UHGV virus genome: UHGV-1376342
Source: a virus
DNA: 37,941 nt
Reading direction: 5' to 3' (one strand)
The position numbers and the translations under genes are program-made. The notes under the pieces were generated by a model. That model searched no databases. It was not told where the DNA came from and saw only the letters and a list, made by a program, of their open reading frames with translations. Below are positions 1-37,941 of this stretch, piece by piece. Numbering within the stretch: position 1 is the first letter of the stretch; the number at the start of each line of letters is the position of its first letter.

Positions 1-633
1 TTCCTCCTCTACGTAGATACCTGCAATATCAAAGCCTGCACGCAGAGCGTTAGCCTCAGCACACTTGGTAAGCATCACGATAGGCATCGTTCTCCAGTTG
101 CTCATTGGCTGCCCTTCGCGGTTAGTGCGTACAAACTCATCATAGTAGGCTGTGTAGCGTGTCACCTCGATTGGCGTGCTCGTGTTATCCCAGCGACCAA
201 ACACAGGCACCGTGACACTCAGGAGCTTATCACCGTCTTTCTTAACTTCTGCTGCACCTGTGTGAGTGTATACGCCACCTTTTCGTGCCAGCTTGCGCAG
301 GCCGTGGATACTCACGATTGGCATCAACTCCTCGCCTCGTCGGTTTGAGTCCCAGATATATGTAGCGTAAATCTCCTTTTTAAACGGGTTTAGGCCGTAT
401 TGGTTGGCAATAGCCATAAATACCCGTAAGTCACCAATTGGACGCATCTCGCCCGTCTTAGTGAGCCCTAGGACGCTTTTATGGAGGGTAGCGATCAAGC
501 TCAGCGTCTGCTTTTCATTCTCAGCGTTGCTGATCATTCCCTTAGCGAGTGGGACGACTGGCTCGTATTGGTTCTTCAGCGCAAGCTGCATAGCCCTCTT
601 CTCGTCACGTTTTGTAATTTCTTGTTGTGTCAT
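1..633 (-). CDS. RecT-like single-strand annealing protein (C-terminus truncated by window edge)
   Basis: Minus-strand ORF with ATG at 633-631 preceded by GAGAGGAG SD; translation MTQQEITKRDEKRAMQLALKN...GLNPFKKEIYA...IHGLRKLARKGG...W..MPIVMLTKCAEANALRAGF matches RecT family conserved blocks; no stop before position 1. Confidence 0.6.
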   Translation of the reverse strand, partial: MTQQEITKRDEKRAMQLALKNQYEPVVPLAKGMISNAENEKQTLSLIATLHKSVLGLTKTGEMRPIGDLRVFMAIANQYGLNPFKKEIYATYIWDSNRRGEELMPIVSIHGLRKLARKGGVYTHTGAAEVKKDGDKLLSVTVPVFGRWDNTSTPIEVTRYTAYYDEFVRTNREGQPMSNWRTMPIVMLTKCAEANALRAGFDIAGIYVEEE

Positions 634-663
634 GCAAATTCTCCTCTCTTTGCTTATGATTCT

Positions 664-692
664 ATTGTAGCTCATATGAAAAGCAAAAGCAA
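664..692 (-). promoter_or_regulatory. leftward sigma70-like promoter TTGCTT-17-TACAAT
   Basis: On minus strand: -35 TTGCTT (rc of 687-692), 17-nt spacer, -10 TACAAT (rc of 664-669); leader agaatcataagcaaagagaggag matches leader at 2459-2480. Confidence 0.45.
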
Positions 693-735
693 GAGGTTTT
701 TGGGAGACTCTCAAACCGGCCATTGCTAGGCTTAG

Positions 736-801
736 TATGCGCACGGGTGCGTAGGGGTATGCGCACGGGTGCGTAGGGGTATGCGCACGGGTGCGTAGGT
801 A
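736..801. repeat. three tandem 22-bp direct repeats TATGCGCACGGGTGCGTAGGGG (iteron/operator-like), each with dyad CGCAC-GG-GTGCG
   Basis: Directly visible: copies at 736-757, 758-779 and a slightly degenerate third at 780-801, followed by AT-rich tatatatata. Confidence 0.9.
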
Positions 802-902
802 TATATATAGACAACATAAATTAATAACATAACACTAACGCGCTCACTTCGTTCGCTTGTTGCGGCAAGCCGCGAACCAATAAAAAACACAACGAAAAAT
901 TC

Positions 903-931
903 TTGATTATGATTACTGTGTGTGCTATTAT
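903..931 (+). promoter_or_regulatory. rightward promoter TTGATT-17-TATTAT
   Basis: TTGATT 903-908, 17-nt spacer, TATTAT 926-931; 5'UTR hairpin GTGTCC-TCG-GGACAC at 1010-1024 upstream of ATG 1041. Confidence 0.45.
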
Positions 932-1040
932 TAGAAGTACAGGCGGGTTGTTCAAAGCAAACAAGCATTTACGAGGACAACCACCGATGCCCGCCTATGC
1001 TCGGTGGTCGTGTCCTCGGGACACGAAAGGAAATAGGAAC

Positions 1041-1409
1041 ATGAACCAAGAAAGGTACAAGCACGAAGTGCCAGCATATCATCTGATGATGCTTTATCTT
1101 GCAGCCTATAGTAGGGATATAGAGCGAGCACAGTATGCTTTTAGAGTATACAAGTATCTAGCGGAGAGACGTCGTGAACTTATCCCAGGCAAAGAAAAAG
1201 GTGTTATTTGTACATGGAAAGATGTAGCACGATCGTTGAAGCTAGACACAAAAAGCGCTTTTCATGCTTTCAAAACATTAAGAGATTTGCGTTGGGTTAC
1301 AAAAGAATATGTTGGAGGTAGCCCAGTGTACTATCGTGTCATATCACCAGATGAAACGTTAGATATGGCAATTTTTATATTTGGCGGGGGCATCAATAAA
1401 TGGAGTTAG
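1041..1409 (+). CDS. hypothetical protein (possible winged-HTH regulator), first gene of rightward block
   Basis: ORF-track frame 903-1409 trimmed to ATG 1041 because promoter lies at 903-931; weak SD gaaaggaaatagg. Confidence 0.4.
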   Translation: MNQERYKHEVPAYHLMMLYLAAYSRDIERAQYAFRVYKYLAERRRELIPGKEKGVICTWKDVARSLKLDTKSAFHAFKTLRDLRWVTKEYVGGSPVYYRVISPDETLDMAIFIFGGGINKWS

Positions 1410-2446
1410 GAGATAAAAACCACCAGGCAGGCTGGACAGGATATATAAATGCAGATGTACGATATGATAAGCGGCTGACTAATACAGCAAAGATAATCAT
1501 GGTCGAAATATCAGCCCTCACCAATATGAAGGGCTACGCGTGGTGCACTAATCAGTATCTCGCAGATGCATTTGACCTTTCAAGGTCGCAAGTATCACGT
1601 ATCATTAGGAGGTTGGCAGAGTGTGGCTACATCAATGTGTACCTTAACCCAGGCGGAGAGCGCTATATCACGATCACCAGTAACGACCGACCGGTACCTA
1701 GTGGTTTTAAAAAGGACTACACGAAAAAAGCAGAGCCAGAGAACGAGCAAGACGATGAACTACTTAAAGCGGCTACCACTGTCGAAGAGCTTTTGCCAGA
1801 AGCAAATCCAGTAGACACTAGCGAGACAGAATTGCGCGAGCTTACCACAGCAGAGCAATGCGCTCTGCAGACAAAGAATATTGAGGCCGACAACTACGAC
1901 CGACGCGGCAACGTTATTGACGAGAATCTGTACTATAAGCTCAAGCTAGAGGTTATTGCTGAATCAGACGCCACAACCGAAGCAGAGAAACAACCAGAGC
2001 AATCTCCCGCCAAACAAATCGAGGCTAATACGCAGCCTAATAACACCTCAACAGAGGTAGTGACAGTATCAAATAACGCGCCGGCACAACACAATAACCC
2101 ATATGGTTCACTCGCTACACCAATGACGAGTACGAGAAAGAATTACAATCCTGCCGAAAAAGCTTTTTATGACGCGGCAAAGGCTCTTGGGGTAAGTATT
2201 GCAAACCATAATCAGGCGCGTAGCTGGGTTAAAGAAGTAGTAAGAACTAGAGGAATTGAGTCAACGGTAAACTACTTTGATTTTATGCGGCTCGTCTTCC
2301 CCAAATGGGAGTATGAATATAAACCAAACATTGATTCCGCACATGACCTTGCGATGAAGGCAGCTAAGATTGAGCAACTTATTCAAAGGCAGCAACGCGA
2401 GAATGCTCGTAAAATTAACTACGACAACATTGACTTTTACGGCTAG
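1400..2446 (+). CDS. putative replication initiation / replisome organizer protein with N-terminal HTH
   Basis: 348 aa; N-terminal segment TNQYLADAFDLSRSQVSRIIRRLAECGYI resembles HTH of phage replication initiators/DnaD-like proteins; acidic Q-rich linker; adjacent to iterons. Confidence 0.45.
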   Translation: MELGDKNHQAGWTGYINADVRYDKRLTNTAKIIMVEISALTNMKGYAWCTNQYLADAFDLSRSQVSRIIRRLAECGYINVYLNPGGERYITITSNDRPVPSGFKKDYTKKAEPENEQDDELLKAATTVEELLPEANPVDTSETELRELTTAEQCALQTKNIEADNYDRRGNVIDENLYYKLKLEVIAESDATTEAEKQPEQSPAKQIEANTQPNNTSTEVVTVSNNAPAQHNNPYGSLATPMTSTRKNYNPAEKAFYDAAKALGVSIANHNQARSWVKEVVRTRGIESTVNYFDFMRLVFPKWEYEYKPNIDSAHDLAMKAAKIEQLIQRQQRENARKINYDNIDFYG

Positions 2447-2458
2447 CAGCCTTACAAT
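2430..2458 (+). promoter_or_regulatory. promoter TTGACT-17-TACAAT with conserved leader
   Basis: TTGACT 2430-2435, 17-nt spacer, TACAAT 2453-2458; followed by agaatcataagcaagagaggag and ATG 2491; near-identical (28/29) to rc of 641-669. Confidence 0.5.
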
Positions 2459-2490
2459 AGAATCATAAGCAAGAGAGGAGGAAATGCTTT

Positions 2491-2850
2491 ATGACAAAAT
2501 ATCAAATCACCACCTATGATGGAACGGTACATACCATTGAGGGCAATACCCAACAAGAGGTGAAACGTATGGTTGAGTTTTTCAACCTTATGCCAGTAAA
2601 GATGGCAGATGGCACAACTGAGATGTTTGCTAAGGGTGCTGTACAGCACATGAAAATGATCAAGGATGATAATGCGATCCCTCCAGAGCAACGCCTATCC
2701 ATGGGTGACCAGAAAAATAATCGCAGCACGGGCCCAGAAGCTGAAGCAGCTCGAGCCTGGCGAGAACACTGCGGTCACGACTTTAAGCTTATGGGCGACA
2801 AAGAAGCTCGTCAGCAGTTCATCGATAATTACATGAGGAGCGAGGCTTAA
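2491..2850 (+). CDS. hypothetical protein
   Basis: 119 aa ORF, strong SD gagaggagg 8 nt upstream. Confidence 0.6.
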   Translation: MTKYQITTYDGTVHTIEGNTQQEVKRMVEFFNLMPVKMADGTTEMFAKGAVQHMKMIKDDNAIPPEQRLSMGDQKNNRSTGPEAEAARAWREHCGHDFKLMGDKEARQQFIDNYMRSEA

Positions 2851-3008
2851 TGGATAACCTACCACCAGTAACGGGCATCACTAGTGGCGAGGTATCCCTA
2901 GACAACCCAGACGATAAAGACATATACGCAGAAACAAAAGTGCGACAGAAGCCACATACGCCAGATGAAGACCTTGAGTCTATAGGAGCACTAGAATATG
3001 AAGAATAG
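2850..3008 (+). CDS. small hypothetical protein (52 aa)
   Basis: ATG overlaps stop of previous gene (TAATG), SD aggagcgagg upstream; below ORF-track size cutoff. Confidence 0.3.
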   Translation: MDNLPPVTGITSGEVSLDNPDDKDIYAETKVRQKPHTPDEDLESIGALEYEE

Positions 3009-3282
3009 CCCTCTATCTCGCGCTGAGCAATGTCTTGGCGCGAGAGTTGTATCGTTAGCCATTCAAGCAAATCCAAGCTTACTTCGCACAATGTATTGTC
3101 ATAAAAAAGATCTAACCCTATACCTCTGGCAAGACAACAAATGGATACCAGTAGGCCCTCATCTAAACGTTGTAAAAAAGACTCGAAAAAGTCGTAAAAA
3201 AAGTATTGCAATCGTAAGCAACGGGGTGTATAGTAGAAACATAACCAAAGGAAAGGAAGGAACACAACAATGGACAACGTAA
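2998..3282 (+). CDS. basic small protein (94 aa)
   Basis: ORF with SD aggagcac 6 nt upstream; K/R-rich C-terminal half. Confidence 0.4.
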   Translation: MKNSPLSRAEQCLGARVVSLAIQANPSLLRTMYCHKKDLTLYLWQDNKWIPVGPHLNVVKKTRKSRKKSIAIVSNGVYSRNITKGKEGTQQWTT

Positions 3283-3422
3283 CATACAAGCTCGAGCAGA
3301 TGGAGAACGAAGGCATGATCGAGCAGATGCACCACGACTGGTACGCATTCCGCATCAAGAATAGCTGGGCACGCAACATGAAAGCTCTGTGGCAGCGCTG
3401 GTTGATGAGCACAGTAAAATAA
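3270..3422 (+). CDS. small hypothetical protein (50 aa)
   Basis: ATG 3270 preceded by aaaggaaggaac SD; MDNVTYKLEQMENEGMIEQMHHDWYAFRIKNSWARNMKALWQRWLMSTVK. Confidence 0.35.
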   Translation: MDNVTYKLEQMENEGMIEQMHHDWYAFRIKNSWARNMKALWQRWLMSTVK

Positions 3423-3472
3423 ACACACGAACACAATCAACAATAATGGTGGGCAGAAAGAGGAGAATAGCA

Positions 3473-3652
3473 ATGTTCACTACAGCAATCGAAGGGCTAC
3501 ACGAAACCTATGAGTATCGACAAGCTAGCGTATTACGAAAACTATGGATGGACTTTATCACTACAGTATTCCTATCTGTACTATTCCTTAGCTTGCTATA
3601 TTCGGTATATCTAGCTCTATCAGGGTTAGTGTATCTAGCAACGGGGGTTTAG
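3473..3652 (+). CDS. small membrane protein (59 aa)
   Basis: ATG 3473 with SD agaggagaa; C-terminal hydrophobic stretch FITTVFLSVLFLSLLYSVYLALSGLVYLA; track ORF 3389 trimmed. Confidence 0.45.
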   Translation: MFTTAIEGLHETYEYRQASVLRKLWMDFITTVFLSVLFLSLLYSVYLALSGLVYLATGV

Positions 3653-3653
3653 T

Positions 3654-3785
3654 ATGTTAGCAGACATTACAGACCAATATTTACAAAGCGATACAAAGGT
3701 AATTGAGGACATTATGGTTTACAACGCACGAGAACGAATTATTCAGTTGATTTTAGAAGAGAAGGAGAATACAGAGAGTGTATAG
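3654..3785 (+). CDS. small hypothetical protein (43 aa)
   Basis: ATG 3654 two nt after upstream stop; weak SD; acidic. Confidence 0.25.
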   Translation: MLADITDQYLQSDTKVIEDIMVYNARERIIQLILEEKENTESV

Positions 3786-4260
3786 AATCGTAGCAGCAAA
3801 AAGAAACGGCAAAACACAGACCTGGGAGCCAGTGACAAGTGTGTTTACAGATAACCCAATGCCGACAGCAGATATACACACAAAAAACGAAGCTATCAAA
3901 GAATTTAACATGTCTTTACGCGAAGCTAATGCAGACGATTATCTGCGAGTGCACGTATCAGAAAAGGATAAAGACGGCGTATGGCGTGACACTAGCGGCT
4001 TTGACACAGTTCGTTTCTTTAAGCAGGATGAGCGATCTATCGCATCAATAGACAAGAACGTGTTTAGCCACTCTCTAGATTTGTTATCTATCTCAATGCA
4101 AGTATACCAGATGATGGAACTTACCTACCTCAGTTCAGATACGAAAGAATGGCTCAGAGAGTTATCAACTAAGATCACGAACGTTTCAAACGAACTATGT
4201 CGTCTAAAAGAACAAATCAAAGAGGAGTACTATAATGATATACAAGACACAGAAAACTAA
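3778..4260 (+). CDS. hypothetical protein, member of small paralogous family (GTG start)
   Basis: 160 aa; GTG 3778 with SD gaaggag; N-terminal beta-alpha-beta segment YRIVAAKR...TKNEAIKEF...YLRVHVSE similar to 4917, 5416, 5585, 5783 products. Confidence 0.55.
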   Translation: MYRIVAAKRNGKTQTWEPVTSVFTDNPMPTADIHTKNEAIKEFNMSLREANADDYLRVHVSEKDKDGVWRDTSGFDTVRFFKQDERSIASIDKNVFSHSLDLLSISMQVYQMMELTYLSSDTKEWLRELSTKITNVSNELCRLKEQIKEEYYNDIQDTEN

Positions 4261-4546
4261 ACAAGACCTGCGAGAATCAGAAGAGGCACTACAGTTTGTC
4301 ATGGCAGGCATCAAGTGCCACCTCCCTAAGAACCCAGCGACTCAAGTTATCCTAGAGCGAATAGAGAAAGACATACGCCTATACGGAGACATTTGCAATA
4401 TCGAAGGACGCGTTACAGAGTTTCTAGAGGAGGTAGGCGAAAATAAACTCACCATGCTACAGCGTGACTTTGACAACGTAAAATCAGGCAAAATGAGCTG
4501 CAAAGAAATTGCAAACAAAATCCGAAAAGAGTATAATGAATGGTAG
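4235..4546 (+). CDS. hypothetical alpha-helical protein
   Basis: 103 aa, SD aaagaggag. Confidence 0.55.
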   Translation: MIYKTQKTKQDLRESEEALQFVMAGIKCHLPKNPATQVILERIEKDIRLYGDICNIEGRVTEFLEEVGENKLTMLQRDFDNVKSGKMSCKEIANKIRKEYNEW

Positions 4547-4774
4547 ATGGAGGTAACGCTTCCATAGCACATCTTGTAGCAGTGGTGTAGAATCTTTCTA
4601 ACTACAACCATAGTATCTGTGCCTGGTTCCTCCTTGTTACGTGGTTAGGCACAGACACACAATACCTTTCTTACCATGGAACGCTTATCATCTTTAGTTA
4701 CCCGGCAAGACCACGAGACAACCCTCAACAATAGCACGAAACGTGCTGTCTCGGTAACTGTGTTCCATGTAATA

Positions 4775-4800
4775 CCCCACCATCTCCTCGGTGGGGTTTA
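4775..4800 (+). terminator. rho-independent terminator CCCCACC-8nt-GGTGGGG-TTT
   Basis: 7-bp GC stem 4775-4781/4790-4796, loop atctcctc, U-tract; followed by TCTTGTTGTAAAT at 4812-4824. Confidence 0.6.
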
Positions 4801-4851
4801 ACTTTATCTAGTCTTGTTGTAAATTCTACTTAATAAAATAGCTAAAATCTA

Positions 4852-4880
4852 TTGCATCCCCCGCCCACTCGATGTACAAT
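4852..4880 (+). promoter_or_regulatory. promoter TTGCAT-17-TACAAT
   Basis: TTGCAT 4852-4857, 17-nt spacer, TACAAT 4875-4880; AT-rich UP-like region upstream; leader cataaggcaaagaggag then ATG 4917. Confidence 0.5.
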
Positions 4881-4916
4881 ACAAACATAAACATAAGGCA
4901 AAGAGGAGAAGCCATA

Positions 4917-5180
4917 ATGTCAATCTACACACACTACACCATTGAAGCCACCACACGGCTCGGAGAGGTATACGTATGGAATCCACTCATCAGCGAGTAC
5001 GAGTACCAAAACAACCAAGAGTCATCTGATATTAGCACAAAGGATGAAGCTCTCGACGAGTTTGGTTACGCAGTCGAAGCAGCAGACCAAGATGAGTTTA
5101 TGAAAGTAAGCCTACTCCGCGTCACAGAGCTTAGCAACGGCTCATCGGACGTATCAGTAGTTGAGTACAAGAATTTCTAG
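4917..5180 (+). CDS. acidic small protein, paralog family member
   Basis: ATG 4917 (track start 4872 lies inside promoter -10); 87 aa, strongly acidic; STKDEALDEFGYAVEAADQDEFMKVSLLRVTE parallels HTKNEAIKEFNMSLREANADDYLRVHVSE of 3778 product. Confidence 0.55.
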   Translation: MSIYTHYTIEATTRLGEVYVWNPLISEYEYQNNQESSDISTKDEALDEFGYAVEAADQDEFMKVSLLRVTELSNGSSDVSVVEYKNF

Positions 5181-5188
5181 GAGAGACA

Positions 5189-5413
5189 ATGCAGAACTGG
5201 AAAGTAAGAAAGAAACTCTACCAGGAGTCCTGGGAGCTGAAGGACATGAAGTACCGCATCCAACTCCTCCGAGAGTTTGTAGACGACAAATATTACATCG
5301 ATAACGCTACAGAGTACCTGGACAAAGCCCTCAGCAATATCGAGCTAGCAATGGATAGCAAGCAACTCAAGCGAGCATACGAACCACTAACCAAAAGAGA
5401 AAAGGAGAACTAG
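5189..5413 (+). CDS. hypothetical alpha-helical protein
   Basis: 74 aa, SD taggagaga. Confidence 0.5.
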   Translation: MQNWKVRKKLYQESWELKDMKYRIQLLREFVDDKYYIDNATEYLDKALSNIELAMDSKQLKRAYEPLTKREKEN

Positions 5414-5415
5414 CA

Positions 5416-5583
5416 ATGTATCTATACACAATCGAGTACAAGCGACTCAGCCGAAGCCAAAAGGAAGAATACAATACAGTAGCAGAAAACGCTCGTGTCG
5501 CACTCCGTAACCTCGAGCGTAATCGCTGCAAGCCATATAGCTACCGTATCATTAACGTAGAGCGTGTGGGGGAGGAGGACTAA
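5416..5583 (+). CDS. small protein (55 aa), paralog family member
   Basis: ATG 5416 with SD aaaaggagaac; MYLYTIEYKR...NARVALRNLE...YSYRIINVE pattern. Confidence 0.45.
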   Translation: MYLYTIEYKRLSRSQKEEYNTVAENARVALRNLERNRCKPYSYRIINVERVGEED

Positions 5584-5584
5584 A

Positions 5585-5764
5585 ATGAAACCATACATGA
5601 TCATCTACCGTAAGAAAGGTATAGCCGATACTCTATCTCGTATCGTAAAAGCAAACAATGAAGATGAGGCAATCTACCTGCTAAAACTAAAATTAGACCC
5701 AGACCAAAAGTATGAACTATCAGTAAAAGACATACGCCTCATGGATAAGGCACTCTCACGCTAG
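5585..5764 (+). CDS. small protein (59 aa), paralog family member
   Basis: ATG 5585 with SD ggggaggagg; MKPYMIIYRKKG...NNEDEAIYLLKL...YELSVKDIR pattern. Confidence 0.5.
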   Translation: MKPYMIIYRKKGIADTLSRIVKANNEDEAIYLLKLKLDPDQKYELSVKDIRLMDKALSR

Positions 5765-5782
5765 ATAAGGAGAGATAACCTA

Positions 5783-6031
5783 ATGTACCACTACTATCTA
5801 CTCTATAAGCGCAACCCTAGTGATAAATGGAGCATCTATACCACTGCAGCATCAGACAAGGGTACGGCTATCACTAATCTGCTAAAGGATAAAGAAACAG
5901 TATACGACTATAGAATAATCAGTCAAGAAGAGACAGAGAGTAACGATACCAACATAGCCCATAACCTATTTAAACTATTTGTATGGATCTTTACTATAGC
6001 TATGGTGCTATGGGTAGTACAACAGAGATAG
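5783..6031 (+). CDS. small protein with C-terminal TM helix, paralog family member
   Basis: 82 aa, SD taaggagaga; MYHYYLLYKRN...YDYRIISQEE plus hydrophobic tail LFVWIFTIAMVLWVV. Confidence 0.5.
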   Translation: MYHYYLLYKRNPSDKWSIYTTAASDKGTAITNLLKDKETVYDYRIISQEETESNDTNIAHNLFKLFVWIFTIAMVLWVVQQR

Positions 6032-6056
6032 ACACAAACACTACAAACACACACTA

Positions 6057-6088
6057 GGAGAGGTTTGCGAGGCCTCTCCTCTTGTTAT
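6057..6088 (+). terminator. rho-independent terminator GGAGAGG-9nt-CCTCTCC-TCTTGTTATT
   Basis: 7-bp stem 6057-6063/6073-6079 followed by U-rich tract. Confidence 0.5.
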
Positions 6089-6116
6089 TCATAAGGGAAA
6101 CGACTATAATGTTGGT

Positions 6117-6575
6117 ATGCCAAGAAAACCTTCCAAGCAAGCATCAGGGGTAAAGAAGGAGCCAACTCCACCACACCTCAGGAACCCTACCGGTAAGGGT
6201 GGGTTAGGTGATCATCCCGAACACAGATCTACTGGTCGCTGGTCAAAAGACACTAGCATCTCATACTGGTATAACAAGCTAGGACGCATGACGCTCAAGG
6301 AGCTAGAGGAGTTTGAGAAAAAAGGTGATGAGCTTACTCCATTCCAAAAGACGGCTCTCGTGCGTGTTAAACGTGCCTACAAGGGCGATTCAGAAGGCCT
6401 AGCCGAAGCTAAAGAAGTAGCAGACCGTACAGAAGGCAAAGCCAAGCAAGAGATTGGAATTGACGCTAGCGATGATATGAAAACTATCATGAGAGGATTT
6501 ATCATACCAACACTACCAACGGATTGGATCGATGAGCAAGTCGCATTGGCCCGTTCTAAACAAAGCAACGTATGA
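6117..6575 (+). CDS. putative terminase small subunit
   Basis: 152 aa, basic N-terminus, helical middle, immediately upstream of and overlapping TerL by 44 nt; assignment by position and composition only. Confidence 0.4.
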   Translation: MPRKPSKQASGVKKEPTPPHLRNPTGKGGLGDHPEHRSTGRWSKDTSISYWYNKLGRMTLKELEEFEKKGDELTPFQKTALVRVKRAYKGDSEGLAEAKEVADRTEGKAKQEIGIDASDDMKTIMRGFIIPTLPTDWIDEQVALARSKQSNV

Positions 6576-8133
6576 TGAGCTGCGAGAGAAGGGTTACTGG
6601 TTACCATTGCCAGGCCCTCAGCAGCTCGCAATAGCACTATCACGAGATAAGAGGTTTCGTGAGATATTATTCGGTGGTTCACGTGGTGGAGGCAAGACAG
6701 ACGTATCTATCGCTACTATAGGTGATCGCTTTGGCGATACCAGAGCACGCCAGCTCGTCATTCGTAAAGACGCAGGAGACCTAGCAGACTTTGAGGAGCG
6801 TGCTGTAGCAGCCTTGCAGCCGTTTGGCGCTAAGCTACGTCGTAACCCTATGGTGCTCTCTGCGAAAGGCTGCGGCCGTGTCATTGGAGGGCACCTCCAC
6901 GACGCTGAAGCCTACACAAAGTACCAGGGGCATGAGTATTGCCGTATCAATATTGAGGAGCTAACTCAGATACCAGACGAGGGACGCTATGAGAAGCTCA
7001 TCAGCTCAGCTCGTAGCAAGTACAAAGATCTATATCCTCAGGTGTTTGCTACTACCAACCCAGGTGGCGCAGGCATGGGCTGGGTAAAGAAGCGTTTCGT
7101 AGCACCAGACCCAGATAGGGCGGAAGTGCTTAAGATGGAGTACCCCTGGGTAGACATATACGGTAAGAAGCAGGTCACGCACTGGCAGATCGTCATAGAT
7201 AAGCGTACAGGCATCTGGCGAGCCTACATACCAGCTACCATTGACTCCAACCCGTTCCTGCTCGAGAACGACCCAGACTACGTGAAATACCTCGACTCTC
7301 TCCAGGACTCAGACCCAGAATTATACCGTGCCTGGCGTTTCGGTGATTGGGATATTCAGTTTGGCGCTGTGTTCGAGGAATTTCGGCAGAGTAAGCATAC
7401 GTACACTAAGTTCAGTGAGTGGGGTGTTACCAAAGAAGCCTTTGACAGCAATTACCGTGTCATGGGCATGGACTGGGGCTATAACGATGAGTGTGTGCTA
7501 CTTTGGGCTATGTTTGACAACATCACAGAGAAAGAGAACAGGGCATTCATTTACCGTGAGCTGCATGGCAACCACAAGCCTAAAGAGTGGTGGTGCGAGA
7601 GGATTGTAGAAATGTACCTAAAGGACCCAGTAGACCTGATAGCATTACCACATGACGCCTACAGCCACCTAGGAGGCTCTGAGACGATCGCTAAGGTGCT
7701 CAATGATACATTTGCCCGTCTAGCACCAGATGAGAAGCGGCCACGCATTGTACGGGCTGATAAGCTCATGAAGGATAGGAAGCAAGCAGCAGTGCAGATG
7801 ATCCACAGCGCTTTCGCTAATAAATCAGACGGTAAGCCTGGTCTCATATTCAGCAAGTATTGCTCATACCTCATAGACACGCTGCCAACCATCATTTACG
7901 CTAAGGAGTCTGGCGGTGAGGAGCTTGATCCTAACAATGTAGACCACGCCCTAGACTCTCTCATGTACACGCTCATGACAGCTAACCGTGAGTACGGATT
8001 CCTAGTGAACGAGGCAAAGAGAATCCACAAGCTCACAAAGCAGTCATTCACCATGGCACCAGGCGGTAGAGTCGAGGCGAAAGACATTGGAATCGATATT
8101 GCATCAGCGGTAGAGACAGATAAGCTCGCATAA
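6532..8133 (+). CDS. terL: terminase large subunit
   Basis: 533 aa; Walker A-like GGSRGGGKT near N-terminus, C-terminal RNaseH-like nuclease block MGMDWGYNDECVLLWAMFD; size typical. Confidence 0.85.
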   Translation: MSKSHWPVLNKATYDELREKGYWLPLPGPQQLAIALSRDKRFREILFGGSRGGGKTDVSIATIGDRFGDTRARQLVIRKDAGDLADFEERAVAALQPFGAKLRRNPMVLSAKGCGRVIGGHLHDAEAYTKYQGHEYCRINIEELTQIPDEGRYEKLISSARSKYKDLYPQVFATTNPGGAGMGWVKKRFVAPDPDRAEVLKMEYPWVDIYGKKQVTHWQIVIDKRTGIWRAYIPATIDSNPFLLENDPDYVKYLDSLQDSDPELYRAWRFGDWDIQFGAVFEEFRQSKHTYTKFSEWGVTKEAFDSNYRVMGMDWGYNDECVLLWAMFDNITEKENRAFIYRELHGNHKPKEWWCERIVEMYLKDPVDLIALPHDAYSHLGGSETIAKVLNDTFARLAPDEKRPRIVRADKLMKDRKQAAVQMIHSAFANKSDGKPGLIFSKYCSYLIDTLPTIIYAKESGGEELDPNNVDHALDSLMYTLMTANREYGFLVNEAKRIHKLTKQSFTMAPGGRVEAKDIGIDIASAVETDKLA

Positions 8134-8189
8134 AGGCTAGTCTCTCTCACTCTATTTGCTGTATGATAGAGACAAACAGGAGACATAGC

Positions 8190-10319
8190 ATGCATGATCA
8201 AGACAAAGTATTTAAAGACCCTAGGGTAGACGACATAACAACAGGCACGGGCGTGATTGATGAGCGTGACGCTCTATCTATCGATGAAGTAGATGACGCC
8301 ACGCTTGTACGGCGTTTCAAGTATTGGGTAAACGACTCAGAAGCCTACTGGAATAGCAAGAGTGGCTTCAACCTACGCAATGTACGAGCACAGAACGAAC
8401 GGTACTACCTCGGCAAGCAGGACAGCGACAGGCTTTACTACCACCAGGCAGACTATCGTGACAACCAGCTATTCGTTGGTATTCAAGCCGTTATAGCCTA
8501 TGTCTCATCTCGTGACCCAGGGTGTGAGATTACTCCGGGTGACGACTCTCCAGCCAGTAAGACGCTCGCTACACGTCTAGAAAGCGCTGTAGACCTACAC
8601 AGCCAAAAGGTACGTCTCTCACGCAAGATCAAGGTAGCAGCCAAGAACCTCGCTCTGAAGCGTGTTGGCGTGATTAAGCTCATGTACAACCCATTCAGTA
8701 AAGAGATTGAAGCTAAGGCACTCAACCCAGAGAAGGTTATTCTCGACCGTAACGCAGAACTAGACGAGGAGCCACGCTTTATCTGTGAGGTATGTGAGGA
8801 CACTGTAGACATTCTCATGTCCAAGTTCCCAGAGAAAGAGAAGGAGATTATGAATGAGCTTGGCTTTGTGCGTAAGACTCAGAAGCTCCTTAGCACTGTT
8901 GTAGCCTACAACGAGATTTGGTTCACGGACACTACCACCGGTGAGCCTCGTGAATGTGTCGCCTGGTACTTCAATAACCTCATCCTCGACAAGAAGCTTA
9001 GCCCCATGTACGAGTACGACAATAAGGGTGTTGCTATCTGTAACTACACAGACAAGCCAACCAAGCCGTACGCCTTCTGTAACTACCTGAACGACGGTAG
9101 CCACATGATTGACCAAACATCGCCTATCGAGCAGGCTATTCCTCTCCAGAATATCCTCAACCGCCGTGGTCGCCAGATCATCGACAACGCAGACACAGCT
9201 AACAGCATTAAAGTGTTCCGTTCTGGTGCTATCTCAGAGGACGACGCCAAGAAGCTCACAGGCAAGCCTAACCAGTCTGTTGTGCTTGATATTCGTGAGG
9301 ATGAGCCTCTCAGCAACGCCTATGGTGAAATTCCAGCCCACTTGCTACCGAACTACGTCCTACAAGACAAAGAGGATATTAAGAACAGCATCCACAACAT
9401 CCTTGGCACGCCTTCTCAGTTCCGTGGTGACGACTCGAAGCGTGACGTTGGTACACTCGGTGAAGCTCAGATGATGCAGAGCCAAGCATCAGGTCGCCAG
9501 GATGAGATTGTGCGTGAGATTGACAACATGCTTGATCGCTACTTTAAGCTGCTTGTTCAGATGATGAAGGTGTACTACAGCAAGAACCACAAAATCTCTG
9601 GCCGTGACACTGATGGTAACTTTATCCACGTCGAGCTATCTCGTGAGACTATCCCAGACAACGCTGTGATCGCTGTGTCACCAGGCAGTACCGTAAGTAT
9701 GGACAAGAGCCGTCGTGAGAACATCGCAGTCAAGTTAGCAGAGCTTGGTGTTATTGATCCATACAACCTGTTCAAGGATCTTGGCCTTAAGGACTCTAGC
9801 GAGCGTTACGAGAGCCTGGTCAAGTTCAAGACAGACCCGAACATGCTCGTTGATGAGGTGCGCAGTGAGGTGCAGGACGAGGAAGCATATATTGACTTTG
9901 CAGTCATCATGAATGGCTTTGACGCCAAGCCACGTGATGACGTGACACCAGAGCACATCCTAGCCCACAATAAGCAGCTCCAGACTGATAAGTTCCTGAT
10001 GGCTAACCCGAAGTTGCAGCAGAAGCTCCTGGCTCACATCGATCAAGAGGTGCTCAGCCTCAGCCAGCGTGAGAAGCTCCAGGAAGCTAGCGACCAAGGG
10101 TTACTCGTAGACCCAAGCATGCCTACAAGCCCAGAAATTCCACAGCCTCAGCCAGAAATGCCCGCAGACCCATCTCAGATCCCGCCAGAGCTGTTGCAAG
10201 GCCAGCAGCCGCCAGTAGAGGGCCAACCTATTCCTGATCAGCCAGCACAGCCTGTAGGCGATCTAGGCGGTGTGCAGGATCAAGGCACAAGCGGTATCCT
10301 CTCAGGCCTCGGGCTATAG
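8190..10319 (+). CDS. portal protein with P/Q-rich C-terminal extension
   Basis: ~709 aa directly after TerL; ATG 8190 has SD caggagaca (track start 8163 lacks SD); size/position typical of portal. Confidence 0.7.
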   Translation: MHDQDKVFKDPRVDDITTGTGVIDERDALSIDEVDDATLVRRFKYWVNDSEAYWNSKSGFNLRNVRAQNERYYLGKQDSDRLYYHQADYRDNQLFVGIQAVIAYVSSRDPGCEITPGDDSPASKTLATRLESAVDLHSQKVRLSRKIKVAAKNLALKRVGVIKLMYNPFSKEIEAKALNPEKVILDRNAELDEEPRFICEVCEDTVDILMSKFPEKEKEIMNELGFVRKTQKLLSTVVAYNEIWFTDTTTGEPRECVAWYFNNLILDKKLSPMYEYDNKGVAICNYTDKPTKPYAFCNYLNDGSHMIDQTSPIEQAIPLQNILNRRGRQIIDNADTANSIKVFRSGAISEDDAKKLTGKPNQSVVLDIREDEPLSNAYGEIPAHLLPNYVLQDKEDIKNSIHNILGTPSQFRGDDSKRDVGTLGEAQMMQSQASGRQDEIVREIDNMLDRYFKLLVQMMKVYYSKNHKISGRDTDGNFIHVELSRETIPDNAVIAVSPGSTVSMDKSRRENIAVKLAELGVIDPYNLFKDLGLKDSSERYESLVKFKTDPNMLVDEVRSEVQDEEAYIDFAVIMNGFDAKPRDDVTPEHILAHNKQLQTDKFLMANPKLQQKLLAHIDQEVLSLSQREKLQEASDQGLLVDPSMPTSPEIPQPQPEMPADPSQIPPELLQGQQPPVEGQPIPDQPAQPVGDLGGVQDQGTSGILSGLGL

Positions 10320-10366
10320 ACATAATCACCTCCATTTAGATATAATCTAGGTATATATCAAACATA

Positions 10367-11422
10367 ATGGAGGTGTTTACATTGGCATCATCTAACACAG
10401 ACCTATCAGAGATGGACTTTGACGCACTGGTTGAGAAGGCAGAAGCCCAAGACCAAGACGACAAGGAGACAACTGACGAGGTAAAGGAACAACAAGATAA
10501 CCCTACCACAGAGGATGAAAAGAACGGTGAGGATGAAGACACTACCGAAGCGCAAGACGACGAGTCGGAAGAGACTCCAGAGGATGAATCAGACAAAGAA
10601 GAATCTGGAGAATCAGAGGAAGAGCCGAAAGCACAAGGGCTCTCTGACGAGGAGTTTCTAAAGGAGCTTGAACGTCGTGGCCTTAAGGTGGCAGAAGACA
10701 AAAAGGAAGAGCCTAAGAAGGATGACAAGCCTCAGCCATGGGAGGAGCGCCCAGATGAGATTGACGAGAAGCTTTGGAACAAGTCATCACCAGAGGAGAA
10801 GTTTATCTACAACAGCCTCGACTACATCACTGTGAAGGGAAAGGACGGCGAGGAGCTGTCTATCAAGCTGCCTACACAGTTGCCAGACGACTTTGAGTTT
10901 GCCAACAAGAAGGCAGAAGCACAGTTCTACAGTGCTATGAGCGCCCAAAGCTCTAAGGCAGAGAAGCTCATGAATAAGATCACCTCTGATCGTGAGCAGA
11001 CAACCAAGGCAGAGAAGGAGAAGGCAGAGCTTGATGCTATTATTGCTGACGTGGATCGCCTCCAGGACGACGGTATCGTGCCAAGGATCAAGGCTAAGCC
11101 AGGCACAGAGGAATTTAACACTGATCCTAGTGTGCAGCTGGTGAACAAGATCCTCGACTTTCGTGATGAGTACAACCGCAAGCACAAGGGTGAGAACATT
11201 AGCTCGTACACAGCTGGCCTCATCTACAAAGCTAAGAACCCAAAAGAGTTTGAGACAGAGGACAACAAGCGACGCTCTAGCCAGGACAAGTCACGGGAGA
11301 AGACCGCTAGCCGTGTAGCAAATAAAACAACATCAGCCAATCGCCCAGAGTACAACCATAAGGTTTTTGGTAAAAACGTCAGTCTAACTGACATTGCAGA
11401 TTACTATGCAGATCAACTATAA
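10367..11422 (+). CDS. putative scaffolding protein (highly acidic N-terminus, coiled-coil C-terminus)
   Basis: 351 aa after portal; D/E-rich 60-aa N-terminal tract, K/E-rich helical remainder; alternative TTG start 10382 has SD GGAGGTG. Confidence 0.45.
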   Translation: MEVFTLASSNTDLSEMDFDALVEKAEAQDQDDKETTDEVKEQQDNPTTEDEKNGEDEDTTEAQDDESEETPEDESDKEESGESEEEPKAQGLSDEEFLKELERRGLKVAEDKKEEPKKDDKPQPWEERPDEIDEKLWNKSSPEEKFIYNSLDYITVKGKDGEELSIKLPTQLPDDFEFANKKAEAQFYSAMSAQSSKAEKLMNKITSDREQTTKAEKEKAELDAIIADVDRLQDDGIVPRIKAKPGTEEFNTDPSVQLVNKILDFRDEYNRKHKGENISSYTAGLIYKAKNPKEFETEDNKRRSSQDKSREKTASRVANKTTSANRPEYNHKVFGKNVSLTDIADYYADQL

Positions 11423-11440
11423 GATGAAAGGAGAAAATAG

Positions 11441-11974
11441 ATGAATCTGGATCAAATCAATAAAGGGCTAACCGAGGATCAAATCCTTGGCAACGCTGTA
11501 ACAACTCAGGCTGTGGACGGTGATACGTTCCGTGACATTGTGTACGCGATGTTCAAGCCAAACGATATGGTGGTTATTAAGAACAACGCCCCGTATCCAT
11601 CAGGGTTTGCATACATGCACATTGATGACGAGGAGCATATTCAACCTAACGAGTACACCAACACCACTATCCGTGGTAAGCAACGCGCCTTCTTAATCCA
11701 CGCTGGCGAGGAGAAGGTAGTACCAGGATGGCTTGGTTACATGGCTCTCGAGCATATGTGGAAGGAATACGCCCAGTACAGCAGCTCTGACGGCGCTCGT
11801 ATGCTCGCAGACGTTCAGGCACGCAGTAAGTGGCTTGATGAAGCGTACCGTGGCCCAGCTCAGTACACGACTGGTGTCAAAGACACAGCTCCAGCAGCCG
11901 AGGAGAAGCCAGCACGACGTGGTCGACAAGCTAAAGCGGAGAGCAAAGACGAGGATCTAGGCTTTAGCGAGTAA
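11441..11974 (+). CDS. hypothetical head-module protein
   Basis: 177 aa, SD gaaaggagaa; position between scaffold-like and lysis genes. Confidence 0.45.
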   Translation: MNLDQINKGLTEDQILGNAVTTQAVDGDTFRDIVYAMFKPNDMVVIKNNAPYPSGFAYMHIDDEEHIQPNEYTNTTIRGKQRAFLIHAGEEKVVPGWLGYMALEHMWKEYAQYSSSDGARMLADVQARSKWLDEAYRGPAQYTTGVKDTAPAAEEKPARRGRQAKAESKDEDLGFSE

Positions 11975-12064
11975 ATAGCAGGCCTATCTGTAGCCCGCCC
12001 GAGGTATAATCTCTAAAGAAGGAGAATAACTGGGCGGGTTTCCGCTTGAAAGAGACAAAACTGT

Positions 12065-12346
12065 ATGGATGACAAACCGCTAAACAAATGGCAGGTCAAG
12101 GAAATTATAGATGACGCCATCACCAAGCATGAATTACGCAAAGAAAAGGACTTTGTGCCTATATACGCGTTAGAAATATACAAAAAAGACATAGAATCAC
12201 GGCTAAAAGACCTTGAAACTGACTCAGCAGAGGCTAAAGACCGTAATAAATGGCTGTTTCGCCTCGTTGTGGGCGCAGTTATCACCTCATTTGTGCCAAT
12301 TGTCATCGCATTGCTGTCCAATAGCAGGGGAGGGTTGCTACGATGA
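12065..12346 (+). CDS. tail-anchored membrane protein (C-terminal TM)
   Basis: 93 aa; charged helical N-region then LFRLVVGAVITSFVPIVIALL; stop overlaps next start (ATGA). Confidence 0.5.
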   Translation: MDDKPLNKWQVKEIIDDAITKHELRKEKDFVPIYALEIYKKDIESRLKDLETDSAEAKDRNKWLFRLVVGAVITSFVPIVIALLSNSRGGLLR

Positions 12347-13095
12347 GAAAGAATCGTGTCATTCGATGGTTTAAAAGAGAAACACTACTAAAAATTCTAT
12401 CAATCATGATGATTTTGAGCCTTATATTCAGTGGCTATACCATTTACAAGGTATTTACACTCAAACCAGGCCAAACTGTCACTATTGCAGGCGGTACGAA
12501 GGTAGAAAAGCCCGTTACGAACATTACAAACGCCCAGATAGACAAGGATGGCAACCTAGTGCTCACATATTCAGACGGAGAAGCCCGCAATGTGGGCTCT
12601 ATCGTAGGCTCGAATGGTAAAGATGGGGCGGATGGTAAGACACCAACCAACTCAGAGATAGCATTAGCCATCAAGACGTACTGTCTCACCAACAAATGCT
12701 CAGATAACCCCACAAGCGCCCAGGTAATGAGCGCTGTTGCTGCTTATTGCTCAAGTGGTATATGTAATGGTATGAACGGCAAAAACGCCTCAGACGAGCA
12801 GATAGCGACCGCTGTGGCTAAATACTGTGCGGCAGGGTTGTGCAGGGGTGACAAAGGCGCTACGGGTGCCACAGGGGCTACAGGAGCGGCAGGAGCGAAT
12901 GGCATCAATGGTGTTGACGGCAAAGACGGGAAGGATGGTAAAGACGGCGCGTCTCCACAGCTATCATGCGTCAACATCAAGGACAACACAGGTAACCAAA
13001 CATCATGGGTAGCATGGAAGTACGAGAGTGAAGCTAACGCTGCGTACCGTAGGCTATACAAGATCGCTGGTGACAGTAACTGTATTAATATTTAA
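12343..13095 (+). CDS. N-anchored membrane protein with collagen-like G-X-Y tracts and three Cys-containing repeats
   Basis: 250 aa; TM ILSIMMILSLIFSGYTIY; GDKGATGATGATGAAGANGINGVDGKDGKDGKDGA; repeats A.A.K(T/Y)YC...G.C x3. Confidence 0.6.
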   Translation: MRKNRVIRWFKRETLLKILSIMMILSLIFSGYTIYKVFTLKPGQTVTIAGGTKVEKPVTNITNAQIDKDGNLVLTYSDGEARNVGSIVGSNGKDGADGKTPTNSEIALAIKTYCLTNKCSDNPTSAQVMSAVAAYCSSGICNGMNGKNASDEQIATAVAKYCAAGLCRGDKGATGATGATGAAGANGINGVDGKDGKDGKDGASPQLSCVNIKDNTGNQTSWVAWKYESEANAAYRRLYKIAGDSNCINI

Positions 13096-13105
13096 GGAGG
13101 TATAA

Positions 13106-14143
13106 ATGGCGTACAACTACATTACGCAGTATGACTCGCCAAACTATACTGCTGGCCGGCAAGGCAATAACATCAGCAGTATCACAATCCACTGGTGGGG
13201 TGATCCTAACCAGAACCCTACATTTGAGGGTGTCACAGCATGGCTGTGCAACCCAGCAGCGCAGGTAAGCGCTCACTATGTTGTTACGGGCACAGACCGG
13301 CGCGTAGCCTGCATTGTAGACCCCGCCAACATCGCTTGGCACGCAGGTAACTGGGTAGGTAACCAGACAAGCATTGGTATTGAGTGTGATCCACGGTGCC
13401 GTGATGAGGACTATGACGTTATTGCTGAACTGGTATCAGAGCTGCGCAAGACTTATGGTGACCTACCACTCCGGCCACATAACTCGTGGACGAGCACCAG
13501 CTGCCCTGGCAACTATGACCTAGGCCGTATCGACCGCATGGCTCGTGAGAAGGCTGGCCAGGTTGTGCAGCGTGATCGGACTGATGAGATTAACTATTTG
13601 AATGGCTTGTATCAGCAGATTCTTGACCGCAACGTAGACGAAAACGCTATTGGCCACTACCTGTCTCAGATCGACAAGGGTTGGAACTGGGATCAGATCC
13701 GTGAGGACTTGGCTAACAGCGCAGAAGGTAAGGCTGTGGCAGAACGACGTAACACACGCAATAATGAGCTACGAGCAGCCTACGACAGTGAAACTAATGA
13801 GATTCAGCGCCTCTACAAGGATATTCTCGAGCGTGATGCAGATGAAGGCGGCATTGAGCACTACCGCAATCAGATCCGCAATGGCTGGAACTGGGGCATG
13901 GTAGAGGATGACCTACGTCGTAGTGATGAGTACAAGGAGTTGCAGCGCATCAAGAACGCACCAACACCCGAAATTCATCATGTAGACCCAGAGCCACCGA
14001 CAGAGCCAGAGAAACCACAGGAGAGGGCCGCAGAGACACCTCAGGAAGCGCCAAAGGCAGAGGACACCACAACTATCCTTGGAGATATTCGACGCATCTT
14101 GCAGGCGATCCTAGACGCTATCACAGGTTTGTTTAAAAAATAA
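13106..14143 (+). CDS. endolysin: N-acetylmuramoyl-L-alanine amidase (Amidase_2/PGRP) with duplicated C-terminal repeat
   Basis: Blocks IHWWG, SAHYVV, AWHAGN..NQTSIGIEC, PHNSWTSTSCPG align with T7-lysozyme/PGRP zinc amidases; two ~35-aa repeats (GHYLSQIDKGWNWDQIREDL / EHYRNQIRNGWNWGMVEDDL); P/E-rich tail. Confidence 0.8.
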   Translation: MAYNYITQYDSPNYTAGRQGNNISSITIHWWGDPNQNPTFEGVTAWLCNPAAQVSAHYVVTGTDRRVACIVDPANIAWHAGNWVGNQTSIGIECDPRCRDEDYDVIAELVSELRKTYGDLPLRPHNSWTSTSCPGNYDLGRIDRMAREKAGQVVQRDRTDEINYLNGLYQQILDRNVDENAIGHYLSQIDKGWNWDQIREDLANSAEGKAVAERRNTRNNELRAAYDSETNEIQRLYKDILERDADEGGIEHYRNQIRNGWNWGMVEDDLRRSDEYKELQRIKNAPTPEIHHVDPEPPTEPEKPQERAAETPQEAPKAEDTTTILGDIRRILQAILDAITGLFKK

Positions 14144-14155
14144 AGGAGAAGTAAA

Positions 14156-14392
14156 ATGGAAGTACTAAACGTTCTTATCGTACCAGCAATTGTAAAACTG
14201 TTCGACATGTTCAACAAAAAGGAGTGGGGTGGCATCGCTAAGGTGTTTCTCGCTATCGCAGCAGGCATTGGCTACTACTTTGTGACTGGGCACTTTGTCT
14301 TTACTGACAAGACTGTCTACGATGGTATCGCCTTCGGCCTCCAGGCGGCCGGTCTTGTAACTGTGGCAGCTAAAGCTGGCGCAACGAAATAG
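14156..14392 (+). CDS. holin (two TM helices)
   Basis: 78 aa immediately downstream of amidase, SD aaaggagaa; hydrophobic helices VLIVPAIVKLF and IAKVFLAIAAGIGYYFV, charged C-tail. Confidence 0.6.
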   Translation: MEVLNVLIVPAIVKLFDMFNKKEWGGIAKVFLAIAAGIGYYFVTGHFVFTDKTVYDGIAFGLQAAGLVTVAAKAGATK

Positions 14393-14414
14393 CTCATAGC
14401 TAGCTGTTGTATTA

Positions 14415-14444
14415 TTGACCCCTAGGTATCCTGGGGGTTATAAT
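14415..14444 (+). promoter_or_regulatory. promoter TTGACC-18-TATAAT with hairpin in spacer; likely leaderless transcript for 14453 gene
   Basis: TTGACC 14415-14420, TATAAT 14439-14444; spacer forms 9-bp hairpin 14418-14438; ATG 14453 only ~8 nt after -10. Confidence 0.4.
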
Positions 14445-14452
14445 ATTAGCGT

Positions 14453-14785
14453 ATGCAAGATAGCTTAATGATCGAGTGGAGAAACGGCGAGATAACCGTT
14501 ACGCCACCAGAGGATTTTCAAAAAGTAATAAAGCCACGGTACATACCACGAGGGGCGAGTCGTGGGCTGTATATTAATCGTATGTCTGTTACTAAGAACG
14601 GGCAGACAACAGTGGTCACGTTTGAGAAGGATGGAGATGCTTATATTACCGCTCCGACTGGCAAAGTCTACTTTACAGAATACAAGATCGTAAGCGCGCA
14701 GCCTGTTTTGCTATCTAAAGAGTTTGTTGGGTTCTCTGGTGTAAATACTGTTGGGGAATTTGATGAATTACTGTTGCCTATTTGA
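14453..14785 (+). CDS. hypothetical protein
   Basis: 110 aa ORF starting essentially at predicted TSS. Confidence 0.5.
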   Translation: MQDSLMIEWRNGEITVTPPEDFQKVIKPRYIPRGASRGLYINRMSVTKNGQTTVVTFEKDGDAYITAPTGKVYFTEYKIVSAQPVLLSKEFVGFSGVNTVGEFDELLLPI

Positions 14786-14887
14786 TCTAGTAGGAGTATA
14801 ATGCTTTATGCAGCGTGATCCGGAGTCCGGACGCCGTGAAAGCGACTGTACAAGTATAATTAATTAATTTACTGTGGTTATGCATAG

Positions 14888-14925
14888 CACCCTTGGTCAA
14901 AAGCCAGGGGTGTTGTGTTATTATA
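14888..14925 (+). terminator. rho-independent terminator CACCCTTGG-7nt-CCAGGGGTG-TTGTGTTATTAT
   Basis: 9-bp stem with one G-U pair 14888-14896/14904-14912 followed by U-rich tract. Confidence 0.45.
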
Positions 14926-15018
14926 GAGGTGCAGAGCCAGCCTACCAAGCTATCTTGGCGTGGCTGGTTTTTATTATTGGCGTGTATAATGATAGGTAGA
15001 ACTAAACGGAGAAATACT

Positions 15019-15381
15019 ATGACAAAATGGATCAACAATGATGCTTGGAACGCGCTGCTCAATAAGGTAAAGACAGCTGACCAGGTTTGGCTGCTTTCTT
15101 CTGACCAGGTTTTTACATATGGCGATGCTCAAACAAATAAATTAGGGGGCAAAGCGTACTCAATGGGAAGTGTTTTATTCCCATCTAGTGGGATTAAGGA
15201 GGTTGCTATACCTAATGTATCCGACATTCCTATAGACAAAAGTGGCACCGTTACAGCTGTTGCTTTTGTCAGGGTGGCTAGCAGCGAACTTATTATGATG
15301 GTGGACGTTTCGAGCCAAGCTGTTGCACAAAATGGTAAAGCTGATATATCCGGCATAAAACTTAAGGCGGAGGTAGCGTAG
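15019..15381 (+). CDS. hypothetical protein
   Basis: ATG 15019 with SD aaacggaga; preceded by TATAAT at 14985-14990; track ORF 14893 trimmed because it spans the terminator. Confidence 0.45.
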   Translation: MTKWINNDAWNALLNKVKTADQVWLLSSDQVFTYGDAQTNKLGGKAYSMGSVLFPSSGIKEVAIPNVSDIPIDKSGTVTAVAFVRVASSELIMMVDVSSQAVAQNGKADISGIKLKAEVA

Positions 15382-15382
15382 T

Positions 15383-15976
15383 ATGGCGCGAGAGGCAGAG
15401 ACAGAAAGATTGCGTAAACTTGTAGATATAGCGGAAGATATGGGTTTTCGCGTATGGTTTGATTTTAAACAATGTCATATCCATGAGATGTATGGTAGGG
15501 AAGTAGCATGGTTTGATCTTGATGATCAAAATAGGTTCTGGGTCGACAGCGAGTTTTTAGTAGCATCTAGAGGTAAATACTTCCGTGATATATGTGATAT
15601 TCTTAGTACGTTTGTGCAGAAGCCTGGTAGGCAGTCACGGGGTACACTTTACGCTGTACGCGGGACTATAGATACATGGAGTGGCGTTAAAGAACTACCA
15701 GATGCATCTGGTATTGAAAGGGTTGATAGTGATAGCTTGCGAGCGCTATACACGATCAAAGGGGCCAAGAGGATTATACGACGTTACGATATAGGCAAAG
15801 CTAATATTGTTGCAGTAGAGGATAAAGACTATGAAGGCCTCGGCGCATACAACCATGATGAGTCAAAAGACGAGGAGAAGCCTAATAGCCCAATAGAAAA
15901 TAAACCGCAACCACCAGCCATGGGGCCAACTCTAGACGAACATAATAACAACAATTTCTTTAGATCAGACTTTTAG
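15383..15976 (+). CDS. hypothetical protein
   Basis: 197 aa, ATG 2 nt after upstream stop. Confidence 0.5.
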   Translation: MAREAETERLRKLVDIAEDMGFRVWFDFKQCHIHEMYGREVAWFDLDDQNRFWVDSEFLVASRGKYFRDICDILSTFVQKPGRQSRGTLYAVRGTIDTWSGVKELPDASGIERVDSDSLRALYTIKGAKRIIRRYDIGKANIVAVEDKDYEGLGAYNHDESKDEEKPNSPIENKPQPPAMGPTLDEHNNNNFFRSDF

Positions 15977-15984
15977 GAGGTTAT

Positions 15985-16719
15985 ATGGCAAACAACATGA
16001 CAATTGGCCTTCTGGCCACAGCTATCACAGATGAGAATAACACTATCGACATAGATGTTGTATATAACCAGTATTTTTCTAGTGCCCCATTTTACATAAC
16101 CGTCTCACCGGCGGACGAAGTGCCGACTGCCCTTAATTCAGAGATTATGGTCGTTAGGGCGCGCAATGGTAAGACACTAACTGTGAGCCGCGGACAGCGT
16201 GGGATTGTGGCTAAATCACACAAAAAGGGCGCTATGGTGTATCAAGGTGTCTACTACGAAAACCTTCTACATGTCGGTGATATTGTAATGACACTTAATT
16301 CAGTTCCTATGCCTGGCAGGTTACTGCTAAATGGCCAGGGCGGATATAGCAAGTGGGACTACCCGCTACTATATGAGCACATTAGGAATAACGCACGGTA
16401 CGGCACTATCTCAGGAGATACATTCACACTAGCTGACCTTCGTAGTAAGTTCCCACTGATTGCAGGGGGCTTTGATAGTGTAGGGACACAGGGCGGGAGT
16501 AACACTATACGGCTATCTCCACAAAATTACCAAACTAATACATGGATGAGCGACGTTATATCGCCATCTGGGCCGGTTCACAAGGCTGTAAATGAAGGAG
16601 TGGCGTTCGGCTTTCATGTACACGCTACGACAAGAACGGCAAACGATTCATCGAAAAACGTGCCACTAGAGTGGAGGCCAAGCTACGTCGCTATGAATTT
16701 TGAAATTGTAGCGGGGTAA
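15985..16719 (+). CDS. tail fibre protein with phage tail-collar domain
   Basis: Segment MPGRLLLNGQGGYSKWDYPLLYEHI...YGTISGDTFTLADLRSKFP matches Phage_tail_collar signature (L.c.G..l....Yp.Lf..ig..yG.gdg.tF.lPdlRg); SD ttaggagg. Confidence 0.6.
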   Translation: MANNMTIGLLATAITDENNTIDIDVVYNQYFSSAPFYITVSPADEVPTALNSEIMVVRARNGKTLTVSRGQRGIVAKSHKKGAMVYQGVYYENLLHVGDIVMTLNSVPMPGRLLLNGQGGYSKWDYPLLYEHIRNNARYGTISGDTFTLADLRSKFPLIAGGFDSVGTQGGSNTIRLSPQNYQTNTWMSDVISPSGPVHKAVNEGVAFGFHVHATTRTANDSSKNVPLEWRPSYVAMNFEIVAG

Positions 16720-16722
16720 GTT

Positions 16723-18084
16723 ATGCTCGTATCGATAAATCAAGTAGACTTGCCTACAGTATTTAAAAAAGAGGGTTGGCCCGACAACGACTATCTGTTA
16801 CCAGGCAGGGACGGGCTAGAAGCATATTCGTCTAAATTCTCAACACACTATGCATCTCTTGAGGAGATAAGAGGGCAGAGCGACGTAGAGCTGCTTGTAA
16901 AGGCTAAAATAGATACTCTTATAGGAAAGCAGGGGCTACTTATTATACGGGGCAATAAAGCCGGAGGAGAGGACTGTGGATACGTACTAGCTCTATGGAA
17001 GGCTCAAGCTGGCGGTATGTATATGAAGGTCGACGACTCTAAAAATGATTTTAACCAAGCTGTTCATGTCCCGTATCCAACAGAGTGGAATTGGTACAGG
17101 TTTAGCGTAAAAGGGTCAACTATCCGAGCTAAGTTTTGGCGTGATGGGTATGTAGAGCCGGCATGGCAGATAGTTATAAACGACACTAAATGGCCAACTG
17201 ATAGTAATGGTATATCTGGTATCGCCCACTTTAGCGGCGGTACTGTTACATATAATTATGTAGCAGCCTCGACAGACGAGAGGCCAGCGCCAAAACCCGG
17301 TGAATACGTTGATACATATGTAAACCCAAAGCCGGAGCCGGAGCTTGGCTATTGGGGTGCGCTTGGTTTACGACCGATTGGCCTCATCCAAATGCCAAAA
17401 AAGAAAAACACTAACTACGATATTGTAGGCGAAACAACAACAGTTAGAATAACATCTAGCTCACCGAGATTGTCTCACGAGTATTTTATTAGAGGGAATA
17501 AAGGGTTCCCGTGGGTCGCAATAGATATTGAAAAGGTTATATACAAAGAGCCGGGTAAACTTTATATTTTGCCCTCAACAGAGGTAGCGAGAGTTAAAAT
17601 AAGCCAGCCGACGCTGAATTATAAGTCACCGCCCAATACGAGAGTTGTTGGATCTACAACAACAGCTAGAATTACTACTAATCTTCCATCTATTACTTTC
17701 AGCTCAAAGCATGCCATCATAGGCGATCAGTCTATAGTTCGCGTAGAAGTGCCGCAACCTACTATCGTGTTTAAGGACGTTGAGCGGTACACCTTCTATG
17801 TAGACCCTGTTACGGCTCGCATACACTCTACGATGCCATCTGTCCGCTTTAAACGCGTGCAGATCAACCCTGACGTGTGGTCAACACCACAACAGCGTAT
17901 AGAGCAGGAGTGGCGCAAGTTACCCGTCTCCAGCGAGGCTACAGGCGCTTGGAGACAATACGAGTATGTTCGTAGCAATGACCAGGTTTGGCGCGACAGA
18001 CGGCGCGAGGACGCCTCACAATGGCGAAAACCGGTATCTACTACTAGAGATGAGCAAGAGTGGCGGCGTGTAGTGTATGATTAG
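16723..18084 (+). CDS. tail/receptor-binding-like protein with five degenerate ~28-aa tandem repeats and W/R-rich C-terminus
   Basis: 453 aa; repeats TTTVRITSSSPRLS / VARVKISQPTLNYKS / TTTARITTNLPSITF / SIVRVEVPQPTIVFK / VTARIHSTMPSVRFK; C-terminal EWR/QWR/VWR periodicity. Confidence 0.5.
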   Translation: MLVSINQVDLPTVFKKEGWPDNDYLLPGRDGLEAYSSKFSTHYASLEEIRGQSDVELLVKAKIDTLIGKQGLLIIRGNKAGGEDCGYVLALWKAQAGGMYMKVDDSKNDFNQAVHVPYPTEWNWYRFSVKGSTIRAKFWRDGYVEPAWQIVINDTKWPTDSNGISGIAHFSGGTVTYNYVAASTDERPAPKPGEYVDTYVNPKPEPELGYWGALGLRPIGLIQMPKKKNTNYDIVGETTTVRITSSSPRLSHEYFIRGNKGFPWVAIDIEKVIYKEPGKLYILPSTEVARVKISQPTLNYKSPPNTRVVGSTTTARITTNLPSITFSSKHAIIGDQSIVRVEVPQPTIVFKDVERYTFYVDPVTARIHSTMPSVRFKRVQINPDVWSTPQQRIEQEWRKLPVSSEATGAWRQYEYVRSNDQVWRDRRREDASQWRKPVSTTRDEQEWRRVVYD

Positions 18085-18102
18085 AGTAAAGGAGAATAAG
18101 AC

Positions 18103-18993
18103 ATGCTGACATTTTCGCAACTAAAACAGGACGTAATTAGCCTCATTAACGTCGATGAGGACAATATACAAGAGGTACGCAAGGCTGTCTCGGATATTAA
18201 CACCGGGATCAAGCTATTTCAAAACGCTGTGAGACGGTACTGGGTGCGCCAGGAGCGTGAGACTAACCTTATCCAGGGTAAATCACTGTATCGCTTCCCA
18301 AGGGATATGGTACGTGTTGTAGACGTACGTATTAAGGATGGTGACAGCTACTATCCTATTAGTCTCGTGCACAATATTGAGGATTGGCATAAACTCACGG
18401 GCGGACAATCTACCGGCAAACCTGAATGTTACATTATCAAGAACGGTACAGAGATGGAATTGTACCCAACGCCATCAGATGACGTGCCAAATGGCATGAT
18501 TGTGACGTTTGAACCTCGTATGCAGGACCTAGGGCTGGCAGATAGGGAGGCTAACGTGTCTCTGACAGAGAATAGCCCACGAGTTACGGCAGCACAGGAC
18601 AGTTTTGTGCGCAGTATGGAGAATAACGGGTGGCTACAGGTCACAGACGGCAGTGATGGCAACTGGTACAAGGTAGCTAAGGTTGTAAACGCCCGCGAGA
18701 TACGCCTTGAGACGCCATATCAGGGCCTCACAGCGACGACACGCGTCAAAATAGGTCAATGCCCACAATTCCCCGAAGAATACCACCAAGCGCCCGTATA
18801 TTATGCCGCGCAGCAATACTTTTTGATGCGTAAAGACCTAGACAGCGCCAATATGTACAAGCAACTGTTCGATAATATGGTGCAAGAGTACAAGACAGTC
18901 TACGGAATGACAACAACCTCTGGCTTTATCCAGGGGGGTAGTAGCATGATGGGGCGAGAACGGATCACTGATCCAGTAAGGAGTATTTGGTAA
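18103..18993 (+). CDS. virion structural protein (hypothetical)
   Basis: 296 aa, SD taaaggagaa; in tail/virion module. Confidence 0.5.
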   Translation: MLTFSQLKQDVISLINVDEDNIQEVRKAVSDINTGIKLFQNAVRRYWVRQERETNLIQGKSLYRFPRDMVRVVDVRIKDGDSYYPISLVHNIEDWHKLTGGQSTGKPECYIIKNGTEMELYPTPSDDVPNGMIVTFEPRMQDLGLADREANVSLTENSPRVTAAQDSFVRSMENNGWLQVTDGSDGNWYKVAKVVNAREIRLETPYQGLTATTRVKIGQCPQFPEEYHQAPVYYAAQQYFLMRKDLDSANMYKQLFDNMVQEYKTVYGMTTTSGFIQGGSSMMGRERITDPVRSIW

Positions 18994-20993
18994 TGGCAGC
19001 AGGCAACACAGGCGACACAATCATCAGCCAAACGTCGTTTTATGGCGGTTTTGGCACAGATGGTAAGATTGGTATCAAGAATAGTTACGGTGATTCAGAG
19101 TGTTTGGACGGGCGTAAGAACCCGAGCCGGCTCTCTGTGCTACCGGGGGCTCGCAATCTAGGCGACGGGGATATACGCGGCTTGATTGTAAATATGACGC
19201 AAACCCCAGACGGTGTGAGGTGGGGGATTGACAGGTTTGGCACACTATACAGGGTTGACGTAAACAACGACGTTACGGTTGCAGCTTTTCTCCCAGGCTG
19301 GACGGATGGAACTTTTGGAGACCTCACCTACTGGAGATTAAAGGATGCTATCTACATTACTGGGAATGACCGTATCTACGCGTACACTAACGCCACGTCA
19401 CCAAATCAATCTTTTATTGATACTATTACCGGTAAGGCCAGTTCGTATCCTACAGTAGCTCAGATCCTCGTAAAAGACCGTGACGGCAAGTGGATCGGTG
19501 GCGGTACAAACCGGTGGAGTAGTATCAACGGCCAAGCTCAGAGCGACGGGCTGCCTACCTCTATTATCGAGAATGAGGAGAATACCTGCATTTTTCTACC
19601 AGACCAATCGCCTATGACGCGTATCTCTGTGCGATTCCATGCTAAGGGCAGTGGGCAAGTGCACCTTGTCGTGCATGATGCTCAGAACAAAGAGATTGCT
19701 CACGCTACTAAAAATGCCAGTGAGGTACAGACGGGACAAATCACTTACTTCGACTTCCCAGAGACTAAGGTTGGTGACTACGCTAACTTCGGTACGGAGT
19801 ACCATATCCACATGTATGCTAGCGACGGCAACTGGCGTGTAGAAACATATGAACAGGATAAGATGTACGGCCTACACTTCCAGTACTTCGCCTCGCTGCT
19901 TACCAGTACGACACGTAAGAGCCACCCAATCATCAACTGGGGCGGCAGCAAGCTGTTTATTGGCAACGATCAGTACCTAGTCGACTGGCTTCCTTCTGGA
20001 CTAACACAGGTAGACGAGACCGAGTTTAACCGCCACCGTGTGATTGTAGAGAACGGCATGGAGGTGACAACGCTCACTAGTAACGACGAGTATGTCGTAT
20101 TAGGTTGCGAGAAGGTGAGCACAGTACCAGGTCGCTCCTTCCAAGAGGGGATGCTCGGCTTTTGGGATGGGTTTGCAGACGGGCTGAACTTTAAGATTGA
20201 TACGCCAATGGGTGAGCCAAAGAGCCTATTCACTTACCAGAACATTACTTACACGATCATCGACGGTGCTATGTACGCATACACAGGGGCTAAACAGCTC
20301 ACCAAAGTGCGTACGCTCAATGATAGCCATAGCGAGTACTCAGAGCGACGAGACACGACTGATATTTATCCGCACTGTATGACAGTGAGACGCGGCATCA
20401 TGCTGTTTGCCTTCCCAAGTAAAACCAGTCTCTATACGATGAGGCACGGTATCTATTCATGGGGTGCAGTAGACAAGAACTACCCAGAGTCATTCTACTA
20501 CTCGTACAATATGCCAGAGGTAAGCGGGAACTATAATACCTCTGACGTGACATATGAGCTTGGTGGGTGTTGGAACTTTGGAGACACGTTATACTTTAGC
20601 TACCAGATACAAACAAGGAACGGTACACGTTACGATCTAGCTGTTGTAGACAATAACAGTAGGCCAGCTAAAAAGTTTAGCTACCAGTCACTCATGTATG
20701 ATGGCGGTGTGCCGTGGGCAGATAAGCAAGCTCTCCGTATGGGTGTAACGTTCCGTGCATTACCTAAAGGTGCTACGATCATTCCTAAGTATAAGATTGA
20801 CGCCAAGCCATGGGTATATGGCAAGAAAACAGCCACAGAGGGCGACGTAAGCGTCCGTATGGAGATAAACAAACGATTTAAGGAGATTACCTTTGGCTTT
20901 GATGGGACGACCACAGACGCCACGCCAGAGCCTCCCACGATCGTATCTGTACAACTTAATGCCCGAACACTCGGGGAGGAGATGAAACTGTAA
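18993..20993 (+). CDS. large virion structural protein (hypothetical)
   Basis: ATG 18993 overlapping upstream stop (TAATG), SD aaggag 12 nt upstream; track start 18987 is TTG. Confidence 0.5.
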   Translation: MAAGNTGDTIISQTSFYGGFGTDGKIGIKNSYGDSECLDGRKNPSRLSVLPGARNLGDGDIRGLIVNMTQTPDGVRWGIDRFGTLYRVDVNNDVTVAAFLPGWTDGTFGDLTYWRLKDAIYITGNDRIYAYTNATSPNQSFIDTITGKASSYPTVAQILVKDRDGKWIGGGTNRWSSINGQAQSDGLPTSIIENEENTCIFLPDQSPMTRISVRFHAKGSGQVHLVVHDAQNKEIAHATKNASEVQTGQITYFDFPETKVGDYANFGTEYHIHMYASDGNWRVETYEQDKMYGLHFQYFASLLTSTTRKSHPIINWGGSKLFIGNDQYLVDWLPSGLTQVDETEFNRHRVIVENGMEVTTLTSNDEYVVLGCEKVSTVPGRSFQEGMLGFWDGFADGLNFKIDTPMGEPKSLFTYQNITYTIIDGAMYAYTGAKQLTKVRTLNDSHSEYSERRDTTDIYPHCMTVRRGIMLFAFPSKTSLYTMRHGIYSWGAVDKNYPESFYYSYNMPEVSGNYNTSDVTYELGGCWNFGDTLYFSYQIQTRNGTRYDLAVVDNNSRPAKKFSYQSLMYDGGVPWADKQALRMGVTFRALPKGATIIPKYKIDAKPWVYGKKTATEGDVSVRMEINKRFKEITFGFDGTTTDATPEPPTIVSVQLNARTLGEEMKL

Positions 20994-21253
20994 TGGCAGA
21001 CTCAGTCTACAACCCTAATACGGCTAGCCTTGAAACCTCATTTTCTCAGATTAAAGAGACAAAACTCACTACCAAGTTTGAGGAGATAGAGAATACTGTA
21101 GTGGGGAATATAGCGCAGCAGCAGCAGATTACACCACGCCAGGTGCGCACAGGAGAGACACGGGGTGACACGCAGCTCCGTGGGCTCATCAAGGCAGAGG
21201 ATCGATCAGGCCGCATTGTGGCTATGTTTGGGTATTCACAAGGAGCTTTCTAA
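20993..21253 (+). CDS. hypothetical virion protein (86 aa)
   Basis: TAATG overlap with upstream gene. Confidence 0.45.
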   Translation: MADSVYNPNTASLETSFSQIKETKLTTKFEEIENTVVGNIAQQQQITPRQVRTGETRGDTQLRGLIKAEDRSGRIVAMFGYSQGAF

Positions 21254-22158
21254 TGGCTCGAGTAGAGCGTAGAGATTACGGCGTAAAGATTGCTATGCCT
21301 GGGTTTGACGCACAGACAGCACCAGACAACAAGCTACTCTTTAACTCGTCATTCCCTATATTGCAGGCAAAGATACTAGCCCCACTCGGTATAGACGCTA
21401 GGCAGCCGCTGCCAGGTGGGCTACAAACTGCTAACTACGGCGGTGAATTGCTCGAGGCGCGTAACACCGGGGTTTCTACAATCTACTATTTCAGATGGAG
21501 GCATAACCTCGGCTATGTACCATTTGTTATGGCTATGAACCCTACATTTTACGACCAGCCAGGTGTGTGGACGGCAGACAGGGAGTATATATACTACAAA
21601 AACGCTATTCCACCCTACTATAACGGTACAGACGGGTCACGCTCAGATTTGAATATGGTGTTTGTGAGCCCTACCCCTATAGCAGAGGAGGTGGAGTATC
21701 CATACACCGCCTCACCTCTATCGTTTGATTACGGCACACCTCTACGCGACTATGGCATCAAAACATCACGCTACGGCGCTATAAAAAAGGGAGAAACCTC
21801 TGACTTTAACGACGTAGGTGTTGACGTACGGCTACAGTCGCAGATGGTGTTAGGTATCAAGAACAACAAGGATTTTGGCAACAAGGCAGGGCTTATTACA
21901 TACTGGCTACCCAGCTCTCTCGCTATGACAGATGTTACACCATATGCCTTTCAGGAATACACAGAGACAATAGCGGGAAAGCAGGTATCATCCTATGGGC
22001 TAGTGACCAACGCCGGTAATACACCACGTGTACAGATGAGCGAGGCAGAGAAAGCTTTTAAATTTACTTATGACACCCAAAACCCTAACGCTAACCGCTC
22101 TCTTGTCATTATCCGCTCACCAATGGTATCGCCGTCAAGTGCTACAATATACATATGA
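21253..22158 (+). CDS. virion protein, paralog of 22155 gene
   Basis: 301 aa; N-terminus RRDYGVKIAMPGFDAQTAPDNKLLFNSSFPIL parallels SRDYGLKVIDPVTKEEIFNSKYPIF of next gene. Confidence 0.5.
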   Translation: MARVERRDYGVKIAMPGFDAQTAPDNKLLFNSSFPILQAKILAPLGIDARQPLPGGLQTANYGGELLEARNTGVSTIYYFRWRHNLGYVPFVMAMNPTFYDQPGVWTADREYIYYKNAIPPYYNGTDGSRSDLNMVFVSPTPIAEEVEYPYTASPLSFDYGTPLRDYGIKTSRYGAIKKGETSDFNDVGVDVRLQSQMVLGIKNNKDFGNKAGLITYWLPSSLAMTDVTPYAFQEYTETIAGKQVSSYGLVTNAGNTPRVQMSEAEKAFKFTYDTQNPNANRSLVIIRSPMVSPSSATIYI

Positions 22159-22925
22159 CGAGAAACGCTCAAGGATACAGTAGTAGAGATTATGGGTTGA
22201 AAGTGATCGACCCTGTTACTAAAGAGGAGATATTCAACTCCAAGTATCCTATCTTTGGCTCAGATGTTACTAATAAGACGCCTCAGATTGTCTCTAGGCG
22301 TGTTGTGATCAACAATAGCACCCGTATATTTAGTGAGCCTAATAACCCTCAGATAAACTGGACGTATGCCTTCGGTTGGGATCGTATACCGATCACACAA
22401 TTTCAAGATTTTGATTTTGTACGTATACCGCATGGGCAGCCACGCAAACCATTCTTTATGAGTATGGGGCGCGCTCACATCGTACACCGTATGTACTGCC
22501 GATGGTTTAACGCAGATCAGAATTTTACGGTAGACTTTAACAACGTTATTACCCCTGGTGCGCCTGGGATCGGCTATTACACGTATGATATTCCGTTTAT
22601 GCTAACAGAAGGTAGCGCGCTATGGAACCCTTTATCATATGGGGCGTTTGACTTTGTCCTTCCTTTGCCTAACAACCCGGTATCGCCTTCTATCTGGCTA
22701 CGTAATATGTACACACGCTCTAAAAAGCTTGAGATATTCGCCGACAACACCTACATATACGTACGCGGCTCTCTAGGCTCATGGCTACAACACCGTTCAG
22801 AGCGCTTGCCAGGTGGTGGATACCACCAATTTGCTAAGACATGGGTAGATTTGAGCGGCTCATGGTTTGATTTTACGTTTTATATATTCCCATATAACCC
22901 TAATGAAGACATATTTGTGAGGTAG
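22155..22925 (+). CDS. virion protein, paralog of 21253 gene
   Basis: 256 aa; ATGA overlap with upstream gene; shared N-terminal motif. Confidence 0.5.
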   Translation: MTRNAQGYSSRDYGLKVIDPVTKEEIFNSKYPIFGSDVTNKTPQIVSRRVVINNSTRIFSEPNNPQINWTYAFGWDRIPITQFQDFDFVRIPHGQPRKPFFMSMGRAHIVHRMYCRWFNADQNFTVDFNNVITPGAPGIGYYTYDIPFMLTEGSALWNPLSYGAFDFVLPLPNNPVSPSIWLRNMYTRSKKLEIFADNTYIYVRGSLGSWLQHRSERLPGGGYHQFAKTWVDLSGSWFDFTFYIFPYNPNEDIFVR

Positions 22926-22927
22926 AC

Positions 22928-23746
22928 ATGGATTTACAACAACGATTAGCAGACGCAACAAGATATAGGGACCAAACGCGTGAATCATGGCACCGTGCTC
23001 AGCGTGAAGCGGACGCGGCAAAGGCTTCCTACGACGCCGCAACGTCTACAATGCCGAACTTCGGCGATGAATTTGAGAAACGTCGCAAAGAATACCTGGA
23101 ATCTGACGAATTGCGCAACCTCAAGGCTGATGTAGACGCCTCCAAGGCTAACGTAGACCGCACAAAGACGATGATTGACAAGCTGCCTGAGTCTATTAGA
23201 CAGCAGTTTGGTGGTACAGCTATCACACAGGCTCAGCGAGACCTAGCTAAGCAGCAACAGCTACGAGGCCTCAGCCAACAGATGGCAGGGTACCAGGCTA
23301 CATACATGACGACCAACAATACGTACCAGAAACGCGTTGAGGACGCTTTCAGCCGCTCCATAGACGTGGCAAACAAGCATTATGACTCTATATGGGACGG
23401 CATCAGACGACGCTACAATGACTGGCAAACCTCGCTACAGAACGTGAAGGCATGGGACAAGATGACAACAGTTGCCAACCGTAATCTCTTGTCTGTCCAA
23501 TCTGCTATTGATACATACAGGTTTCAGCAGCGCCAGATGGCAGAGGAGAAGGCTCATATTTCCCGTATGAACGCTATAGACAACAGCTACATGTGGCGTG
23601 GTATTACGACTCAGCAGCGCCTTATCAACGAGCAGGCTGCTATCAATGAGCGTTACATGCGTGATGAGGCTAATAAACGGCTCGTCGTCCAGAATTACAT
23701 GGCTGGGAAAGGATCGTTCGGTGAATTGGAGCGCAAGTACTCGTAA
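22928..23746 (+). CDS. alpha-helical Q/N-rich virion (internal?) protein, paralog A
   Basis: 272 aa; contains NKLPESIRQQFGGTAITQAQR also present in 23801 product. Confidence 0.55.
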   Translation: MDLQQRLADATRYRDQTRESWHRAQREADAAKASYDAATSTMPNFGDEFEKRRKEYLESDELRNLKADVDASKANVDRTKTMIDKLPESIRQQFGGTAITQAQRDLAKQQQLRGLSQQMAGYQATYMTTNNTYQKRVEDAFSRSIDVANKHYDSIWDGIRRRYNDWQTSLQNVKAWDKMTTVANRNLLSVQSAIDTYRFQQRQMAEEKAHISRMNAIDNSYMWRGITTQQRLINEQAAINERYMRDEANKRLVVQNYMAGKGSFGELERKYS

Positions 23747-23800
23747 CACCAGGCTTATCTATGCCTAGCAGTGTTAAATTAGAGTAAAGGAGAATTAAAT

Positions 23801-24736
23801 ATGGACTTTGGAGCAAGAATAGCAGACGCGCAAGGTACAAAAAACGCCAGCAAAGCGGCTTTTAATAATTACCAAGCCCAAGCCGACCAGTCGAAGGCTA
23901 ACTATGACGCCCACCTACAAAACAGGCGGACGTATGGCGATATTTACGACCAAGCGCGCAACAAGTACATGAACACTGACGAGATAAACAAAGCTCGCGG
24001 TGTTTACACCACTGCTCGTGATGCAGTGAACCAAATCAATACCACCATCAATAAGCTACCAGAGAGCATCCGACAGCAGTATGGCGGCACAGGCCTTACA
24101 GAGGCTCAGAGGCAGCGTGCGTTGCAGGGCCAGCTTGGCAGTATGCAGAACACGCAGAACTACCTCAACACTAACTACCAAAATGCATCGACAGACTACA
24201 ACGAGCTTGTGAACCGTGCTATGAATGAGGTAAACAATGTTGCGGCCGGCAACTACAAGACACAAGAGGACACTACAAATATCCTCCAGGGAATCTGGAA
24301 CACATTACTTGGCCAGCGCAATAGCGCCTACAGCCAATACCAGCAGGATGAAAACGCTCTTGCTAATATCTACGGTGCACGGGATAACTGGGAACTTAAC
24401 CAGCAGAGAATGGCTCTTGAGCGATGGAAGGAACAACAGGCTAACGCACGACAAGCAGCAGCTAATGCCGCTAACTTTGGCCTTCAGAAGTACATGCTTG
24501 ACCGACAAGACGCCTCTAACGCATCAGCTCGTGCCTGGCAGGAGAAACTTGCAGCCGCTCAAAACGCAGCCCGTGCTGAAGCTAGCCGCCTCGGCCGTGT
24601 GCAAGCTGATCACAACCGTATTAACAACCATAACTACTTTGGCGACATTGGGAACAACCTCTCGCAAGGTTTCCGTAACGTAGCTAAATGGGGGCCGCTT
24701 GCGCTATTTGGCGGTGGTTCACTGTGGGGGAGATAG
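23801..24736 (+). CDS. alpha-helical Q/N-rich virion (internal?) protein, paralog B
   Basis: 311 aa; NKLPESIRQQYGGTGLTEAQR; SD taaaggagaa. Confidence 0.55.
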   Translation: MDFGARIADAQGTKNASKAAFNNYQAQADQSKANYDAHLQNRRTYGDIYDQARNKYMNTDEINKARGVYTTARDAVNQINTTINKLPESIRQQYGGTGLTEAQRQRALQGQLGSMQNTQNYLNTNYQNASTDYNELVNRAMNEVNNVAAGNYKTQEDTTNILQGIWNTLLGQRNSAYSQYQQDENALANIYGARDNWELNQQRMALERWKEQQANARQAAANAANFGLQKYMLDRQDASNASARAWQEKLAAAQNAARAEASRLGRVQADHNRINNHNYFGDIGNNLSQGFRNVAKWGPLALFGGGSLWGR

Positions 24737-24739
24737 AAA

Positions 24740-25702
24740 ATGTTTGATTGGTTATTTGGTAAGACAAAAGATCAAGCGCTGGCTAAATACCAAGACGCTG
24801 CTGATCAGCAACAGATCAACCAGAAGGTTAACGACTTTTACAAGGAGCAACTCAACGGTATCTATAACGATCCAGCTAATGCTGGGTTATTGGCAGATAT
24901 GCGTAAAACTACTCCTGGGTTCGATGACGCCTGGAAAAGCCAAATGTCTTCTCTAGATAGTAAGAGTGAACAATTGAAGGGGGCTGCAAATGACGCTAAC
25001 GCTGAACTTGAAAAGCAAAAGAAGAAGCAAAAGAACAATGTATTTGGTGACGGTCTTCTTGGTTCCTTTCTTAACCCTATTGCTCAAACAGTCGGTGCAG
25101 TAAGCGATCTAGCTACGGGCAATTACAAGGATCGCGATGTAGGCAGCGACCTGGCAGCTGCTGGTGAGACATTACTCACCGCACTACCTGGTATCGGCGC
25201 GGCAGCTAAGGCAGCTAAGCTTGGCAAGGTGGCTGAAGGCCTAGGGGCAGTGAATAAAGCTTTGTACACGATACCCGGCTCAGCTGCTACTGGCGCTGCT
25301 ATGGGTGGACTGGACAAGATCCGTACAGGTGAGACAGATGATGCGCTGAATGGTGCGCTACTTGGTGGCGTCATGGGAGGCGCTATACCGGGTGCTATGA
25401 AGGTTGGAGGCAACTTCCTTAAGAATAGGGGGGAGAAGGCGTTTATCCGCAACTCTATCGGTACTGGTGTTGACCCAAATGTTGCGCTAGAGACAATGCC
25501 CTCACGGGCGCTATACCAGGAAGGTTTGCGTAGCCTTATACCTAAGAGCGCGGTAGGCAAGCTAGCTCTCGGAGGCGGCGCTCTGTATGGCGGTTCTCAG
25601 CTTATGGCCGCTCTAAACCCACAACAGGGCGTACCTGATGAAGACGAGCAAGCTAACACACTAAATGAGCTATATAAACGACGACAAGGGGGTATGTTCT
25701 AA
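24740..25702 (+). CDS. Gly/Ala-rich protein with hydrophobic segments (putative internal/ejection protein)
   Basis: 320 aa; multiple G/A-rich hydrophobic stretches (LLTALPGIGAAAKAAKLG, LLGGVMGGAIPGAM, LALGGGALYGG). Confidence 0.5.
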   Translation: MFDWLFGKTKDQALAKYQDAADQQQINQKVNDFYKEQLNGIYNDPANAGLLADMRKTTPGFDDAWKSQMSSLDSKSEQLKGAANDANAELEKQKKKQKNNVFGDGLLGSFLNPIAQTVGAVSDLATGNYKDRDVGSDLAAAGETLLTALPGIGAAAKAAKLGKVAEGLGAVNKALYTIPGSAATGAAMGGLDKIRTGETDDALNGALLGGVMGGAIPGAMKVGGNFLKNRGEKAFIRNSIGTGVDPNVALETMPSRALYQEGLRSLIPKSAVGKLALGGGALYGGSQLMAALNPQQGVPDEDEQANTLNELYKRRQGGMF

Positions 25703-27831
25703 TGTTTGGTGGAGTATTAAACAAATTGTTCTCTAAGGGAGCAGCTAAATATGGCGATGATGTTGTCGCCCGACTTGCCGCTAACTATGGTGACGACATT
25801 GCCCGTTCAGCTGGCGGTGGCGTGCTCAACAACCTTATGCGTAATGAGGCGGACGATATTGCTGCCAAGGCTGTAGCTAGCGCCGCGCCAGAGGTGGTAG
25901 AAGCTGCCGTTCCTAAGGCTGCCAGCGTTGCTGACGACGTAGTTGAGGCTGCTATTCCGAAGGTAGCGAACGTCGCTGATGACGTTGTAGAAGCTACAAC
26001 ACCGGCTTTGGCTAATGTGGTGGATGATGAGAGTGATGATATTGTCCAGCGACTCATCAACCGACCAGAGCAAGATCCACGTGCCCGGCAGTTAGCAGAG
26101 GGTGTTGATCCTAAGAAAATCGTGAACGAGGCTATTAAAGACAACGACACGATGTATAACGCGACAAATGCTAAGCTTGCCGACAACAACACGGTAGGGG
26201 CAAAGCTTAACAACATCGGCCAATCTATTGAGGATGTGGGTACTAACCTGCGTAATAACGAGATTATCGGTGCCGTGAAAGATAAGAAGGTTCTTGAGCG
26301 CGCTCCAGATGCTATTAAGTATGCAGAGAAGTACGGCATCCAGCCTAACCAGTACGAGAATTACGCTGGCATTGCTACCGGCAAGGACGGGCTATTCTCT
26401 ACATTCCAGAATAACGCCTTAAAAGACTCACAGATTAGTGTGTTAATGCCGAAAGAAGCCAGTACGAAGGCTCTCAAGGCCATCGATGAGTCTATTGCTC
26501 TTGAGCCTGCTCAGAAGAAGACGTTGAAGAAAATCATCGAGTCTGCTGATCAGCAGCCACAGGGTAAGATCCTCGATCGATTAGCAGAGCGTGGTGAGAA
26601 CCGTGCAGCAGCTATCGGCGAAGCTGATATTTACGATATGCACAAGGCTATCCAGGAATTAGAGGGCAAAGCCTACGATATGACTGGCAAGGGGGCTAAT
26701 GCAGCCCGCAAGATCATCCGTGACTACACTGGTGAGCTTAAAAAGACTATTAACGAGGCATCGGCCGACGTATATAAGGACGCAGACAAGATTGCAGATT
26801 TTCTTAAGGCGGCAGAAGGTGCTAACCTTCCACCAAAGATGCTGCAGGACGTAGCTAAGAAGCTACGCGACGGTGTGACTTATTCAGACGTGCGAAGTAT
26901 GCAAGCTCCGTTTGTCATCATGGGCCAGCTTGCTAAGCAAAAAAAGATGGCACCGCTCGCTGGTGGAGTGATGGGTAATGGTAATTTTGGCAACCCGATC
27001 CAGCAGGTTGCACAAGAGGTTATCGGTAAGCCACTGGCGTCTACCACTGGCAAATTACTCCAGCGTGGTGGGCGTGCTCTCCAGTTGGCCTCAGACAACC
27101 CAGAAGCTCTCGTGGGTGGTGTTGTAGGGAAAGCTAAGAACACAGCTAAAAATGCAGCTCTAGCTGGTGCGGGCCTTCTCGCTCTCGGCCAGCTGAACGG
27201 TCAAAACGCTGACGCAACATCTCAACCATCCGGAAATTCCGGACAGCTCGGCGGTGCACAGGCTCAACAGAAAGAATTACAACAAGCCCAGCAGCTCCAG
27301 GCTATGCAGCAGTTGATGCAGCCATCAAAATTCGCCGGCAAAGATCGTGATCAGATTGAGCAGGCATATATGGCAGCAGCTGCAGACAACAACCCGAAGG
27401 CTGTGCAGTTCTACGCCTCGATGCTCGAGCAGCTCGACAAGAAGGACGCAATGAACCAGAAGCAGCTTGCCGCGCTCCAGAAGGCAAGCAGTAGTAAAAC
27501 CTCCAAAGACGACCAAAAGAAGGCTGACGCAGCCAAGAAAGCGGCTAGTATCGAGACTATGTACAAGCAGGCTGGTGGTGCTCAAGGGCCTATTGGCGTA
27601 CTAAACAACCTGCTCAATAACGCTACACTCGGTATGTTCAACCCAGGGGCCTCAGCCTATGAAGCCAACCAGCAGGCCCTGGCAGTAGCCCTAGCCCGTG
27701 CAGCAGGCGATAGCGGTGCCCTCTCGAACCAGGATATTCAGGGCTATAAGTCCATGCTGCCGCTGACCACAGATAGCCCACAGGCCGCAAAGCTCAAATT
27801 ACAGAACATTTACGCTCAATTAGGGCAATAA
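25702..27831 (+). CDS. large virion protein with N-terminal 15-aa tandem repeats (putative ejection/tape-measure-like protein)
   Basis: 709 aa; repeats AVPKAASVADDVVEA / AIPKVANVADDVVEA / TTPALANVVDDESDD; Q-rich central region. Confidence 0.5.
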   Translation: MFGGVLNKLFSKGAAKYGDDVVARLAANYGDDIARSAGGGVLNNLMRNEADDIAAKAVASAAPEVVEAAVPKAASVADDVVEAAIPKVANVADDVVEATTPALANVVDDESDDIVQRLINRPEQDPRARQLAEGVDPKKIVNEAIKDNDTMYNATNAKLADNNTVGAKLNNIGQSIEDVGTNLRNNEIIGAVKDKKVLERAPDAIKYAEKYGIQPNQYENYAGIATGKDGLFSTFQNNALKDSQISVLMPKEASTKALKAIDESIALEPAQKKTLKKIIESADQQPQGKILDRLAERGENRAAAIGEADIYDMHKAIQELEGKAYDMTGKGANAARKIIRDYTGELKKTINEASADVYKDADKIADFLKAAEGANLPPKMLQDVAKKLRDGVTYSDVRSMQAPFVIMGQLAKQKKMAPLAGGVMGNGNFGNPIQQVAQEVIGKPLASTTGKLLQRGGRALQLASDNPEALVGGVVGKAKNTAKNAALAGAGLLALGQLNGQNADATSQPSGNSGQLGGAQAQQKELQQAQQLQAMQQLMQPSKFAGKDRDQIEQAYMAAAADNNPKAVQFYASMLEQLDKKDAMNQKQLAALQKASSSKTSKDDQKKADAAKKAASIETMYKQAGGAQGPIGVLNNLLNNATLGMFNPGASAYEANQQALAVALARAAGDSGALSNQDIQGYKSMLPLTTDSPQAAKLKLQNIYAQLGQ

Positions 27832-27898
27832 TGGCCACGGTTATAGCCAAATAGTGTCGTAAAATCAGATTAGTAACAACTATAAGGAGATGGAAGCA

Positions 27899-28978
27899 AT
27901 GAAGTTTTCAGAAACAGTGCAAAACATCACAAAGGACGAGTTTCTACCTCGCGTTGTTGACTTTGTTAACAACTCGAACGTTTTGACCGCTCGCGTGATG
28001 AGCAACACCAAGAAGTGGGCTGGCCCCAAGGTGCAAAGCCCTACACAAACTAAAAACAGCACGACTGGTAAGTCGATTACCGACATGGAGCAATTCAGTG
28101 TCGCTGCTACCGACAACGTTAAAAACCTGAAGTGGGAACCTGCTACAGTCGTTCAGAGCGTTGTTGTTAGCCAAATCGAGAAGGCTGTCAACCAAGCATC
28201 GAGCGACAACCAGGTTGTTCGTTTGGTTGCTCAGAAGCTCGAGGAAGCTCAGAACAGCCTCGCAAACCTCATCGGTACCCAGCTTTATGGTACTGGTGCT
28301 GGTAACGACCTTGATGGTCTTGGCTTGATCGTTGACAACGGTACGGCATCTACCACTTACGCTGGTATCACTCGTGCTACCCTGCCTTCGGTCAACGCTG
28401 ACGTTACGGCTGCTGCTAATGGTCTCTTAACTCTTGGCCTCATGGCTAAGGAGTTTGACGCTGTCTCGGCTGCTGGTAGCGCAAAGCACAGCCCAACGAT
28501 GATCCTCAGCGACAAGGCAACTTGGAGCCTCTACGAGGAGCTGATGGGCGACAAGCTCAGCGTCCAGTACAACGCTATGACTGCTCGTGGCTACAACCGT
28601 GTTAGCGGCGGTACTCCAATGGGTACGTCTGTGCCTGCTAGCGAGTTGCACGGCTCGGCTGGGTTCGTATCGCTCGACTTTCGTGGCAAGCCATGTGTGG
28701 CTGACGACAAAGCTCCTGTTGGTAAAATGTTCTTCCTCAACGAGAACTACCTGGAGTTTCGTGATCTGTCCATTCCTGGCCTTGAGCGCGTGAAGCAGAA
28801 GCAGGAGGCTATCGATAGCGCTATTAGTGAAGACCAGCCTACCTGGATGCAGTTCCGCGGCTTTAAGGAGCCAACAAACCAGCTCGCAGAGATTGGTGCA
28901 ATGGTTGTATCGGGTAACTTTATCTGTACTCAACCTCGCCGCCAGGGTGTTATCACAGGTATCACCAAGATCCGATAG
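27899..28978 (+). CDS. putative major capsid protein
   Basis: 359 aa; ATG 27899 9 nt after AAGGAG (track ATG 27890 abuts SD); pronounced T-ending codon bias (ggt gct cgt ctt gtt act) unlike neighbours; followed by strong terminator. Confidence 0.5.
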   Translation: MKFSETVQNITKDEFLPRVVDFVNNSNVLTARVMSNTKKWAGPKVQSPTQTKNSTTGKSITDMEQFSVAATDNVKNLKWEPATVVQSVVVSQIEKAVNQASSDNQVVRLVAQKLEEAQNSLANLIGTQLYGTGAGNDLDGLGLIVDNGTASTTYAGITRATLPSVNADVTAAANGLLTLGLMAKEFDAVSAAGSAKHSPTMILSDKATWSLYEELMGDKLSVQYNAMTARGYNRVSGGTPMGTSVPASELHGSAGFVSLDFRGKPCVADDKAPVGKMFFLNENYLEFRDLSIPGLERVKQKQEAIDSAISEDQPTWMQFRGFKEPTNQLAEIGAMVVSGNFICTQPRRQGVITGITKIR

Positions 28979-29001
28979 TCTAACCTCTAGATTATCCAAG
29001 A

Positions 29002-29024
29002 GCCCCACTCCGGTGGGGTTTTCT
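29002..29024 (+). terminator. rho-independent terminator GCCCCAC-tccg-GTGGGG-TTTT
   Basis: Stem 29003-29008/29013-29018, U-tract, then TCTTGTTGTAAAT 29022-29034. Confidence 0.6.
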
Positions 29025-29051
29025 TGTTGTAAATAAAACTCAAAAAAAGTG

Positions 29052-29080
29052 TTGACGCTATTCTTTGGATGGTGTACTAT
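29052..29080 (+). promoter_or_regulatory. promoter TTGACG-17-TACTAT with conserved leader
   Basis: TTGACG 29052-29057, 17-nt spacer, TACTAT 29075-29080; leader contains CATAAGCAAGAGAGGAG 29094-29110. Confidence 0.55.
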
Positions 29081-29122
29081 AGAGACATAGCAAACATAAG
29101 CAAGAGAGGAGATAATACTTGC

Positions 29123-29386
29123 ATGGCTAAAGAAAGTAAAACCAATAAGAAAAGCCAAGACGTAATCTTTGGGGCAAACGAAGAGATTCGCCGCGCTGTA
29201 GACAAGCTCTACGTAAAGAAGACGAGCGCTATCATGACGGCAGCAATCTTTGCAGTAATGCTCTCACTGATCGCAGCAGGGTTTGCCTTCGCAGCTGGCC
29301 TCAACACGGGCCGCACACAGGTTGAGAAGTACAACACTATCAAGGTTGTGACGAGCGAAACCGCGGGAAAAGAAAAAGCCCAGTAG
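29123..29386 (+). CDS. signal-anchor (type II) membrane protein; possible upstream half of a frameshift fusion
   Basis: ATG 29123 with SD agagaggag; TM AIMTAAIFAVMLSLIAAGFAFAAGL; slippery G_GGA_AAA at 29365-29371 near 3' end. Confidence 0.5.
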   Translation: MAKESKTNKKSQDVIFGANEEIRRAVDKLYVKKTSAIMTAAIFAVMLSLIAAGFAFAAGLNTGRTQVEKYNTIKVVTSETAGKEKAQ

Positions 29387-29427
29387 CGAAACCAGTTGTT
29401 AAAGTAGAGCAACCTCCAGTAGCTATA

Positions 29428-29760
29428 GTGGCGCAACCGGCTAAGACAGGATGCGACGCTGTACGTGAGGAGGCCTCGAAATACAGCGGGTGGGACGTAA
29501 ACACCATGGTTGCCATCGCTACCGCCGAGAGCCATTGTAGGACAGGCGCAAAAGGTGACCAAACACTAACATTTACACAAAATAATAGGGTATACGGGTA
29601 CAGTCTTGGAGCTTTCCAGGTAAGGATACTTCCAGGACGAGAGCATTGCGACACGTTCGATGTAGGGACTAACGTGAAATGTGCGTACGATGTGTGGAGG
29701 TCACAGGGGTACAAAGCATGGTCAGTCTACTTGAGCGGTAAATATAAAGAGCACCTATAG
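29428..29760 (+). CDS. transglycosylase-like (Rpf/SLT-like) domain protein, GTG start or -1 frameshift product
   Basis: VAIATAESHCRTGA...GYSLGAFQV...CAYDVWRSQGYKAWSVY resembles transglycosylase-like domain pattern (A.CESgG...GgLQf...W..c); no ATG, weak SD before GTG 29428; frame open from 29326. Confidence 0.45.
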   Translation: MAQPAKTGCDAVREEASKYSGWDVNTMVAIATAESHCRTGAKGDQTLTFTQNNRVYGYSLGAFQVRILPGREHCDTFDVGTNVKCAYDVWRSQGYKAWSVYLSGKYKEHL

Positions 29761-29784
29761 TGGGTGCTCTTATCTTTTGGGTTT
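29748..29784. terminator. bidirectional terminator AGAGCACC-7nt-GGTGCTCT between convergent blocks
   Basis: 8-bp perfect stem 29748-29755/29763-29770 flanked by T-tract on + side and A-tract (U on minus) upstream. Confidence 0.5.
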
Positions 29785-29794
29785 GTCTTTATGT

Positions 29795-30016
29795 TTATAT
29801 TAGGCCGCGCTTCTTAGCTTCCTCTGGGTAGTACTCGATAAAGTCCTCGTTTACTGTCCCGTCTGGATTGTGCGATTGAATTAGGTCAACCGCATAGTCC
29901 TCGCGCTGTCTGTCTTTGTTGTTTGTGTCTGCTATACCCGTGACAGTGCTTGAGACGCGCTGTGATGCGTCTTTTGGTGTTTCACGGTAATATATACCAT
30001 CTATGATCACGCCCAT
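29795..30016 (-). CDS. hypothetical protein (73 aa), last gene of leftward operon
   Basis: Minus ORF, start adjacent to upstream stop (TAGATG). Confidence 0.45.
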   Translation of the reverse strand: MGVIIDGIYYRETPKDASQRVSSTVTGIADTNNKDRQREDYAVDLIQSHNPDGTVNEDFIEYYPEEAKKRGLI

Positions 30017-30298
30017 CTATTTCACGTCCTTCATAAAGTCTAACGGGTCTTTTTCTGTTTGTCCTGTCTCATCACGCCATTGAGCGTTGATCGTCACAGG
30101 GTCGGCGGCTTCAATGATGCCACTCCTTTTGTTTGTGTCTTTGTTTTTATTTATGTATTGCTCCTCCGCGCCTGCGTATTTCTCCAGCCAGGAGAGGCCC
30201 GCCCGGCGTGCTGTAGTAGGTACAACCGGGTCACGGCGGTTATTTAGCAAAGCAACTAAGAGGGCACAAATTGAGATAACAAGGGCTACAATTTCCAT
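30017..30298 (-). CDS. small N-anchored membrane protein (93 aa)
   Basis: MEIVALVISICALLVALL TM; TAATG overlap with groEL-like stop. Confidence 0.5.
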   Translation of the reverse strand: MEIVALVISICALLVALLNNRRDPVVPTTARRAGLSWLEKYAGAEEQYINKNKDTNKRSGIIEAADPVTINAQWRDETGQTEKDPLDFMKDVK

Positions 30299-31776
30299 TA
30301 TTCTTGATCCTTCTCGAATGGTAACGCCACATTAATCGATAGGAGCTGTGCAGCGACGCTGTGGCTGTTTACAATGGCTTCCTCGATAGATTTAGCACTG
30401 TCTACAATACCAGCCTTCAGAACGTCTGTATGATAGGTTTCAGAGTAAATATCGTAGCCAGCCTTCGGTGTATATGGCTTATCCTCAGTCGTTTCCTTGG
30501 CCATACTGTTTACGAGCATCGTATAGGGCTGCGTGAGGTAGCTCGGCATATTGGTGGTATCAGCCTCGTACACGTCGCGCAGGAACGTACCGCCACCAGG
30601 GAGTACTCCATAGTCCTTTGCTATCTGTGTAGCTGCTACAGCGTCCTCAATACGGAGTTTTAGCTCTTGCCGTTCAACCTGTGTAGCCGCACCAACACTA
30701 ATCTCTACAGTCTTGCCGTTCAGCGCATCGCGTCGGTAATCATCCTTGATACCTTCGATGTACTGATCTAGCTTCTCGCGGTTACCTGGGCCAGATAGGA
30801 TAGTCTTTGTAGTGGTAATGTGGGCGCGCTCAACTTTACCGATATTGGCATCTGTAAAGTCTGATATACGAGGCGACACAAATACTTCAGCGCCGGCGTA
30901 GGCTGCTACGTCACGAAGGAATAGCTCGCGGGCTTGGCTTGATGGTTCTACCACGACAATGTTCAGCTTCCCGTTCATCTTATTAGTGGCAAGGGTCTCA
31001 AGGGCTTGCCCTGATACGTCTGCTACGAGCACAATACTCTCTGCACCAGCCTTGAGGACGGCGTCGATGATAGGTACAATGTCGTCATTCTTGCTAATAA
31101 GTCGAGACATAACAATAACAGTTGGGTTATCGTATTTCGTCTGGATAGACTGCATATCGTCTGCAAATGCAATAGATGACATACCTTTTTTGAAGGTGAA
31201 ACCTTGGACGATCTTGCTCTCAATCTTATTCTCAGGTGTTTCTACCACTGTTACTGCGCCATTAGCGCCGGCATCTTTGATCGCGTCGAACACTAAATGA
31301 CCGATAGCCTCGTCGCCAGATGATGTATGCGCAACATGATAGAGTAACTCATCTGTAGCCTCAATCTTATTCTCTTTGATAGCCTTCAGGATAGCTTGTT
31401 TGTTTCGCTCAATTTGTTTCTGTACGGCGCGTGGCTTGTCCTTCGCCATCTCCTTGAAATAGTTGTAGACAAGGTAAGTCATAACGATAGTGAGAGTAGT
31501 AGAATCACCAGCTGACCGGTTAGTTTTCTCACTAGCTTGGCGTACGAGAGAGATAGCCATGTTCTCTACTGGGTCTGATACGACGAGACGCCCAATATTA
31601 GTGATACCGTCGTGAGATACGAGAGGTTCACCATAGCGGTGCTCAATCATGATATTGCCAGAGTTAGCCCCATATGAGGAGTAAGCTACATCAAAGGCCT
31701 TCTCGACGCCCGCACTGATCTTTTCTCTCAGCTCATCACCACGAATTACGTTACGTACTGATGTTTGTTTAGGCAT
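30298..31776 (-). CDS. groEL: GroEL-like chaperonin (Cpn60 family), lacks GGM tail
   Basis: ~492 aa; blocks DGITNIGRLVVSDPVENMAISLVRQASEKTNRSAGDSTTL and VERQELKLRIEDAVAATQIAKDYGVLPGGGTFL align to GroEL equatorial-domain motifs ([73 protein letters not shown]); start chosen at MPKQ (31776) with SD. Confidence 0.8.
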   Translation of the reverse strand: MPKQTSVRNVIRGDELREKISAGVEKAFDVAYSSYGANSGNIMIEHRYGEPLVSHDGITNIGRLVVSDPVENMAISLVRQASEKTNRSAGDSTTLTIVMTYLVYNYFKEMAKDKPRAVQKQIERNKQAILKAIKENKIEATDELLYHVAHTSSGDEAIGHLVFDAIKDAGANGAVTVVETPENKIESKIVQGFTFKKGMSSIAFADDMQSIQTKYDNPTVIVMSRLISKNDDIVPIIDAVLKAGAESIVLVADVSGQALETLATNKMNGKLNIVVVEPSSQARELFLRDVAAYAGAEVFVSPRISDFTDANIGKVERAHITTTKTILSGPGNREKLDQYIEGIKDDYRRDALNGKTVEISVGAATQVERQELKLRIEDAVAATQIAKDYGVLPGGGTFLRDVYEADTTNMPSYLTQPYTMLVNSMAKETTEDKPYTPKAGYDIYSETYHTDVLKAGIVDSAKSIEEAIVNSHSVAAQLLSINVALPFEKDQE

Positions 31777-32065
31777 CCAATGAACCCCCATTTACAGCAT
31801 CTACGGGGACAAAGATAAACATTTTACCATCTACCTCAATCTCTTCGCTGTCGTTATACTTCGTAAAATAAATCTTGTTACCAAGAAATTTTGAGAGAGT
31901 GTCCTCTTTCTCTGTGGCCACACCACTCTCGTTGATATAGACAGATTTTAGTATACCGCTCGTATGGCTGCCATGTTCTCCTTGTGAGATAGACAAACTC
32001 GAGCCGTATTTATTAGTTACCTCTACCAGGCAAAACCCTGGCATGGCGTGTAACTCTGTGCTCAT
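31769..32065 (-). CDS. groES: GroES-like co-chaperonin (Cpn10)
   Basis: 98 aa directly upstream of and overlapping groEL-like; GNKIYFTKYNDSEEIEVDGKMFIFVPVDAV parallels GroES [31 protein letters not shown]; SD taggagcac. Confidence 0.6.
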   Translation of the reverse strand: MSTELHAMPGFCLVEVTNKYGSSLSISQGEHGSHTSGILKSVYINESGVATEKEDTLSKFLGNKIYFTKYNDSEEIEVDGKMFIFVPVDAVNGGSLDA

Positions 32066-32101
32066 GTTTTGTGCTCCTATTTAGTTGTTGCTTGTGTATC
32101 C

Positions 32102-32110
32102 ATTATAACA
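32102..32110 (-). promoter_or_regulatory. extended -10 (TGtTATAAT) of groES-groEL promoter
   Basis: rc of 32102-32110 = TGTTATAAT, located between terminator 32121-32145 and groES SD. Confidence 0.35.
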
Positions 32111-32120
32111 TTAGGATAGA

Positions 32121-32145
32121 AACCAAAAAAGAGGCCGCAGCCTCT
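32121..32145 (-). terminator. rho-independent terminator AGAGGC-cgca-GCCTCT followed by U5 on minus strand
   Basis: Stem 32130-32135/32140-32145; rc shows hairpin then TTTTTGGTTT. Confidence 0.6.
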
Positions 32146-32166
32146 CTCTTGGTTCAGACAGTCAAA

Positions 32167-32646
32167 CTACACTTCACACCAGAAATAATGGCCAGCTGGC
32201 ACAGGAATCTTTGCGTATGCCTTGATACCACTTGTCGTAGTGACCATATCGTCAAAGTCATTTGGACGAATTTGCACAGCAGCATTAGCAGCTACGTCTT
32301 CTACAAGAGGATCACGTAGCGACATAGTTTTTCCGCTGATCCCATCATACTCGTAGAACCGGTTGTTCAACAGAATAAGGCCGTCCTCCGACAGTTCAAC
32401 TGTTGAAACATCCTTCAGATCGATAGCGCCGTCACCAGTCTTAGCAGCTGAGGCTAGTTGTGTGTTTTTGTTCGCCAGCGAGCTTTTCATACCTGTACCG
32501 TAGGCCAAGTCTGCGCTACCAGCCTGTGCGTACCGAAACTGTCGCCCCTCATCAGAAAAGGCAATCTGCCCGAGTGTAGCACGTTTGATTGGAGACGTTT
32601 CGTTGGCGTCCTGGCCGACGATTGTACCAAAATTTGTTAATGCCAT
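32167..32646 (-). CDS. hypothetical protein (159 aa), monocistronic with own promoter and terminator
   Basis: Strong SD aaaggagaa; -10 TATAAT (rc of 32664-32669); terminators on both sides. Confidence 0.55.
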   Translation of the reverse strand: MALTNFGTIVGQDANETSPIKRATLGQIAFSDEGRQFRYAQAGSADLAYGTGMKSSLANKNTQLASAAKTGDGAIDLKDVSTVELSEDGLILLNNRFYEYDGISGKTMSLRDPLVEDVAANAAVQIRPNDFDDMVTTTSGIKAYAKIPVPAGHYFWCEV

Positions 32647-32690
32647 ATTAATTCTCCTTTAGCATTATATTAATACTACTTACAGCATAA

Positions 32691-32717
32691 CATAAAGAAG
32701 GGGCGATTCGCCCCCCC
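32691..32717 (-). terminator. rho-independent terminator GGGGCG-att-CGCCCC after VRR-NUC gene
   Basis: Stem 32700-32705/32709-32714, U-rich tract (cttctttatg) downstream on minus strand. Confidence 0.5.
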
Positions 32718-32736
32718 TATTCTTTCGGCTATTGTT

Positions 32737-33189
32737 CTAAAATATTTGATCGTTTGATATTCGTTTTCGCCGCTCTGTGTAGTCTGTGTTTTTCATGTAT
32801 TTGTCTATTTGGTCTTTTGCCTCGTCGAAACCAACTGCGAAAGTACATCTATAGCCTCGCTCGCTCAGACGCTTCATGTAGGCGTGCTGCTCGGCAAAGT
32901 GTTCATTTGCCCAGCTGCCGTCTTTTTTCATGAGGCGCACCCCTTCACGCTTCAGTTCAAGGTATAGCCCGTGATACCAATCTCCTGCTAGTTGTGCTGG
33001 CTCTGCGATGAACAGATCTGGATAACCTCGCCCCTCCTGTAAGGCCTTATGTTTAATGGCCTGCCCCATCGTCATCTTAACACCAGCGCTAAAGTCTGTG
33101 CGGAATATGACGCCAGGGTACTGTATCTTTAAATAGTCCACCACCATCTGGTGGATGGTGGACTCTTTTGCTGTTCTAGCTCTCGCCAC
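32737..33189 (-). CDS. VRR-NUC domain nuclease (PD-(D/E)XK superfamily)
   Basis: 150 aa; GYPDLFIAEP...GLYLELKREG matches VRR-NUC D..E.K core; GTG start with SD gaaggta. Confidence 0.6.
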   Translation of the reverse strand: MARARTAKESTIHQMVVDYLKIQYPGVIFRTDFSAGVKMTMGQAIKHKALQEGRGYPDLFIAEPAQLAGDWYHGLYLELKREGVRLMKKDGSWANEHFAEQHAYMKRLSERGYRCTFAVGFDEAKDQIDKYMKNTDYTERRKRISNDQIF

Positions 33190-33601
33190 GGTACATACCT
33201 TCTACAATCATGACTTTGAGCGTCTCTAGGACGGCCATATCTTTTGTGGCCATCACTCGACCAGATAGGTCATCTCGTGGCACAGCCTTCTTGATACGGC
33301 CGTTGTAGCGTGGGATAATCGAGAGAATTGAGCCATTCATGGTAATCTCGTAACGGCTCTTTTCTTCTTTTACGTCGAACTTTTCGTTTTTAAGGAGTAC
33401 TCGCTCAATCTCATCTGCTGCCGAGAAGGAGAGTGAGGCGTATGGAGTAGCGCTTCCGCCCTTCTTGCCTGCTATTGAGGCGAGTTTTGGGTTTTTGCCA
33501 AAACCCTTCTTTACTTTAGCCGATCCACCCAGACTACCGATCTTTTTATAGTAGTCTTCGCCGTGTGTTTGGCGTTTGTCGTATTTGCTTGGCTTATCCA
33601 T
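33176..33601 (-). CDS. protein with N-terminal KGG-type Gly/Lys repeat motif
   Basis: 141 aa; YYKKIGSLGGSAKVKKGFGKNPKLASIAGKKGGSAT resembles KGG stress-protein repeat; SD taggagaca. Confidence 0.4.
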   Translation of the reverse strand: MDKPSKYDKRQTHGEDYYKKIGSLGGSAKVKKGFGKNPKLASIAGKKGGSATPYASLSFSAADEIERVLLKNEKFDVKEEKSRYEITMNGSILSIIPRYNGRIKKAVPRDDLSGRVMATKDMAVLETLKVMIVEGMYRGES

Positions 33602-33610
33602 CTATGTCTC

Positions 33611-34057
33611 CTATAGCTTCACCTGCTTAGTTATAGCGTTACGCACGCCACCCGTGTATTGTTTCGCCTGTACGGTGTCGAGCCGACGGTTGATTGCGTC
33701 CACAATAGCTTCACGGTCGCTAATCTCTGCAAGCATTTGATCCTTGTAGGCTTGTAGCTCTTCCTCGGGCAGGCCGTCAACAACCTCTTGCATTTCAAAC
33801 AGTGTGTCTTGAATTGGCTCAACCTCTACTGCGTCAAAGTCTTCATGCGGCTCTGGGCTGTAACCCTTCATAGTTTCCCGCGGTAGCGCCAGGTTGTCGA
33901 TCATCATGTCGTTGTGTTGCCCGATGTGTTTTTTATATTCTGTCATGCTTTCCTCCGTTTGATGTTTACAGTGCCCGCGCAGGTGATCGCTCAATGTATC
34001 GAACTGCGCCCATTTGTCGTTTGTTTCTTGGTTTAGTTTTGGTGTGTTGTAGTTCAT
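33611..34057 (-). CDS. acidic hypothetical protein
   Basis: 148 aa, SD aaggggaa. Confidence 0.5.
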   Translation of the reverse strand: MNYNTPKLNQETNDKWAQFDTLSDHLRGHCKHQTEESMTEYKKHIGQHNDMMIDNLALPRETMKGYSPEPHEDFDAVEVEPIQDTLFEMQEVVDGLPEEELQAYKDQMLAEISDREAIVDAINRRLDTVQAKQYTGGVRNAITKQVKL

Positions 34058-34095
34058 TTATTCCCCTTTTTTACATTTATTAATGTTGCCTGTTT

Positions 34096-34290
34096 TCACC
34101 GCTTGTCATATGACCAAAGGCGTACTTCTATACCACTGCTATTCACATTTTTTCTCACAATAGTAGAAAATCGGAGCTGATCAAAATTATTAACGGCGTC
34201 GTCAAACTCCTCCCACTTACCTCTATTAAAACTGGGCGGTTCACCACTTACTGCCAATTCTGCGTAATAAAGATTATCTCGATCCATCAT
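34096..34290 (-). CDS. hypothetical protein (64 aa)
   Basis: SD gaagggtgg; ATGATGA overlap with upstream gene. Confidence 0.4.
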   Translation of the reverse strand: MMDRDNLYYAELAVSGEPPSFNRGKWEEFDDAVNNFDQLRFSTIVRKNVNSSGIEVRLWSYDKR

Positions 34291-34472
34291 GCCACCCTTC
34301 CCAGCTCATCTATAATCTGCTCCTTTAGTATATCGATAGCGGCGTATACGAGCGTAATATTATCATCGTCGACACCGTTCTCGAGGAAAGCGCCAACGTT
34401 TTGTGAAAGGTCATCTAGGTCAATCTTGGCGTTTTCAACTAGCTCTTGCACTTTGTATTTAGTTAGTAACAT
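34287..34472 (-). CDS. acidic hypothetical protein (61 aa)
   Basis: Strong SD gaggaggtg. Confidence 0.45.
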   Translation of the reverse strand: MLLTKYKVQELVENAKIDLDDLSQNVGAFLENGVDDDNITLVYAAIDILKEQIIDELGRVA

Positions 34473-34523
34473 TTGTCACCTCCTCTGGCGTCGTATTAAG
34501 TTTTATATATTCGATCCAATTGT

Positions 34524-34796
34524 CTACCATTTCTTTGTGTTGTTTTGGTGTCTGGATTTTGATTTGGTATGACCTCCCTTCCTTTTACCAGCTTTGCTAT
34601 ATGTATAGTCAACAAATACAGACGCGGCAATAATAATAACCAGAAACACAGTGCATGCTTCAGCCATCTTTGTCGCCTCCGGTACGTTCAGTATATCAAG
34701 CGCCCATTTGTAAAAAGCATAAGCCATTCGTATAAGACACAATGTGACCACTGGTGATAATACTGTCAATAGATAACGCAACACTAGTTTACTCAT
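34524..34796 (-). CDS. membrane protein (2-3 TM) with basic C-tail
   Basis: Start at MSKLVL (SD aaaggtgg) rather than track start 34850; hydrophobic helices; overlaps whiB-like stop by 8 nt. Confidence 0.45.
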   Translation of the reverse strand: MSKLVLRYLLTVLSPVVTLCLIRMAYAFYKWALDILNVPEATKMAEACTVFLVIIIAASVFVDYTYSKAGKRKGGHTKSKSRHQNNTKKW

Positions 34797-35052
34797 ACAT
34801 CGCCACCTTTGTTGCCAAAATACCCATACGCTCACGCGGTGTAAGCCCACCTCGCATGCCGTACTCTACGTCGCCCGTCATCAGCGCATCTGCTAGACAC
34901 TCACCCCTTACTGGACACTCTGCACAAATCTTGCGTGCCGCGTTGTAGTTATCGTATCCGTTGTAGTCATCCACGTATGCTTTGTTCTGTGGGAAGAAAG
35001 CTTCCGGGTCTGTTTGTGCACATAGTGCGCTACCTCGCCATTTATCGTGCAT
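34789..35052 (-). CDS. whiB: WhiB-like (Wbl) Fe-S transcription factor
   Basis: Four Cys in Wbl spacing (C..29..C..C.....C) and downstream turn motif YGMRGGLTPRER (Wbl G[V/I]WGG-like turn plus basic tail); start at MHDKW with SD aggggaa (track start 35073 lacks SD). Confidence 0.7.
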   Translation of the reverse strand: MHDKWRGSALCAQTDPEAFFPQNKAYVDDYNGYDNYNAARKICAECPVRGECLADALMTGDVEYGMRGGLTPRERMGILATKVAMYE

Positions 35053-35151
35053 CTGGAAAATTCCCCTCATCATCGTTAATGTTCGTCATATTCATGCCGG
35101 TACAAAATGCTTTTATATCGTCCATACTAATATCATCGTGTGTATCATCTA

Positions 35152-35346
35152 TCATCGCAATCTACCAACCATATATATTTTTATGTCATCAACAAAGGCT
35201 GGCGCATTAATATCACCGTCTTTGCCGTCGTAAAGAACGTCGTTTAAATTCTCTACGAGCCACTTTCTGGTAATCTCCATAATCTCGTCTGCCTTCATGC
35301 CATTATTGGTTGATTTATCTAGAATTTCTAGGATTTTCTGTTTCAT
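35152..35346 (-). CDS. hypothetical protein (64 aa)
   Basis: ATG 35346 with SD aaggatga; track start is TTG. Confidence 0.45.
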   Translation of the reverse strand: MKQKILEILDKSTNNGMKADEIMEITRKWLVENLNDVLYDGKDGDINAPAFVDDIKIYMVGRLR

Positions 35347-35349
35347 CAA

Positions 35350-35583
35350 TTAATCATCCTTGCATGTTACCGCTATTGTGATAAATGAGATTGTCTCAAT
35401 TGCCTTAGAAACTGTCCAAAGTATCATTACTACAGACAGTAGCCCCCACCAAAAACCGTTATCAAAGCCTTTCGCGGTTAATAGCCACGCTGTGAGCGTA
35501 CCCAACACTACCGTGTACATGATACGCGCAAAAGCAACTACAACCATCGCTTTATGATAATCGTTATTATTTTGTTGTTCCAT
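35350..35583 (-). CDS. small membrane protein (two TM)
   Basis: SD gagaggag; hydrophobic helices. Confidence 0.5.
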   Translation of the reverse strand: MEQQNNNDYHKAMVVVAFARIMYTVVLGTLTAWLLTAKGFDNGFWWGLLSVVMILWTVSKAIETISFITIAVTCKDD

Positions 35584-35658
35584 GAGCCTTCTCCTCTCTT
35601 TTGTTTATGTTTTTATTCTAACGCAAGCATTAGCTAAAGTCAACATTTTTACTCAACT

Positions 35659-35928
35659 TTATTTATCTCGTAGTTCCCACCGCCTAATATACCGGCCATT
35701 CATCTCTAACCGTGTACTTCGGCCCCATCCAACACACTCAAAGTCTAACGTGCGGAACACCCCGCCGATAGTGTTGTGGTGTAGGAACTTCGGTAGTGGC
35801 TTTTTCTTGAGCACGTCCTCGATTGTCACATATTGCTGTGTCTTGAGGAGGTGGCGAGCCGTAGCCCGCGCTTCCTCTAGCCATTTGATCTTTTCAACCT
35901 TGAACATATCATTTACTGTGTGTGCCAT
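35659..35928 (-). CDS. hypothetical protein (89 aa)
   Basis: SD aaaggagaa. Confidence 0.5.
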   Translation of the reverse strand: MAHTVNDMFKVEKIKWLEEARATARHLLKTQQYVTIEDVLKKKPLPKFLHHNTIGGVFRTLDFECVGWGRSTRLEMNGRYIRRWELRDK

Positions 35929-35942
35929 GTTTATTCTCCTTT

Positions 35943-37904
35943 CTAGATATATAAGCCTTGTAGGCGCTGTAATGATTTTGCTGCTGGGTCACTGTAGAGC
36001 AGGTCGCCCTTACCCGTAAGGGATTCAGCTCCTACGTCATCCAAGATAATCTTGCTGTTGATAGAGTTTGTGACACTAAAAGCGATCTTGGTTGGTATAT
36101 TTGCCTTGATGAGGCCTGTCACAACGTCTGCTGATGGGCGCTGTGTTGCTAGTATGAGATGTATACCAACCGACCGTGCTTTCTGTGCTAGCCTGATTAT
36201 AGACTCCTCAGCAGAAGGCGGTGTGTTATCGTTGACGCGTTTCACGGCGGCTTTGAGTGCGGCCTTTGTGAGCTTACCACCTGTGAGCGTCACCTCGTCC
36301 AAGATTGCGTCCTTGAGCCCTTCGTAGTCAACATTAGAGAGTGGGTTTTTCTTGCTCGTCATCATAAGATCAGCAAACTCATCCACTACAACTACGATAC
36401 GCGGCATCTCTCCTGGGTAGTCTGCAATGTCTCGGACGCGCTTCTCGCGTAGCTCCTTGTACCGTCGCCCCATCTCCTCTACGAGCCAGTGAAATGTCTC
36501 CGCCGCCTCATTGGGTGAGGTGATAATATCGTTTGCAAGATGATCATCACCCTCGTACATAGCAAGCTCAACCTCTTTAGGATCGATGAGCACGAGCTTC
36601 ATTTTCTCCGGTGTGAGCTGCTTCGTGAGACAGTCCAGGATTACGTTTATCATAACAGACTTACCTGCGCCGGTCTGACCAGCGATCAAGAGGTGAGGTG
36701 TCTTTACAACGTCACAGTAGTGCACCTTGCCGAAGGCGTCCATACCGATAGGAAACTCGAATGTACCAGGCTTGAGGTGTTCATCCGTGAGAGGAACTAC
36801 CTTGCGCTCTTTGTTAGGAATCTCGATACCTACGAGGTTCGTACCAGCGATAGGCGCTTCGATGCGCACAGACTCGCTCTCAAGGGCGATAGCAAGGTCG
36901 CTAGCCTTATCTGCGATACGCTTCATACTCACGCCACGGTTAGGCTGCATCGTGTATTTGACTACCTGTGGCCCTACATATGTCTCGCCCATTTTACCGC
37001 CGATACCAAACTCGATGAGCTTGCGGAGGATCTTCTCCTCGTCTGTGCCTGTACCATCATCGATGACAACGTTCTGTTGCTCAAAGGTATCAGCCACTCG
37101 TACTTGTCGTTTGATCTTGGCGGCGTCAAAGCCTTCTTGCTGGTTGGCGATAATATCCATACTGTTCGCGCCGTTCATCCGATCGTTCATGTTAGGGAAG
37201 AACTTCGACCGGTCATCGTTCACGTACTCAAATACGTTTGTGATGATTTTCTTTGCGATAGGTGCGAAAGCAAGGACGGACTGGCGATCAAAAGCAACAT
37301 CCCGACATTGCGGCGAACCATCTCGGTTGATCGTTTTCTTTATTTCTTTAAATACTACCTCTGTTACTTCCTGATTATATTCCGCTTCTGCTAATACGAG
37401 GTAGATATATGCCTGCATAAGATACTTGTAGCTCTCCTCGTCATCTGGGCTGTAAGCCGTAACTGTCTTGTAATCGATGAGCCGCAGGCCGTTGTCGCGT
37501 ACCACCATGTCAATTACACCTACCATAGGCACATTAGCGATGCTAGCCTCGAGTCGCTTCTCAACGTCTACTACTTCATTGTAATGAGGCGCTTCCTCAA
37601 AGTATTTGTTCACGAGGCGCGTGTAGTCTTGCATCATCTTTTCACGGCTGCCTGTCTTGCCAAAGTCAATCTCGGAGTCGCTTACGTAGCTCATCTCCTC
37701 TAGGCCGGCCTCAATAGCAGCCTGCACATCACCACCATCCTTGTCGTAGTAAGTCTCCATAGCCTTGTGAAAGCTTGTACCTACTACGAGTGATGGTGTT
37801 TTAGGGTTGTCGTAGATCTTTGCTATGTAGCGCTTCTGAAATTCAACCTGGTTATTCAAGAACGTTACAATTGCTGAGTATGACAGGTGATTAACTCTAC
37901 TCAT
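35943..37904 (-). CDS. FtsK/SpoIIIE-family DNA-translocase-like ATPase with ~380-aa N-terminal domain of unknown function
   Basis: 653 aa; Walker A LLIAGQTGAGKS, Walker B IVVVVDEFADLM, GIHLILATQRPS block typical of FtsK/SpoIIIE/TraB ATPases; SD ggagaggag. Confidence 0.8.
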   Translation of the reverse strand: MSRVNHLSYSAIVTFLNNQVEFQKRYIAKIYDNPKTPSLVVGTSFHKAMETYYDKDGGDVQAAIEAGLEEMSYVSDSEIDFGKTGSREKMMQDYTRLVNKYFEEAPHYNEVVDVEKRLEASIANVPMVGVIDMVVRDNGLRLIDYKTVTAYSPDDEESYKYLMQAYIYLVLAEAEYNQEVTEVVFKEIKKTINRDGSPQCRDVAFDRQSVLAFAPIAKKIITNVFEYVNDDRSKFFPNMNDRMNGANSMDIIANQQEGFDAAKIKRQVRVADTFEQQNVVIDDGTGTDEEKILRKLIEFGIGGKMGETYVGPQVVKYTMQPNRGVSMKRIADKASDLAIALESESVRIEAPIAGTNLVGIEIPNKERKVVPLTDEHLKPGTFEFPIGMDAFGKVHYCDVVKTPHLLIAGQTGAGKSVMINVILDCLTKQLTPEKMKLVLIDPKEVELAMYEGDDHLANDIITSPNEAAETFHWLVEEMGRRYKELREKRVRDIADYPGEMPRIVVVVDEFADLMMTSKKNPLSNVDYEGLKDAILDEVTLTGGKLTKAALKAAVKRVNDNTPPSAEESIIRLAQKARSVGIHLILATQRPSADVVTGLIKANIPTKIAFSVTNSINSKIILDDVGAESLTGKGDLLYSDPAAKSLQRLQGLYI

Positions 37905-37941
37905 CGTCGTTCTCCTCTCCGTTGTTAGCGTTAGCGGTTAA
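37897..37941 (-). CDS. 3' end of an upstream leftward gene (partial, 14 codons + stop)
   Basis: Frame open from window edge to TAG at 37897-37899 overlapping FtsK-like start; acidic C-terminus ...NNGEENDDE. Confidence 0.25.
   Translation of the reverse strand, partial: LTANANNGEENDDE

Follow-up and report, generated by a model that had tools for sequence, protein, structure and literature searches.

Among the described systems closest to the locus considered here, the phage tail-assembly chaperone G/GT relies on a -1 frameshift, at G_GGA_AAG in lambda, which is conserved across tailed phages. The IS3-family OrfA/OrfAB and dnaX tau/gamma pairs likewise use a slippery motif, A_AAA_AAG, combined with a downstream stem-loop or pseudoknot. 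In E. coli, motifs of the form X_XXA_AAA slip less readily than those of the form X_XXA_AAG. With respect to membrane-anchored muralytic enzymes, the SAR or signal-anchored endolysins, such as P1 Lyz and R of phage 21, are encoded by single ORFs within lysis cassettes.

The present locus lies in a window of 37,941 nucleotides (the whole stretch of DNA analyzed, UHGV virus genome UHGV-1376342), in which an ORF for a small membrane protein (ORF1) is followed, in the -1 frame, by an ORF for a lysozyme-like domain (ORF2). Judging from the arrangement and conservation of the reading frames, ORF1 and ORF2 are likely to constitute one gene with two products, in which a programmed -1 frameshift would join the anchor to the lysozyme-like domain. 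The features that bear on this reading are listed below in the coordinates of the window.

28999..29022, plus strand: terminator-like hairpin ending the upstream capsid gene, a stem of 10 bp with a T tract after it
29052..29080, plus strand: sigma-70-like promoter candidate TTGACG-17-TACTAT, matching the consensus at 9 of 12 positions
29107..29111, plus strand: Shine-Dalgarno sequence AGGAG of ORF1, 11 nt 5' of the ATG
29123..29386, plus strand: ORF1, from ATG 29123 to TAG 29384-29386, 87 aa, zero-frame product, predicted bitopic membrane protein
29228..29302, plus strand: predicted transmembrane helix of ORF1, residues 36-60, AIMTAAIFAVMLSLIAAGFAFAAGL, Kyte-Doolittle 17-residue maximum 2.48
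29365..29371, plus strand: slippery heptamer G_GGA_AAA in the ORF1 zero frame, the likeliest -1 shift site
29371..29448, plus strand: linker in the -1 frame, residues 84-109 of the predicted fusion (RKSPVAKPVVKVEQPPVAIVAQPAKT), spanning the apparent intergenic gap 29387-29427
29374..29378, plus strand: second possible shift site A_AAA_G, as GA[A AAA G]CC, three codons after the heptamer
29384..29386, plus strand: ORF1 stop TAG, four codons past the heptamer, invariant across relatives
29428..29430, plus strand: GTG likely to be taken as the ORF2 start by gene callers, probably just Val103 of the fusion
29449..29760, plus strand: SLT_3 lysozyme-like domain in the -1 frame, residues 110-212 of the predicted fusion and the stop
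29747..29771, both strands: bidirectional terminator-like hairpin over the ORF2 stop, a stem of 11 bp, T tracts being present on each strand

Under the proposed mechanism, a single promoter would serve the gene and ribosomes would initiate at ATG 29123, the majority of them stopping at the TAG to release an 87-aa membrane protein with its N-terminus inside and its C-terminus outside. A fraction would slip back by one nucleotide on G_GGA_AAA, or possibly on A_AAA_G three codons later, and read on through the 26-residue linker and the 103-residue SLT_3 domain to yield a 212-aa protein. In this longer product the ORF1 helix would serve as a type-II signal anchor, and the disulfide-bonded muramidase/transglycosylase domain would be tethered to the membrane on its outer side, beside the peptidoglycan.

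The zero-frame codons at the end of ORF1 read GCG GGA AAA GAA AAA GCC CAG TAG, and G_GGA_AAA is therefore a correctly phased X_XXY_YYZ. Canonical heptamers occur in frame 17 times in the 10,658 codons of the window's genes (0.16% per codon), and the one at 29365-29371 is alone among these in lying 60 codons or fewer from the end of a gene; its occurrence at this position exceeds chance expectation. In the -1 frame, no stop interrupts the reading from 29326 until 29758-29760. These results uphold a preliminary description of the locus, made from the DNA alone, which had placed a slippery heptamer near the end of ORF1 and proposed that a -1 slip there enters the transglycosylase-like frame. The junction peptide that it predicted likewise stands as ...TSETAGK/RKSPVAKPVV... 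(the slash marking the slip at the heptamer), whereas a slip at A_AAA_G would yield ...AGKEK/SPVAK in place of ...AGK/RKSPVAK. The linker that follows the junction is 26 residues long, rich in Pro, Val and Lys, and modeled as disordered by AlphaFold2. A phage-borne tRNA-Lys that might modulate slippage was also sought, and the window carries no tRNA genes. Read-through or recoding of the TAG was rejected as an alternative route to the domain, since frame 0 runs into more stops after six codons and the domain is encoded in frame -1.

The zero-frame product has a basic N-terminus, a single hydrophobic helix (residues 36-60) rich in Ala and Gly, and a short, predictedly external tail ending in ...TSETAGKEKAQ*; AlphaFold2 models residues 10-59 as a helix. 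These features are consistent with the type-II anchor previously ascribed to the upstream ORF, the topology being a prediction. An alternative start at ATG 29069, giving an ORF of 105 aa, was rejected, as it falls inside the -10 region of the promoter whereas ATG 29123 owns the AGGAG. The promoter candidate is almost identical in L001, a relative with 88.7% identity. The pair does have a promoter-like site of its own, as had been claimed; however, its description as strong was an overstatement, because 9 of 12 consensus positions are matched. The two terminator-like hairpins (28999-29022 and 29747-29771) flank the ORF1/ORF2 pair, and, in agreement with the earlier placement of the pair away from the lysis cassette, the Amidase_2 endolysin (13106-14143) and its XhlA-like neighbor, which form that cassette at 12065-14143, lie 15 kb away. 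The database homologs of ORF1 are all 86-87 aa in length, with a single cluster of 198 members and clusters totaling more than 200 sequences. A search for homologs beyond its clade, which might illuminate the role of the short product, returned only near-identical proteins of 86-87 aa.

The domain encoded in the -1 frame scores 41.3 bits with the Pfam family SLT_3 (PF18896), for which the cut-off is 27 (E=2.2e-10), and its homologs carry a precomputed PF18896 assignment. Four cysteines are invariant in the alignment of the domain, as is Glu136 of the AES motif, the putative catalytic residue, in its 23 sequences. The AlphaFold2 model of the domain has a pLDDT of 94-98, and its top solved-structure matches in Foldseek are animal C-type lysozymes (probability 1.0, target-normalized TM-score about 0.55). 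In contrast, a Pfam scan of ORF2 gave no match at E<=1 to the Rpf family Transglycosylas (PF06737), and no Rpf structures were present among the best 50 Foldseek matches. Of the Rpf/SLT-like transglycosylase initially proposed, then, the SLT_3 assignment is borne out and the Rpf assignment is not recovered by sequence. The domain lacks its own signal peptide, as had also been noted; this, together with the four invariant cysteines and the modeled C-type-lysozyme fold, makes it look like an extracytoplasmic domain. No PHROGs family matched ORF1, ORF2 or the fusion.

Close relatives of the window provide the most direct view of the frames under selection. Throughout the window and 24 relatives the heptamer does not vary and the -1 frame stays continuous, an outcome in line with a programmed shift in the comparison of related phages that the preliminary description had proposed. 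A stretch of 28 nt (GCGGGAAAAGAAAAAGCCCAGTAGCGAA) has the same sequence in four MAG contigs and in 20 IMG/VR genomes, the latter drawn from at least nine metagenomes; every one of these sequences differs elsewhere. Variable columns were counted by codon position (1/2/3) across 21 aligned sequences. In the body of ORF1 they number 7/5/51 in frame 0, and in the stretch 29326-29362 all six of six fall at third positions of frame 0. There are none in 29363-29386. Beyond this, the gap of 41 nt between the ORF1 stop and the GTG (29387-29427) has 14 variable columns, distributed 2/3/9 in the -1 frame (binomial p=0.017), with neither indels nor a -1-frame stop in the 21 sequences, and ORF2 has 3/6/59, indicating strong purifying selection. 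The selected reading frame thus changes from 0 to -1 between 29362 and 29391, and the stretch from the ORF1 stop to GTG 29428 evolves as -1-frame coding sequence.

The same split is found in about 14 divergent lineages. The domain follows the anchor ORF in the -1 frame in 76 of 76 viral loci with upstream context, in 14 split MAG loci and in the TM7 phage MG269973; none of these places it in the +1 frame. An in-frame A_AAR or X_XXA_AAN precedes the ORF1 stop in each split locus that could be judged, even as the linkers range from 32 to 119 nt. Among 16 representative loci, all 16 have an in-frame A_AAR within the permitted shift window, which is just 13 nt in three lineages, and nine have a canonical heptamer (G_GGA_AAA in four, A_AAA_AAA in two, and T_TTA_AAA, C_CCA_AAA and A_AAA_AAC in one each). 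Three unrelated lineages (L036/L094, L057 and L103) have G_GGA_AAA ahead of the ORF1 stop as well, and a tetranucleotide of the A_AAA_G type is the sole motif in the L002, L006 and L044 lineages. The pattern named beforehand as speaking against a frameshift, a clean Shine-Dalgarno start for ORF2 with no conserved heptamer, is the opposite of what is seen, with a slippery motif in every lineage. Further, 22 homologs on contigs of Saccharibacteria MAGs join a transmembrane segment to SLT_3 in a single ORF (the fused loci total 23), and the phage-like L128/P0016 is also one fused anchor-domain ORF. The phages concerned are associated with the ultra-small Saccharibacteria (TM7) or their actinobacterial partners. 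A comparison of 27890-30300 with deposited phages gave no match at the DNA level, and the protein-level search of these phages returned only MG269973.

Bacterial and phage -1 frameshift cassettes commonly, though not obligatorily, carry a stimulatory RNA structure located 5-9 nt past the shift site, and the search for one gave different results in different clades. In the window, RNAfold gave z=-0.09 for 29363-29470 folded as a single sequence and z=-0.6 was obtained for a 60-nt fold, while RNAalifold detected no covariation across the 21 sequences of the window clade (covariation term -0.46), and an Rfam scan of 29000-29900 returned only terminator-like noise. The slip site of the window lies within a local GGG/CCC hairpin, but this hairpin is uninformative because it is invariant. 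In contrast, the L002-like clade has a stem of 7-10 bp located 5 nt past the site as well as the stem of a pseudoknot; pairing holds in 93% of cells, compensatory changes occur in five pairs, and the covariation score was reached by none of 500 shuffles. GC-rich stems also lie 3-9 nt downstream of the site in L036, L103, L057, L044 and L032. The hairpin or pseudoknot suggested at the outset is hence absent from the window clade as far as these scans detect, and present with covariation in sister clades. Its absence from the window clade speaks against the frameshift reading, as do the lower slipperiness of X_XXA_AAA in E. coli and the sister lineages that have a tetranucleotide A_AAA in place of a full heptamer.

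These observations bear on whether the shift would occur on the ribosome or at an earlier step, with RNA polymerase adding an extra A in the A4 (29368-29371) or A5 (29373-29377) run of the shift region and so fusing ORF1 and ORF2 in some of the mRNAs. Such a one-base insertion would give exactly the -1 frame, comparable to the extra G seen in L001, and A runs are present at the site in all lineages, with A7 in L030 and L034. However, RNA polymerase as a rule slips efficiently only on homopolymers of about eight bases or more, and the window has only A4 and A5, most lineages have A4, and A7 is restricted to L030 and L034. Moreover, the motifs are phased (G_GGA_AAA in four lineages, T_TTA_AAA or C_CCA_AAA in others), which speaks against slippage by RNA polymerase because phasing matters to ribosomes and not to the polymerase, and the covarying pseudoknot or stem 3-9 nt downstream in sister clades is a hallmark of ribosomal -1 frameshifting. 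We regard a transcriptional origin of the fusion as quite unlikely, and infer that the slippage is ribosomal.

Alternatively, ORF1 and ORF2 could be two independent genes, one for a small, perhaps holin-like membrane protein and the other for a soluble lysozyme-like protein, translated from GTG 29428 or re-initiated after the TAG, the product of which would get to the wall by another route. Gene callers and databases do list the domain as a separate protein of 110-135 aa, GTG 29428 is kept in 20 of the 21 window-clade sequences, and some members of the L002 clade have a GTG or ATG overlapping the ORF1 stop or directly after it. Against this, GTG 29428, the sole start codon in the -1 frame ahead of the domain, has no Shine-Dalgarno core on a scan of the sequence 5' of it, whereas 24 of the 41 genes in the window have a Shine-Dalgarno sequence; the preliminary description was right in finding no ATG and this one GTG, but the weak Shine-Dalgarno sequence which it assigned to the GTG was not recovered. 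A start codon is wholly absent in seven relatives, namely L028 of the window clade, where the GTG has become GTA, and six lineages outside it (L030, L036/37, L038, L057, L060 and L085), which have no ATG, GTG or TTG ahead of the domain. The candidate ORF2 starts of the relatives also lack a Shine-Dalgarno sequence, save a marginal 4-nt GGAG 3 nt from the GTG in L006, yet strong AGGAG sites occur elsewhere in the phage. In the L002 clade the candidate starts differ (ATG, GTG or ACG) and lie inside the covarying RNA stem. Additionally, the 41 nt 5' of the GTG evolve in the manner of -1-frame coding sequence, without indels, the -1 relation is universal although the linker length varies, and a four-Cys domain without an export signal would stay stranded in the cytoplasm. 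ORF2 thus appears to have no dependable start of its own, and its being an independent gene is very unlikely. Most members of the window clade, and some other lineages, have a GTG or ATG about eight codons ahead of the first Cys, and an additional soluble form may be produced by internal initiation.

That the break is an artefact (a one-base deletion in GGGG or AAAA introduced by sequencing or assembly) or a product of decay after recent inactivation by mutation, with ORF2 a pseudogene, is exceedingly improbable, as the break is kept in 24 other assemblies from many samples, an identical split recurs across the divergent lineages, and ORF2 is under strong purifying selection. The nanopore-derived L001 (P0006) does read CGGGGAAAAG, with ORF1 and the linker in one frame; it is a PromethION assembly in the accession range given in PMC7782811, and its source paper cautions on frameshift errors (PMC7782811). 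All eight indels between L001 and the window in a region of 830 bp are +1 homopolymer insertions in L001, and its genes are fragmented throughout. As a nanopore assembly full of such errors, L001 is uninformative either way, and its in-frame version was not accepted as evidence that the window itself had been misread.

If ORF1 and ORF2 are indeed one frameshifted gene, its role is probably in local wall remodeling or auxiliary lysis, apart from the amidase lysis cassette. One could further imagine, though this is rather doubtful, that the frameshift fixes the ratio of an abundant, holin- or pinholin-like oligomer of the 87-aa product to the rare, lysozyme-bearing 212-aa product, the two being assembled via their shared helix. 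If true, this would make for a one-gene module for breaching membrane and wall, with an output tunable by the translational state of the host. The gene family is new and the mechanism a known one: no description of this recoded family was found in the searchable literature, and it would add a conserved, hitherto unannotated family to the few phage programmed frameshifts (tail chaperone, capsid and dnaX-like). In the published genome of the TM7 phage DolZOral124_53_65 the lysozyme-like domain is unannotated because it has no start codon, and metagenomic catalogs enter the domain as a truncated "lysozyme" lacking the anchor; predictions of localization and function would therefore be wrong for hundreds of entries. 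The coexistence of fused, heptamer and tetranucleotide-plus-pseudoknot versions offers a natural set for studying the evolution of -1 frameshift signals. The family also provides a candidate compact, disulfide-bonded, membrane-tethered muramidase in phages tied to Saccharibacteria and oral Actinobacteria, whose lysis biology is scarcely known.

Set against the known systems, the proposed product resembles the Saccharibacteria MAG fusions (L105-L127) and L128, which share its order of transmembrane segment, spacer and domain and whose catalytic domain is homologous (46-56% identical, the four Cys and the Glu being conserved). Unlike the present locus, each of these is one uninterrupted ORF without a frameshift, and in the MAG versions the N-terminus is very short and lacks the cytoplasmic segment of about 35 aa predicted for the phage ORF1. 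The Rpf resuscitation-promoting factors share a small lysozyme-like fold, a probable extracytoplasmic location and peptidoglycan as the target, but the domain here lacks a PF06737 match and is structurally nearest to animal C-type lysozymes. The SAR endolysins are comparable in their N-terminal transmembrane helix, rich in Ala and Gly, which is followed by a muralytic domain with conserved Cys and would likewise direct Sec export. However, ORF1 and ORF2 are neither one ORF nor placed in a lysis cassette beside a holin: anchor and enzyme occupy separate frames, 15 kb from the amidase endolysin, and the anchor is predicted to be made also alone, probably in excess. With the IS3 and dnaX systems the locus shares a slippery motif of Lys codons and, in sister clades, a covarying H-type pseudoknot or stem 5 nt downstream, and as in OrfAB the catalytic domain would come from shifted ribosomes only; it differs in that the window clade has no detectable 3' structure or upstream Shine-Dalgarno-like stimulator and several lineages have only the tetranucleotide A_AAA. 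The layout of the shift also parallels that of G/GT: although the proteins are unrelated, the locus is outside the tail module, and the common part is a membrane anchor and the extension an enzyme domain, both systems would yield two proteins with a common N-terminus, the short one from frame 0 and the one extended at its C-terminus from frame -1, both use nearly identical heptamers (G_GGA_AAA here and G_GGA_AAG in lambda) with the zero-frame stop a few codons past the site, and both keep the frame relation across very divergent sequences.

The membrane-anchor reading frame (ORF1) and the SLT_3 lysozyme-like frame at -1 relative to it (ORF2) constitute a small unit of their own, bounded by terminator-like hairpins on both sides:

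28999-29022: terminator-like hairpin, bounding the unit upstream
29052-29080: promoter-like TTGACG-17-TACTAT (9/12 matches)
29123 (ATG) to 29384-29386 (TAG), plus strand: ORF1, 87 aa
29747-29771: bidirectional terminator-like hairpin, bounding the unit downstream

ORF1 is preceded by an AGGAG Shine-Dalgarno sequence 11 nt 5' of its ATG and, as the preliminary description held, has the makings of a signal anchor: a basic N-terminus and one hydrophobic helix (residues 36-60), followed by a short C-terminal tail ending in ...TSETAGKEKAQ*. Its final codons read GCG GGA AAA GAA AAA GCC CAG TAG, so the G_GGA_AAA earlier singled out at 29365-29371 is indeed an X_XXY_YYZ heptamer in the correct phase. 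Likewise, the -1 frame stays open over 29326-29760 and continues into the transglycosylase-like domain as claimed, its translation (...GKRKSPVAKPVVKVEQPPVAIVAQPAKTGCDAV...) leading into SLT_3. Among the 17 phased canonical heptamers in the 10,658 codons of the window genes, this is the only one at most 60 codons from a gene end; other phased, highly shift-prone heptamers (A_AAA_AAG at 17397, 21783 and 26940; G_GGA_AAG at 10837 and 21975) lie within long ORFs of the structural region, distant from stops. The best explanation is probably -1 programmed ribosomal frameshifting, a mechanism itself of a known kind, at G_GGA_AAA and possibly also at A_AAA_G. Ribosomes would slip at the heptamer, or possibly three codons further, giving the 87-aa membrane protein as the major product and a 212-aa membrane-tethered lysozyme-like enzyme as the minor one.

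Each of the 76 viral loci with sequence available upstream presents the stop of a small anchor ORF followed by the SLT_3 domain in the -1 frame, with none of them placing the domain at +1 or in the anchor frame. The same arrangement recurs in 14 of 14 split MAG loci and in MG269973 (TM7 phage DolZOral124_53_65), the sole deposited phage found with the domain, the annotation of which has only the 87-aa ORF1 and misses the domain. At 2271-2914 of MG269973.1 the 87-aa anchor ORF (CQ476_31) is the one labelled "lysozyme-like domain protein", the true SLT_3 domain being unannotated in the -1 frame; candidate shift sites there are CCG TTA AAA AAC and GAC AAA AAA TAG. The split loci represent about 14 lineages with divergent ORF1 sequences, stop-to-domain distances of 32 to 119 nt and domain identities to the window of 39-68%. 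An in-frame A_AAR falls within the permitted shift stretch, i.e., upstream of the ORF1 stop where the -1 frame has already opened, in 16 of 16 representative loci, even though this stretch is just 13 nt in L002, L006 and L030. Canonical heptamers occur in nine of the 16 (G_GGA_AAA in four lineages, A_AAA_AAA twice, T_TTA_AAA, C_CCA_AAA and A_AAA_AAC). Two identical locus copies (L103/L104) sit on a single 71-kb contig (JAFTFC010000001.1, "Prevotella sp." MAG) at a distance of 40 kb, as though a ~40-kb phage genome had been assembled as a concatemer and put into the bin of a bacterial MAG.

Several sister lineages couple the shift site to RNA structure. The L002-like clade, represented by 23 distinct sequences, has a 7-10-bp stem starting 5 nt 3' of TCA AAA C, the loop of which pairs with a pentamer further downstream (GCGGC-GCCGC or GCAGC-GCTGC). 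This H-type pseudoknot has 93% of cells paired and compensatory changes at five pairs, one of them in the pseudoknot stem; 0/500 shuffles equal the real alignment in covariation score or paired fraction, and support collapses in slid controls. GC-rich stems (z -2 to -4.3) lie 3-9 nt past the site in L036, L103, L057, L044 and L032, with a compensatory G-C to C-G swap between L036 and L103. A very stable 11-12-bp hairpin in L031 and L033 (z -4.2 to -4.8) lies ~32 nt past T_TTA_AAA, too distant for a classical spacer. The downstream RNA of the window's own clade shows no comparable structure, the chief weakness of the argument for frameshifting. Transcriptional slippage would yield the same protein, yet is improbable, as the A runs are short, the heptamers are codon-phased and pseudoknots lie downstream in sister clades.

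The codon positions (first/second/third) of variable columns across the window and 20 relatives switch frame at the site:

ORF1 body: 63 variable columns, 7/5/51 in frame 0
29326-29362: 6 variable columns, 6/6 at frame-0 third positions
29363-29386: 0 variable columns, invariant
29387-29427 ("intergenic"): 14 variable columns, 2/3/9 in the -1 frame (binomial p=0.017)
ORF2: 68 variable columns, 3/6/59 in the -1 frame

Given the purely frame-0 third-position variation at 29326-29362, the open -1 frame there is non-coding, and in 29387-29427 the 21 sequences have neither indels nor -1-frame stops. It follows from the switch that translation must pass into the -1 frame somewhere in 29362-29391, an interval devoid of start codons in that frame. 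A separate start at GTG 29428 is very unlikely. This GTG is, as first described, the sole start codon upstream of the domain in the -1 frame, but the weak Shine-Dalgarno sequence attributed to it lacks the core, and the sequence 5' of it evolves as coding. Moreover, relative L028 has GTA in its place and no ATG, GTG or TTG upstream of the domain, and a start codon for the domain is missing altogether from six lineages beyond the window's clade (L030, L036/37, L038, L057, L060, L085); the only Shine-Dalgarno sequence among candidate domain starts is a marginal 4-nt GGAG 3 nt upstream in L006.

Sequencing error or a pseudogene is effectively excluded: GCGGGAAAAGAAAAAGCCCAGTAGCGAA is unchanged in 20 IMG/VR genomes (from at least 9 metagenomes) and four MAG contigs, every one of which differs elsewhere, and ORF1 is on record as an 86-87-aa protein in clusters totalling >200 sequences. 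Judged by these comparisons, the frame break does not stem from misassembly. The initial database match, P0006 from contig BNJV01001548 (L001; 88.7% identity to the window), runs in one frame straight across the shift site. We rejected it as a refutation, since every one of the eight indels over 830 bp is a +1 homopolymer insertion in L001, gene fragmentation runs through the whole contig, and its accession is that of a PromethION saliva study whose authors caution about frameshift errors (PMC7782811).

Of the Rpf/SLT-like identity proposed for the domain, the SLT part stands (Pfam SLT_3, PF18896; 41.3 bits, cut-off 27), while by sequence it is not Rpf. An AlphaFold2 model of the fusion, built on the homologue alignment, has a long N-terminal helix (10-59) and a domain modelled with very high confidence (110-212; pLDDT 94-98), joined by a disordered linker (62-108). 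The closest solved structures are C-type lysozymes (Musca and hen egg-white; probability 1.0, target-normalised TM-score ~0.55), to which the domain also has weak sequence similarity. Together with the invariant Glu136 (AES motif) and four cysteines, this fits a putative extracytoplasmic, disulfide-bonded muramidase or lytic transglycosylase. In 23 homologues, 22 on Saccharibacteria MAG contigs (up to 153 kb) and one binned to Marinilabiliaceae, a single ORF joins an N-terminal transmembrane segment directly to the domain, and one phage-like contig (L128; protein P0016) encodes everything from the full N-terminus and transmembrane segment through tail and linker to the domain without a change of frame. 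Such natural fusions indicate that the anchored form is the functional architecture.

The genomic context includes the following:

8163-10319 and 18103-18993: portal and adaptor (SU10_portal, SU10_adaptor; SU10 podophage families)
12065-14143: candidate lysis cassette of XhlA-like small protein (a weak assignment, E=1e-4), 250-aa collagen-like-repeat protein and Amidase_2 + DUF4214 endolysin
30298-31791, minus strand: phage-encoded group I/II chaperonin (Pfam Cpn60_TCP1, E=8e-35)
34789-35073, minus strand: WhiB-family transcription factor (E=1e-19)
35943-37904, minus strand: 653-aa single protein, unusual in uniting PD-(D/E)XK nuclease, FtsK alpha and FtsK/SpoIIIE ATPase domains

The portal and adaptor suggest a podovirus-like virion. 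Window positions 1-711 and 35282-37940 are contiguous in L001; hence the window looks like a circularly permuted, nearly complete genome of ~38-39 kb, and relatives measure 37.9-40.0 kb. The lysis genes are distant from ORF1/ORF2, as previously noted: 12065-14143 is likely the lysis cassette, the endolysin (13106-14143) lying just 3' of the XhlA-like protein with the collagen-repeat ORF in between. The position after the capsid gene was also correctly described and is shared with the TM7 phage, while in the L002 clade the anchor/SLT_3 gene adjoins RecT and replication genes, a difference that speaks against a structural function in the virion. ORF1 and the fusion may serve in local wall remodelling, in auxiliary lysis or in a host-association-specific function. 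The chaperonin gene lies downstream, opposite in strand, past two small minus-strand ORFs (29795-30298); genes are similarly ordered in MG269973, which has an annotated Cpn60/TCP-1 chaperonin. The nuclease-FtsK fusion recurs upstream of RecT in the phage-like loci L002-L004, with the anchor/SLT_3 pair following three genes later.

By far the greater part of the family falls into Candidatus Saccharibacteria bins, and the deposited relative bears a TM7 phage label. The WhiB gene fits awkwardly with this binning, the WhiB family being typical of Actinobacteria and their phages. As some close relatives are binned with Atopobiaceae, the host would be either TM7 or an oral actinobacterium (e.g., Atopobiaceae).

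Our literature search found no publication on the anchor-SLT_3 recoding event, which has immediate consequences for annotation; its loci offer an attractive natural series for studying the evolution of frameshift signals. Among known systems, the lambda G/GT frameshift uses G_GGA_AAG where the window has G_GGA_AAA, and IS3 elements and dnaX combine Lys-codon shift sites with a stem or pseudoknot.
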